This document shows positions 1 through 64,000 of a DNA stretch of 64,000 nt, one piece after another (the first letter of the stretch is position 1; every line of letters begins with the position of its first letter). A program made the translations under genes and the position numbers. This DNA is from an uncultured Gammaproteobacteria bacterium (lineage in GTDB: Bacteria > Patescibacteriota > Microgenomatia > UBA10105 > UBA927): NCBI GenBank assembly GCA_964573695.1, contig CAZNKB010000004.1, positions 78,214-142,213 of the forward strand, read 5' to 3'. Under the pieces are notes generated by a model. That model ran no database searches. It was not told the origin of the DNA and worked only from the letters and a program-made list of their open reading frames with translations.

Positions 1-9492: not shown

Positions 9493-11720
9493 CTTCTGCC
9501 TGCCGGCCACGAAGAAATGATAAGTGGTTCATGATTTTCCTTTGAAAGCTTGCTCCAGATTTCTTCGGTTACAAACGGCATGAATGGATGAAGGAGCTTT
9601 AAATACACCAATAATCCTTGCTTGAGTTGCTTGTTTGAAATCGCACCTTCTTTGGCCTGTTCTATGGCCTGATCACAGAACCAGTGCCAAAAGGTTTCAT
9701 AAAGAATTTCTGCCGCTTCGTTAAATCGGTACCGGTCGATAGCTTTGGTTGTTTTTTTTATCACCTCATCCAGCTTGCTGGTAAATTCTGTTTCTTTGTT
9801 TTCGATACCAGGCATTGCTTCCAGCTCCGCTTGCGTCTGTTGCATTTCCACAAACCGGGCTGCGTTCCAGATTTTGTTGGCGAAGTTCCTCATGCCGCGG
9901 ATCTTGTCTTCCGAAACAGGGATATCACTTCCCGGGCCGGCTCCGAACATAAGCGCCATGCGGAGTGCGTCTGCACCGTATTTTGCCACCATGTCAATCG
10001 GATTCATGACATTTCCCTTGGATTTACTCATTTTCTGGCCCTTGGCGTCGACGACGCGGGAGTGGAGGTGAATGACTTCAAACGGTACGTCGCCGGTCCT
10101 GTATATCCCGAGCATCATCATGCGGGCGACCCAGAAGAAGAGGATGTCCCACATGGTATCAAGGACCGAGGTGGGATAAAAGTATTTGAAGTCTTCATTG
10201 TCGGGAAACCCGAGAGTGGTGATAGGCCACTGACCTGAGAGAAACCATGTATCAAACGTATCGGTCTCGCGGATCCAATTCCCTTCGGCAGGTGCGGTTT
10301 CACCGATATGGATTTCCGGCTGGTTTTCTTTACGTTCGTAAATAGGAACCATGACGCGTTGGATACCTTTGGATATTTCTTCCAGGGAAGCGTGTACTGG
10401 ATAGTATTGGCCGATAGAGCCCTGCTTCAATGTTTTGTTTTTGTCCAGAAACGATACCCAGATACGATGTTCGTGCCCGTCGATTTTGTGCCAGACGGGA
10501 ATTCTGGGACCCCATACGACCTGACGGGAGATGTTCCAGTCGAGGATATTTTTCATCCAGTCGAAGTACATTTTTTCAAACCGTTTAAGCGGAACGATTT
10601 TGGTTTTCCCTTTTTTGACCGCTTCTATCGCCGGTTTAGCAAGATTTTGAGTTTTTACGTACCACTGGGGGAGGGGGAGGGGTTCGATAACCGTGCCGCA
10701 TTTGTAGCATGTCGCCACAGAATGCACGTAGTTTTCGTCCACATGATCCATGAGCCCCTTTGCTGTTAAATCGGCGACCACCTTTTCCCTCGCTGCCTTG
10801 ACCTTAAGACCTGCATACGGGCCGGTTTCTTGAGTTAACCGTCCGTCGAATCCGATTATTTGCTTAAGCGGCAGGTTGTGGCGTTTGGCAATTTCAAAAT
10901 CGGTAAAATCATGTGCCGGCGTGACCTTTGCCGCGCCTGTGCCGAATTTTGGATCTATGGCATCGTCGCTAACGACCTTGACCGTAAACGGTCCGAGCAA
11001 GCCTTCCACCTCAATTTCCTTACCAATCCACGGCTTATACCGCTTATCCTTGGGGTTGACCGCGACGGCGGTATCGCCGAATTTAGTTTCCGGCCGGACG
11101 GTGGCAAGGATAAACGGTCCGTATTTCATGTAGTAGAGTGGGTCGGTTTGCTCCACGCGTTTGACCTCGAGATCGGAGTAGCTTGTACCGCACTTAGTGC
11201 AGTAGTTGACGAGTCGGTCGTCACGATATAGAAGGCCGTCTTTGTGAAGTTTGTAGAAGGTATCAAAGACAATATGGACGATGTTTGGATCCAGTGAATA
11301 TTTATATCTGGTCCAGTCCAGGGAAAACCCCAGGCGTTTCATCTGGTCGCGATTGAGGTTCTTGTTCTGCTCGACGAAGTCGGAGATCATTCCATAAAGC
11401 GTCTCCCTGTCAAAATCAAACCGGCTTTTTCCTTCTTTGGCAAGTCGTTTTTCAAATACATATTGGGTTTCTATGCCGGCATGATCACCGCCGGGGAGCC
11501 ACAGGGTGGGGTCACCCTTCATGCGGTGGTAGCGGATAAGGATGTCTTGCACGGTAAACATGGCGTGTCCCATATGCATTGGGTCGTTTGCGTTAGGGAG
11601 GGGGAGTAGGATAGTGAACGGCTTTTTCTTTTTGTCGATTTTCGGCGTGAAGTAGCCGCCGTTTTCCCACATGCGGTAGATTGCTTCCTCAACTGTTTTC
11701 GGATCGAAGTTTTTGTCCAT
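9489..11720 (-). CDS. valS: Valine--tRNA ligase (class I aaRS, compact form)
   Basis: 743 aa; HIGH-type HMGHA, KMSKS (KMSKSKGN), ValRS-like LWLPGGDHAGIETQ block. Confidence 0.7.
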   Translation of the reverse strand: MDKNFDPKTVEEAIYRMWENGGYFTPKIDKKKKPFTILLPLPNANDPMHMGHAMFTVQDILIRYHRMKGDPTLWLPGGDHAGIETQYVFEKRLAKEGKSRFDFDRETLYGMISDFVEQNKNLNRDQMKRLGFSLDWTRYKYSLDPNIVHIVFDTFYKLHKDGLLYRDDRLVNYCTKCGTSYSDLEVKRVEQTDPLYYMKYGPFILATVRPETKFGDTAVAVNPKDKRYKPWIGKEIEVEGLLGPFTVKVVSDDAIDPKFGTGAAKVTPAHDFTDFEIAKRHNLPLKQIIGFDGRLTQETGPYAGLKVKAAREKVVADLTAKGLMDHVDENYVHSVATCYKCGTVIEPLPLPQWYVKTQNLAKPAIEAVKKGKTKIVPLKRFEKMYFDWMKNILDWNISRQVVWGPRIPVWHKIDGHEHRIWVSFLDKNKTLKQGSIGQYYPVHASLEEISKGIQRVMVPIYERKENQPEIHIGETAPAEGNWIRETDTFDTWFLSGQWPITTLGFPDNEDFKYFYPTSVLDTMWDILFFWVARMMMLGIYRTGDVPFEVIHLHSRVVDAKGQKMSKSKGNVMNPIDMVAKYGADALRMALMFGAGPGSDIPVSEDKIRGMRNFANKIWNAARFVEMQQTQAELEAMPGIENKETEFTSKLDEVIKKTTKAIDRYRFNEAAEILYETFWHWFCDQAIEQAKEGAISNKQLKQGLLVYLKLLHPFMPFVTEEIWSKLSKENHEPLIISSWPAGRS

Positions 11721-11782
11721 AGATATAGTTTACACCACAAAAAAAGTACCGTTTTTCTATAAGGACCCAACTTTTCTTGAAA

Positions 11783-11805
11783 GGCTGGGTGGTACCACCT
11801 TAGTT
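11783..11805 (-). promoter_or_regulatory. T-box-like antiterminator core in valS 5' leader (candidate)
   Basis: On minus strand AACTAAGGTGGTACCACCCAGCC resembles T-box consensus AAUUAGGGUGGUACCGCGG; UGGU bulge would pair with an A73 discriminator as in tRNA-Val. Confidence 0.35.
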
Positions 11806-11953
11806 GCTTCTCATTTTTTGCTATTACGGGCAATACCGTCCCGATTACTTATTTTACAAAAAATGTTGATCGGGAAGCTCGTCTGGTGACTAATCAGACT
11901 CGGACGCTTTTCAGACTAACATATCTGATTATAGTTGATGCGTATTGAGCCTG

Positions 11954-12250
11954 TCAAAGAAGCCAGTCCAAAAAGATATTTCGTTTTGTCGCCTTTTCCC
12001 ATATCTGTTTTTTTTTGATTGAGCCAAGCTCGGTGAGTTGTGGGTCCCATTTGATCCGAATTTCGGCAAGCCGCCCTTCATAGTACCGTCTCGCTGCTAT
12101 TTGTACTTGTTCCGCTGACATCATAGTGCGAGCTCCAACCATTGCCAGAAATTCCGGATCACGCTGCAGGCGTAATATGTTTTCATGGAGGCGGCTCTCT
12201 CTGCGCGCACGTACGATATCCCGGTGAATTTCGTGAGCAAGTGAAGGCAT
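11954..12250 (-). CDS. hypothetical protein
   Basis: 98 aa ORF between valS leader and recombinase; no motif recognised. Confidence 0.25.
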   Translation of the reverse strand: MPSLAHEIHRDIVRARRESRLHENILRLQRDPEFLAMVGARTMMSAEQVQIAARRYYEGRLAEIRIKWDPQLTELGSIKKKQIWEKATKRNIFLDWLL

Positions 12251-12288
12251 AAGCGCTTTTTGGGCCGGTTACCTGAGGTGAAAAAAGT

Positions 12289-13149
12289 TTAGAGCTCTTC
12301 GAGTTTGACGTGATCAGCGGGTTTGTCCTTGATAAACTCAAGATATTTTTCCGTTGTGGAGAGACGTTTGTGACCCACGAGTTTGCTTATGGTCGTAATT
12401 GGTGTGCCGCTCATAAGGTGATGAGCGATAAAGGTGTGTCGCAGATCGTTTACTTTTGCGTCCTCGATCCCCGCGACTTTAAAATACCGGTCTATGGCTG
12501 TTCGTATATTGCGAATAAGCAGTGGCCGTCCTGTTTTTGTAATAAACAGCGCTTGTGATTTGGCGGTTGTGCTTTTGATTTTGATCCAGTTGTCGAGCGC
12601 TTCCCGGCCTGCCCGATTTAGGGGGACCATACGTTCAATATGGCCTTCCTGAGCCGCAACATGAAGCTCGTTTTCCCGTACGTCGCCAACGGTGAGATTG
12701 GCAAGCTCTCCGATACGCAAGCCCGTTTGCAAAAAGAGTTCGACAATCGCGTAGGTTCGAAGATCTCCTCGACAGGCATCACGAAGTGCGCGGTATTCAA
12801 GTTTTGAAAGAATTCTTGGCGGTTTGACGTCGTATTTGGGATGTTCTATATCTCCGGCCGGATCAACAGCTATGACACCGGTCGTTTTGAGGAACCGGTA
12901 AAATGTTTTCATCGAATTGATTTTGCGTGAAATAGATTTTGGGGTGTAACTGTCTGCCGCGAGTTTTTTTAGGAATGCCTCAAGCTCTTCGCGGGAGACT
13001 GTCGATATGTCTTTTTTGCCGGCATTGGTCAAAAAGGCGACAAGCTGCTCAATATCTTTGCTGTATGCTACTATGGTAGCGTGAGCCCGACGTCGGGATT
13101 CAAGGTGTTCGACGAACTGTTTGTGGGCGGCTTTTAGGTCAAGTGTCAT
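12289..13149 (-). CDS. Tyrosine site-specific recombinase (XerC/XerD family)
   Basis: 286 aa; catalytic region LRHTFIAHHLMSGTPITTISKLVGHKRLSTTEKYLEF with terminal Tyr. Confidence 0.75.
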   Translation of the reverse strand: MTLDLKAAHKQFVEHLESRRRAHATIVAYSKDIEQLVAFLTNAGKKDISTVSREELEAFLKKLAADSYTPKSISRKINSMKTFYRFLKTTGVIAVDPAGDIEHPKYDVKPPRILSKLEYRALRDACRGDLRTYAIVELFLQTGLRIGELANLTVGDVRENELHVAAQEGHIERMVPLNRAGREALDNWIKIKSTTAKSQALFITKTGRPLLIRNIRTAIDRYFKVAGIEDAKVNDLRHTFIAHHLMSGTPITTISKLVGHKRLSTTEKYLEFIKDKPADHVKLEEL

Positions 13150-13265
13150 AGTGTGAAATCAGGAAACAGAAGCATGACTCAATTTTCGTTTAGAATTGAG
13201 GGACAGAGTATCGCTCCGTTTTCTTAAAGCCTATAATATCATATACTAGCCCAAAGCGCAACAGC

Positions 13266-13613
13266 ATGAGACATATACAGCCTCATTTACGCACGATTAT
13301 CATATGGGGAATTAGCCTCATTTTGTGCGTAAGTGCCGGCGGTACCATTATAAACCTCTGGGCTCGTCGCGGCATAGTTCGGGAGCGCGAGCAGGAACTT
13401 CGCAACTTACAACAGGAGAATCGAAGCCTTGAGGGCGAGCTTCAGGATATCCGTGGGGAGGCATACGTCGAGCGGATAGCGCGGGACAAGCTCGGAATGG
13501 TGCGGGAGGGAGAGTCGATAGTGCTTTTGCCCAACCCACGTGACGACCCAGGGAATGGGGATAACACTGCAAATCTACCCAATTGGAAAAAGTGGTGGAA
13601 CTTGTTTTTTTAG
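13266..13613 (+). CDS. ftsB: Septum formation initiator FtsB/DivIC family protein
   Basis: 115 aa; N-terminal TM then coiled coil RELRNLQQENRSLEGELQDIRGEAYVERIARDKLGMV. Confidence 0.6.
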   Translation: MRHIQPHLRTIIIWGISLILCVSAGGTIINLWARRGIVREREQELRNLQQENRSLEGELQDIRGEAYVERIARDKLGMVREGESIVLLPNPRDDPGNGDNTANLPNWKKWWNLFF

Positions 13614-13629
13614 GTGTCGAGTAATTGTG

Positions 13630-13704
13630 CTGGTGCCAGCGGCAGGGATCGAACCTGCGACAAATGCCTTATGAAGACACTGCTCTACCACTGAGCTACG
13701 CTGG
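13630..13704 (-). tRNA. tRNA with CAT anticodon (elongator tRNA-Met or lysidine-modified tRNA-Ile2)
   Basis: Reverse complement GCCAGCGTAGCTCAGTGGTAGAGCAGTGTCTTCATAAGGCATTTGTCGCAGGTTCGATCCCTGCCGCTGGCACCA folds as cloverleaf: 7-bp acceptor, TTCGATC T-loop, anticodon loop TTCATAA, encoded CCA. Confidence 0.8.
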
Positions 13705-13948
13705 CTATACGAACTATTTAGTTTATTAACACTGCTCCCGCCTCTTCGGCGGGTCGCCGATGAGGCGACTACCACTGATACACCGGCCTGTATATGCACA
13801 TTTTATCAAATTGGCCTGATAAGGCAACCCGTACAATATCCTGTTTACATGATACAATAGAGCTATTCAACCACTCTGATCGTATGCTTTGCTCTTGTGC
13901 TTAACAGGTACGTGATAGATTGGTGTAAGTGGGAGGTGAGTATAATTC

Positions 13949-14377
13949 ATGGCAGCTAAATTATTTGTTGGGGGACTATCCTGGGATACGACAGAAGACA
14001 CGCTCAAAAATCACTTTGCCCAAGTTGGGCCGGTGGCGAGCGCACAGGTTATCACTGACAAGTTTACCGGTAAGTCTCGAGGATTTGGATTTGTCGAGAT
14101 GAGTAATCCCGACGACGCACAAAAAGCAATCCAGGATCTCAACGGCACGCAACTCGACGGACGGTCGATTGTCGTTAACGAAGCCAAACCTATGGCTCCC
14201 CGCGAAAATCGCGGAGGCGGAGGTGGTGGGTATCGAGGCGGCGGAGGATTTGGTGGTAATAGAGGAGGCGGAGGAGGGAGAGGTGGATTCGGAGGAGGGA
14301 GACGCGACGATCGTGGAGGTCGGGGCGGTTACGATAGGCGAGGGGGTGGAGACGACCGCGGAGGAAGAGATTGGTAA
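13949..14377 (+). CDS. RRM-domain RNA-binding protein with Gly/Arg-rich (RGG) tail
   Basis: 142 aa; RNP-2 KLFVGGL and RNP-1 RGFGFVEM; C-terminal GGGGYRGGGGFGGNRGGGG repeats. Confidence 0.8.
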   Translation: MAAKLFVGGLSWDTTEDTLKNHFAQVGPVASAQVITDKFTGKSRGFGFVEMSNPDDAQKAIQDLNGTQLDGRSIVVNEAKPMAPRENRGGGGGGYRGGGGFGGNRGGGGGRGGFGGGRRDDRGGRGGYDRRGGGDDRGGRDW

Positions 14378-14400
14378 CTATTTTTGAATTCAAAAAGAAA

Positions 14401-14428
14401 ATCACCCCGGGAGACCGGGGTGATTTTT
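14401..14428. terminator. Bidirectional rho-independent terminator between convergent genes
   Basis: ATCACCCCGGGAGACCGGGGTGAT perfect hairpin followed by TTTT; flanked by A-run on other side. Confidence 0.65.
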
Positions 14429-14671
14429 GTTGTGAGAGGCAAGCATCCTTATCTTCTTTTTCCTTGGCCACTTTTTAATTTCTGCTTCCCGCCTGAGCGC
14501 ACCTGATTTGGTGGATCGGCGCTCAATATAGAGAATTTTGACCGGCGTATGGGAGCGGGTATAAGCACCACCATTACCAGCTAGATGAGTTCTAAATCGT
14601 TTCTCTACATTATTGGTCGATCCAGTATATAAAGATCGATCTTGGCACAGCAGGATATAAACAAACCACAT
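14402..14671 (-). CDS. GIY-YIG nuclease family protein (small standalone)
   Basis: 89 aa; FVYILLC…LYTGSTNNVEKRFRTH…YTR motif typical of GIY-YIG. Confidence 0.7.
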   Translation of the reverse strand: MWFVYILLCQDRSLYTGSTNNVEKRFRTHLAGNGGAYTRSHTPVKILYIERRSTKSGALRREAEIKKWPRKKKIRMLASHNKNHPGLPG

Positions 14672-14722
14672 GGTTTTATGTATCTATGATATGCTTGAAA
14701 AAAGCAAGTTTGGCTTCAGTAT

Positions 14723-15661
14723 ATGCGGGTAAGACAGCTCTTTGTTATCGTCTCTTCCGTTGTCCTTTCCCTCGCAGTGTTTGAAGAGGGGCTGAGGCTG
14801 TTGAATTACCCGTATATCGGGTGCAAAGAGCTTGATGAAGTTGCTGAGTACCAGATTGGTCAGTTCGACCCAGTATTGGGCTGGAGTTATAAACCTTCTT
14901 ATTCCGTTCGCCATTGGGATAACAAAACCTATTCATTTAGCGTTGAAGGATATCGGGCGTTATCCACAGAGGATCACAGCGACTCCGCTAAACCCACGAT
15001 TCTCATCGTTGGGGATTCGTTTATGTTCGGGCATGGTCTGGATTTTGAGGAAACATTCGGGTATAAACTTGAGGAGGCACTGAGCCACTCGTACAACGTG
15101 CTCAATTTTGCCGTTCAGGGATATGGGTTGGATCAGACATATCTTCATCTCCGGCGGCTTATGGACGTATATGCGCCGCTATATGTAATCGTTGATATCC
15201 ATGAGGATCAGGATTATCGAAATATCAATCGCGATCGTAGGGCTTTTTTCCCATGCAGCAGGCTTACGGGTACCAAGCCTGTCTTTTCACTCAAAAACGG
15301 AGCGCTTGTGCAAACCCACGCACCGGAGCGGTTTGAGTCTTATGATAGTCCGCGGTTACGTTTGGTGCTTCGGAGAGTGGGAGAGGTGCTGAACCAGAGA
15401 AGTAGTGGTAAGACGGCGCTGTCCCAGAAAATATACGAGGAAATGCGGCGGTACGTTGCGAGTCGTGGAGCAAAGCTTTTTGAGATAAATTATCAGCTGG
15501 CTATACGCGACTATCAGATTGACCCCAATACCTCCAGCGCATCGGCAATAGTTGTGGATTACGGCAATGAATACCTGGTTGACGGAGTACACCCAAACGG
15601 GTTAGCCACTACCAGAATGGTGAAAGAGTTCCTTGAACGGTTTAGATTACAGATTAAATAA
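14723..15661 (+). CDS. SGNH/GDSL hydrolase family protein
   Basis: 312 aa; N-terminal signal/TM, ILIVGDSFMFGHGL block (GDS(L) motif); C-terminal DGVHPN resembling catalytic D-x-x-H. Confidence 0.5.
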   Translation: MRVRQLFVIVSSVVLSLAVFEEGLRLLNYPYIGCKELDEVAEYQIGQFDPVLGWSYKPSYSVRHWDNKTYSFSVEGYRALSTEDHSDSAKPTILIVGDSFMFGHGLDFEETFGYKLEEALSHSYNVLNFAVQGYGLDQTYLHLRRLMDVYAPLYVIVDIHEDQDYRNINRDRRAFFPCSRLTGTKPVFSLKNGALVQTHAPERFESYDSPRLRLVLRRVGEVLNQRSSGKTALSQKIYEEMRRYVASRGAKLFEINYQLAIRDYQIDPNTSSASAIVVDYGNEYLVDGVHPNGLATTRMVKEFLERFRLQIK

Positions 15662-15712
15662 GCCTTGGTTGCGGGGGTTACGTGAAATCCGCACCTATTT
15701 CTTCACCCGCTC

Positions 15713-16735
15713 TTGCTATGCTACGATAATACCATGAAGATCGGGTTTTTTGAAACAGAAGAGTGGGAAAAGGAATATCTCGAAAAAGCGCTTTCCGATC
15801 ACCAGCTCGTGTTCAATAGTGAGCCCCTTACAGTGGATACTGCCAACGACGTGATCGACTGCGATGTTCTCTCGACTTTCATCTACTCTCCTCTCAAAGG
15901 CGACCTCCTCGCTCGTTTTTCCAATCTCAAGCTCATAGTAACACGCTCAACCGGCTATGACCATATTGATTTGGAATACTGCAAGAACAAAAATGTCGCT
16001 GTTTGTAATGTGCCCACCTACGGGATAAACACCATTGCCGAACATACATTCGCCCTGATGCTTGCACTGACCCGACGCCTTATTCCCTCTGTGGACCGCA
16101 CGCGCCGGGGAAACTTTGCTCTTGACGGTCTCAGAGGAGTTGAGCTGGCTGGAAAAACATTGGGCATCGTTGGCTTTGGACACATCGGGAAACGCGTCAT
16201 GGAGCTAGCAAAGGCGTTCCGGATGAACGTGGTTGTCTATACAAGACATCCAGAGGCATCATCCCCAGACGAACACGTCCAGTTTGTCGACCTGCCGACA
16301 CTTTTGGGTACGTCAGATATCGTGAGCCTCCATGTGCCTCTAATCGCTGAAACAAAGCACATGCTCAATAAGAAGAATATCCCGCTCATGAAAAAAGGCA
16401 GCATCCTTATCAACACCGCCCGCGGAGCAATTGTGGAGACAGAAGCAATCTTGTGGGCACTGGAGCAAGGTGTTCTTTCCGGTGTAGGGCTTGATGTGTT
16501 GGAAGAAGAATGCGTGCTCAAAGAAGAGCGGGCACTTCTGACGCACGAGTTTTTGGCAACGTGTGACCTCAAAACGCAGCTTCTTAACCATGTTTTGATT
16601 ACGAAAGAAAACGTTATTATTACTCCGCACAATGCCTTCAATAGCCAGGAGGCATTGCAGGAGATTCTCCTGACTACTGTGAAAAACATCGAGGCGTGGC
16701 AAGAGGAGAGGTCTCAAAATAGAGTGACCTCATAA
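15713..16735 (+). CDS. D-isomer-specific 2-hydroxyacid dehydrogenase (D-lactate/phosphoglycerate dehydrogenase family)
   Basis: 340 aa; NAD-binding GIVGFGHIGKRVMELAKAF; catalytic region …TPHNAFNSQEA. Confidence 0.75.
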   Translation: MLCYDNTMKIGFFETEEWEKEYLEKALSDHQLVFNSEPLTVDTANDVIDCDVLSTFIYSPLKGDLLARFSNLKLIVTRSTGYDHIDLEYCKNKNVAVCNVPTYGINTIAEHTFALMLALTRRLIPSVDRTRRGNFALDGLRGVELAGKTLGIVGFGHIGKRVMELAKAFRMNVVVYTRHPEASSPDEHVQFVDLPTLLGTSDIVSLHVPLIAETKHMLNKKNIPLMKKGSILINTARGAIVETEAILWALEQGVLSGVGLDVLEEECVLKEERALLTHEFLATCDLKTQLLNHVLITKENVIITPHNAFNSQEALQEILLTTVKNIEAWQEERSQNRVTS

Positions 16736-16769
16736 AAAATGGACGCAAATTCTGCACCCATTTCTACTC

Positions 16770-16842
16770 TGGTTGCGGGGCTGGGAATCGCACCCAGCCT
16801 AGGAGATTATGAGCCTCCTGTGCAACTTTACACTACCCCGCG
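16770..16842 (-). tRNA. Initiator-type tRNA-fMet (CAT) with C1·A72 mismatch
   Basis: Reverse complement CGCGGGGTAGTGTAAAGTTGCACAGGAGGCTCATAATCTCCTAGGCTGGGTGCGATTCCCAGCCCCGCAACCA; 5' CGCGGGG and 3' CCCCGCAACCA ends identical to E. coli tRNA-fMet; anticodon loop CUCAUAA. Confidence 0.75.
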
Positions 16843-16933
16843 GCATATGCTGCTTGTATAGTATAGCCGACTATCGAGCCTAGGTCAAAGTTTAGGTTGT
16901 AATAATAATAGTTATAGGATATAATATGACCTT

Positions 16934-17236
16934 ATGAATTCAGCTGATTACGAAAGCGTATTGAGATCACATCAGATCATTGCCGATTTGCAGGCTCTTC
17001 ATCGAAACAAAAAACGTGAGGAAGAGTATGCATTATGCACGGGAAAACCCCCTTTGCGCACGAAGCTTTCTATGAATCTTGAGTGGACCGCGAGGCTACA
17101 TGGAGCATCCGGGGAAGCAATACGACATGCCGAGGTCACGAAAGACATGACACACAGGATCAGTGCAATATCTGGTTTTTTGGCCGATTTAAACGCTTCA
17201 CGACCCACGGCGCAACGTACATTATCACTCCAGTAA
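16934..17236 (+). CDS. hypothetical protein
   Basis: 100 aa ORF, no motif; overlaps a minus-strand ORF at its 3' end so one of the two may be spurious. Confidence 0.2.
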   Translation: MNSADYESVLRSHQIIADLQALHRNKKREEEYALCTGKPPLRTKLSMNLEWTARLHGASGEAIRHAEVTKDMTHRISAISGFLADLNASRPTAQRTLSLQ

Positions 17237-17441
17237 TCATCTGCAGACCAAATACCACACTGAAGTATAAGGCTGTTTGAAAATGAAGCAAACGCGCCTG
17301 CTCCTGATCAATCATCGGTAAAGCGAGCGGGTATCTCAAGGTGAGCCCTGTAATCATCTGTACGAGCCCCAAAATCACAACAAGCAGTAACACAAATCTG
17401 TGTACCCTGCGGGCGTAATAGGTGATCTTTCCTATGTCCAT
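17160..17441 (-). CDS. small hypothetical membrane protein
   Basis: 93 aa with two clear hydrophobic helices. Confidence 0.25.
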   Translation of the reverse strand: MDIGKITYYARRVHRFVLLLVVILGLVQMITGLTLRYPLALPMIDQEQARLLHFQTALYFSVVFGLQMITGVIMYVAPWVVKRLNRPKNQILH

Positions 17442-17461
17442 ATTATGCGTATTGTATCAGG

Positions 17462-18019
17462 TTAGAGGAACCTCGGAACTCGTTTCATGTATGAAGCGTA
17501 CCGCTGTCCGAAATATGCTCTCAAGAGCTTTTCTTCCGTTTGCACTGCGCGCCTCACGGCGAGACCAAACAATAGTATAAGCACGATTCCATAGCTTTGT
17601 AAGGCGACTTGTTGACCAAAAAAAAGCATCATTAATCCGACATAAATAGGATTACGGGTAAACGAAAAAGGTCCGGTCATGATAAGTCGCGATTGTATGT
17701 TTTTGTCATGTTGTGCGGGCCTTCCCCAGCTTGTTCCCATGACGACTTTTGCCCAGGAAGCGAGTATCGTACCAAAAACGGCAATAAGGAGCCCTAATTC
17801 TTCTACATGAGGAATCCCGAGGTCATAAGGAAACGTAAGACGGGGAATCATGAGAAGCTGTATAAATCCCAGGATTTCAAATAGTACGATCGGAATAGAG
17901 CGAACGTTCTTCCATGTTCCGAAGAAGCTTTCGATGTTTCTGCCCTTGCTTGTCACTGTCCACAAAAACTGGATGAAGACATGGCAGGTTATGCATATTA
18001 GGATAATAGGCGTCATCAT
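17462..18019 (-). CDS. Isoprenylcysteine carboxyl methyltransferase (ICMT)/phospholipid methyltransferase family membrane protein
   Basis: 185 aa polytopic; C-terminal FTRNPIYVGLMMLF…EEKLLRAYFGQRY block characteristic of ICMT/PEMT family. Confidence 0.6.
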   Translation of the reverse strand: MMTPIILICITCHVFIQFLWTVTSKGRNIESFFGTWKNVRSIPIVLFEILGFIQLLMIPRLTFPYDLGIPHVEELGLLIAVFGTILASWAKVVMGTSWGRPAQHDKNIQSRLIMTGPFSFTRNPIYVGLMMLFFGQQVALQSYGIVLILLFGLAVRRAVQTEEKLLRAYFGQRYASYMKRVPRFL

Positions 18020-18065
18020 TTTTATGATACCAAAATTTTGTCCTATTTGACGTTTATGTTATACT

Positions 18066-18402
18066 GTGGGTCACAAGTAAACCCCGATGAGATCGGGGTA
18101 AATAAAAGCGCATGAGGAAATTGATTGGGATTTTCTCTTTTTAGCCTCAAGCTAAGCGCTGACAAGGCTATCCGCCGATAAGGCAGAATGTATTGTCCGG
18201 AGCCGAAACCGTCAAAAGACAGGAACGAGTGTCGTAAACAAACGGAGCTCGTCAAGAATGAGGTTATCCTCAACTGACGCCCCGATCTGATCGGGGTTAT
18301 TTGTAGGGAGAGGATAATACAAGCAGGGTGGCACCGCCGTAAGAAGGCCCCTGCAAGTTTTTCAGGATATTCCTGAGGAATTTGCAGGGGCTTTTTTGAT
18401 GC
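18066..18402 (+). promoter_or_regulatory. T-box riboswitch leader (predicted tRNA-Trp responsive) with intrinsic terminator
   Basis: T-box core AGCAGGGTGGCACCGCCG at 18322-18339 (consensus AGGGUGGNACCGCG, N=C); terminator GGCCCCTGCAA…TTGCAGGGGC + TTTTTT at 18346-18397; ~330-nt untranslated leader upstream of an operon ending in trpS. Confidence 0.65.
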
Positions 18403-18424
18403 GGAAAACAAATAGGAAAATTTT

Positions 18425-18826
18425 ATGAAAACACATATTACGTTGGTCAATATTCGAAAGCTTATAGCACATGAGCGGGTTGATGCAGCGCGCCTGCGTT
18501 CGGTGCGTGCGAATATACGTGCAAAACAGGTAATCCGCAGGCCTGTGATAGTTGACAGAGCCTCGCATGTGATCCTGGACGGTCATCACCGTGTCCGTGT
18601 GCTTTGGGAGATGGGAGCAAAACGGGTGCCGGTTTTATACGTCCGGTACAAGGATGCCAAAATCTGTGTGCAGCTTCGCAGAAAAGATATGTTGTCGGCT
18701 ATATTGAAGCGCTATGTACTGGATATGGCCGTAAATGGAAAGCTTTTTCCGTCAAAAACGACGCGGCATATCCTTCCCGGCAGAAGGGCAATGCGGGCAA
18801 TACGCATAAAAGAATTGCTGGAGTAA
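18425..18826 (+). CDS. ParB/Srx (ParB N-terminal domain-like) small protein
   Basis: 133 aa; HVILDGHHRV motif typical of ParB/sulfiredoxin-fold domain; first gene after T-box leader. Confidence 0.45.
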   Translation: MKTHITLVNIRKLIAHERVDAARLRSVRANIRAKQVIRRPVIVDRASHVILDGHHRVRVLWEMGAKRVPVLYVRYKDAKICVQLRRKDMLSAILKRYVLDMAVNGKLFPSKTTRHILPGRRAMRAIRIKELLE

Positions 18827-18847
18827 CACTATGCATACATATATGTT

Positions 18848-20245
18848 TTGGAAAAGCAGGGGGAGGGAATATTGGCGGTATACGCTTCGTCCGTGGTGTC
18901 GGTGAATATAAAAAGCAAGAAAGGAACTATATTTATGAACATACAAACAACATATAAACAGGAGATGCCGGATTCGTATCTGAATATCTCCTATTACTTA
19001 AACAAATACCTGCATGAATTGCCGGAGCCGCCGTTGGATCCTAAAACCAAGCGGCCGATAGGTCCCGAAGCGCTTGCACGGTTGTTTCCGCAGGAATTGA
19101 TTAGGCAGGAGGTAACACTTGCAGAATTCGTGCCGATTCCGGAAGAGGTGCAGGAATTGTACCGAATGTACCGGCCTACGCCGTTATTACGGGCGACAAG
19201 GTTGGAAAAGGCGTTGGGTACTCCGGCAAGGATATATTTTAAATACGAAGGAGTTTCCCCGGTGGGGAGCCATAAACTCAATACGGCACTCGCGCAGGCA
19301 TACTACAACAAAAAAGAGGGTGTCCGAATGCTTACGACGGAAACAGGGGCAGGTCAGTGGGGATCGGCACTTGCACTTGCCTGCAGGCTTTTTGACATGA
19401 AGTGCAAGGTGTTTATGGTCAAGAGTTCGTATGCCCAAAAGCCGTACCGTAAAACCGTCATGCATCTTTATGGGGCAGAGGTGACGGCGAGTCCGTCACG
19501 GGAAACACACTCAGGAGCCGAATTTCTTTCCCGCGACCCTGATACGACAGGGAGTCTCGGAATGGCGATATCCGAAGCAATAGAGGTGGCAGCAACGACC
19601 GAAGGCGCGCATTATGCCTTAGGAAGCGTGTTAAATCACGTGTTGCTTCACCAGACCATTATCGGGCAGGAGGCAAAACTGCAGCTTATGAAACAGGATA
19701 TTGCCCCTGACGTTGTGATCGGCTGTTGCGGGGGAGGGAGCAACCTGGCGGGTATCAGTTTTCCGTTCCTAGCGGATAAGCTGTCCGGAAAAAGGAAGGC
19801 GCTCCGCGTGGTGGCGGTAGAGCCCGAGGCGTGCCCGTCACTCACCCGCGGAGAATACCGGTACGACTCCGGTGATTCTGCAGGCATGACGCCTCTTATG
19901 AAGATGTATACGGTCGGAAGTGATTTCGTTCCGCCTGCGATTCATGCCGGCGGCCTGCGGTATCATGGGGATTCGCCGCTCATAAGTTTTCTGTATCATA
20001 AGAAGCTTATTGAAGCAGCGGCCTTCAGTCAGCAGGATGTGTTCAGGGCAGCAGAACTATTTGCGCAAACAGAGGGGATTATTCCGGCGCCGGAATCGTC
20101 GCATGCCATAGCACAGGTAATCTATGAGGCGGCGCGCGCGAAAAAGGAAGGTAAGAGGACCGTTATACTGTTTAATCTTTCCGGGCACGGGCTGCTGGAC
20201 CTCGGGGCATACGAGGAATTTTTGCAGGGAGGACTGTACACATAA
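18848..20245 (+). CDS. TrpB2-type tryptophan synthase beta-like PLP-dependent enzyme (standalone, no trpA nearby)
   Basis: 465 aa; PLP-lysine region [24 protein letters not shown] glycine loop; TrpB2-length N-terminal extension. Confidence 0.7.
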
Positions 20246-20296
20246 ATAACGGTACGTGATTCCTGCCCGGTTTTCGGGCAGGAATCACGTGATACA

Positions 20297-21724
20297 ATGC
20301 AAAGGAGGAAATCTATGAAACGATTATTATCAGGAATTACACCAAGCGGGGACGGAAGCTTACATATCGGTAATTATTTGGGGGCCGTGCGGCAGTTTAT
20401 TGAGCTTGCAAAAACCCACGAAACATACCTGATGGTGGCTGATCTCCACGGGCTTACGACTATTCAGGATAAAACCCGATTGCAGCATAACATCGAAACG
20501 CTTGTGTTAAATGAACTTGCCTTGCTCCGGGGATTTTTGACGGAAGAACAGTTCAGTAAAATCATATTTTTCCGTCAATCCGATGTGACCATGCATACGG
20601 AGTGCCAGTCGATTCTTAACAACGTGACGCCCTTGGGACTTCTTAAGCGGGCCCACGCGTATAAAGATAAATTGCAAAAAGATGTCATGGAAGATGATAT
20701 AAATGTCGGTTTATTTAGCTATCCGATGCTCATGGCGGCGGATATTTTGTTGTACAAACCGGATTTGGTCCCGGTTGGTAAAGATCAGAAACAGCATATC
20801 GAAATAACCCGGGATATCGCTGAGAGATTTAACAAAATTTACAAAAAGAACGTGTTTAAGCTCCTTGAGCCCTATATTCCGGATGAAGTCGCGGTGATCA
20901 TGGGTACGGACGGAAAACGGAAAATGAGTAAAAGCCTGGGTAATGTTATCGCCATATTTGAGTCTGAAGATGTGATACGTAAACAGGTTATGGGGACGTA
21001 TACCGACCCCACTAGAAAACACGTAACTGATCCGGGTCATATCGAAGGGAATATGGTGTTTACGTACCTTGAATTTTTTGGAGAGCCGGCCCGCATCGAT
21101 TCGCTTAAAGAATCCTATAAAGCCGGCAACGTATCCGACGTGGAGGTGAAAGAATATTTATTTGATAGTCTCATGACATTTTTTGGTCCAGCACGGAAGG
21201 CTTATGAAGAATTAAAGAGCAATCCGGAAGTGGTGAAGGATATTCTTAAGTACGGCCAGGCTAGGGCACTAGCTGTCGCCGTAGAAACCATGAAAGGCGT
21301 CCGTGAAGCCACAGGAATCACAACGGGTTATTCGTTTTTCGAGTACGCGAAGCCTAGAGCGGGAAGTTCTATTTCCATAGAGGATTTTGCCCGGGTGGAG
21401 GTTCGTGTGGGGCGCGTTGTGAAAGCTACCAACAAAGAGGGGAGTGAGAAACTTATCCGTTTGGTGGTAGACATAGGAGAGAAAGTGCCCCGCATTGTAT
21501 TTACAGGGGTTCGAGGATTTGGGTACACGCCAAAAGATTTTGAAGGTAAACAATTTCTTTTTATCACCAACCTCATGTTTCGGAAGATGATGGACGAGGA
21601 AAGTCAGGGGATGATCCTTGCTGTGGACTCGCCTCGCTTAAGCTCCGGCGAAGCGGGCGGGGTAGATAAGAAGCCACAATTTATTTCCGCCGAAGGTATG
21701 CCGGTTGGATCCAAAATTCGCTAA
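20297..21724 (+). CDS. trpS: Tryptophan--tRNA ligase fused to C-terminal tRNA-binding (Trbp111/EMAP-like OB-fold) domain
   Basis: 475 aa; HIGH-type GDGSLHIGNYLGA; KMSKS (KRKMSKSLGN); C-terminal FARVEVRVGRVVKATNKEGSEKLIRLVVDIGE typical of the tRNA-binding OB-fold found on MetRS/PheT. Confidence 0.8.
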   Translation: MQRRKSMKRLLSGITPSGDGSLHIGNYLGAVRQFIELAKTHETYLMVADLHGLTTIQDKTRLQHNIETLVLNELALLRGFLTEEQFSKIIFFRQSDVTMHTECQSILNNVTPLGLLKRAHAYKDKLQKDVMEDDINVGLFSYPMLMAADILLYKPDLVPVGKDQKQHIEITRDIAERFNKIYKKNVFKLLEPYIPDEVAVIMGTDGKRKMSKSLGNVIAIFESEDVIRKQVMGTYTDPTRKHVTDPGHIEGNMVFTYLEFFGEPARIDSLKESYKAGNVSDVEVKEYLFDSLMTFFGPARKAYEELKSNPEVVKDILKYGQARALAVAVETMKGVREATGITTGYSFFEYAKPRAGSSISIEDFARVEVRVGRVVKATNKEGSEKLIRLVVDIGEKVPRIVFTGVRGFGYTPKDFEGKQFLFITNLMFRKMMDEESQGMILAVDSPRLSSGEAGGVDKKPQFISAEGMPVGSKIR

Positions 21725-23660
21725 GTATCCGCGGGTGATTCTCTCTATCGAACGTGGTATACTTGTGGCTCGTATGGCAGAAAAACGAAATCAAACAGGG
21801 AAGAAAAACGGCAACGGTAAGAAATCCAAAAAAATCTTCCAACTTCAACTGCAACTTAACTTTAAGAATGTGGTCATCGGGCTTTTTGCTCTTTTTTTCC
21901 TTTTTTCCGTGTTGGGGAGTATGGGGAGTCAGGCCGGTTCAGCAAATGCAAAGCCGCTTTCGACTGTTGTGGCAGACGTAAAAGAAGGAAAGGTAAAAGC
22001 AATAGACGTGGAGGATTCTAAGCTCACGGTGATTAACAAAGACGGAAGCAAATACGTGTCGATCAAGGAATCCCAGGATTCACTGATTACGGTTTTGGAG
22101 CGATCCGGAGTAGATCCCAAAACCGTTGAAATAAACATCAAAGATTTGAGTATGGGCGCTATCTGGCTGGGACTTATTTCCAATGTACTCCCGTTGGTTC
22201 TCACGGTTGTATTTTTTCTGTTTCTTTTCCGGCAAGCACGGGGAGCGCAGGATAATATTTTCCAATTCGGGCAAAGCAAGGCGAGAATTTGGAATAAAGA
22301 TTTACCCAAAGTAACATTCAAGGATGTGGCGGGGGTTGATGAGGCAAAAAAAGAGCTTGAAGAGGTGGTCGACTTTCTGAAAAATCCCGCTAAGTATACG
22401 ACACTTGGAGCGCGTACACCTAAAGGTGTGATTCTCGTTGGGCCGTCAGGAACGGGAAAAACGCTTCTTGCCAAAGCTATGGCGGGTGAGGCACGAACCG
22501 CTTTTTACTCCATAGCCGGGAGCGAGTTTATGGAGATGCTGGTTGGCGTGGGAGCTGCGCGCGTACGGGACCTTTTTGCACAAGCCAAGAAAAACGCTCC
22601 GGCTATTATTTTTATCGATGAGGTTGATGCGATAGGACGCATGCGAAGTGTGGGTGTTATGGGTGGACATGACGAACGTGAGCAGACGCTCAACCAGATT
22701 TTAGTGGAAATGGACGGGTTTGAACCAAATACTGCAGTATTGATCGTTGCTGCAACTAACCGCGGTGATTTGCTGGATCCGGCCTTGACCCGTCCCGGAC
22801 GGTTTGACCGGCGTGTCGTTTTGGATTTGCCTGATTTGGAAGGACGGAAAGCAATTCTTTCTATTCATGCAAAGGGTAAGCCGTTCGGTACGAACGTAAA
22901 TTGGGATAAGGTTGCCAAGCGCACCGTTGGATTTTCCGGAGCGGATTTGGAAAATATGTTAAATGAAGCAGCTATTCATGCAGCTCGGGCAGCAAAAAAG
23001 GAAATCGATATGCCCGATATTGAAGAGGCAGCTACCAAAGTGAAATTGGGTCCGGAAAAGAAACGCTTACAAAGTGATTTGGACCGCAAAATGACTGCGT
23101 ATCACGAAGCAGGGCACGCGATTGTCAATTACTATAGCCCGCACTTGGATCCGGTGCATCGCATCAGTATAGTATCTCGCGGTATGGCACTCGGATTTAC
23201 CATGGCGCCTCCTGAAAAGGATCGGCTTCACGAAACGAAATCCCGCTTATTAGAAGAAATGGCTATGACCATGGGGGGCAGAGCTGCAGAACAGGTGGTG
23301 TTTAAAGAGGTAACGAGCGGAGCAGCAAATGATATTGATCAGGCCACCCGGATAGCCCGATTTATGGTGACAGAGTGGGGGATGAGTGATTTGGGACCGA
23401 TTAACTTCGGACCGGTTACGGATGTCACCGAGTGGGGAAAAGGATTTTATGAACAGCAAAGCGTGTCGCAGGAGATGCAGTCCGCTATAGACCGCGAGGT
23501 GAAAAAATTGATTGATGTCGCTCACGCTCAGGCGCTTGCTCTTATCAAGAAATATCGTAAAGATCTCGACGTCGTGGCCGAGGCCCTTATTAAAAAAGAG
23601 ACTCTCGAGGGTGATGATTTTTCCGCATTGTTAGGGAGTGAAAAAAAGAGAAGCATCTAA
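21705..23660 (+). CDS. ftsH: ATP-dependent zinc metalloprotease FtsH (true start probably ATG at 21774)
   Basis: Walker [19 protein letters not shown]; second region of homology; zinc site HEAGHA; two N-terminal TM helices. Confidence 0.9.
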
Positions 23661-23668
23661 CTTACTCC

Positions 23669-24640
23669 ATGAACCGATTGGTACTGATAGACGGCAACGC
23701 TATTATGCATCGGGCGTATCATGCGCTTCCGCCTTTGACTTCACCGTCTGGCAGACCGGTGCATATCGTTTACGGCTTCGTTTCGATGATGATTAAGATT
23801 TTTCATGATCTCAAACCGACCCACGTGGCTGTTGCATTTGACCGACCCGGACCCACATTCCGTGAAAAATTATTTCCGGCATATCAATCACAACGACCAA
23901 AAATGGAAGATGACTTTGTTAGCCAGATACCACTTGTCCACGATATGGTGTCAGCCTTAGGGATTCCTGCGTATGAAAGCGACGGATTTGAAGCAGATGA
24001 TGTAATCGGGACTATATGCAGACAAGTCAGTGGCAAACAGGTAACGGGTAATACCCAACGCATTGATCAGGTGGTTATTATCACGGGCGATCGGGATATA
24101 TTGCAGCTTGTGTCGGATGAAAAAGTGCTCATATTCATGCCAACAAAAGGACTTTCTGAAGGGAAATTATACGGAGAAAAGGAAGTCGTTGAGCGTATGG
24201 GGGTTATACCCGCACGCATAGCGGATTTAAAAGCGCTAATGGGAGATGCGTCAGATAATTACCCCGGTGTGGCTGGGGTTGGGCCCAAGACCGCCGTTTC
24301 TCTCCTTGATCAGTTCGGATCCGTTGAAAAGATATACAAAGCATTGGACAGGGTCAACGGTGATATGACGAAAACCAAGTTGCAACATGGCCGTGAGAGT
24401 GCATTTTTGGGCAAATATCTTGCAACCATACGAACAGATGCTCCTGTGACATTTGAACCGGTAGCAGCTCGACTTACGACCCTAGACACCCCGAAAGCGA
24501 GGGCAATGCTGGAGACGTTACATTTTCCGTCGCTTCTTAAGCGTTTAAGCGGGCAGATGCCGGTTGAAAAGAAAACCAAGCAAACGAAGGAGCTTAAAAA
24601 ACAAAAAACGGTAAGCGACGATCAGCAGGTGATGTTTTGA
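23669..24640 (+). CDS. Standalone 5'-3' exonuclease (Pol I N-terminal domain homologue / FEN-like)
   Basis: 323 aa; LVLIDGNAIMHRAYHA N-terminus, acidic clusters; C-terminal H3TH region, basic tail. Confidence 0.8.
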   Translation: MNRLVLIDGNAIMHRAYHALPPLTSPSGRPVHIVYGFVSMMIKIFHDLKPTHVAVAFDRPGPTFREKLFPAYQSQRPKMEDDFVSQIPLVHDMVSALGIPAYESDGFEADDVIGTICRQVSGKQVTGNTQRIDQVVIITGDRDILQLVSDEKVLIFMPTKGLSEGKLYGEKEVVERMGVIPARIADLKALMGDASDNYPGVAGVGPKTAVSLLDQFGSVEKIYKALDRVNGDMTKTKLQHGRESAFLGKYLATIRTDAPVTFEPVAARLTTLDTPKARAMLETLHFPSLLKRLSGQMPVEKKTKQTKELKKQKTVSDDQQVMF

Positions 24641-24643
24641 AGC

Positions 24644-25012
24644 ATGAGCAGATTGGAGTCAAAGGCAAATTGTATAGGATGTGCACTGTCGGCAAGGGGA
24701 TTAGCCCCGGACGGATTTTATGATCCGGCATTCGTTGACGCATATCTTGAAGACGTGCCGCTTTCGCAAGCGAATCTCGTGGTGGGCGTAGTTAATGGCG
24801 TTGTTTGCCACGTGGTACCGTTTGACTTTATGCATCCGATCACCGTTGTGCACAGGCGTAAGACCGGCGACCGGATTAAGTGGAAAGAGTCGTTTTTTGC
24901 CGCCATAGGTCATTTGTATCACGATTTCTCTCGTGATGGGCGTACTCTGGCTCGGTTGCGGTATATGGCACCGCGTAAAGGTGTAAACTTGCTTCAGTGG
25001 CGACGGGTATAA
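24644..25012 (+). CDS. hypothetical protein
   Basis: 122 aa, no motif recognised. Confidence 0.3.
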   Translation: MSRLESKANCIGCALSARGLAPDGFYDPAFVDAYLEDVPLSQANLVVGVVNGVVCHVVPFDFMHPITVVHRRKTGDRIKWKESFFAAIGHLYHDFSRDGRTLARLRYMAPRKGVNLLQWRRV

Positions 25013-25016
25013 ACAT

Positions 25017-26132
25017 ATGAAAATTGCTCTTATCCATGATTATTTGCGTGAATATGGCGGTGCTGAGCGGGTTGTCGAAGCAATGCACGACATATGGCCT
25101 CTAGCGCCCTTATATACCTCGTTTGTAGATTGGCAATCCCTCGGCAGTCATGCAACAAGGTTCAAGGATTGGGATATACGGACAAGTTGGGTGCAAACAA
25201 ACCCTATTGTCAAAGCATGGCATTCGCCCCTTAGATTTTTGGCTCCGAAAGTGTGGGAGAGCTTTGATCTTTCCGGATACGATGTTGTGCTTTCGAGCAG
25301 CGGCTGGTTTATCTGTCGTGGGGTGAAAGTTATTCCTCCGACAAAACATATTTGTTATATTCATCACCCGCCAAGAAATCTTTACGGGTATGCCACCGGC
25401 CGGACATTCCAAAAATACGCAGCCGTAAGGGCATATGCGACGTTTATCAATTTTTTTATGCGGCAATACGACTACAAAACAGCGCAACTGGTGGATTATT
25501 TTGTCGCAAACTCTTTGGAAACCCAACGAAGGGTCAAGAAGTTTTACCGACGGGAATCAACAGTGATTTATCCTCCTGTTGATATGCCGCCCCTAAACGA
25601 AAAAGCAGTTCCCGTTCAAAGAACATACTACTTAAGCGTGGGAAGGTTGGTATGGGCAAAACAGATTGACCTTATCGTAAAGGCCGCAAATATGAGAAAG
25701 TTTACGCTAAAAATTGTTGGAACGGGTCCAGAAGACGAACATCTCCGCGCCCTTTCGGGTCCCACTGTCGAGTTTTTGGGATCGGTTTCCGACGAAGAGC
25801 TCAACGCGTTATATCGGGGGGCGAAAGCAACGATATTTTGTGCACAGGACGAGGATTTCGGTATGGTACCTATAGAATCTATGGCACATGGGACTCCGGT
25901 CATCGCCCTTTCTCAAGGAGGAGTTAGAGAGACCGTGATTGACTCTGAAACGGGTATCTTATTCAATGTCGGGGATGTGCCGTCGCTTGTCAGTGCAATC
26001 GGAAAGTTTGAGCGAAAGCACACGGACTGGTCAGCGGCATGTCAAAGACAAGCCGCCAGATTTTCGAAGGCACGTTTTCAACGGGAGATCGTGGATTTTG
26101 TCAATAAACATATGACAAAACGTCTCATATGA
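25017..26132 (+). CDS. Glycosyltransferase family 4 (GT-B fold)
   Basis: 371 aa; EDFGMVPIESMAHGTPVIA (E-x7-E-like retaining GT motif). Confidence 0.75.
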   Translation: MKIALIHDYLREYGGAERVVEAMHDIWPLAPLYTSFVDWQSLGSHATRFKDWDIRTSWVQTNPIVKAWHSPLRFLAPKVWESFDLSGYDVVLSSSGWFICRGVKVIPPTKHICYIHHPPRNLYGYATGRTFQKYAAVRAYATFINFFMRQYDYKTAQLVDYFVANSLETQRRVKKFYRRESTVIYPPVDMPPLNEKAVPVQRTYYLSVGRLVWAKQIDLIVKAANMRKFTLKIVGTGPEDEHLRALSGPTVEFLGSVSDEELNALYRGAKATIFCAQDEDFGMVPIESMAHGTPVIALSQGGVRETVIDSETGILFNVGDVPSLVSAIGKFERKHTDWSAACQRQAARFSKARFQREIVDFVNKHMTKRLI

Positions 26133-26220
26133 CGTTTTGTATATTACTTTAAGAATTCATTACTGTGTGGTAGGATAAAAAGCATCACAGTAACCAGATG
26201 TATAGAAGGAGCATGCTGAA

Positions 26221-26922
26221 ATGGCACAAGACCCAGAAGTTTTTGTACTTTCCTTAGGGGGATCATTAATCGTTCCGAACGAGGGAATTGATACTGCGTT
26301 CCTTAAGGAATTCCATGAATTTATCCGCAATCAAATCTCCTCAAAAAACAGGAGATTTTTTATAACTGTCGGCGGCGGGTCTATTACCAGACATTATCAG
26401 CAGGCAGCTCGAGAAGTGAGAAATCATGATTTGAGCGATACGGATGCGGATTGGTTGGGAGTTCACGCCACGCGTCTCAACGCGCAGCTTATGCGGGCAA
26501 TATTTCAGGATTTGGCCGATCCCAGGGTTATCAAACATTATGAAATAATTCTTAAGATTCAGTCACCCGTAGCAATTGCTGCCGGCTGGAAACCAGGATG
26601 GAGCACGGATTACTGTGCGGTCACGGTTTGTCAGGATTACGGACTCACGCAAGTGGTGAATATGACCAACGTCGATCAGGTATATGATAAGGACCCAAAT
26701 AAATTCAAGGATGCCAAAGCGATTACGAATATTTCATGGGATGAATATCGGGATATGGTCGGGGATGTATGGAAACCCGGTATGAACGCGCCGTTTGACC
26801 CGATCGCAAGTAAATTGGCACAGGACCTCGGGGTGACCGTAAAAATCGTCAACGGGAAAAATTTATCCAATCTCGACCTGGCCCTAGACGGAAAAGAGTT
26901 TGTCGGAACGACCATAAAGTAA
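26221..26922 (+). CDS. pyrH: UMP kinase, archaeal-type (amino acid kinase family)
   Basis: 233 aa; N-terminal VFVLSLGGSLIV and ITVGGG glycine motifs of the AAK fold. Confidence 0.55.
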   Translation: MAQDPEVFVLSLGGSLIVPNEGIDTAFLKEFHEFIRNQISSKNRRFFITVGGGSITRHYQQAAREVRNHDLSDTDADWLGVHATRLNAQLMRAIFQDLADPRVIKHYEIILKIQSPVAIAAGWKPGWSTDYCAVTVCQDYGLTQVVNMTNVDQVYDKDPNKFKDAKAITNISWDEYRDMVGDVWKPGMNAPFDPIASKLAQDLGVTVKIVNGKNLSNLDLALDGKEFVGTTIK

Positions 26923-26928
26923 ATCCAC

Positions 26929-27987
26929 ATGACGTTTTTGTCACTCGTGTTACAGCACTTCCGCAGTTATCCCGATAAAACCTGGTCGTTTACTCCGGGA
27001 ATTACCTGCATTGTCGGGCCAAATGCAGCAGGCAAAACCAATATATTGGAAGCGATTATGCTGCTTGCTACCGCCAAAGGGTTTCGCGCTGGGCTTGACC
27101 GGGAGATGATCGAGTGGGGAGCCGATGTAGCCAGGGTGAGGGGCACATGCGATGAAGAAAAATTAGAGATTGTCCTTACGACTGGCGCAGTCGCCGGGCA
27201 GCCTGCCTCGCTAAAAAAACTTCTTGTGAATGGGGTGGCCCGCCGAGCCATAGATTTTGTCGGTGTATTACGGGCAGTATTGTTTTGGCCGGAAGACATG
27301 GAAATAGTGACCGATAGTCCGAGTATCCGTAGAAAATATCTTGATACGGTACTCACGCAAACAGACCGCGAATACCGGAGAAATCTGGTGTCTTTTGAGC
27401 GTGGCGTACGTCAGAGGAATAAGCTGCTGGATCTTATAAGCGAAGGGAAGGCTTCCCGATCCCAATTGATCTTCTGGGATCAGTTGCTTATCCGTGCAGG
27501 AGGGTTTATAACACAGCGGAGGGCAACATATATCGAATTCGTCAACGGAACGACTCTCAAAAACCATCGTTTCCATATATCGTATGACAAAAGCGTCATA
27601 TCCGAAGCGCGACTTACACAATACAAAAACGAGGAGATAGCTGCAAAATCCACCCTTGTCGGGCCGCATCGTGATGATTTTACTCTTTTTAGTCGGGAAC
27701 ATGCGGCGGCGACCGATACGGGGCTTCGCAACATCAGCACGTTCGGTTCCCGGGGAGAGCAACGGCTCGCTGTTTTGTGGCTCAAATTGGCAGAACTGGT
27801 TTATATTGAAAAAGAAACCGGGAGTAGGCCGATATTATTACTTGACGATATATTTTCTGAGTTAGATGAAGCGCACCGCGCATTGGTAGGGGAGGTCATA
27901 CACAAACAACAGACAATTATCACCAGCGCTGATTTTGAGTCGTTGCCCGAGGATATACAGAAGAAGGCATATATCATTCGGTTATAA
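26929..27987 (+). CDS. recF: DNA replication and repair protein RecF
   Basis: 352 aa; Walker A GPNAAGKTNILEAI; signature LFSGGEQR-like GSRGEQRLAVLWLKLAE; Walker B LLLDDIFSELD. Confidence 0.85.
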   Translation: MTFLSLVLQHFRSYPDKTWSFTPGITCIVGPNAAGKTNILEAIMLLATAKGFRAGLDREMIEWGADVARVRGTCDEEKLEIVLTTGAVAGQPASLKKLLVNGVARRAIDFVGVLRAVLFWPEDMEIVTDSPSIRRKYLDTVLTQTDREYRRNLVSFERGVRQRNKLLDLISEGKASRSQLIFWDQLLIRAGGFITQRRATYIEFVNGTTLKNHRFHISYDKSVISEARLTQYKNEEIAAKSTLVGPHRDDFTLFSREHAAATDTGLRNISTFGSRGEQRLAVLWLKLAELVYIEKETGSRPILLLDDIFSELDEAHRALVGEVIHKQQTIITSADFESLPEDIQKKAYIIRL

Positions 27988-27993
27988 TACCTA

Positions 27994-28858
27994 TATGAAA
28001 GACGTCACCATAGCGGATGTACAGAAGGTGAAAATCGCGTATCCAGGGACACACAAAGGACAAAACGGAAGACTGCTTATCATTGGTGGTAGCCACCTGT
28101 TTCATGCGGCAAGCATTTGGGCGCTGGAAGTCGCTTCCCGCATTGTTGATCTTGTACATTATTCTTCTGTCCCTGAAAACAATGCATTGGTCATGTCCGT
28201 CAAAGAGCAATTTAGGGACGGTATTGTCGTGCCTCGATCAGATATTGAAGCGTATATCTTGGAAGATGACTGCATCCTCATCGGTCCAGGTATGACGCGG
28301 GACAAGGAAACGGCCGATATTACCCATACGTTGCTGCAAGCCTACCCCGACAAAAAGTGGGTAATAGATGCGGGTGCGCTCCAGATGCTTGATTTAAACG
28401 ATATACCTCATAATGCCATACTTACGCCACATCATCACGAGTTTATTTCCCTATGGGAAAAGGCGAAAGCCGCTCACCCGCAGTTTTCGCAGGCTGTTCT
28501 GGATGAAGATAGGGTGAAGGTGCTTGCCAAACAGTATCATTGCACCATTTTGCTCAAAGGACAAACCGATATTGTGTGTTCTGGAGGGGATTGTGACACA
28601 AATGTATGTGTTCCTGGGGAGACGTTTTTTGTACACGGTGGCAATGAAGGGATGACAAAAGGGGGGACGGGGGACGTACTTGCAGGTCTGGTAGCTGCAA
28701 TTGCCTGCAAAAATGATCCGGTTTTGGCTGCAATGGCCGGAAGTTTTATAAACAAAGCGGCGGGGGATGAACTTTTTTCGACTGTCGGGCAGTTTTTTAA
28801 CGCGTCTGATTTAGCCAAACAGGTGCCAAAAACATTAAAAAGGATTTTTTACCCCTAA
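27994..28858 (+). CDS. nnrD: ADP-dependent NAD(P)H-hydrate dehydratase (YjeF C-terminal domain; Nnr)
   Basis: GGNEGMTKGGTGDVLAGLVAAI ribokinase-like motif; start taken at ATG 27994 just after recF stop (ORF track start 27935 overlaps recF). Confidence 0.7.
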
Positions 28859-28869
28859 TTAAGTTGCTA

Positions 28870-28898
28870 TTGTAAAGCTATGTGAATGCGGGTATTAT
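28870..28898 (+). promoter_or_regulatory. Sigma70-like promoter upstream of fic
   Basis: TTGTAA -17 bp- TATTAT. Confidence 0.4.
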
Positions 28899-28938
28899 AC
28901 AGGAATAGTGCGGGAATTCCGTATGTAGGTAATTCGTT

Positions 28939-29982
28939 ATGTACCAGCCTCAATTTACTATCACCAATAAGATTCTCAAGACCATAGGTATTATAGAAGC
29001 TGCCAAGGAGGTTATTGAGAATAGTCCGCTTGTGCCTGCATGGGAGGCAAAGTTTCGAGAGGACGCGTTGGTGCGCACCGTGCATCATGGAACGCATATT
29101 GAGGGTAACGATTTATCCAAGACAGAAGCAGAAAAAGTTTTGGCAGGTCATACGATTGTCGGCAGAGAACGCGATATTCAGGAAGTATTAAATTATCGTA
29201 ACGTGCTTAAATTTATCGGTGATTTTAAGGGTAAGCAAATTTCTGAAGAAGTGATTAAGCACCTGCACGCCCTGATCGCGCACCGTATGTTGCCGGATGA
29301 GCAGGTGGGGGAGTATCGGAAGACCCAAGTCGTCGTGAAGAATGCACAGACGGGCGAAGTGACGTTCCGTCCTCCGCCGGCGGTGGAAGTGTCATTTCTT
29401 GTAGCGGATTTTGTTGATTGGGTCAACAGTGTGGGAAGTGACGATATACACCCTGCGTTGAAGGCGGGCATGGTCCATTACGAACTCGTCAGAATTCACC
29501 CTTTTTTGGACGGGAACGGAAGAGTGGCCCGCGCAGTGGCCACGCTTATTCTTTTTAGCGAGGGGTACGACATAAAACGATTTTTTTCCCTTGAGGAATA
29601 TTATGATCGTGAACCTATACACTATTATGACGCGCTGCAAAGTGTGGGAAGACAAGAAGGGAACCTTAACGCGTGGCTGGAGTATTTTACGGAAGGACTA
29701 GCTATTGAGTTAACCCGGATCAAAGATAAAGTAAAAGCTTTATCTACCGATCTCAAGATTAAAAAGTCTTTGGGTGGTCAACAATTGGCTCTTACGGAGC
29801 GTCAGATTAAAATCATGGAGTTTATTCAGGAGCAGGGATTTCTTCAGAATAAGGCTTTTTTTGAGTTATTCCCCCAGGTGTCCGAAGATACAGTACTACG
29901 AGAATTGAAGGACTTGTTAAAAAAAGGTATAGTCAAAAAAGAAGGATCTACAAAGGGAGCGAAATACGTCCTACGGACGTAA
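28939..29982 (+). CDS. Fic family protein (AMPylator-type Fido domain) with C-terminal winged-helix domain
   Basis: 347 aa; canonical HPFLDGNGRVAR motif (HPFx[DE]GNGR). Confidence 0.85.
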   Translation: MYQPQFTITNKILKTIGIIEAAKEVIENSPLVPAWEAKFREDALVRTVHHGTHIEGNDLSKTEAEKVLAGHTIVGRERDIQEVLNYRNVLKFIGDFKGKQISEEVIKHLHALIAHRMLPDEQVGEYRKTQVVVKNAQTGEVTFRPPPAVEVSFLVADFVDWVNSVGSDDIHPALKAGMVHYELVRIHPFLDGNGRVARAVATLILFSEGYDIKRFFSLEEYYDREPIHYYDALQSVGRQEGNLNAWLEYFTEGLAIELTRIKDKVKALSTDLKIKKSLGGQQLALTERQIKIMEFIQEQGFLQNKAFFELFPQVSEDTVLRELKDLLKKGIVKKEGSTKGAKYVLRT

Positions 29983-29985
29983 ATC

Positions 29986-30183
29986 GTGCTAGACGGTATG
30001 GACTTAACAAGCCCCGCAATCACCTATTCACTGCTTATTATTCCGACTTTTTTTGCATTAACCGTCGTCGGACAAGGGGTTGGTAAGATCATCAAGGAGG
30101 AAAAAGATGGGCCGATTGCCGTAGGGCTGGGAATGTTTCTGCTTGTCCTTATTGGGTTAGCCTATTGGTTTTTTATCCGTTAA
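29986..30183 (+). CDS. small hypothetical membrane protein
   Basis: 65 aa, two hydrophobic helices. Confidence 0.3.
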   Translation: MLDGMDLTSPAITYSLLIIPTFFALTVVGQGVGKIIKEEKDGPIAVGLGMFLLVLIGLAYWFFIR

Positions 30184-30192
30184 AATATCTCC

Positions 30193-31920
30193 ATGCTATT
30201 TTCGACGCTTGCTTCATACCTCAAGAAACTTGAGGAGACACGTTCTCGAAACACCATCACCGAAATTTTGGCGGATGTATTACGGCGTGCAAATGATCAG
30301 GAGATCGGAAAAATGTGTTATCTCCTGCAGGGAAGAGTGGCGCCACTTTATGAAGATACGGAGTTTGGGATGGCCGATAAGTTTATGATTAGGGCGATTG
30401 CATCCGCGTATCGCACTTCACAAGAAGACGTCCTGAAAAAATTTAAGGAGCTTGGAGATTTAGGTAAAGTCGCAACAGCGCTCCACAATGGGAAAACACA
30501 AAAACTGGAAGTATGTGAAGCATATGACCAGTTCCGTGTGATTGCCGAGTCCGGTGGACCCGGGTCCCAAGAGAAAAAGATCCAACTGCTCGCGTCGTTG
30601 CTCGCGCGCGTCGATGCTACCGCTGCGTGCTATGTCGTGCGCATACCACTAGACAAGTTGCGCCTTGGATTTTCAGAAACAACTATATTAGATAGTCTTT
30701 CGTGGATGCTGGTTGGTGACAAAACGCTGCGTCCGACGCTTGAAGATGCCTATAATGTCCGGCCTGATATAGGGTATATATCGGAGACCGTGAAAAAAGA
30801 GGGTATATCTGGTTTGTCTCATGTGAAGGCGCACGTCGGATCACCAGTGTTGGCCGAGCTTTGTCAGCGACTGCCAGACGCTCAGGAAATGATAAAAAAA
30901 ATGGGTACGGTTGCGGTAGAGCCAAAGTACGACGGGGTGAGAGTACAAATTCATATGATGCGCCATAAAAACGGTACGGTTTCGGTGACTACCTACTCGA
31001 GGAATTTAGAGCGTACTACCGATATGTTTCCTGAGCTTACCGAAATCAGGAAAGAGATAGATGCCAACGATGTCATCTTGGATTGCGAAGCTGTCGGATT
31101 GGATCCGAAGACCGGTAAAACCATATCGTTTCAGGAGACATCGACGAGAAAGAGAAAGCACGGTATTGATGAGGCACAGAAAAACGTTCCCCTTAAGTTT
31201 TTTGTTTTTGACATCCTGTATAAAGACGGCCGGGATTTGTTGGGGACTGTCCTTTCAGAACGCCGGGAAATGCTTCTGCGCGTCGTAAAACCCGGACGAT
31301 TGCTTGCTATATCGCCACAGATTGTGACCGATGACGCATCGGTGCTGCGTACATATCACGATGATCAGCTTCGGCTTGGACTTGAAGGAGTCGTGGTGAA
31401 AAAGTGGAACAGCTTCTACGAGCCAGGGAGGAGAGGATATAGCTGGGTGAAATTTAAAGAAGAAGAGGGAAAGGACGGTAAGCTGACCGATACGATAGAC
31501 GCCGTGGTCATGGGATATTATTTAGGAGAGGGGAAACGTACCGGGTTCGGCATAGGGGCACTTCTTGTCGGGGTGCGTTCGGGAGACTGTTTTGAGACAG
31601 TGACAAAGATTGGGACAGGGGTAAGCGATGATCTGTGGAAGAATTTACGAAAACAGCTCCATGTGCTTGAAAGTCGTCGGGTGCCTATTGAATATCCGCA
31701 CGTCCACAAAACACTCGTGCCCGACGTATGGGTGCGCCCTCACATCGTCATCGAAATAGCAGGAGATGATCTTACCAAGTCGCCGACCCACGGGGCTGGT
31801 TTTGCGGTGCGGTTTCCACGACTTGTTCATATACGAAGCGACAAGCACCCTACTGCCGCGACAACCGTGTCAGAGCTTACCCAAATGTTTGAAAATCAGA
31901 AGCGCCACGCGAAAACGTAG
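30193..31920 (+). CDS. lig: ATP-dependent DNA ligase (archaeal/eukaryal Lig family)
   Basis: 575 aa; adenylation motif I KYDGVRVQIH (KxDGxR); DNA-binding, NTase and OB domain length. Confidence 0.85.
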   Translation: MLFSTLASYLKKLEETRSRNTITEILADVLRRANDQEIGKMCYLLQGRVAPLYEDTEFGMADKFMIRAIASAYRTSQEDVLKKFKELGDLGKVATALHNGKTQKLEVCEAYDQFRVIAESGGPGSQEKKIQLLASLLARVDATAACYVVRIPLDKLRLGFSETTILDSLSWMLVGDKTLRPTLEDAYNVRPDIGYISETVKKEGISGLSHVKAHVGSPVLAELCQRLPDAQEMIKKMGTVAVEPKYDGVRVQIHMMRHKNGTVSVTTYSRNLERTTDMFPELTEIRKEIDANDVILDCEAVGLDPKTGKTISFQETSTRKRKHGIDEAQKNVPLKFFVFDILYKDGRDLLGTVLSERREMLLRVVKPGRLLAISPQIVTDDASVLRTYHDDQLRLGLEGVVVKKWNSFYEPGRRGYSWVKFKEEEGKDGKLTDTIDAVVMGYYLGEGKRTGFGIGALLVGVRSGDCFETVTKIGTGVSDDLWKNLRKQLHVLESRRVPIEYPHVHKTLVPDVWVRPHIVIEIAGDDLTKSPTHGAGFAVRFPRLVHIRSDKHPTAATTVSELTQMFENQKRHAKT

Positions 31921-31993
31921 TCGTGCCTTATCTAGCCCGAGTATTTGCTCCGAATCCCTATTCTTCGTATAATATGAACGATATTATTCCATT

Positions 31994-32818
31994 ATGAAGA
32001 GGCCGCTGTTTTCTATAGTCATTCCGACACTCAACGAAGAAAATTATTTGCCGAAATTACTCGAATCTCTCGCCACGCAAACCACGCGTGATTTTGAAGT
32101 GATCGTGGTGGACGGCTCATCCAAAGACAGAACTGTCGTTGCCGCGCGTCGGTTTGCGAAGCGGTTACCCTTGCTGTCGGTACAAATAAGTAAACAGGCT
32201 AACCTCTCCCGGCAACGCAATATGGGAGCAGAATCGGCAAAAGGGGAATGGGTAGTTTTCCTCGATAGTGATAACGTTATGCTGCCGTATGCACTTGAGC
32301 GGTGCCGTAATTACGTAAGGGAGCATGCGCACGTCAAGTTTTTTACCACATGGTTTATGCCGGATAGTGAGATTTCGGGTGATGCAGTCCTTATTCTCAT
32401 TTCAAACTTATTTATCGAGTCAGGAAAGATTGTGAAGCGGCAAATCGCCCCCGGACCGTTTGCAGCGGTCCGTCGAACTGTATTCATTGCGTCAGGAGGA
32501 TATGACGAACATCGGGGATACGGCGAAGATCAGGAATTTTCGATGCGATTATACGAACAGGGCGTTGAGTTGGAGTTTTTACGGGAGACCCTTTATGTCT
32601 ACTCTCTTCGTCGGTTTCGAAAACAGGGGACACTCAAAATGATGCAATTTTACGCAAAAAATTCCCTCATCGCCTTGATCACCAAGCGTGCACCTAATAA
32701 TATTCCCGGCTATATTATGGGTGGGCATCTGTACGGAAAAAAACAAACCCTCAAGCGGTCGGTACTGAACGAATATGAGCGGAAGCTCAAAACGCTCATG
32801 AAAGAATTATTCTCATAA
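31994..32818 (+). CDS. Glycosyltransferase family 2
   Basis: 274 aa; SIVIPTLNEE N-terminus, DxD-like FLDSDN. Confidence 0.75.
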   Translation: MKRPLFSIVIPTLNEENYLPKLLESLATQTTRDFEVIVVDGSSKDRTVVAARRFAKRLPLLSVQISKQANLSRQRNMGAESAKGEWVVFLDSDNVMLPYALERCRNYVREHAHVKFFTTWFMPDSEISGDAVLILISNLFIESGKIVKRQIAPGPFAAVRRTVFIASGGYDEHRGYGEDQEFSMRLYEQGVELEFLRETLYVYSLRRFRKQGTLKMMQFYAKNSLIALITKRAPNNIPGYIMGGHLYGKKQTLKRSVLNEYERKLKTLMKELFS

Positions 32819-32846
32819 ATTTGAGATGCTATACTAGCATCACGTC

Positions 32847-34010
32847 ATGAATATTCTCCTCGTCTCCGATGTATATCTTCCGACGGTAAGCGGCGTTGCT
32901 TCTTCCACTGACTCGATTGCCAGATTTATGGCATCCGAGGGTCACAGTGTCACCCTTGTATGTCCTAAGCCGCTTCATGCATATGCCCCTTCTAAGGTGC
33001 CCGGTCTGGAAGTTGTTTATACGCCGGGAGCAAGTGATGCGTTATTTGTGAATAAATCCATGACGGTATTTCCCCTCGGGTTTCCCGTGTTGTGGCGTGT
33101 GTTTAGACAGTGCAGGTTTGATGTGATACATATTCAGGAACCCGGCTCACTAGGTATCACGGCCCTTTTTATCGGTAAGTTTTTTCATGTGCCCATAGTC
33201 GGCGCCCAGCATTTTTCCTGGCCGCAAATTGAGCGAGTGGCGCCTCCGCTGATCCGTTGGATTAGCGTTCCGTTTATGAAGCTCTACGTTCGTGTAATTT
33301 ATGCTACCTATGACGCGATTATGGTTCCGACTGAGACTGCGGCACGCGATCTTATCAAGCTTATCGGACGCGCGCCGTTAATCCACGCGGTTTCAAATGG
33401 CGTTGATACGACCGTATACACCCCGCGGGTTGGGCCGGTAACGGCTCTTCGTAATAAATATCATCTGCCTGCGGATAAGCAGGTGTATCTTTATATCGGA
33501 CGCCTGGATGCTGACAAAAATATTGAAACCATGCTTCGCGCCTTGTCGCGTGTCACCAGGCCAGTTCATATGATTATAGCTGGCGTAGGTAGGCAAAAGG
33601 AGCAACTTCAGAGCCTTGCAACCTCGCTTAAACTAACGAATATTACCTGGATAGGAGAAGTACAAAAGCAGATGATTATTGACCTTTACCAATTATCAGA
33701 TGCTTTCGTTATTATGTCTCCGGTTGAAACGCAGAGCATTGTCGCGCTTCAAGCGATTTCCTGCGGCTTGCCGCTTATTGCCGCGCGGGCGGGCGCGCTG
33801 CCGGAATTGGTAGACGGAAGTAACGGAGTGTTGGTTGATACGTTTGATGTTCTATCACTTGCCGCGGTATTGGATCGATTGTCACAAGACGGTATACTTC
33901 GTAAATCCATGGGGGGCCGTAGCAGAGAAATAAGTCTTCGACATCATAAGCCGACTGTGCTAAAACAACTGGAAACGCTTTACGTACAGGTGGCAAAAAA
34001 ACGCATATGA
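32847..34010 (+). CDS. Glycosyltransferase family 4 (GT-B)
   Basis: 387 aa; MNILLVSDVYLPTVSGVA N-terminus typical of GT4; C-terminal SPVETQSIVALQAISCGLPLIA. Confidence 0.75.
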   Translation: MNILLVSDVYLPTVSGVASSTDSIARFMASEGHSVTLVCPKPLHAYAPSKVPGLEVVYTPGASDALFVNKSMTVFPLGFPVLWRVFRQCRFDVIHIQEPGSLGITALFIGKFFHVPIVGAQHFSWPQIERVAPPLIRWISVPFMKLYVRVIYATYDAIMVPTETAARDLIKLIGRAPLIHAVSNGVDTTVYTPRVGPVTALRNKYHLPADKQVYLYIGRLDADKNIETMLRALSRVTRPVHMIIAGVGRQKEQLQSLATSLKLTNITWIGEVQKQMIIDLYQLSDAFVIMSPVETQSIVALQAISCGLPLIAARAGALPELVDGSNGVLVDTFDVLSLAAVLDRLSQDGILRKSMGGRSREISLRHHKPTVLKQLETLYVQVAKKRI

Positions 34011-35437
34011 CAGACATCATTGCAGATTTACAGATTCACTCAAGATTTTCCAGAGCTGTTTCGCCGCAGATGACCATACCAAATATTGCTATGTGGGCGA
34101 GGCGCAAGGGAATCGGATTGGTCGCGACCGGGGATTGGACGCATCCTATGTGGTTTCGAGAAATTGAGCGTGATTTGGAAGAGACGGGAAACGGGTTATT
34201 ACGGCTTAAACCGCAGGTTCAAAGCCCGTCGTCAACGGTAAGCGGTGAGCGTTTTGCTGCAAACGGTGGTTTTACAACTAACGACCCGTTATTTCTTCTT
34301 GCTACAGAGGTTTCCTGCATATACTCCCAAAACGGTAAGGGGAGAAGGGTACACACGCTCATCTGGGTGCCGTCTATTGAATCGGCGAGGAAAATTAGCC
34401 AGGAGATGACAAAACGAGGATGCAATTTATTAAGTGACGGGCGGCCGATTATCGGACTCACGTCAATAGATGTGGCAGAGTTAGTCCTCACGATAGAACC
34501 GAAGGCGCTTGTCATCCCGGCCCACGCGTGGACGCCTTGGTTTTCTGTATTTGGCTCGATGAGCGGGTTTACCAGTCTGGATGAAGCATTTGGGTCATAC
34601 GCCAAACATATTTATGCGGTTGAGACTGGTTTGTCGAGTAACCCTTCTATGAACTGGCAAATCGCTGAGTTGGATTCCCGGGCGATCGTGTCGTTTTCAG
34701 ATGCGCATTCGGGTCCGAAACTCGGGAGAGAGGCGACAGTATTTAAGCTTAAGGATGATAGAGACACGATAAGCTATCAGCATATTTATGAAGCGATTTC
34801 TGCGCGGAGTCTCAATAGTGATGAAAAAAAGTTACGGGCGACAATCGCCTACACGATAGAATTTTATCCGGAAGAAGGGAAATATCACTGGTCGGGACAT
34901 CGGGCATGTTCTATTCGTTGGGGGCCTGAGGAAACCCGAAAGAACGGCTCTACTTGTCCTGTATGCGGAAAACAATTAACCCAGGGGGTAGAACAGCGGG
35001 TGAGTGAGTTGTCCGGGCGATCCGAGACCGATGTACAGCTTTCAGTGTACGAGCACGCGATGAGTGAATCCTCAGCCGTGCAAATGACAAAAAGCAATGC
35101 ATTTTCGGATAGGCCGCCGTTTCTTATGATGGTGCCGCTTGTCGAAATTATCGCAGAGGCGATTGGATCTCCCGTGTCGAGTCCTAAAGTGCAAACGCCG
35201 TACTTTCGGTTGACCGACGAAGTAGGGAGTGAATTTTTCATATTACTTGAGGCGGATACGCGCGCCATAGCTGCTGTAGCCGGTGAGCGCGTTGCCCTTG
35301 GAGTAGACATGGTTCGAAAGGGGAAACTGACGATAGACCCGGGTTACGACGGCGTATTCGGTGTCGTAAAAATCTGGAATGCTGAAGGAAAAAGTATTGC
35401 TCAGGGTGACAAAGAACAACTCACCTTGTTGTCATGA
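34007..35437 (+). CDS. PHP-domain protein, EndoQ-like (TIGR00375-like) with C-terminal zinc-finger CxxC
   Basis: 476 aa; N-terminal IADLQIHSRFS PHP motif, CPVCGK zinc ribbon; overall length/architecture similar to endonuclease Q. Confidence 0.45.
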   Translation: MTDIIADLQIHSRFSRAVSPQMTIPNIAMWARRKGIGLVATGDWTHPMWFREIERDLEETGNGLLRLKPQVQSPSSTVSGERFAANGGFTTNDPLFLLATEVSCIYSQNGKGRRVHTLIWVPSIESARKISQEMTKRGCNLLSDGRPIIGLTSIDVAELVLTIEPKALVIPAHAWTPWFSVFGSMSGFTSLDEAFGSYAKHIYAVETGLSSNPSMNWQIAELDSRAIVSFSDAHSGPKLGREATVFKLKDDRDTISYQHIYEAISARSLNSDEKKLRATIAYTIEFYPEEGKYHWSGHRACSIRWGPEETRKNGSTCPVCGKQLTQGVEQRVSELSGRSETDVQLSVYEHAMSESSAVQMTKSNAFSDRPPFLMMVPLVEIIAEAIGSPVSSPKVQTPYFRLTDEVGSEFFILLEADTRAIAAVAGERVALGVDMVRKGKLTIDPGYDGVFGVVKIWNAEGKSIAQGDKEQLTLLS

Positions 35438-35547
35438 CCCAAATAGCGATTGACGCATTGAAAAAAAACATGGTATGGTGGAAATAGACCCGCCTGCCAG
35501 CGCCTGAGCGCAGGGATGGCGGGCAGGAAGCGAGGAGGTGAGAAACA

Positions 35548-35877
35548 ATGGCAGATAAAGGAAATGAAAACATGATGGGGGCTGTAAGCTACCTGCTCGG
35601 ATTTGTCACCGGTATTATCATGCTGCTTTTGGAAAAGCAGAGTAAATTCGTGCGCTTTCATGCAATGCAATCAACGATCCTGTTTGGTGGAGTATTCGTT
35701 GCAAACATAGCGCTCGGATTCCTTCCGATAATCGGATGGCTTCTTGGGTTGTTGCTGAGCTTTACGTCGTTTATCCTCTGGATCGTGTGTATGTGGAAAG
35801 CGTTCCAAGGAGAAATGTACAAAGTTCCGTACGTCGGTGAGCTTGCAGAAAAGCAATTGGCAAAAATGGGCAAGTAA
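35548..35877 (+). CDS. DUF4870 family membrane protein
   Basis: 109 aa; AVSYLLGFVTGIIMLL…RFHAMQSTILFGG characteristic of DUF4870. Confidence 0.6.
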   Translation: MADKGNENMMGAVSYLLGFVTGIIMLLLEKQSKFVRFHAMQSTILFGGVFVANIALGFLPIIGWLLGLLLSFTSFILWIVCMWKAFQGEMYKVPYVGELAEKQLAKMGK

Positions 35878-35944
35878 CCGGTTATGTGTTGATCAACACA
35901 TGATTGGCACCTGATTGTATATGGACTAAGAGGGTGCTAATCAC

Positions 35945-36568
35945 GTGTTATTCAAAGATAGAAAACACGCTGCAATTCTTCTTTCTGACGCGTTGGTAGC
36001 CTTTAGGGATGCGTCACCTTTTTTTCTTGGGCTAGCGCGTGGCGGAGTAGAGGTCGCCTCGGTGATCGCAAAACGCTTTCATGCGCCTTTTGACACGCTG
36101 GTCGTTAAAAAGATTTCCAGCCCCCATAATTCTGAGCTAGCAATCGGCGCCGTTACCCAGGACAATATATCGTTTATTAACTGGAAAGAGGCGCTACGCG
36201 CAGGTGCTGACCAACACTACGTAAATGAACAAGTGTCTCGGTTGACTCAAGACATACGGCGACAGTGCAAGATATATCGCAAAGGGAAAAGGTTGTTATC
36301 GGTTGAAGGACGTCTTGTTGTTTTGGTGGACGACGGAATAGCTACTGGGGCGACTATGGAAGCAGCTGTACGCTGGGTGAATATGAAAAGGGCAAAAAAG
36401 ATTATTGTGGCCACCCCGATAATTTCTGACTATGCGGCAAGCCGCATCTCTCCCGAGGTGGATGAGCTCATCGCTTATAAAAGGATCGCTTCCTTTGGGG
36501 CAGTGAGTCAGTGCTATGAAGTATTTGAACAGGTAACGGACAAAGAAGTGATAGAATTGCTACACTAG
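35945..36568 (+). CDS. Phosphoribosyltransferase (type I PRTase fold)
   Basis: 207 aa; PRPP-binding VVLVDDGIATGATM. Confidence 0.6.
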   Translation: MLFKDRKHAAILLSDALVAFRDASPFFLGLARGGVEVASVIAKRFHAPFDTLVVKKISSPHNSELAIGAVTQDNISFINWKEALRAGADQHYVNEQVSRLTQDIRRQCKIYRKGKRLLSVEGRLVVLVDDGIATGATMEAAVRWVNMKRAKKIIVATPIISDYAASRISPEVDELIAYKRIASFGAVSQCYEVFEQVTDKEVIELLH

Positions 36569-37167
36569 TGGTTGCTATGAAAATAATCATTGGACTTGGA
36601 AATCCGGGGGATAAATACAGGGATACCCGTCACAACGTGGGATTTATGGTAGTGGAAAAGCTTGCCCATGAATTAGGAGGGGCAGATATCCGTTGGGAAC
36701 GTATCCAAAAGCATAAGGCCTGGATTGCAAAAACCGGCGAAGTTATACTCGTGAAACCGGAAACATATATGAATGCAAGCGGGGTGGCAGCCAAAAGTAT
36801 CGCCGATTTTTATAAAGTAAAACCGGAGGATATTTGGGTCGTGCAAGATGATTTAGATTTGCCCCTCGGGAAGATCAGAATCAGAGTTGGAGGAGCATCG
36901 GCCGGACATCACGGCATCGATTCGCTCATACGCGAGTTGGGTAGTGATAAATTTGTCCGCATCAGGTTAGGGATAGGCAGAGGAAAAAGCGGGAGCTCCG
37001 TCGTTGCCGATAGAAAGTTACACCAGTCTTCCGTGGTGCAATTTGTCTTGTCCCGATTTGGTAGAAGCGAAGCCGGAGATATGAAGCATTTGGTGCAGCA
37101 CGGGGTGGAGGCAGTGCGCGTTGCATTATTTAAAGGAATCGACAGGGCAATGAACCGCTTTAACTAA
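36568..37167 (+). CDS. pth: Peptidyl-tRNA hydrolase
   Basis: 199 aa; IIGLGNPGDKYRDTRHNVGF N-terminal signature. Confidence 0.9.
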   Translation: MVAMKIIIGLGNPGDKYRDTRHNVGFMVVEKLAHELGGADIRWERIQKHKAWIAKTGEVILVKPETYMNASGVAAKSIADFYKVKPEDIWVVQDDLDLPLGKIRIRVGGASAGHHGIDSLIRELGSDKFVRIRLGIGRGKSGSSVVADRKLHQSSVVQFVLSRFGRSEAGDMKHLVQHGVEAVRVALFKGIDRAMNRFN

Positions 37168-37169
37168 CC

Positions 37170-37433
37170 ATGCAGAAAGTCAGTGCAATTCTTAAGAAAT
37201 TTAATCCATTGGAAGATAAATATATTTCCCGTGAATTCCAATCATACGGCATATACCTTGCTGAGACGTTGGGAGATTACGCTCATAAATCGCTCTATAT
37301 TCGCCTAGCAAAAACCGTACCCCGGGCGATTCTCGAGAAAGCCCTCACGTTTGTCAAAGACGCCAATGCCAACAGTAAGGCGAGATTATTTATGTGGAAA
37401 ATGAAAGAGCTACGATCAAACCCTACGCAATAA
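37170..37433 (+). CDS. hypothetical protein
   Basis: 87 aa basic protein, no motif. Confidence 0.3.
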   Translation: MQKVSAILKKFNPLEDKYISREFQSYGIYLAETLGDYAHKSLYIRLAKTVPRAILEKALTFVKDANANSKARLFMWKMKELRSNPTQ

Positions 37434-37460
37434 GAGGCGCTTAGATTACAATAGAAATAC

Positions 37461-37922
37461 ATGGATAGCGTGAAGGCGTTAATTGCCCAAAAACCACGAA
37501 TATTTGTCTATATTTCCCTGGTGTATCTGCTTGTCGTGATTCTGGCAAAATGGGTTATTCACCCTTCGCTCGACGCGCTTTGGTTTTTTGTCGGGGGAGT
37601 AATCGGCGTATATTTTTTGGATGCGGCAGAAATTTTTTTTGCCCTGAATCCTTCTCCATTTCGGTCGGTTGTGTTTGGAGGATTGTTTTCCGGAGTCGCG
37701 TTTTTTGTGGTGACAAGCTCTACGGGAACCATAGGAAGTGGCCTCGTGTTGTCTCTTTATCTCCAAATGCTTCTCTGGCAGATAGGGGAATGGAGAATTA
37801 ACCATAACCTCAATAGTTGGTATCGTATGGTAGCCGGGCCGGTTTCCCAGTCAACGCAGCAAATCATCCTTATCGTATCCGTGGCTGTTTTTGTTATGGA
37901 GTCGGCTATTTTTGTCCGCTAA
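37461..37922 (+). CDS. hypothetical polytopic membrane protein
   Basis: 153 aa, 4 hydrophobic helices. Confidence 0.35.
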   Translation: MDSVKALIAQKPRIFVYISLVYLLVVILAKWVIHPSLDALWFFVGGVIGVYFLDAAEIFFALNPSPFRSVVFGGLFSGVAFFVVTSSTGTIGSGLVLSLYLQMLLWQIGEWRINHNLNSWYRMVAGPVSQSTQQIILIVSVAVFVMESAIFVR

Positions 37923-38445
37923 TATGATCAAAGTCGGTTCGCTTTTGTGGCAATACATGAGTCCTACGCAGCAGCAGCTTGCGTTGGACGGTCAGCTGCT
38001 TATTGAAGACAGGGAGCGGCATCCAAGCGAACATTTGAGTGACTATTCCTATCTGGTATTCCCGTTTGCCAAGCTCTACGAGGGATTTCTCAAAGAGTTG
38101 TTTCGGGATCTGGATATTATTTCCGAGCGGGAGTATATGAGTACTCATTTCCGGCTGGGAAAAGTGTTGAGTCCCAATCTCATCCGCAGGTTGGGAAGCC
38201 GAAGTGCGTACAATATCGTTTCAAAGCGGTATAGCTTGCAGTTGGCAGATACCTTGTGGAATACATGGAAGCAAGGGCGTAACCTTGTATTTCATTACTT
38301 CCCGCACAATTTCAGGAAATTAACGATAGAAGATGCCAAACGGATCATTGACATGATCCTTGTCTCTATGGCCCAAGCGGTGGAGGAGATGCGTCCGCGG
38401 AAGCGTCCGGCAAAAGTCGTGCTTGCAACGAAGAGAATCAGCTAG
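37891..38445 (+). CDS. hypothetical protein
   Basis: 184 aa, no motif recognised. Confidence 0.3.
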   Translation: MLWSRLFLSANMIKVGSLLWQYMSPTQQQLALDGQLLIEDRERHPSEHLSDYSYLVFPFAKLYEGFLKELFRDLDIISEREYMSTHFRLGKVLSPNLIRRLGSRSAYNIVSKRYSLQLADTLWNTWKQGRNLVFHYFPHNFRKLTIEDAKRIIDMILVSMAQAVEEMRPRKRPAKVVLATKRIS

Positions 38446-38460
38446 TATCGTACTAATAGA

Positions 38461-39132
38461 GTGAAAAAAATATCCGTCGTTCCTCCCGTGAGTGTTGTGG
38501 AATCCATGTCGCGTGTGTGGGGTTGGATTGTGCTCGTGTGGGCGCTTTATCGATATTTTTTCCAACTCCCCGAATGGGCCGACGAATTTATTTTTAAACC
38601 TTTGGTATTCGTCCTTCCCGTGCTTTGGTACGTCAGAAAACGCGAAAAGAAGTCGCTGCAAACAATCGGACTTACCACCAAAAATTTGTTTACCAGCATA
38701 TATATCGGGCTAGGATTTGGTTTTGTGTTTGCTATCGAAGGCTTGGCGGCAAATGCAATTAAATACGGCAAGATTGAGATTATGCCGATTGCCGCGTTTG
38801 AGCAATATGGCATGGGAATGTTGATTTTGCTTTCCGCAGCCACCGCGTTTTCTGAGGAGGTGTTGAGCAGGGGATTTGTTTTTTCGAGATTTATGGAGGG
38901 GAAAAAGGGGCTAATGTATTCGGCAACCATGTCCGCTCTCATGTTTGTCGTACTACATATTCCGATATTGGCGTTTTCACTCAAATTACAGGGGTCTGCA
39001 TTATTGCTGTTTTTTGTGACGGATTTTGTTCTGGCGTTTGCCAATGCGCTGCTTCTTTATAACACGGGATCTCTGGTGGCGCCGATCCTTATCCATATAT
39101 TTTGGAATATGACCGTGGCGTTGTATCTCTGA
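38461..39132 (+). CDS. CPBP family intramembrane glutamic endopeptidase (CAAX protease-like)
   Basis: 223 aa; EEVLSRGFVFSRF and HIPIL…HIFWN motifs. Confidence 0.6.
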   Translation: MKKISVVPPVSVVESMSRVWGWIVLVWALYRYFFQLPEWADEFIFKPLVFVLPVLWYVRKREKKSLQTIGLTTKNLFTSIYIGLGFGFVFAIEGLAANAIKYGKIEIMPIAAFEQYGMGMLILLSAATAFSEEVLSRGFVFSRFMEGKKGLMYSATMSALMFVVLHIPILAFSLKLQGSALLLFFVTDFVLAFANALLLYNTGSLVAPILIHIFWNMTVALYL

Positions 39133-39257
39133 CTCGAGAGGACACCTTCGGTTTCCTCTCGACGTGCCGCGCCAGCCAAGCTGGCTGAATACCGGCACTG
39201 CACTTTTTCCGCACTAAAAATACGGGAAGAGGGTCGAGGTTTTGTCTCGAGAGGCGC

Positions 39258-40013
39258 TTATGTGGCGAGCCAGCCACCATCGACATAGAGAGTAGCCCCC
39301 GTTGTATACGCTGCTTCATCCGATGCGAAGTAAACGACGGCTGCCGCGATTTCTTCCGGTGTTCCTATGCGTTTAATAGGGAGGCGCGCAAACATGCCTT
39401 GTTTTTGCTGCTCGGTAATCCCTTGTGTCATTTCGGTTTCAATCGCTCCGGGCCCTATGGCGTTGACAGTAATTCCCATTGGGCCTAATTCTCCCGCTAA
39501 AGCCTCTGTAAGCCCGACAATGCCTCCTTTGCTTGCTACGTAGTGGGAGATCATGGGGTATCCTATGCCGACACCTCCTGAGGCGATAGAAGCGATGTTT
39601 ATGATACGGCCAAATTTATTTTTGGCCATTTCTCGGCCAGCTGCTTGAGCAGCGTAAAAGTAGCCTTTTAAGTTCGTGTCTATTACTTTGTCCCACGCCT
39701 CCTCCTTCATGTCTAGGAACGGGGAGTATTCGAGTACCCCGGCGTTATTTACCAAAATATCCAAACGCCCAAACGCTGATACGGCAGAGGCAACCGCAGA
39801 GTCCACTTCACTGCGTTTCGTGATATCCATTTGTACCGGGAGAGCCTCCTTGCCTCGGGATTTAATTTCTGCAGCAAGCGCCACGAGTTTTTCCATGCGG
39901 CGCGCAGCAAGGACGACTTTTGCTCCCTGGTTGGCTAATGCTATAGCGGTTGACCGACCCATTCCGCTGGATGCTCCAGTCACGAGTGCCACTTTTCCGG
40001 ACAAATCAAACAT
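39258..40013 (-). CDS. SDR family NAD(P)-dependent oxidoreductase
   Basis: 251 aa; TGASSGMGR cofactor motif; catalytic YVASKGG; NNAG. Confidence 0.85.
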   Translation of the reverse strand: MFDLSGKVALVTGASSGMGRSTAIALANQGAKVVLAARRMEKLVALAAEIKSRGKEALPVQMDITKRSEVDSAVASAVSAFGRLDILVNNAGVLEYSPFLDMKEEAWDKVIDTNLKGYFYAAQAAGREMAKNKFGRIINIASIASGGVGIGYPMISHYVASKGGIVGLTEALAGELGPMGITVNAIGPGAIETEMTQGITEQQKQGMFARLPIKRIGTPEEIAAAVVYFASDEAAYTTGATLYVDGGWLAT

Positions 40014-40034
40014 ATAGCCCTCCTTATAAGCTGC

Positions 40035-40538
40035 TTACTTTTGTAGTGTATGACTTTTGAGGAGCAATAGGAAGATAACGACCATATTGACCGCGGAGAG
40101 CGCACACCAGGTGCAGATACCCTTGATGACAAAAATTTCCGTATACGTAAACCACGATACGAATACCACCCCGAATGTCGCCATGCCGAGCATTCCCTTG
40201 AGCATCCAGGACTTATGGTGCGATGTGCGTAAAAATGCAAGAGTGGCAAGGATTGTGTATCCCACTAGCCCTACAGCAGGGACGGGGATGACGCCAAAAA
40301 GATAGCTCGCCGGATTTTTGCGTACCAATTCGCAGCCGCTTGTGACACATACGATTCCCGTTTTTCGGATGAAACTCTGGAGGACGTAAATCGCCATGGC
40401 GATACCGATTAACGAGAGTATGAAGATGATTCGGTTGAGATTGCGTGATTTGTCTTCTGTGGCTGATTTCGACATACAAATAGTATACATAAATTCCAAA
40501 ATATTTATGTGAGGTATCATACACACGAATTGTGACAT
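40035..40538 (-). CDS. Vitamin K epoxide reductase (VKOR) family protein (DsbB functional analogue)
   Basis: 167 aa; loop cysteines and CxxC active site in TM helix (…ICTWCALSAV…). Confidence 0.6.
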   Translation of the reverse strand: MSQFVCMIPHINILEFMYTICMSKSATEDKSRNLNRIIFILSLIGIAMAIYVLQSFIRKTGIVCVTSGCELVRKNPASYLFGVIPVPAVGLVGYTILATLAFLRTSHHKSWMLKGMLGMATFGVVFVSWFTYTEIFVIKGICTWCALSAVNMVVIFLLLLKSHTLQK

Positions 40539-40562
40539 GAAGATGTATACTCATTGTAAGGT

Positions 40563-41222
40563 ATGGCAAAAGCGGATCCTGAAGCGGTCAAAAATATCGA
40601 GGCGTTTTTTGTGCGCCACCAGTCGATGACCTACAAAAAAGGAGAGCTCATCTTGCGAGCTGAAGACGCGCCGTTTGGCGTTTACTACCTCCAGAGCGGG
40701 TACGTCCGGCAGTATTTACTTTCACCTTCGGGTGAGACGTTTATCGTTCATATTTATAAGCCCGGATCGTTTTTCCCGCTTACGTGGATATTAAACGATA
40801 CTCCTAATGTCTATCATTTTGAAGCAATGACGCCGGTGAGCGTCGTGCGGGCGCCAAAAGATGCGTTCGTGGAGTTTTTGAAGGCTCATCCTGAGGTATT
40901 GTTTTACGCAACTCAGCGATTGGCATTGGGGCTTGCCGGATTTGTAAGTCGCGTTGCTCAGTTGGTGCTTGATGACGCATATACAAAAACCATTCTTCTT
41001 ATTCTCTATTACGCCGACAACTTCGGAGAGAAAACCAAGGAGGGGATTGCGCTTAACATTCCCCTCACGCATCGGGAAATTGCATCATGGATCGGTACCA
41101 CCCGGGAAACAGCAAGCTTACAGGTGGAAACACTGGTAAAAAAAGGATTACTTTTTACCCGCGGCAGGCTGCTTATCGTTCGTGATTGTACACAGCTTCA
41201 GAAAGAGATAAACCGGAATTGA
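40563..41222 (+). CDS. Crp/Fnr family transcriptional regulator
   Basis: 219 aa; cNMP-binding beta-roll then C-terminal HTH REIASWIGTTRETASLQV. Confidence 0.75.
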   Translation: MAKADPEAVKNIEAFFVRHQSMTYKKGELILRAEDAPFGVYYLQSGYVRQYLLSPSGETFIVHIYKPGSFFPLTWILNDTPNVYHFEAMTPVSVVRAPKDAFVEFLKAHPEVLFYATQRLALGLAGFVSRVAQLVLDDAYTKTILLILYYADNFGEKTKEGIALNIPLTHREIASWIGTTRETASLQVETLVKKGLLFTRGRLLIVRDCTQLQKEINRN

Positions 41223-41230
41223 TTTTGTCT

Positions 41231-42424
41231 TTATGCTCCGCAACTGCCTCCGGTTGTCGGGCGGTTGGGAAGAGGGCCGACTTTTTTCGAGATTTCACCC
41301 GCGCCCTTTCCGCTGGAGAATTTTTCTCCTAGCACTTCTTTGGCGTTAACGTTGTTCCATGAAGTGCCCGATCGGGCAAAATATGTGGCAACCGTAAGAT
41401 AACTGTCCGGGAACCAGAAGCTATTAAAGCCCAGCACGTACCGGTATATATCGGTTTCCGGAATGTTGGCAGACACCAGAAGTTCTATGACTGCAAGTGC
41501 TGCCATGCCGTGATTACAATCCGGAAACCATGTAGAGTTTCCGCAGCACGGACGGTACACGTTTTTGGCGATTTCACCAACCTTCATCTGCTGGTCGGCT
41601 GTCAACGAGATAAAGTCAAATTTATTCAGATAATTAACAGCGTTTCCTTCGGATAAGCTCCAGCCACCTGTGGATGCGAAGTCTCCTTGTTGATTCGCAT
41701 ATTCTTTCCCTAATGGTCCGTCCGTATAGACGATGCTTTTTTGTGCTAATCCGAGCGCCCATAATACGTCAACTACGAACTGACTATTAGCAGCATTAAT
41801 GTTTATGTTGTCCTCTGAACCCTCCGTCAATATTTTGATCTGCTCGGGCGTCATGGATACAACTTTTTTAAATTCAGGATAATTGATAACACCGGCCCGC
41901 GTGAGCTTTTGTCCAATATCTTTCCAGGCGACAGGAAGTGTAATTCCGTCTTTCGGCAGAACTGATGCTTCAAGCGTGGAAAGGTTCAGAATTTTTCCGC
42001 CGGATTTTTCCCATTGTTCCATACCGCCGGAAAGATGTTTTACGTTCGTGTAGCCAAGCTTTCGGATTGTCAGCAGCGCTTCTTCGCTCATTCTGCCGGA
42101 TTTGCAGTAGAGGACAATAGGGGCATTCTTATCTTTCGGCAGCGCACTGCTTTGTTCAACGATTTTGTCGAACGCAATGATTGCGTTTGTCCGTTCGATT
42201 TCTCCTTCATACGGGGTATGAACGTTTATCAGCGTCGTATTTCCCTTTGCTATCATGTTTTTCAACTGACGAACTGACACCGTATCTCCAGCGGAGAGGA
42301 GCTCCGTTTGATTGCGTCCCAATAAGAATCCCAGCAGTAAGACACCTGTGACAAAAAGAAACACATATATTTTTCCCAATGAAGCGGGAGGTGTTTTGGG
42401 TAGCCGGAAAAGAAGTTTTTTCAT
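41231..42424 (-). CDS. Rhodanese-domain protein with Cys-rich C-terminal domain of unknown function, N-terminal TM
   Basis: 397 aa; rhodanese active-site loop LYCKSGRMS; C-terminal RPCCGNSTWFPDCNHGM. Confidence 0.55.
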   Translation of the reverse strand: MKKLLFRLPKTPPASLGKIYVFLFVTGVLLLGFLLGRNQTELLSAGDTVSVRQLKNMIAKGNTTLINVHTPYEGEIERTNAIIAFDKIVEQSSALPKDKNAPIVLYCKSGRMSEEALLTIRKLGYTNVKHLSGGMEQWEKSGGKILNLSTLEASVLPKDGITLPVAWKDIGQKLTRAGVINYPEFKKVVSMTPEQIKILTEGSEDNININAANSQFVVDVLWALGLAQKSIVYTDGPLGKEYANQQGDFASTGGWSLSEGNAVNYLNKFDFISLTADQQMKVGEIAKNVYRPCCGNSTWFPDCNHGMAALAVIELLVSANIPETDIYRYVLGFNSFWFPDSYLTVATYFARSGTSWNNVNAKEVLGEKFSSGKGAGEISKKVGPLPNRPTTGGSCGA

Positions 42425-43257
42425 GAATGTTTCCTTTCTTTTTGAATCAGGATTGCTATCGTTATAACGAGCAGCGCGCCAAAGAAATATTCACCATAGG
42501 GGAGTGAGCGTATATAGCGCGCGACGCCCCAGAATACCCCCAAACTGGTTTCCAGCGGTTGCGCCATGCCCATGGTAATGCGCCCCGTCAGCGCCAGAAC
42601 GCTAAACAGAATACCAACGAGTATATAAAGAATGCCGGCGATATAATCGGTTAACAGAATTGATTTTCCAAGTGCTTTGATCGTTTTAGTGCGAATTAGG
42701 GGAAGTGTCGTCCAATTTACTTTTTCTAACATAAGTGCTAATACGACAAGGGGGGTCACCATGCCGAAGACATATGAGAGTCCGGCAAGGCCGGCCCAGA
42801 GCATATTTATAGAGAGGAAGCTTATGGTGAGTACGCCTGCCAGAACCGGCGTACAGCATGAGGTCGTGATACCTGAAAAGATCCCGAGTACATATACAGA
42901 CCACGGATCGTGACGTTTGTTAAGATCAATGGTCAGATGAATCATAGGGAGCGTTATTTTCCGCCCGGTAATTTCCATAACGCCCAGCAACATCATAAAC
43001 AGTCCGCCGACGACATACGTTTGTGTGTGATAGCCCAAAAAAAGATCGCCGACGGCGCGTATTCCCAGAGCTACGGGAACTAATACAGTGGAGATACCGA
43101 GTCCGAAAATGAGCGTCATCCATACGACCCGGCCTTTTTCGCGAAAAATATTCGCCAAGTAAGAGGGCAGCAGAAACGTAATACAGCATGGCGCAAACAG
43201 CGCCACCATGCCGCCAAAGAATGCAGTAATAAGAGAAACACCAGTTACGAGGGTCAT
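42421..43257 (-). CDS. CcdA/DsbD-like thiol-disulfide transporter membrane protein (putative)
   Basis: 278 aa polytopic; paired cysteines in TM1 (FAPCCITFLLP) and TM4 (TSCCTPVLAGV). Confidence 0.4.
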   Translation of the reverse strand: MTLVTGVSLITAFFGGMVALFAPCCITFLLPSYLANIFREKGRVVWMTLIFGLGISTVLVPVALGIRAVGDLFLGYHTQTYVVGGLFMMLLGVMEITGRKITLPMIHLTIDLNKRHDPWSVYVLGIFSGITTSCCTPVLAGVLTISFLSINMLWAGLAGLSYVFGMVTPLVVLALMLEKVNWTTLPLIRTKTIKALGKSILLTDYIAGILYILVGILFSVLALTGRITMGMAQPLETSLGVFWGVARYIRSLPYGEYFFGALLVITIAILIQKERKHS

Positions 43258-43751
43258 AACACGTTTGCGTTTATTGATAGTTCAACTTCAGGATTTTTGG
43301 GGTCATTTGTGGAGAATCGAATTTGCCGGGATACTACGCCCAATACAGGCATAATTTTCGGGCGGTATATTGCCTTGAGTGTCGCGGTTTGACTGGCAGG
43401 TACTTCACCAATCCAATTTTTCATGGCGCTATTCATGTGTGTCGGCATATTGAATTCTCCCGTTTCAGATCCTCCAATCGTGACAGTTGCGTACGTGCAG
43501 TTGCATGATGTGGAAACTCCCCAAATCCGTAATGTTGTATCACTGGTATTTGTTATCGTAAACGTAGCTGTTTTGTCTTCGCTTACCTTCATAGAGCCGA
43601 AGTCTTCCTCTTTTTTGTCGATAGTCATAGAGGCAATTCCCATATTTTCCCGATTGGGAGCATTATCACGGCTTAATGTTACCGCCGCCCCAACGATGAT
43701 AAGAACGCTTACGATAATCGCCCCGAAAATAAATTTAGAATCAGAATTCAT
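43254..43751 (-). CDS. DUF1573-like secreted/membrane-anchored protein
   Basis: 165 aa; N-terminal [24 protein letters not shown] beta-rich domain. Confidence 0.4.
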
Positions 43752-45988
43752 ATTTTTGCCCCTTTAAGCCGGAGAGAATTACCCACAACGGAAATGCTGC
43801 TTGCTGCCATGGCAAACGCGGCAATGGCAGGGTTTAATAACCAGCCGGTAAACGGGTAGAGAATGCCGGAGGAAACCGGAATAAGGATGACGTTGTATGC
43901 GAATGCCCAGAAGAGGTTTTGTTTGATAATAGTAAGAGTCGTTTTTGATAGTTTTATTGCGGAAACGACGCTTCCCAAGTCTTTGTTCAGTAATGTGATT
44001 CCGGCTGATTCTATCGCGACATCAGTTCCGGTTCCCATGGCAATTCCGACATCAGCTCCGGCAAGCGCAGGTGCGTCATTGATGCCATCGCCGGCAAATG
44101 CGACAGCGGCGTGTTTTAGACTCTTGAGTTGCGTAATTTTTTCCGCTTTTTGTTGCGGAAGCACGCCGGCTAGCACGTTGGTAATTCCCGCTGTTTTTGC
44201 GACAGCTCTTGCTGTGCGTTCGTTGTCCCCGGTGATCATCCAGACGGTAATTCCAAGACGGATAAGCGCATTGACGGTATGTTTGGCGCTGGGTTTGAGC
44301 GTATCGGCAACGGCGATAAGCCCTAATAAATTTTTCCCTGCAGACAGCAGCATGACCGTCTTTCCTTCTTTTTCGAGAGAGCTCATTTTTTTCTCGGCTG
44401 AGCCCACGGAAATACCCTGAGACTCCATAAGCGTTCTGTTTCCGAGGTAGTAGGGTGTTTGATTGATACTGCCGGTAATGCCGCGGCCGGCAATAGCGCG
44501 AAATTTTATCACGCTGCTTGCGGTGATTGCATGGTCTTTGGCGTATGCAATAATTGCTTCTCCCAAGGAATGTTCAGAGCCTTTTTCAAGAGACGACGCG
44601 ATGCGGAGAATGTCGTTCTTCTGGTTTTTGCCTAACGGAATAATGTCGGTGACTACTGGTTTCCCGATAGTAAGCGTGCCGGTTTTATCAAAAACAATAG
44701 TGTTGATCTTGTGCGCTGTTTCCAGGCTGGACGCGTCTTTTATGAGTATACCGCGTTCTGCTCCCTTGCCCGTGCCGACCATGATTGCCGTGGGCGTTGC
44801 GAGCCCCAGCGCACAGGGGCAGGCGATAATAAGAACGGCAATCATATTGACGAATCCGGCAACGGGAAGACCAAAGTCGTACCAAACGACAAACGTCGCG
44901 ACAGCAAGCATAAGGACGACGGGAACAAAGTATCCGCTCACCACATCGGCAAGCCGTTGGATAGGAGCCCTTGTGCTTTGCGCTTCTGAAACCAACTTCA
45001 CGATTTGAGAGAGCATAGTGTCGGAGCCCACCTTCATGGCGACAAAAAGAAACGTGCCTGTTTTATTTATAGTAGAGCCGATAACCAAATCACCCGCGTT
45101 TTTATCGACCGGGATAGATTCGCCCGTGACCATGGATTCGTCTATCGAGCTCGTGCCGCTGGTTATTTTCCCGTCGACGGGAATTTTTTCTCCCGGACGG
45201 ACACGAATATTGTCGCCCACCTTTACCTCATTTATGGGAATATCGATTTCTTTGCCGTTTCTTATGACTCGGGCAGTTTTGGCTTGCAAGTGAAGAAGTT
45301 TTTTGATCGCGTCGCTGGTATGGGCTTTGGCTTGGGCCTCAAAGAGTCTTCCTAATAGTATAAGTGTGATAATGACCGCGGCCGTGTCATAGTACATAAC
45401 CATGGGGAAACCGAGAGTGTTCAGTTGTGTACCAAATACCGTTGTCATGAGAGAAAAGCCATATGCCGCAGTCGTGCCGACGGCAATCAACGTGTCCATG
45501 CTCGCGGCTCTGTTTCGGAGCCCCGACCAGGTTGCCTGATAGAAACTTTTGCCTGCCCAAAATTGTACCGGTGTTGATAATGCAAGCAGTACCATGGGGT
45601 TACTCAAGAGTTTATAGAATGGCGCTATGGCTGAAAAAACGCCGGTAAACCATTCGGGGAAGCTTCCCAGCAGTATGAGTACGCTTAGCACTCCTGATAC
45701 GATCACCTTTGTTTTGAGGTCTGCTAGCTCTGCTTTTTTTGCAGCCTCTTTTATGTCTTCGGGTTTTTCCTGGTTAGTTGTCGATATTGCTGCCTTGTAT
45801 CCGGCTGATTCTACTGAGGCCGCTATAGATTCTAACGTGCAGGAGGTGGGATCAAATTCTATGGCGGCTGATTCACTTCCATAATTGACGGACGCATCGG
45901 TAACACCCGGCGTTTTTTTGAGCTGTCGCTCAATAAGCCGGGCACAGCTAGCGCAATGCATGCCAATAACAGGAAATGAGGTTTTCAT
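43748..45988 (-). CDS. copA: Copper-translocating P1B-type ATPase
   Basis: N-terminal [15 protein letters not shown]; CPC ion motif ([11 protein letters not shown]); DKTGTLT phosphorylation site; [10 protein letters not shown]; start taken at internal ATG 45988 (ORF track 46027). Confidence 0.9.
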
Positions 45989-46347
45989 ATGACAATAATT
46001 TTTCCGTGAAACATGCTCATACCACAATGCATATCGTAAGTTCCTGCTTTGACAGGGGAGAGTGTTATGGTGACGGGTGTATTGAGAGGAAGAAATCTTT
46101 TTATTTTGAAATCGCTAACGAGAATTTCTTCTAGGCAACTATTGGGATCCGTCCGGGTGAGCGTGATTGTGGATTTTTTGTTGGCGGGCACAACAATGGT
46201 GTTTGGTTTGTAGCCACCGTCTACGAGGATATCCCATTTTTCCTTGGCGGAGCCATATCCGGATTCAGCAGATCTGTTTCCGAAAAAAAACCAGTAAATT
46301 CCGCCGATACCCAATATCCCAAGAAGCGTGACAAGAAATTTATCCAT
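45985..46347 (-). CDS. Cupredoxin-like domain protein, membrane anchored
   Basis: 120 aa; N-terminal TM; C-terminal [16 protein letters not shown] motif (Cys/His/Met copper ligands) typical of Cupredoxin_1-like domains; 4-nt overlap with copA. Confidence 0.5.
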
Positions 46348-46624
46348 GTTGTTTCTCCATGACCTTCATGACTTCTGCTATGACTTCCTCGGTGTTGCCT
46401 TTGCGGATTTCTTCGGCGACGCACGTTTCCATGTGGTTTCGTAAGATTTCCTGGTCAGTGCTGCGTAGTGCCGCCTGTACTGCTAATGATTGGTGAATGA
46501 CATCAACACAGTAGTTGCCTTGTTCCATCATTCGGATAACTTTGTCTAAATGACCGCGTGCTATCTTCATGCGGTGAAGGATTTTATTCTGAATTGATTG
46601 ATGTCGCGGTATTCCTTTTGGCAT
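46340..46624 (-). CDS. csoR: CsoR/RcnR family metal-sensing transcriptional repressor
   Basis: 94 aa; KILHRMKIARGHLDKVIRMMEQGNYCVDVIHQSLAVQAAL (conserved Cys/His copper ligands). Confidence 0.8.
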   Translation of the reverse strand: MPKGIPRHQSIQNKILHRMKIARGHLDKVIRMMEQGNYCVDVIHQSLAVQAALRSTDQEILRNHMETCVAEEIRKGNTEEVIAEVMKVMEKQHG

Positions 46625-46665
46625 ATAAATCCTCCTTGACCCCGATAAAGTCGGGGTTGACTTAT

Positions 46666-46682
46666 ATCCCCCCTATGGGGAT
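46666..46682. promoter_or_regulatory. CsoR operator-like GC-rich palindrome within divergent promoter
   Basis: ATCCCCCCTATGGGGAT inverted repeat between TTGACT (-35-like, 46657-46662) and TAGAAT (-10-like, 46682-46687). Confidence 0.5.
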
Positions 46683-46709
46683 AGAATCATCCTATCATGT
46701 TTTTGCGGA

Positions 46710-47750
46710 TTGTCAATTCTTTTGGTACACTTACTTAACTTTATGCCAAATCTTTGGATCATATTTACAACGGGACTGATCGCCGGGGGACTGACCTGTA
46801 TGGCCGTGCAGGGAGGAATACTGACCACTGCACTTACACGAGAGGAAGAGGCGGATCCGAAGGGTTCTCGGGTGGTAGGCGTGACGGCGTTTCTTATGGC
46901 CAAACTCCTTTCTCATGCGATCCTTGGGGCTCTTCTGGGGTGGTTGGGGTCATTCATCGCGCTCTCACCCAGAACTCAGGCAATCGGAATCGGGCTTGTC
47001 TCCCTGTTTATGATCGGAACCGCACTGTCATTTCTCGATATCCACCCTATTTTCCGATACTTCGTCATACAGCCTCCACGAATGCTCACGCGTTATATTC
47101 GCGGAACCGCGAAGGGGGGTAGTTGGTACGCACCGGTACTCATCGGATTGCTTTCTATCTTTATTCCCTGCGGGACGACGCAGGCGATGATGGTGTTGGC
47201 CGCAAGCACGGGGAGTCCTTTATGGGGAATGGCGGTACTGGGAGTTTTCGTTTTGGGAACGGCCCCGCTTTTCTTTCTTTTGGGAATTTCTATTGATGTG
47301 ATCAAAGCAACGCTGAAAGAAAAATTCGGTGTGGTAGCATCTGTACTCGTTATGTCGCTTGCGCTTATTAACCTAAATGCCGCGCTTACGCTCTACGGAT
47401 CACGAGTAAATTTGTGGTCGTTGCCGCGTGCTTTGTTTTGTGCGGTGACATTTTGTACCCCGCTAGAGGGTAATCTGGATGCGACGACGACGCCAACGAT
47501 CACCTTTTGGCTCAATGGATATAAAATTGATAACCCTGTTATTCCTAAAGGGGAATCGATTACTCTAACGCTCACAAACACGGCAGGGCAAGGGTGCGTT
47601 CAGGCGTTTACCATTCCGGCACTCGATATTCAGGAGGTAGTGCCTGTCGGGATAACCAAGACGCTCACCTTTACCGCCCCAGACAGGAGCGGAGAGTTAG
47701 CGTTTAGTTGTAGTATGGGTATGTACGGAGGAAAATTTATTGTGCGTTAA
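46710..47750 (+). CDS. Polytopic membrane protein (TauE/CcdA-like, Cys-containing TMs) fused to C-terminal cupredoxin-like domain
   Basis: 346 aa; TM cysteines (GLTCMAV, IFIPCGTTQ); C-terminal FSCSMGMYGGKFIV paralogous to 45985-46347 product. Confidence 0.45.
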   Translation: MSILLVHLLNFMPNLWIIFTTGLIAGGLTCMAVQGGILTTALTREEEADPKGSRVVGVTAFLMAKLLSHAILGALLGWLGSFIALSPRTQAIGIGLVSLFMIGTALSFLDIHPIFRYFVIQPPRMLTRYIRGTAKGGSWYAPVLIGLLSIFIPCGTTQAMMVLAASTGSPLWGMAVLGVFVLGTAPLFFLLGISIDVIKATLKEKFGVVASVLVMSLALINLNAALTLYGSRVNLWSLPRALFCAVTFCTPLEGNLDATTTPTITFWLNGYKIDNPVIPKGESITLTLTNTAGQGCVQAFTIPALDIQEVVPVGITKTLTFTAPDRSGELAFSCSMGMYGGKFIVR

Positions 47751-47762
47751 CACTATTTTGAT

Positions 47763-47972
47763 ATGAAAACAAAAAAGACATATAAAATAGTAGGCATGCA
47801 TTGTTCAAGTTGTGCCATGCTTATTGAAGGGGAGTTGGAGGACAGGGGTATCACCGGGCGGTGTAGTTATATCAAGCAAGTCGTTGAGGTGGAAGCCGCG
47901 GATACGGGGAAAATCGATGCGGTAGTAAAGGAAGCCGTTGAAGCGGCGGGATATCACGTGAGCGGGACATAA
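47763..47972 (+). CDS. copZ: Heavy-metal-associated (HMA) domain copper chaperone
   Basis: 69 aa; GMHCSSCAMLIEGEL (MxCxxC). Confidence 0.8.
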   Translation: MKTKKTYKIVGMHCSSCAMLIEGELEDRGITGRCSYIKQVVEVEAADTGKIDAVVKEAVEAAGYHVSGT

Positions 47973-48074
47973 ATTTCGGGTACCTATATAATTTGGAGCG
48001 TAATAACAGCACAAAAACATTGGGGTTTACAGGTAAGTAGCGGGTGGTATACTAAAAATCCTTAAAAACTGTTT

Positions 48075-48410
48075 TTGTGCGAAGGAGGCATTATGGCAGA
48101 TGTAACAGATCAGACGTTCGAGACAGACGTGCTAAAATCGGCTACTCCCGTGCTCGTGGATTTTTGGGCTGTTTGGTGCGGACCGTGTCAGGTGCAGGGG
48201 CCTATCGTTGAGGAGGTGGCGACAGCGCTGGGGGATAAGGCAAAAGTACTTAAGCTCAATGTTGATGAAAATCCCATGTACGCACAGAAATTTGGGATTA
48301 TGAGCATCCCGACGCTCATGATTTTCAATAACGGTTCTGTCGTGAAGCAATTTGTCGGTGTCACCAGTAAAGAATCGCTGGTCGGGGAGTTGAACAAGCT
48401 CATTTCGTAA
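48075..48410 (+). CDS. trxA: Thioredoxin
   Basis: 111 aa; WCGPC active site. Confidence 0.9.
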   Translation: MCEGGIMADVTDQTFETDVLKSATPVLVDFWAVWCGPCQVQGPIVEEVATALGDKAKVLKLNVDENPMYAQKFGIMSIPTLMIFNNGSVVKQFVGVTSKESLVGELNKLIS

Positions 48411-48427
48411 CATCCACTTACACACGC

Positions 48428-49390
48428 ATGACTTATGATGTCGTGATTATCGGGAGCGGGCCGGCGGGGTATACAGCAGCGCTGTATGCGTCACGCGCGT
48501 TCCTTAAGACGCTTGTCCTGTCCGGTCGTGAGCCGGGTGGGCAGCTTACGACGACGACCGAGGTTGATAATTTCCCCGGATTTCCCAAAGGGATACTCGG
48601 GCCTCAGCTTGTGACAGATATGAAAACTCAAGTTGAGCGTTTTGGCGCAGAAATACGGGTAGCAGTCGTTTCGCGTATCGCCAAATCCCCGGACGGAAAA
48701 ACATTTACACTGGTTACGGACACGGGTGACATTTCCACAAAAACAGTAATCGTCGCCACAGGAGCGTCCGCTATGTACCTCGGGTTGCCGTCGGAAGAAA
48801 AGCTGCGGGGGAAAGGTGTTTCGGCGTGTGCCACCTGCGACGGATTTTTTTTCCGTGGTAAAGTGGTCAGTGTCATCGGGGGTGGGGATACCGCCATGGA
48901 AGAGGCGACATTTTTGACAAAGTTTGCACCCAAGGTAACGGTGATTCATAGAAGGGACGAATTTCGGGCGTCGGCGATTATGCTTGACCGGGCAAAAAAA
49001 GATGAACGGATCAGTTTTCTCACAAATAAGATTGTGGAGGAAATACTCGGGGATAAGGAGGTTACCGGTATCCGGCTTAAGGATGCGAAAACAGGAGAGA
49101 CTATGGACTATCCGACACAGGGCGTATTTTTGGCAATCGGACACAAGCCCAGTACGGATTTTCTCAAAGGATTTGTCGAGTTAGACCCTAAAGGGTATGT
49201 GTTAATGAGTAGCAAACAGTTAACAGGTAACAGTTCGAATCGTGCATTATTACCACAAACGGAAACGAGCGTTCCTGGCGTGTTTGCCGCAGGAGACTGT
49301 GTTGATCCCCGATATCGGCAGGCGATCGTGGCTGCAGGACAAGGATGTATGGCAGCCATGGACGCAGAAAAATATTTAGAATCACATTGA
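48428..49390 (+). CDS. trxB: Thioredoxin-disulfide reductase
   Basis: 320 aa; GSGPAGYTAA FAD motif; redox CATCDGFF; NADPH GGGDTAMEEA. Confidence 0.9.
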   Translation: MTYDVVIIGSGPAGYTAALYASRAFLKTLVLSGREPGGQLTTTTEVDNFPGFPKGILGPQLVTDMKTQVERFGAEIRVAVVSRIAKSPDGKTFTLVTDTGDISTKTVIVATGASAMYLGLPSEEKLRGKGVSACATCDGFFFRGKVVSVIGGGDTAMEEATFLTKFAPKVTVIHRRDEFRASAIMLDRAKKDERISFLTNKIVEEILGDKEVTGIRLKDAKTGETMDYPTQGVFLAIGHKPSTDFLKGFVELDPKGYVLMSSKQLTGNSSNRALLPQTETSVPGVFAAGDCVDPRYRQAIVAAGQGCMAAMDAEKYLESH

Positions 49391-49425
49391 TTGCGTCATC
49401 ATTTTTTTAAACACGCTCGCCTGCT

Positions 49426-50151
49426 ATGGCACAAAAGATCACCCTTGAAGTCAGTAAAAAAGAACAAGTAACAGAGAATATTTTCTTTGTCACGTTTCGG
49501 CTTCTTAGCCCTCCTTCGATCGATTTTCGAGCGGGACAAAACATGATGCTCATGATCTCCCCGGGCGTCAATCGTACGATGTCGATCGCTTCTCCTCCGA
49601 GTTTGGCAGTACAGGCAGGCCAGAACAACGAACTCCTGATGATTCATGATGTGAGTCCTATGGGGCCGGGGAGCCTATGGACTATTGGGTTAAAGGTCGG
49701 GGACAAGGCGACGATCGTGGCTCCTACGGGGGGCGCCTTGTCGTTTATCGAATCCCCACGAAAAAAAGTCATGGTTGCGACCGGTACAGGGATTGCTCCG
49801 TTCCATGCAATGATTTTGGACTACATGAGTAAAGGAACTGTTTTGTCGCATGTACCTTTGGTGTTATATTGGGGATTACGCTTCGAGAGTGATATATATT
49901 GGAAAGAAGAGTTTGACCGGATAGCCGCTCTTAATCCGATGTTAACCTGGAGACTGATACTCTCGAAACCAACTGCAGCATGGCAGGGAGATCGCGGGCA
50001 TGTAACTGAGCACGTGCTGGAATCGGAACACGAGATGCACACTTCGGAATTTTATCTGTGCGGAAACAAAGCGATGATTGAAGACGTTCGGCAATCATTG
50101 CTTGCCCGACACGTACCGAGCGAATACATCAAAACAGAGTTGTTTTACTAA
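49426..50151 (+). CDS. FAD/NAD(P)-binding oxidoreductase (ferredoxin-NADP reductase-like fold)
   Basis: 241 aa; NAD-binding GTGIAPFHAMI; FNR-like beta-barrel N-terminus. Confidence 0.5.
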   Translation: MAQKITLEVSKKEQVTENIFFVTFRLLSPPSIDFRAGQNMMLMISPGVNRTMSIASPPSLAVQAGQNNELLMIHDVSPMGPGSLWTIGLKVGDKATIVAPTGGALSFIESPRKKVMVATGTGIAPFHAMILDYMSKGTVLSHVPLVLYWGLRFESDIYWKEEFDRIAALNPMLTWRLILSKPTAAWQGDRGHVTEHVLESEHEMHTSEFYLCGNKAMIEDVRQSLLARHVPSEYIKTELFY

Positions 50152-50191
50152 ACATTATATAAACTGAGTGCGTTTTACCTAAGGAGGTCGT

Positions 50192-51511
50192 ATGGTTGCC
50201 ATAAATCCGTTTGAGTCAGCAATGAAGCAGTTGGATGCCGCACACGCGGTTTTGAAAAAATCCAAAAAATCACTCAAAAATTTAGATCAAAAAGTCGCTG
50301 TCCTGAGGCAACCTAAACGACAACTCAACGTCACTGTTCCGGTAGTTATGGATAGCGGAGAACAACAAATATTTCAGGGTTTCCGTATTCAGTATAACGA
50401 CGCGAGAGGCCCCTACAAAGGCGGAATTCGATATCACCACAATGTGTCGCTTGATGAGGTCAAGGCATTATCGTTTTGGATGGCCATGAAATGCGCGGTT
50501 GCCGATTTGCCGCTCGGTGGTGGAAAGGGCGGGATTATTGTTGACCCCAAAACGTTGTCGCCGGGAGAGTTGGAGCGGTTGAGCCGGGGATACGGGAAAG
50601 CCATTGCGGACGTTATAGGTCCGGATCTCGACGTTCCTGCTCCTGATGTAAATACAAACGGTGTCATTATGGGGTGGATGGTTGATGAGTTTCTGAAGGT
50701 ACAACGTCATAAGGCGAAAGCTTTCGGCAAAACGTTATCAAAAACCGACGAAATGAAGCTGAAGAGCACATTTACCGGAAAGGCGATCAAAGACGGCGGC
50801 AGTGAAGGGCGGGAAGAAGCGACCGGGCTTGGCGGGCTGTTCGTCCTTCAGGCCATTCTCAAAAAACTAAAGCTTACAGGGAAATTGACTGCCGCGGTTC
50901 AGGGGTTTGGCAATGTCGGTTATAACGTAGCAAAATTTCTTGATGAGGCTGGGATCACTGTCGTTGCAGTGTCTGACAGTAAGGGGGGAATATATGTGCC
51001 CGAAGGTATTAATCCAGCGTTAACGCTAGAATGCAAAAAGAAAAACGGATATTTAGCGGGATGCTATTGTTCCGGTTCCGTCTGTGATCTGAAAAAGGGT
51101 AAACAGGTGACGAACGAGGCGCTACTTGAATTGCCGGTCGATATTCTGGTGCCCGCAGCGCTGGAAAATGCATTGACTCGGGAAAATGCGCAGAGGGTAA
51201 AAGCGAAAGTTGTGCTTGAAATGGCCAATGGACCGACCACGCCGGAGGCAGACGCAATACTTTACAAAAAAGGAATCCCGGTCATTCCCGATATCCTGAG
51301 TAACAGCGGAGGGGTCAGCGTTTCTGCCTTTGAGTGGGAGCAAAATCTCAAAGGACAACATTGGACAAAGGCTCAAGTGAATGCGAAGTTAGCCAAAAAA
51401 ATGGCGTCAGCAGCCGGTGCCGTTTGGGATGCATCGGTTCTCTACAAAACAAACTTGCGTACGGCAGCATTCGTTGTCGCACTTGAACGGATTTTGACGG
51501 CGATGAAGTAA
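50192..51511 (+). CDS. gdhA: Glutamate dehydrogenase (Glu/Leu/Phe/Val dehydrogenase family)
   Basis: 439 aa; catalytic GGGKGG lysine-glycine loop; dinucleotide GFGNVG. Confidence 0.85.
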   Translation: MVAINPFESAMKQLDAAHAVLKKSKKSLKNLDQKVAVLRQPKRQLNVTVPVVMDSGEQQIFQGFRIQYNDARGPYKGGIRYHHNVSLDEVKALSFWMAMKCAVADLPLGGGKGGIIVDPKTLSPGELERLSRGYGKAIADVIGPDLDVPAPDVNTNGVIMGWMVDEFLKVQRHKAKAFGKTLSKTDEMKLKSTFTGKAIKDGGSEGREEATGLGGLFVLQAILKKLKLTGKLTAAVQGFGNVGYNVAKFLDEAGITVVAVSDSKGGIYVPEGINPALTLECKKKNGYLAGCYCSGSVCDLKKGKQVTNEALLELPVDILVPAALENALTRENAQRVKAKVVLEMANGPTTPEADAILYKKGIPVIPDILSNSGGVSVSAFEWEQNLKGQHWTKAQVNAKLAKKMASAAGAVWDASVLYKTNLRTAAFVVALERILTAMK

Positions 51512-51530
51512 GTGTGTTTGGTTTACCGCC

Positions 51531-51622
51531 TTGACAGGCGAGTGAGCGGCTGTTTACTATAAGGTATATCAGCACGCGCTGCCCCAAGCTTGTTGACAAC
51601 CAGACGGAAAGTCCGCTACAGT
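51531..51622 (+). promoter_or_regulatory. Two tandem sigma70-like promoters upstream of the uncharacterised gene array
   Basis: TTGACA(51531-36)-18-TACTAT and TTGACA(51593-98)-18-TACAGT. Confidence 0.35.
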
Positions 51623-51965
51623 GAAGCTTAGTATGAATACAAAACAAGCCAAGTTTGAAGACCGTCTTACCGACATTGTTGTTCAGATAGAGAAGTCCGG
51701 GTGGACTGACGAGGATAAAAACGCGCTGTATGCCAAAATCAGCGAGTATCTCCACAGCGTCGTATTGCCGGTGCTACTTAAGTTTACCCCAGTCGATGAA
51801 TTAAAGGACCTTGCAAATAACCCCGCAAAAGATACCGTTGACGCGTTCGTTGAGGTTATGAAAAAACCATTAAGCGATCCAAAAATGGCTCAAGAGCTTG
51901 ATGCGACGGTCCACAGTGTGCTTGATGATGTCGAAACTGCCTTATCCAAAGGAGGGATAACATGA
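51621..51965 (+). CDS. Small acidic helical protein, paralogue A of a 3-member family (unknown function)
   Basis: 114 aa; shares …(D/E)KxxLYAxISExLxxxxxPVLLKxxPxxEL…NPxK…T… with 52513 and 53495 ORFs; likely true start ATG 51633. Confidence 0.55.
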   Translation: MKLSMNTKQAKFEDRLTDIVVQIEKSGWTDEDKNALYAKISEYLHSVVLPVLLKFTPVDELKDLANNPAKDTVDAFVEVMKKPLSDPKMAQELDATVHSVLDDVETALSKGGIT

Positions 51966-52507
51966 GTGAACAATCCATGGGTGCAGAACTAGGGACACCG
52001 AGAGATCGTGCCATTGCCTATCTGGAACTCCGGCAGCACGGAACATACAAAGGCGGAGCGGAGAAAAACGTCAAGACAGGATTGATTCCCGACAAAGTAC
52101 GTCGTACCGAGCCGCTTGTAGATGCGGTGACTGCCTATGAGCAGGTGATTGACCGCATGGGACAGAAGGGGTTTGTCGGGTCACAGCAAGCATTGGAAAA
52201 TCTTCGTCCGCAGGCCTATGACGCGATGCGCGGTGTGCAATGGGGAGCGAGAGCCGCGGACTTTTTGTTGACCGCAGCTATCTGGTTGGGACCAACGAGA
52301 CGGGTTATTCGAGGATTACCGCTTAAAGCAGCCGCAACGTGGGCCATGATGAGATTCCGTCCTCTTGAATGGGCCGCAGCTACGGCGACAAAGATAGGCG
52401 GATCCGTTGCCACAACGGAAACAGTGGCGCCCGTTGTCAACAAAATTCTGCAAGGCGGAGAACGCGTTCCGAAAACGCCCGCCGTACCTAAACCCATGGC
52501 GGCCTAA
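51962..52507 (+). CDS. hypothetical protein with Ala/Trp-rich hydrophobic segment
   Basis: 181 aa; 4-nt overlap with upstream ORF; ADFLLTAAIWLGPTRRVIRGLPLKAAATWAMM. Confidence 0.45.
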   Translation: MSEQSMGAELGTPRDRAIAYLELRQHGTYKGGAEKNVKTGLIPDKVRRTEPLVDAVTAYEQVIDRMGQKGFVGSQQALENLRPQAYDAMRGVQWGARAADFLLTAAIWLGPTRRVIRGLPLKAAATWAMMRFRPLEWAAATATKIGGSVATTETVAPVVNKILQGGERVPKTPAVPKPMAA

Positions 52508-52512
52508 CTATC

Positions 52513-52821
52513 ATGGAAGAGAAACTTAAAGCGATCCTTGCCCGCATAGAAGCCTCAAACCTCGAAGAGCAGGATAAGGTAAAGCTCTATGCCGTCATCT
52601 CCGAGTCTCTCAAGGCGGCGATTTGGCCTACACTTCTTGCCAAAATGCCGAAAAACGAGCTGGAAATGCTTGTGAAAAACCCCGGGAAAGCAACTGCTGA
52701 ATCATACCTTCATCTGATCGAAGAAGCGACCAAAGACGAAAAGGTGCTGGATGACGTGAATGAAGTGCTTATGAATTTGGTAAATGAAATAGATGCGGCC
52801 CTTACGGAGGAAAAGATATGA
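52513..52821 (+). CDS. Small acidic helical protein, paralogue B
   Basis: 102 aa; MEEKLKAILARIEASNLEEQDKVKLYAVISESL…WPTLLAKMPKNELEMLVKNPGKATAESY. Confidence 0.55.
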   Translation: MEEKLKAILARIEASNLEEQDKVKLYAVISESLKAAIWPTLLAKMPKNELEMLVKNPGKATAESYLHLIEEATKDEKVLDDVNEVLMNLVNEIDAALTEEKI

Positions 52822-53432
52822 CCGAGCAAACAGGAGAATTGGCAGCCCCAGTCGAACGGGAGAGCGGTGTGGTAAAACGGATTGCCGAGAAGGCCGGCAA
52901 GTTTTTGTCGGAAAACTACACATTGAAGGGTGCCAAGGCGCGGGAACTGAGAGCGCTTGATGCGGTGGTAGGGAGCTTTACCCCGGAACAGCAAATGGAG
53001 ATGCGGGCACATTTTGAGGCTAAGGCGGAGAAGAATGCAAAATGGAAAGTGATCCGTAATTGGGTTGCGACTGGTGCTGGTATTGCCCTTGGCGGAGCAG
53101 TAGTAATAGCCGGACCCGACAAAGCTGCTGCGGCAGTCGTGTTGGCTGCAGGAAAAGTAGCTGAATGGTGGACGGTGACAGCCGCTCCGGCGCTTGCAAA
53201 AGCGGCAGCGCCAATAATTGCAGTGGGAGAAGCGGTCAAGACAGGGATACACAAGGCCTGGACTACGGTGTATAACTATGTTGACTATATGTTTGATATC
53301 AAACCGTTTGCGGTTGATATCCCATGGACCCAAATCAAAGACGGGGCGCCGAAGATCCCGCCATTCCCCGATTTACCACCGTTTAATCCGCCAAAGATAG
53401 AGATTCCCTGGCCGAAATTCGGGATTAAATAG
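52818..53432 (+). CDS. hypothetical protein with Gly/Ala-rich hydrophobic hairpin
   Basis: 204 aa; WVATGAGIALGGAVVIAGPDKAAAAVVLAAGKVAEWWTVTAAPALAKAAAPIIAVG; Pro-rich C-terminus. Confidence 0.45.
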   Translation: MTEQTGELAAPVERESGVVKRIAEKAGKFLSENYTLKGAKARELRALDAVVGSFTPEQQMEMRAHFEAKAEKNAKWKVIRNWVATGAGIALGGAVVIAGPDKAAAAVVLAAGKVAEWWTVTAAPALAKAAAPIIAVGEAVKTGIHKAWTTVYNYVDYMFDIKPFAVDIPWTQIKDGAPKIPPFPDLPPFNPPKIEIPWPKFGIK

Positions 53433-53494
53433 GTGAGGGGATATTGACTTGACGGTGTCCTGATGCCATAGTATTAATTAAGAAAAGGAGTCTT

Positions 53495-53818
53495 ATGGAA
53501 GATAAACTGAAAGCAATTGTGACGAGAATCGAACAAAGTAAATTATCCGAAGCAGAAAAGGCAGAGCTTTATACAACTATCTCTGAGGGACTGCAGGTGA
53601 CCGTGTGGCCGGTGTTACTTAAATACATGCCCAAAGAGCAACTTGATTATCTTGCTGCCGATCCTAAGGGGAGAGTGACTGTCGAAAGTTATGCGCAACT
53701 CATTACCGATACGATCAAAGACGGTGTGGCACTCAAGGAAATTGATGACCTGATGAATCAGGTGCTTGATGAGGTCGATAAAGCACTTTCTGAAGAGGGG
53801 ATCGATACAGTAAAATAA
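53495..53818 (+). CDS. Small acidic helical protein, paralogue C
   Basis: 107 aa; MEDKLKAIVTRIEQSKLSEAEKAELYTTISEGLQVTVWPVLLKYMPKEQL…. Confidence 0.55.
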   Translation: MEDKLKAIVTRIEQSKLSEAEKAELYTTISEGLQVTVWPVLLKYMPKEQLDYLAADPKGRVTVESYAQLITDTIKDGVALKEIDDLMNQVLDEVDKALSEEGIDTVK

Positions 53819-53849
53819 ATTAAGTTTTCTTGCCCAAAGAAGAAAGGAT

Positions 53850-54377
53850 ATGACTATGGCAGAAATAGGAATGTCAATGGAACCACCGAAAAAAGGATTT
53901 GTCGAAGGGCTTCGTCGTGCATTCACGGTTGGGGGAGCGAAAGAGAAGTGGTATCAGGATCACAAAGATCTGGTGCTTAAATACACAGATGTGCATAATG
54001 GCCTGAACGACGAACAGCGTGCACAGGTGATGCAGCAGATAGAAAACGACGCGACTAAGTCGGCAAAGATCGCCGTTGGGAAGCATGTGGGTGCAGCCGT
54101 TCTCACAACTGCAGTTCTGGGATTTGGTGGAGGACTTGTGGGGAGTGAGCGGTTCCGAAATTTTGTAGCAAAAGGCAAATTGTTTAATTGGGAGTTTGGA
54201 AAAGGACTTGCAACACTAGGGGAGAAAGGGGCTGGTCATTTGGGTGATGCAAAAAAATGGCTGGACAAGGTAATTGATGGGCCAAAGCAGTGGGTGTATA
54301 AAAAAATACTTCCTGATTCTGCGCTTACCGGCGCGTTTGATGCAGGGGCTACTGTGGCTAGCGCAGTAAAGAAATAA
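53850..54377 (+). CDS. hypothetical protein with Gly-rich hydrophobic segment
   Basis: 175 aa; VGAAVLTTAVLGFGGGLVG. Confidence 0.45.
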   Translation: MTMAEIGMSMEPPKKGFVEGLRRAFTVGGAKEKWYQDHKDLVLKYTDVHNGLNDEQRAQVMQQIENDATKSAKIAVGKHVGAAVLTTAVLGFGGGLVGSERFRNFVAKGKLFNWEFGKGLATLGEKGAGHLGDAKKWLDKVIDGPKQWVYKKILPDSALTGAFDAGATVASAVKK

Positions 54378-54473
54378 AGCAAACGTTATCCCTCTTTTAG
54401 CGATCTCATATGGCTAGGGCATAGGTATTTTTGTGTTGCAATTCACGTTTGTATATGTTCTACTAATAGTAGA

Positions 54474-55235
54474 ATGTCTATGTCAGAAATACCCAAGGGT
54501 AATCCTCAATTTGTGGGCCAAGCAGATGCGAGTAAATTGCAGGCCGAAGCTCCCATAAAAGCCGAATTTACTATTTCCCCGGAACAGCAAAAGGTAGCCG
54601 ACGTTATGAAAGAGAGTGGTGATAAGCTTGCTGACTCCGTCATTGAGGCGCGGGCACGGGCAGCCGGTAAACTTCAGTCGTTGCGTGGTAAAGAACTCGT
54701 TGATGCGGGATTGAAGCAAATGGGAAGAGGAGCCTGGGAAACATTCAAGTCGGAACTCAAATGGGGGATACCAATGTACATATTAGGCACGGTTGGTGGA
54801 GCGACAGCAGGATATGCAGGTGTAAGAGGATTACGCACAGAAGAAGGGCGCCAGTCTCTAGCAAATAGTTTATCCAGTCTCTCGGATGAGCCAGTACCGC
54901 TTATGTCTGCGGAGGAAGCACGTTCTGCACAGCAATTCGCGACAGGTCTTGGTGCAACCATAGGGGGAACTATTGGTAAGGATGTAGGTGTGTTGTTGGG
55001 ATACGAAACCGCTGGGCTCAAATATAACAAGAAAATTGCGGTCAAGGAAAACTTACCGTCCACGAAATTTGTTGACTGGGTAGTTGGTAATGCTGCAAAT
55101 GTCGGGATACGGACGCTTCTTAAAGGGCGTTTCGGCTTTGTAGGTCAGCTTGTGGTAAATGAGGTTACAAATCCGATAACAATCGGGGGACTCCGCAATG
55201 TGGCGACCGGCATGTGGCAGATGAGAAAGGGATAA
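54474..55235 (+). CDS. hypothetical protein with Gly-rich hydrophobic segments
   Basis: 253 aa; IPMYILGTVGGATAGYAGV and GLGATIGGTIGKDVGVLLGYETAG. Confidence 0.45.
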   Translation: MSMSEIPKGNPQFVGQADASKLQAEAPIKAEFTISPEQQKVADVMKESGDKLADSVIEARARAAGKLQSLRGKELVDAGLKQMGRGAWETFKSELKWGIPMYILGTVGGATAGYAGVRGLRTEEGRQSLANSLSSLSDEPVPLMSAEEARSAQQFATGLGATIGGTIGKDVGVLLGYETAGLKYNKKIAVKENLPSTKFVDWVVGNAANVGIRTLLKGRFGFVGQLVVNEVTNPITIGGLRNVATGMWQMRKG

Positions 55236-55236
55236 T

Positions 55237-55521
55237 ATGCAGGCACTGAAACACAAAATACAGCATACAACTCTATTTTCTGATGACGATAAGATCGCTA
55301 TCCTTGCTGCAGTCGATACGTACACTGCGGAAGATGTAAAGGCGCTGGAGGGCATCATCGATGAGTTTGATGAGAAGCACCAGGAGGCTATTTCCGAGTA
55401 CAAAAAATCCGTGTACGGAGTACTCGATACGATCGTTGCAAAAGCGAACCCGTCAGACAAAAAACGCTTCCAAAATGCTGCAGCTGATGTCCGGAGCGGT
55501 TTAGACGCACTTCTACAATAA
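55237..55521 (+). CDS. small acidic helical protein (possibly distant relative of the 3-member family)
   Basis: 94 aa; 4-nt overlap (ATGA-type) with upstream ORF. Confidence 0.4.
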   Translation: MQALKHKIQHTTLFSDDDKIAILAAVDTYTAEDVKALEGIIDEFDEKHQEAISEYKKSVYGVLDTIVAKANPSDKKRFQNAAADVRSGLDALLQ

Positions 55522-55560
55522 AGTTTTTCCTCCTTCAGTTGTGTTTGCTATAATCGGAAT

Positions 55561-57726
55561 ATGACCGAGTACCCTCCGAAGCCCAAGCGTACTATAGAGG
55601 CGCCCACAAAGGAAATTCCCCGCGTAGACCCGAGCCCGCTTCAAGAATCCGCAAAGTTAGTAGGGGCTATAGATGCGAAAGATAAGCAGGGAATCGAGCA
55701 GCACTCAAGCGCATTGGTGGATGAAGTAAGAAAGGATTTTGCCCGTCAGAACGTACCACTTACTCCAAGCGAAACATCATCTCTGGGAAAAAAAGTGAAA
55801 GACTCTTTGAATAACGCCGGAAAGCGGACATCTGAAATGGTGTTTTCTAAAGAGATGCAGAAGGACTTGGCAGAGTATAGGAGTATCGTAACAGATATAG
55901 AGAAAACGTATAAATTTTCCTCAATAGCCCCTGAATTCTATAAGGCGGCAGATAAAATACGTACAAACACAGTGTTGGAAACATTAAGTATTTTTGGTAT
56001 TCAGCACGCATCTAACCCGGGACATGTCGAGCGTGCAGCGATAGAGGTGGCCAGATTTAGTGAAGCAAAGGGCGTAGGGGCAAAGCTCAAACACGCCATG
56101 TCTATCGGAAGGGAAGCACTGCCGTATGTCTACATACTTGGGCTTATACCGCCGCTCATTAACAGTAAGAACATCAGTAAACAATTTGAAGAAAGCACCA
56201 TGAAATTGCGATCAGCTATTAACACCCGGGTAGCACAGTCCGTTTTTATGAGGGATTTTGAGTTTATCCATGACAAGCCAGCCTCAGAAATCATGAATAT
56301 CGTCGATAAAGGCAAACAGGGTACCGTTGATCTTATGAGACTCACGTACAAGCAAATGTTGCCAAAGATTGCAGCTCTTGGTGCAATTACGACTACGGAA
56401 TTTCTTATTGCTCCTCCCGCGGGTATCTTGGGACTTATTCGGATACCGTTCTTGGCTAAACACGGGGAACAAACTGCCAGAAAAATTCTTTCTGAGCGCG
56501 CAGAGAATTTAAAGAGGAAGGATTTGATAGATGCTCGTGTGATGTCGTCGCTTCAGAGTCTCGAGGTGGTTCGGACGACAGATAGCATGGTGAATGCCAT
56601 GGAAGAGCTGCAAAGTAATATGTCCAAAAGCGACGAAGTGGATATTGCGGCGGATTCCTCAAGAAGTGAACGCGACATAAAGGAATCCTACTATGGTTTG
56701 GGGTATACCTATGGCATACCCATTGTAGCCGCCGGGTGGGAAGCGTTGATGAATTTAAATGCACTGAAAGGAAAAGATACGTCGTTTGATGCCGGCCAAG
56801 CGTCGCTCAATGTTATGCTCGCAGGAACCAGTACGTTAGCTTTGGAGGGTATTAACGGTGCGATGATGGAAGAGCTTGTACATGAATACACGGATAAAGT
56901 GCAGCCCGCACTTCAGGATATCCGTCGCATGAATGAGCTGTTGGGGCCGTATGATCAGGTCGATACGCCGGAGGGCCCACGGGAACAGGCGCGGATGCCG
57001 GCCGAAGCGTTGGGTAACTTTGATATTTCCATAAAAAATTTGAATTTCAAAAATATTTTACATAACGTGTCCATGGATATACCCCAAGGGTCGTTTGTGA
57101 CTATCAAGGGGCAGTCGGGAATAGGGAAGACGACCTTTTTACGTCATATGCTTGGGTTGTTTGGTGCAGAAGAGGGCAAGGTGTCATACGGCGGAACGGA
57201 TCTCGGGAGTATCAAAAAGTACGGAGAACACTCGATTTATTCTCAGCTTGCGTATGCCAATCAGAACCCTCAATATTTCGAAAACATGAGCCTTAGGGAA
57301 AACCTATTGCTTTGGACCAAAAAGCAGGTTGACACGGAAAAATTAACAACGGTACTACACGATCTCCACCTGGATCATATCGCAGACCGTATGGACAGCA
57401 ATGTGAAGCATTTTTCCGGTGGGGAACTCCGCAGAATCGGGATTGCCCGGGCGCTCCTTAAAGATCCGAAGGTGCTCTTCCTTGACGAGCCAACCGCAAA
57501 TTTAGACGAAGCTTCGGCAAAACAGGTGCTCGATATCATTAAACAGATGCGAAAGACGAGACCGGATATGACTGTGGTTGCCGTGACCCATGATCCGAAT
57601 TTCGAAGCGATCGCGGAAAAGATCGTTGATTTTGCCGAGGTGAATAAGCCTAACGATACGAAAGCCGAGTCACTCGGGAACCGGCAGGTGTTTTATGCGT
57701 CGAGTGCTTCTCCCTCGAAGAATTAG
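55561..57726 (+). CDS. ABC-type ATPase fused to ~480-aa N-terminal exporter-TMD-like but weakly hydrophobic domain; paralogue 1 of 3
   Basis: 721 aa; Walker A GQSGIGKTT, signature FSGGELRRIGIARALL, Walker B VLFLDEPTANLDE, H-loop AVTHD; N-domain motifs FMRDFEFIHDKPASEIMNIVDKGK and QPALQDIRRMNELLGPYD. Confidence 0.7.
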   Translation: MTEYPPKPKRTIEAPTKEIPRVDPSPLQESAKLVGAIDAKDKQGIEQHSSALVDEVRKDFARQNVPLTPSETSSLGKKVKDSLNNAGKRTSEMVFSKEMQKDLAEYRSIVTDIEKTYKFSSIAPEFYKAADKIRTNTVLETLSIFGIQHASNPGHVERAAIEVARFSEAKGVGAKLKHAMSIGREALPYVYILGLIPPLINSKNISKQFEESTMKLRSAINTRVAQSVFMRDFEFIHDKPASEIMNIVDKGKQGTVDLMRLTYKQMLPKIAALGAITTTEFLIAPPAGILGLIRIPFLAKHGEQTARKILSERAENLKRKDLIDARVMSSLQSLEVVRTTDSMVNAMEELQSNMSKSDEVDIAADSSRSERDIKESYYGLGYTYGIPIVAAGWEALMNLNALKGKDTSFDAGQASLNVMLAGTSTLALEGINGAMMEELVHEYTDKVQPALQDIRRMNELLGPYDQVDTPEGPREQARMPAEALGNFDISIKNLNFKNILHNVSMDIPQGSFVTIKGQSGIGKTTFLRHMLGLFGAEEGKVSYGGTDLGSIKKYGEHSIYSQLAYANQNPQYFENMSLRENLLLWTKKQVDTEKLTTVLHDLHLDHIADRMDSNVKHFSGGELRRIGIARALLKDPKVLFLDEPTANLDEASAKQVLDIIKQMRKTRPDMTVVAVTHDPNFEAIAEKIVDFAEVNKPNDTKAESLGNRQVFYASSASPSKN

Positions 57727-57750
57727 TACGTTTGGGTTACAATACCGTGC

Positions 57751-59682
57751 ATGGTTAACGTAGAGCGTCAAAAAGCGCCAATTTCTTTTGCTCCAGAGCT
57801 TTCTACAAGAGGATCGGATGAAAAACTTCCTGCAATATCCCTCAAGGAATATCAGGATACGTTTTTGTCCCTCTACACGCTCTATGGATTAGATAAACAT
57901 GCCGCAAAACTCGGATTGCTAGAAGGGACCATGATGACGCGTTCCGTTATGGGACAGCTCATGGGGCCATTTATTAACAAGCAGTTCCGCACTATATTCG
58001 TCGGGTCGTCACCTACAGGTGAGTTGAGCGAGGGTTTAGCGCGGCCAAATGATAAACAAGCGTTCCTTGCCGCTGCAAAAAAACTAGCATTCATTGTAGG
58101 TGGCGCTATGGCCGGGAATTTGTCGGTAAAGTTATTGGACGGGGTGGCCAGGAAAGCATACGAGGAAGAGTCGTTGTTTTTCCGAAAAGCGATAAATGAC
58201 CGTATCGCGCAGTCCATATTCATGCGTGACCTTGAGTTCGTGCAGAATAAGACTCCCGCAGAGATACTCAACATCATAGATAAAGGGAAGCGGGGGATAA
58301 TGACTGTCATTGATGAGACTATTACGGAAGTCGTACCTCACTTGACGGCAATCGTGGCCGCAAGTGCCGCCGGATTTACGGTGGACAAGAAAGTGGGAGG
58401 GTTGGGGCTCCTCCGTCTGCCGTTTCTGTATGCCACGAATAAGAAGGTGATAGAGCAGATGCTTGTGGACAGAAAGAAAGAGCTGGCGCAAAAGGACGCG
58501 ATAGACGCGCGTGTGATGTCATCGCTTCAGAGCGTAGAGTTGGTGAAGTCCTCCGATACTATGGAGCATGCAATCGGCGAATTGGGCAACACGATGCATG
58601 AACAGGATGCCATGATTATCAAATCCAAGCAAAAACGCGTTGCCAGAAGTCAGCAGGAGGCGTACCTTGATACATTGTTTGAAGATATATTGCCTATGGC
58701 GCTCGGGTACGCGGAATATAATGACTTGGTACAATCCGACCATAACCCTTTCGCTTCCGCGACCGTAGCCCTTCAGCACTACAGAACAATAGCGGGTGAA
58801 CAGCGCAGCATAGGCTGGCATGCATCCGCGTTAATGTCATCTCTCTCAGAGAGGATCCAGCCGGCGATTCAAGATATCAAAAGAATGGATGAGTTGCTTG
58901 GTCCGTATGATATGCTGGATAAGCCGGACGGGTTGTTGGAACAAGCAAGAAATCCTGTTTCCCAACTCCGTAACTTTGATATTCAGGTGCGGAATTTACA
59001 ATACAAAAATATACTCCACAACGTATCCCTTCATATACCTGAGGGGTCGTTCGTGACCATTCGAGGGCCTTCGGGTATCGGAAAAACAACACTTCTTCGT
59101 CATATGTTGGGATTGTTTGGGGCGGCGCATGGGGTCGTAACTTACGGAGATCAAGATTTGGGGAGTATAAAAAAATACGGTGAGCATTCTATCTATTCCA
59201 AGTTAGCATATGCGAATCAGGCGCCGTTGTATTTTGAAAATATGTCACTTCGGGATAACCTTCAGTTGTGGACGACGAATCACGTGTCCGACGAAACTTT
59301 ATTCCAGGTGTTGCACGATTTGAAACTCGATCATATCGCAGGTCGACTTGATAGCAAGGTAAAGCATTTTTCCGGTGGGGAACTCCGGAGAATTGGAATT
59401 GCCCGGGCGCTCCTCAAGAATCCGCAGGTGCTTTTTTTGGATGAGCCGACCGCAAATTTAGATGAAGGATCATTACAGCAGGTGTTGCAGATCATAAAAG
59501 ACATGCGTAAAAACAGGCCGGATATGACGGTTATTGCGATAACCCATGATCCGCATTTTGAAGCGATCGCGGAAAAGATTGTGGATTTTGCCGAGGTGAA
59601 TAAGCCAAACGACATGAGCGCGGAGACACTCGGGAATCGGAGCGTATTTTATGGGCCACCGCCCACAGGAAAGAATACATAG
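57751..59682 (+). CDS. ABC-type ATPase fusion protein, paralogue 2
   Basis: 643 aa; GPSGIGKTT, FSGGELRRIGIARALL, VLFLDEPTANLDE; N-domain FMRDLEFVQNKTPAEILNIIDKGK, DARVMSSLQSVELVKSSD, QPAIQDIKRMDELLGPYD. Confidence 0.7.
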   Translation: MVNVERQKAPISFAPELSTRGSDEKLPAISLKEYQDTFLSLYTLYGLDKHAAKLGLLEGTMMTRSVMGQLMGPFINKQFRTIFVGSSPTGELSEGLARPNDKQAFLAAAKKLAFIVGGAMAGNLSVKLLDGVARKAYEEESLFFRKAINDRIAQSIFMRDLEFVQNKTPAEILNIIDKGKRGIMTVIDETITEVVPHLTAIVAASAAGFTVDKKVGGLGLLRLPFLYATNKKVIEQMLVDRKKELAQKDAIDARVMSSLQSVELVKSSDTMEHAIGELGNTMHEQDAMIIKSKQKRVARSQQEAYLDTLFEDILPMALGYAEYNDLVQSDHNPFASATVALQHYRTIAGEQRSIGWHASALMSSLSERIQPAIQDIKRMDELLGPYDMLDKPDGLLEQARNPVSQLRNFDIQVRNLQYKNILHNVSLHIPEGSFVTIRGPSGIGKTTLLRHMLGLFGAAHGVVTYGDQDLGSIKKYGEHSIYSKLAYANQAPLYFENMSLRDNLQLWTTNHVSDETLFQVLHDLKLDHIAGRLDSKVKHFSGGELRRIGIARALLKNPQVLFLDEPTANLDEGSLQQVLQIIKDMRKNRPDMTVIAITHDPHFEAIAEKIVDFAEVNKPNDMSAETLGNRSVFYGPPPTGKNT

Positions 59683-59692
59683 CGCGTATTGA

Positions 59693-60502
59693 GTGGTATA
59701 CTATAGGTATATGAGCGAGAAACCACCAATGGGCGATATGCGCCCCAAACCAAAAGATATTCTCTTGCCGCCTGATAAGGCCAAAGAGATAAGTGACATT
59801 ATCCCCAAACCGGAGAATCAATTCCACTATAAAATTACCGGGGAATGGCAGCAGAATCGAGAGGTCTATCGGGTCATGGAGGGTAATAAAGTGATCAGCG
59901 ACTACTCATTCCCGGAAAAAAGTAACATGAGTAAGGTGCAGTTTGCCACCCGCAAGACGTATTCCAAAGAAGTGAATTTATTGGGAGCTTGGACGGATCA
60001 GCCCGTGCAATTTGACCGCAAAACCGGAACGTGGAAAAAGCTCAATATCCTTGAGCGCGTGAAGCAGACGTTTTCCAAAGAAGTGAATATCCCGGCGCAA
60101 GTGGTCATGGAAGTGGCTGGTGGTAAAGAGGTGCCGATCCTTCACACGCTTGAGCAGAAGCGCCCGGTAGGAGAGACGGTTGTCGAGGCTAAAGTAAATA
60201 CACTTTCCGAGGCGCAGGTTGACTTGGGTCTTAAGTATAAGCACGTGGATCACAAGATTTCAGAGCTTGAAGAGACTAATCGGGTGCTCAAAACTGAAGC
60301 AGCGACAAGTGCTGCCTTGATCGCGTCACTTCGCCAGCAAGTCGTTATCGCTAACCGAAAAGTTTCCGAATTATCGGCACAACTTCGTGTGGCGCAAATG
60401 AAGGCGCAGGATGCGGCTAATCAGGCAAACCCACATCATGAAGGGCCAATCTACTCCAAGCCGGACCCTGCGGATGTTGTCGAGGGTGAAGTCATAGGAT
60501 AA
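59693..60502 (+). CDS. hypothetical protein with internal short repeat and C-terminal coiled coil
   Basis: 269 aa; repeated (Y/F)SKEVN(L/I) motif; heptad-rich C-terminus ELEETNRVLKTEAATSAALIASLRQQVVIANRKVSELSAQLRVAQMKAQ. Confidence 0.4.
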   Translation: MVYYRYMSEKPPMGDMRPKPKDILLPPDKAKEISDIIPKPENQFHYKITGEWQQNREVYRVMEGNKVISDYSFPEKSNMSKVQFATRKTYSKEVNLLGAWTDQPVQFDRKTGTWKKLNILERVKQTFSKEVNIPAQVVMEVAGGKEVPILHTLEQKRPVGETVVEAKVNTLSEAQVDLGLKYKHVDHKISELEETNRVLKTEAATSAALIASLRQQVVIANRKVSELSAQLRVAQMKAQDAANQANPHHEGPIYSKPDPADVVEGEVIG

Positions 60503-60521
60503 TACTGTACAATAAGGGGAT

Positions 60522-62759
60522 ATGACGGCTGAACGACCGCTCAAACCACCCGTTCCGAAGGAGCCACACGTTACAACAGACGTGAGCTCTATAGTTACCC
60601 CAAAGGCAGTTGAGAGTACCACACCAGTTATAGAGCGTGTCGCAGAGGGTAAGCCGCCCGAATCCAAAGATTTGACCGCTATGGTAGAACAGGTTGCCAA
60701 GGACTTGCGTGAGCAGGGCATACCGGTTTCCTCGGATGATATACGCGCTGTCCAAAAGTTAGTAGAGCGGGGGTCATACCCGGCATCTTCTTCGGAGTCC
60801 CCAAAACCAGGACAAAAAAAGCCTGTTGAAACAGGACCGCTACCGGAAATCGATCTCAATGAGTATAAAACGGTAGTAGACGATTTGGTCCGGAACTACG
60901 GCGTAGATAAGCAGGCGTGGGGCAAGATCAGCCATATCATCGGCATTACCACACTGGTCGGGGATTTCCTGGGAGGCATGCAGCGGAAAATGTTTGCTAC
61001 GAAAGAGGGCCGGAAATATGTTTATCGCCGGTTCGGTGCAATCGGGCATGAATTGGGGCTCAAGAAATTCACGCCGAAAGAATTTTTCCAGAGTTTGCCG
61101 GTTATGAAAAAAGAAAAAGCGGCAAAAATGGGCAAGTGGTTACTGGAAAGTTCATGGCCGTTCCTCGCCAGTCCCGTGTATTGGTTGTTAGAGCGACAGG
61201 CAGGGAAAATTGCGGGGAAGATGTTTATGGCTGAGCGCACCAATCTGCAAGAACAGGTGAACAATCGGATAGCGGATTCGCTATTTATGCGGAATTTCGA
61301 ATTCCTCAATAACACGCCGTCGGGAGAAATGTTGGAGATTATTAATCGCGGTAAAGATGCCACTCTGGATCTCATGAGTGCGGTGCATGAGGAGCTTATC
61401 CCGCTCAAATACGCGACGGCGGGATCAATCGGGAAGCAGTGGCTGATTAATCCGGTAGATGCCGGAGCAGCGTTGTTCAAAAAAATGATGCTGGAAACCC
61501 GCGTGAAGCCAAATGCGCAACGTATACAAAAGCAGAATGATGAGGCCCTCAAACACTGGGATACCGTCAATACCAAGCTCCTGACGACTTTACAGGGTTT
61601 AGAAACGGTACGGACAACAGGTAATGCAGAAGCCGGATCGGATGTCCTCTATCAGGCGTTGGCGGATAGGGATTTCGTGGAATCGGGCGGCATGCGGGAG
61701 AAGCGTCAGCAGGATCGGACGATGAATAAGCTATTTGATCTTTTGGACATAAGTGTGCCGTTGACGACCGAGGGGTTGAAGTTGTGGCAAGAGATCAGGG
61801 GGGGAGTGAGCGAAACAGGGAAGCCGTATATGGCTGACGATATGTTTAATAGTTTGGCTGACGCGTATTTTCGGGTAACCGGTTCCAAGGGGGAGCAGCA
61901 GGATTTGCGTCAGATGACACTTCAGAAAACACATTTATATGTGAATCGTATCATCCCTGATATTCAGGATATCAAGCGCATGGAAGATCTACTGGGTCCG
62001 TACGATCTTCTTGATCATCCGCTTGGACTTCGGGAGACAGCCAGAAAGCCGGTGTCGGATATCAGCAGGTTTGACATCAAGGTGGAAAATTTGCGGTTTA
62101 AACATATCCTTCATGGGGTAAATTTGGATATCCCCCAGGGATCGTTCGTCACGATTAAGGGTCCGTCAGGAATAGGGAAGAGTACGCTATTTCGGCATCT
62201 TGTGGGGCTCTACCCGGGAGATTCCGGGTCGGTAAAATATGGTGATGTCGATATCGACGGCATCAAAAAATACGGTGAGCAGTCCATATTCACCAAAATC
62301 GCGTATGCCAACCAAAATCCCCAGTACTTTGAGGATATGACGCTCCGGGAAAACCTCCTCTTGTGGACGTCAAAAGATATTCCCAATGAGCGCATCGAGT
62401 CGGTGTTAAAGGATTTGAAATTGGATGCTATCGTTGATCGGCTGGATACGAAAACCAAACATTTTTCCGGAGGCGAAATGCGCCGCATCGGCATCGCCCG
62501 GGCGTTACTCAAGGATCCCAAGGTGCTGTATCTTGATGAGCCTACGGCAAACCTGGATGCTGCCTCCACGCTGCAGGTGATGAAGATTATTCAGGAACTC
62601 CGTAAATCACGACCGGATATGACCGTGGTTGCCATTACCCATGACCCGGTATTCGAGCGGATTGCTGAACACGTGGTAGATTTTGCCGATATCAACAAAA
62701 AATCCGAATCTGTCGCTCTCGGTGACGGCCAGGTATTAGAAGCGATCGCGAAGCCCTAA
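60522..62759 (+). CDS. ABC-type ATPase fusion protein, paralogue 3
   Basis: 745 aa; GPSGIGKST, FSGGEMRRIGIARALL, VLYLDEPTANLDA; N-domain FMRNFEFLNNTPSGEMLEIINRGK, QGLETVRTTGNA, IPDIQDIKRMEDLLGPYD. Confidence 0.7.
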   Translation: MTAERPLKPPVPKEPHVTTDVSSIVTPKAVESTTPVIERVAEGKPPESKDLTAMVEQVAKDLREQGIPVSSDDIRAVQKLVERGSYPASSSESPKPGQKKPVETGPLPEIDLNEYKTVVDDLVRNYGVDKQAWGKISHIIGITTLVGDFLGGMQRKMFATKEGRKYVYRRFGAIGHELGLKKFTPKEFFQSLPVMKKEKAAKMGKWLLESSWPFLASPVYWLLERQAGKIAGKMFMAERTNLQEQVNNRIADSLFMRNFEFLNNTPSGEMLEIINRGKDATLDLMSAVHEELIPLKYATAGSIGKQWLINPVDAGAALFKKMMLETRVKPNAQRIQKQNDEALKHWDTVNTKLLTTLQGLETVRTTGNAEAGSDVLYQALADRDFVESGGMREKRQQDRTMNKLFDLLDISVPLTTEGLKLWQEIRGGVSETGKPYMADDMFNSLADAYFRVTGSKGEQQDLRQMTLQKTHLYVNRIIPDIQDIKRMEDLLGPYDLLDHPLGLRETARKPVSDISRFDIKVENLRFKHILHGVNLDIPQGSFVTIKGPSGIGKSTLFRHLVGLYPGDSGSVKYGDVDIDGIKKYGEQSIFTKIAYANQNPQYFEDMTLRENLLLWTSKDIPNERIESVLKDLKLDAIVDRLDTKTKHFSGGEMRRIGIARALLKDPKVLYLDEPTANLDAASTLQVMKIIQELRKSRPDMTVVAITHDPVFERIAEHVVDFADINKKSESVALGDGQVLEAIAKP

Positions 62760-62794
62760 GGCTTGTCAAATATGAGAAAAATCCTCATACTGGA

Positions 62795-62947
62795 GATATG
62801 CCAGGTAGTAGAATTTCGATACGCTTTCGTTTCATTGCGCGTCGACTAGGCTCTCTGGAGATATGAATTAGTTTTTAATAAACAAAGGAGATTGAAATTC
62901 CGTCAGCGTAAAACGCAATGGTCGAAATTTCACTACCTGGTATGGAC
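62795..62947. repeat. Copy B of the ~150 bp TIR-bounded repeated element
   Basis: Ends CCAGGTAGTAGAATTTCGAT (62801-62820) and GTCGAAATTTCACTACCTGG (62921-62940); ~45 nt 5' and ~35 nt 3' segments closely match copy A at 4641-4790. Confidence 0.6.
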
Positions 62948-63949
62948 GAGACACCGGAAATTCCACAAAAAGAACAGATCGTAAGTTCTCCTGAACTTGA
63001 CGACCGAATTAGACAAGCTCAGACAGAGATATTGGCTCAAGGGAAAAACCCGGAAGCCGTTGCCGGACGTAATATCGCAGAGATGAGTTTCTTGAAGGCG
63101 CTAGGGGAAACCATTAAACCGCATGCGAAAAGGTTACGGGAAATTAACTTCAAACAATTTAAAGCGCAGGGTGCCGCAGTCCTTAGTCTTATTCCTATCA
63201 TCGGAGAAGGGAAGGCGTTTTTGAGCACGGTGGGAGTAGTGAAGGGATACGAGAAAGCGACAAGCGTCTACAAAGCAGAAAAGGGGTGGCGGAAAGTCAA
63301 AGCGATAGGGGCCGGATTTGGCCGCGCCATGGCGGAAAATGCGCCGACTGCCGCCAAAGCCGGGTCGTTTTTTGAAAAAGTACGCGCCGGCAATGTCGTT
63401 GGGAAAGTTGAAGCTGAAGCGGCACTCAGGGCTGAACATATAGCTGCCAATATCGCGCACGGAACCTACGAGAGCAGTAGGGAAGCGAGTAAGGCGCTCA
63501 AGGCCGGACTAAAGTATAACAAAGAAGTCACGAAGCAGGCGCTCAAAGCAGGCCTGGATGAAGCTGCGGATGCAGCAGGAAAAACAGGTGTAGCAAGGTG
63601 GGCGTTTAAGGAAATCGAAAAGCGGAAAATACCGACAATCAAAATTTTGGCAAACCCGGAAAAGCGTGCGGCGATCGGTGCGTTTTTGGACCTTACGCCG
63701 GACGTTCCGGGCTGGCTATCGCTTACGACTGCAGTGGGCGAAATGGTGGGCATACACGGTATAGACGTGATACCCGCTGCGTTACAAATGGGCAAAAACA
63801 CGATTGATACCGCCGTGACGTACGGTAAGCTGACGAGTGATGTGCTAAATCTTGCGATAGACCGGGTGACCGGCAGGGGTAAAGGAGTAGCAAAGGCAGC
63901 ACAATTGTTTTCGTCGTATTCGGCGAGCCCAGGTTTGCAAGGAGCATGA
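62918..63949 (+). CDS. hypothetical Lys/Ala-rich protein (true start more likely ATG 62942, downstream of the repeat)
   Basis: 343 aa; first 8 codons lie inside repeat copy B; helical, KA-rich, Gly-rich hydrophobic segment near C-terminus. Confidence 0.4.
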   Translation: MVEISLPGMDETPEIPQKEQIVSSPELDDRIRQAQTEILAQGKNPEAVAGRNIAEMSFLKALGETIKPHAKRLREINFKQFKAQGAAVLSLIPIIGEGKAFLSTVGVVKGYEKATSVYKAEKGWRKVKAIGAGFGRAMAENAPTAAKAGSFFEKVRAGNVVGKVEAEAALRAEHIAANIAHGTYESSREASKALKAGLKYNKEVTKQALKAGLDEAADAAGKTGVARWAFKEIEKRKIPTIKILANPEKRAAIGAFLDLTPDVPGWLSLTTAVGEMVGIHGIDVIPAALQMGKNTIDTAVTYGKLTSDVLNLAIDRVTGRGKGVAKAAQLFSSYSASPGLQGA

Positions 63950-64000
63950 GGGTATGACCGGGTAGTGAATTTTTAGAAGATTATGTTCTTTTATGTTTAT

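What the first reader, a model, noticed from the sequence alone, without database searches (positions are those of the whole stretch)
55561..62759. Three tandem paralogous ABC ATPases fused to exporter-TMD-like N-domains that lack convincing TM helices
Each protein ends in a complete nucleotide-binding domain (Walker A GxSGIGKTT, ABC signature FSGGE(L/M)RRIGIARALL, Walker B LDEPTANLD, H-loop THD).

The 450-520-aa N-terminal domains keep sequence features of type-I ABC exporter transmembrane domains. An ICL1-like block is shared by all three (FMRDFEF..P.SEI.NI.DKGK). There is an ICL2/coupling-helix-like block (ARVMSSLQS.E.V(R/K)(T/S)(T/S)D). The pre-NBD x-loop-like segment reads QPA.QDI(R/K)RM.ELLGPYD.

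However, the segments that should be TM helices are short or polar; in paralogue 3 the 'TM3' equivalent reads HEELIPLKYATAGSIGKQWLINPVDAGAA. This suggests soluble or peripherally associated ATPases derived from exporters, in triplicate. Such 'de-membraned' exporter-like domains are not something I recognise as a described family.
Basis: partly seen in the sequence, partly recalled or inferred. Interest (0 to 1): 0.8.

Follow-up and report, generated by a model that had tools for sequence, protein, structure and literature searches.

The report
ABC exporter relatives without membrane-spanning helices
Three neighbouring genes in a Gottesmanbacteria (candidate phyla radiation, CPR) genome encode ATP-driven proteins predicted to keep the full shape of membrane ABC exporters, but they have lost the greasy helices needed to cross a membrane, so they probably work as soluble or surface-attached motors, a form not described before.

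Summary
A (55561-57726), B (57751-59682) and C (60522-62759) each end in a canonical ABC nucleotide-binding domain (NBD).

- **Fold.** AlphaFold2 predicts six long helices in front of the NBD in B and C. Both models align over about 600-650 columns with solved type IV half-transporters such as CydC, Atm1, TM287/288 and MsbA (Foldseek E about 1e-18).
- **Hydrophobicity.** A, B and C have 1, 0 and 0 hydrophobic 19-residue windows. E. coli CydC, CydD and MsbA have 5 each. The segments that should cross the membrane carry 14-30 charged residues per protein, against 1-5 in the controls.
- **Family-wide trait.** All 107 full-length relatives behave the same way. Ordinary membrane proteins in the same window have normal helices.
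- **Not decay.** The N-domains are under strong purifying selection (dN/dS below about 0.1).
- **Distribution.** The family is rare: 68 representatives among 1.84 billion proteins. It is essentially confined to Gottesmanbacteria and some other CPR bacteria. It always sits in an uncharacterised island of small acidic helical proteins paired with basic Gly/Ala-rich proteins.
- **Copy number.** Some genomes have two paralogues (one A/B-type plus one C-type), which suggests a heterodimer.

The most likely reading is a non-membrane-spanning, ATP-driven machine descended from an exporter. Solubility and function are inferred, not shown.

The parts
55561..57726 (+). Paralogue A, 721 aa. An N-terminal extension and a six-helix exporter-like domain (about residues 1-483) are followed by an ABC NBD (about 484-721). 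Its only weakly hydrophobic stretch is the TM3-TM4 hairpin FLIAPPAGILGLIRIPFLA (KD19 1.79).
57751..59682 (+). Paralogue B, 643 aa. Model helices are 47-83, 102-158, 169-211, 213-264, 270-328 and 333-383, followed by the NBD at 405-615. No window reaches KD19 1.6.
59693..60502 (+). 269-aa ORF with only weak, sub-threshold coiled-coil-type hits, inserted between B and C. It is found only in the window and its closest relative, L005.
60522..62759 (+). Paralogue C, 745 aa, the most polar of the three. It has 30 charged residues in the six TM-equivalent segments and a maximum KD19 of 1.08. It is still modelled as a six-helix bundle plus NBD. C-type orthologues occur in 9 of the 11 related loci; L011, L012 and L014 carry a more divergent second ABC gene instead, and L013 only one.
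51621..54377 (+). Three cassettes. Each has a small acidic helical protein (114, 102, 107 aa; pI 4.4-4.8; mutually paralogous) followed by a basic Gly+Ala-rich protein (181, 204, 175 aa; pI 9.3-10.1). The arrangement is conserved in synteny upstream of the ABC genes. The 107-aa protein is 60-94% identical in nearly all of its 88 homologue clusters (two are at 47-50%).
54474..55521 (+). A 253-aa basic Gly/Ala-rich protein and a 94-aa acidic helical protein (second small-protein class), immediately upstream of A.
62918..63949 (+). 343-aa basic Gly/Ala-rich protein downstream of C. In related loci the island continues with further small-plus-mid-size pairs.

Best explanation
A, B and C are half-size ABC proteins that descend from type IV (type I exporter) half-transporters. 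Their six-helix domain no longer spans the membrane.

They keep a catalytically complete NBD. They also keep the conserved intracellular parts of the helical domain: ICL1, ICL2 and the TM6-NBD linker. They therefore most likely still pair, one A- or B-type subunit with one C-type subunit, and still convert ATP binding and hydrolysis into opening and closing of the helical bundle.

That work would now be done in the cytoplasm, or at most at the membrane surface. A surface anchor could be the weakly hydrophobic TM3-TM4 hairpin of the A/B types.

The likely clients are the co-encoded basic Gly/Ala-rich amphipathic proteins, with their small acidic helical partners acting as adaptors or chaperones.

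**Shown by computation:** homology, predicted fold, loss of hydrophobicity, purifying selection, conserved gene context.
**Inferred:** solubility, heterodimer formation, the clients.
For: **Fold.** AF2 six-helix bundle plus NBD for B and C. Foldseek matches full-length CydC, Atm1, TM287/288, McjD, MsbA and TAP at E about 1e-18.

**Sequence link.** PF00664 is sub-threshold in 10 of 23 members. Distant member P0061 has a confident PF00664 hit.

**Hydrophobicity.**
- KD19 windows of 1.6 or more: 1, 0 and 0 in A, B and C, against 5 in each E. coli control. Hessa-scale sums are 5.7 or higher, against -2.8 to +4.6 in the controls.
- Charged residues in the six TM-equivalent segments: 14-30 (mean 19), against 1-5.
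- Eisenberg mean hydrophobicity: 0.24 against 0.68.
- Mean of the six best windows in 107 members: 0.66-1.34, against 1.88-2.19 in controls.
- All 68 representatives from the exhaustive search have 0-2 hydrophobic windows.
- Membrane proteins of the same window are normal.

**Function retained.** N-domain dN/dS is 0.02-0.09. All NBD motifs are canonical. Conservation falls from NBD (0.83) through the intracellular domain (0.63) to the TM-equivalent segments (0.46).

**Heterodimer.** Genomes carry either two ABC genes (A/B-type plus C-type) or three.

**Context.** The island of acidic small and basic Gly/Ala-rich protein pairs is conserved.
Against: - No experiment and no dedicated TM predictor supports the claim. 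Solubility rests on hydropathy scales.
- AF2 confidence is moderate (pLDDT about 73), and monomer models cannot show what the ex-membrane surface contacts.
- A/B-type proteins keep one or two semi-hydrophobic stretches and a conserved elbow-helix-like segment (Y34, Y45). Some membrane contact therefore remains possible.
- The NBD lacks the X-loop, so NBD-to-helical-domain coupling may differ from that of exporters.
- The link to the neighbouring proteins is gene context only. None of them matches any known family.
Confidence: 0.6

Rival explanations
1. They are still integral membrane half-transporters with unusually polar helices. These could be inserted with the help of, or shielded by, the co-encoded Gly/Ala-rich proteins. 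Alternatively they could form a wide proteinaceous conduit for protein export.
For: - The predicted fold is indistinguishable from that of exporters.
- Semi-hydrophobic stretches remain at TM2 and at the TM3-TM4 hairpin of A/B types.
- Neighbouring proteins carry weakly hydrophobic Gly/Ala segments with KD19 up to 1.72.
- NCBI annotates orthologues as 'ATP-binding protein/permease'.
Against: - There are 14-30 charged residues in the would-be membrane belt, and no segment has a favourable insertion energy.
- C has no hydrophobic window at all.
- No protein of the island has a convincing TM helix or signal peptide.
- The trait holds in all 107 members.
Confidence: 0.22
2. They are decaying relics of exporter genes whose membrane domain is degenerating, and have no function of their own.
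For: The TM-equivalent segments are the least conserved part. The X-loop and part of the NBD C-terminus are deleted.
Against: - The ORFs are intact in all 11 genome loci, with conserved order.
- N-domain dN/dS is 0.02-0.09.
- Residues are invariant throughout ICL1, ICL2 and the linker.
- All catalytic motifs are canonical.
- The family has 68 representatives at 50% identity.
Confidence: 0.03
3. The N-domain is an unrelated soluble helical domain, for example a coiled-coil arm as in SMC/Rad50-type ABC ATPases. The exporter-like model would then be an AlphaFold artefact.
For: - Sequence-level support is weak. PF00664 is below its threshold in the window proteins.
- The N-domain profile against PDB reaches only E about 1.
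- hhalign against single E. coli sequences finds nothing.
Against: - The weak hits fall in register: ICL1-TM3-TM4-ICL2 of ABCB6, and PF00664 positions 73-195.
- TIGR03796 aligns across residues 151-599 of B.
- P0061 links the family to PF00664 with confidence.
- Two independent models, built from different alignments, give the same six-helix topology with turns at equivalent places.
- The domain order (helical domain N-terminal to a single NBD) is that of half-transporters, not of SMC-type proteins.
Confidence: 0.05

Closest known systems
Type IV ABC half-transporters (type I exporter fold): CydDC, Atm1/ABCB6/ABCB7, TM287/288, TmrAB, McjD, MsbA, Sav1866
   Same: - Same domain order: a six-helix domain followed by one NBD.
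- Predicted six long helices with two intracellular loops.
- Foldseek E 1e-18 to 1e-16 over about 600-650 columns.
- Conserved ICL1, ICL2 and linker blocks.
- All NBD motifs are present.
- Two conserved paralogue types, as in the heterodimers CydDC and TM287/288.
   Different: - No hydrophobic membrane spans.
- PF00664 is below its gathering score (19.9 against 28 bits).
- The X-loop is deleted and the A-loop region and NBD C-terminus are shortened.
- A and C carry N-terminal extensions of about 100-130 aa.
- The operon has no membrane partner, periplasmic adaptor or recognisable substrate genes.
E. coli CydC / CydD (heme exporter; NCBIfam TIGR02868 / TIGR02857)
   Same: They are the best NCBIfam matches (E 1e-36 to 1e-39) and the top Foldseek hit for B (7zda_C). 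The signature SGGELRR..IARALL is shared with CydC.
   Different: - Scores of 124-136 bits are far below the family cut-offs of 329-435, and only the NBD and linker align.
- NBD identity is only 25-29%.
- No cytochrome bd genes are nearby.
Soluble, non-transporting ABC ATPases (ABCE1, ABCF/EttA, SMC/Rad50, UvrA)
   Same: These are precedents for ABC NBDs doing mechanical work off the membrane. This is a resemblance in mode of action, taken from general knowledge.
   Different: Those proteins have tandem NBDs or coiled-coil inserts and no exporter-type helical domain. Here a single NBD follows a complete exporter-like bundle. EttA and RLI appear only as generic NBD matches.
Engineered water-soluble 'QTY' variants of ABC transporters (PMC10988169, title and abstract seen)
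   Same: The idea is the same: the transporter fold is kept while the membrane-facing residues are made polar.
   Different: Those are designed variants modelled in silico. Here the change is natural, fixed in a whole family and under purifying selection.
Secretion chaperone-effector gene pairs (e.g. type III class I chaperones)
   Same: Small acidic helical proteins are encoded directly upstream of basic partner proteins, in several copies around an ATPase. This is a resemblance recalled from general knowledge and is only a lead.
   Different: There is no sequence or fold evidence for homology. No secretion channel is encoded in the island.

Membership tests
ABC ATPase superfamily (PF00005 NBD) | Walker A, Q-loop, LSGGQ-type signature, Walker B with catalytic Glu, D-loop and H-loop, and a Pfam score above threshold | tested here: met
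   ABC_tran scores 98-109 bits against a cut-off of 25. The motifs are conserved in 42 of 42 aligned members.
Type IV ABC exporters (type I exporter fold) | Six-helix N-terminal domain with long intracellular extensions and two coupling loops | tested here: met
   Predicted only. AF2 models of B and C match full-length half-transporters at E about 1e-18, with target-normalised TM-scores of 0.47-0.72 among the listed matches.
Type IV ABC exporters (type I exporter fold) | PF00664 ABC_membrane at or above the gathering score | tested here: not met
   B scores 19.9 bits against a cut-off of 28. A and C give no hit. 10 of 23 members are sub-threshold, best E 9.6e-5. Only the distant member P0061 has a confident hit.
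Type IV ABC exporters (type I exporter fold) | Six hydrophobic membrane-spanning segments per half-transporter | tested here: not met
   - A, B and C have 1, 0 and 0 KD19 windows of 1.6 or more, against 5 in CydC, CydD and MsbA.
- They carry 14-30 charged residues in the TM-equivalent segments, against 1-5.
- 107 members show no overlap with the controls.
- No dedicated TM predictor was available.
Type IV ABC exporters (type I exporter fold) | X-loop (TxVGExG) before the signature motif, contacting the intracellular loops | tested here: not met
   There is an 8-residue gap at this position relative to CydC, CydD and MsbA.
Type IV ABC exporters (type I exporter fold) | Dimer formation and ATP-dependent substrate translocation across a membrane | not testable with these tools
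   There is only indirect support for a dimer: two conserved paralogue types per genome.
CydC / CydD (TIGR02868, TIGR02857) | Score above the equivalog cut-off, and a cytochrome bd context | tested here: not met
   Scores are 124-136 bits against cut-offs of 329-435, and only the linker and NBD align. No cyd genes are in the neighbourhood.
Soluble ABCE/ABCF-type ATPases | Two tandem NBDs in one chain and no exporter-type helical domain | tested here: not met
   There is a single ABC_tran stretch per protein and a six-helix domain N-terminal to it.
Anti-phage defence ABC ATPases (PADLOC models) | A specific match beyond the generic NBD, and known partner genes | tested here: not met
   Only generic NBD matches were found (mad3, mad8, AriA, LmuB). 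The neighbours are unmatched.

The most novel reading that the evidence does not exclude
This would be the first natural case of a complete polytopic ABC-exporter membrane domain converted into a water-soluble, or merely surface-attached, helical machine. Heterodimers of A/B-type and C-type subunits would use ATP to clamp, unfold, load or release the co-encoded basic Gly/Ala-rich amphipathic proteins and their small acidic chaperone-like partners. Together these would form a roughly 20-gene apparatus specific to Gottesmanbacteria, possibly delivering membrane-active proteins during the CPR symbiotic lifestyle.
Probability: 0.4. Interest if true: 0.85.

Novelty: new variant of a known kind. Interest (0 to 1): 0.72.

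Why it matters
ABC exporters of this fold are textbook integral membrane proteins. No natural soluble descendant turned up in the family libraries or the literature searches done here. If these proteins are soluble or only peripheral, three things follow.

1. A whole six-helix membrane domain can move out of the bilayer while keeping its fold and its ATP-coupled mechanics. That bears on how membrane and soluble folds interconvert, and on efforts to design soluble transporter analogues.
2. They would give a naturally soluble model for studying coupling between the NBD and the intracellular domain without detergent.
3. They point to an unknown, strongly conserved apparatus in a CPR lineage whose biology is almost entirely uncharted. 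Current automatic annotation ('ATP-binding protein/permease') would hide it.

Tried and rejected
- **hhalign, N-domain profile against single E. coli MsbA and CydC sequences:** no significant match. A single-sequence template is too weak, so this is not evidence against homology.
- **N-domain profile against PDB sequences:** only E about 1, to ABCB6, although in register.
- **PADLOC:** only generic NBD matches, so a defence-system reading was dropped.
- **Pfam, NCBIfam and PHROGs on ten neighbouring proteins:** nothing usable.
- **Small-protein profile against PDB:** a weak hit to the Shr hemoglobin-interacting domain (E 0.017), treated as chance.
- **Three literature searches:** no description of such proteins.
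- **AFDB Foldseek library:** not available.
- **Source-contig look-ups** for P0178 and P0001 gave no extra flank.
- **Promoter and terminator scan:** not above shuffled expectation.
- **Pseudogene or relic reading:** rejected on selection and synteny.
- **Generally low hydrophobicity in this genome:** rejected using the P-type ATPase, DsbD_2 and FtsH of the same window.


Full report
**What is there.** The region holds three intact + strand ORFs: A 55561-57726 (721 aa), B 57751-59682 (643 aa) and C 60522-62759 (745 aa). B and C are 51% and 38% identical to A. A 269-aa coiled-coil ORF (59693-60502) lies between B and C.

- Each protein ends in a Pfam ABC_tran domain (E 1e-28 to 3e-31).
- Walker A, Q-loop, signature FSGGE(L/M)RR, Walker B with the catalytic Glu, and the H-loop are canonical in all three and in 42 aligned relatives.

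**The N-domain is an exporter-type helical domain.**

- AlphaFold2 on family alignments gives six long helices in front of the NBD. For B (pLDDT 72.8) they are 47-83, 102-158, 169-211, 213-264, 270-328 and 333-383. C (pLDDT 73.3) has the same topology plus an N-terminal three-helix extension.
- Foldseek against the PDB aligns both models over about 600-650 columns with full-length type IV half-transporters: CydC, TM287/288, Atm1, McjD, MsbA, Sav1866 and TAP. E is 1e-18 to 1e-16, and the target-normalised TM-score reaches 0.72.
- Sequence support is weaker but in register. PF00664 matches B residues 145-267 to profile positions 73-195 at E 6.5e-4, below threshold. 10 of 23 members give such hits.
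- An N-domain profile finds ABCB6 at ICL1-TM3-TM4-ICL2 with E about 1.
- A distant member, P0061, carries a confident PF00664 hit on record, which bridges the family to ordinary exporters.
- In the models, FMRDFEF...DKGK sits at the end of TM2 and ICL1, and ARVMSSLQS.E.V at the end of TM4 and ICL2. QPA.QDI.RM..LLGPYD is the TM6-NBD linker. It is not an X-loop.

**It does not look membrane-spanning.**

| Measure | A, B, C or family | E. coli CydC, CydD, MsbA |
|---|---|---|
| KD 19-residue windows of 1.6 or more | 1, 0, 0 | 5 each |
| Hessa-scale sum over 19 residues | never below +5.7 kcal/mol | -2.8 to +4.6 |
| Charged residues in the six TM-equivalent 22-residue segments | 16 (A), 20 (B), 30 (C); mean 19 over 23 members | 1-5 |
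| Eisenberg mean hydrophobicity of those segments | 0.24 | 0.68 |
| Mean of the six best windows | 0.66-1.34 (107 full-length members) | 1.88-2.19 |

- The Hessa-scale values were entered from memory.
- The TM-equivalent segments were taken as the residues flanking the three distal turns of the model.
- The genome itself is not unusual. The P-type ATPase (43748-46027) and the DsbD_2 protein (46710-47750) have six strong windows each, and FtsH has two.
- What hydrophobic character remains is concentrated in TM2 of B-types and in the TM3-TM4 hairpin of A/B-types. An example is FLIAPPAGILGLIRIPFLA, with a nearly invariant R..P motif. C has none.

**It is functional, not decaying.**

- N-domain dN/dS against orthologues is 0.02-0.09. 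dS is saturated, so the ratio is only an upper-range indication, but it is clearly far below 1.
- Conservation falls from the NBD (0.83) through the intracellular parts of the bundle (0.63) to the TM-equivalent segments (0.46). The ATP-coupling core is therefore preserved, while the former membrane part has diverged.

**The NBD differs from exporter NBDs.** Relative to CydC, CydD and MsbA there are three differences:

- An 8-residue gap exactly where the X-loop lies.
- A 6-residue gap after the A-loop.
- A shortened C-terminus.

The signature SGGELRR resembles that of E. coli CydC. NCBIfam ranks CydD and CydC first, but far below their cut-offs, and only over the linker and NBD.

**Distribution.**

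- A word-indexed search with B's N-domain found 23 clusters, and one with C's found 34.
- An exhaustive profile search of 1.84 billion representatives found 68, all with 0-2 hydrophobic windows.
- A scan of 185,579 species genomes found 11 loci. Eight are labelled Candidatus Gottesmanbacteria or Patescibacteria. Three are labelled 'uncultured Gammaproteobacteria', but two of them (L005, L008) share the same small-protein and Gly/Ala-rich genes and are probably mislabelled.
- One distant member is from Peregrinibacteria.

**Context.**

- The ABC genes lie inside a conserved, tightly packed + strand island that begins after glutamate dehydrogenase.
- Upstream are three cassettes. Each has a small acidic helical protein (114, 102, 107 aa; pI 4.4-4.8; paralogous) followed by a basic Gly+Ala-rich protein (181, 204, 175 aa; pI 9.3-10.1; 24-25% Gly+Ala).
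- Next come a 253-aa basic protein and a 94-aa acidic one.
- Downstream are a 343-aa basic protein and, in related loci, further small-plus-mid-size pairs.
- None of these proteins matches Pfam, NCBIfam, PHROGs or PADLOC, and none has a convincing TM helix.
- The 107-aa protein is 60-94% identical in nearly all of its 88 clusters, more conserved than the ATPases.
- Genomes carry either three ABC genes or two. C-type orthologues occur in 9 of the 11 loci; L011, L012 and L014 carry a more divergent second ABC gene instead, and L013 only one. A- and B-types look like a later duplication.

**Most likely mechanism (inferred).**

- An A/B-type subunit pairs with a C-type subunit, as in CydDC or TM287/288.
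- ATP-driven NBD closure is transmitted through the conserved ICL1, ICL2 and linker regions to a helical bundle. That bundle now lies in the cytoplasm or rests on the membrane surface.
- The bundle acts on the co-encoded amphipathic basic proteins, with the small acidic proteins as adaptors.

I put about 0.6 on the core claim: an ATP-driven machine derived from an exporter that does not span the membrane. I put less, about 0.35-0.4, on the identity of the clients.

**Rivals.**

- An unconventional but still integral membrane complex: about 0.2.
- An unrelated helical domain mis-modelled by AlphaFold: about 0.05.
- A decaying relic: about 0.03.

**Comparison and novelty.**

- The proteins work like, and descend from, type IV ABC half-transporters. 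They fail three defining features tested here: hydrophobic spans, the PF00664 threshold and the X-loop. I therefore do not file them as ordinary members.
- They are not ABCE/ABCF/SMC-type soluble ABC proteins either, because they have a single NBD behind a complete exporter-like bundle.
- No family model or paper describing them was found. The nearest concept is the engineered 'QTY' soluble transporter variants.
- I rate this a new variant of a known kind, with high interest. The open points are experimental proof of solubility and the function of the surrounding island.

Noticed in passing
window 51621-55521 and 62918-63949; L005 16227-20187; L001 14286-20095: There are repeated cassettes of a small acidic helical protein followed by a basic protein. 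The small proteins form two classes: 102-114 aa and 77-97 aa, pI 4.3-5.6. The partners are 175-389 aa, mostly basic (pI 7.8-10.1, one at 6.5), with 13-25% Gly+Ala. Several of the mid-size proteins are paralogous. None matches a known family.
   Followed up: partly
window 53495-53818: This 107-aa helical protein is 60-94% identical in nearly all of its 88 homologue clusters (two are at 47-50%). That is more conserved than the neighbouring ATPases, which suggests a structural or stoichiometric core role.
   Followed up: partly
window 59693-60502: A 269-aa ORF with only weak, sub-threshold coiled-coil-type hits is inserted between paralogues B and C. It is present only here and in the closest relative, L005, so it is a recent lineage-specific addition.
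   Followed up: partly
NBDs of A, B and C (about window 57010-57726, 58960-59682, 62040-62759): The NBDs lack the exporter X-loop: there is an 8-residue gap before the signature motif. They also have a 6-residue gap after the A-loop and a shortened C-terminus. The signature SGGELRR resembles that of E. coli CydC.
   Followed up: yes
profile A5 of the small proteins (window 51621-51965, 52513-52821, 53495-53818): The profile gives a weak PDB sequence match (E 0.017) to the hemoglobin-interacting domain of Streptococcus Shr (6dkq, 7cud). This is probably chance.
   Followed up: no
L016 7633-12349: Distant family member P0061 (782 aa) has a confident PF00664 hit, intermediate hydrophobicity and a roughly 300-aa N-terminal extension. 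It sits in a different context, next to a 2OG-Fe(II) oxygenase and an unannotated 766-aa protein. It may represent an intermediate stage of hydrophobicity loss.
   Followed up: partly
L005, L008, L012: Three contigs carry ABC genes of this family (and, in L005 and L008, further island genes) but are titled 'uncultured Gammaproteobacteria' MAGs. The bins are probably mislabelled or contaminated.
   Followed up: no
window 43748-47750: A copper-type module is present: a P-type ATPase with an HMA domain (minus strand), and a DsbD_2-cupredoxin fusion protein (46710-47750). The same DsbD_2/cupredoxin, HMA, thioredoxin and thioredoxin-reductase genes precede the island in L001.
   Followed up: no
window 13631-13705 and 16770-16842 (minus strand): Two tRNA-Met (CAT) genes lie about 3 kb apart.
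   Followed up: no
window 55-2520 and 30193-31920: An 821-aa DUF4012 protein and a three-domain ATP-dependent DNA ligase (DNA_ligase_A_N, _M and _C) were seen while collecting controls.
   Followed up: no
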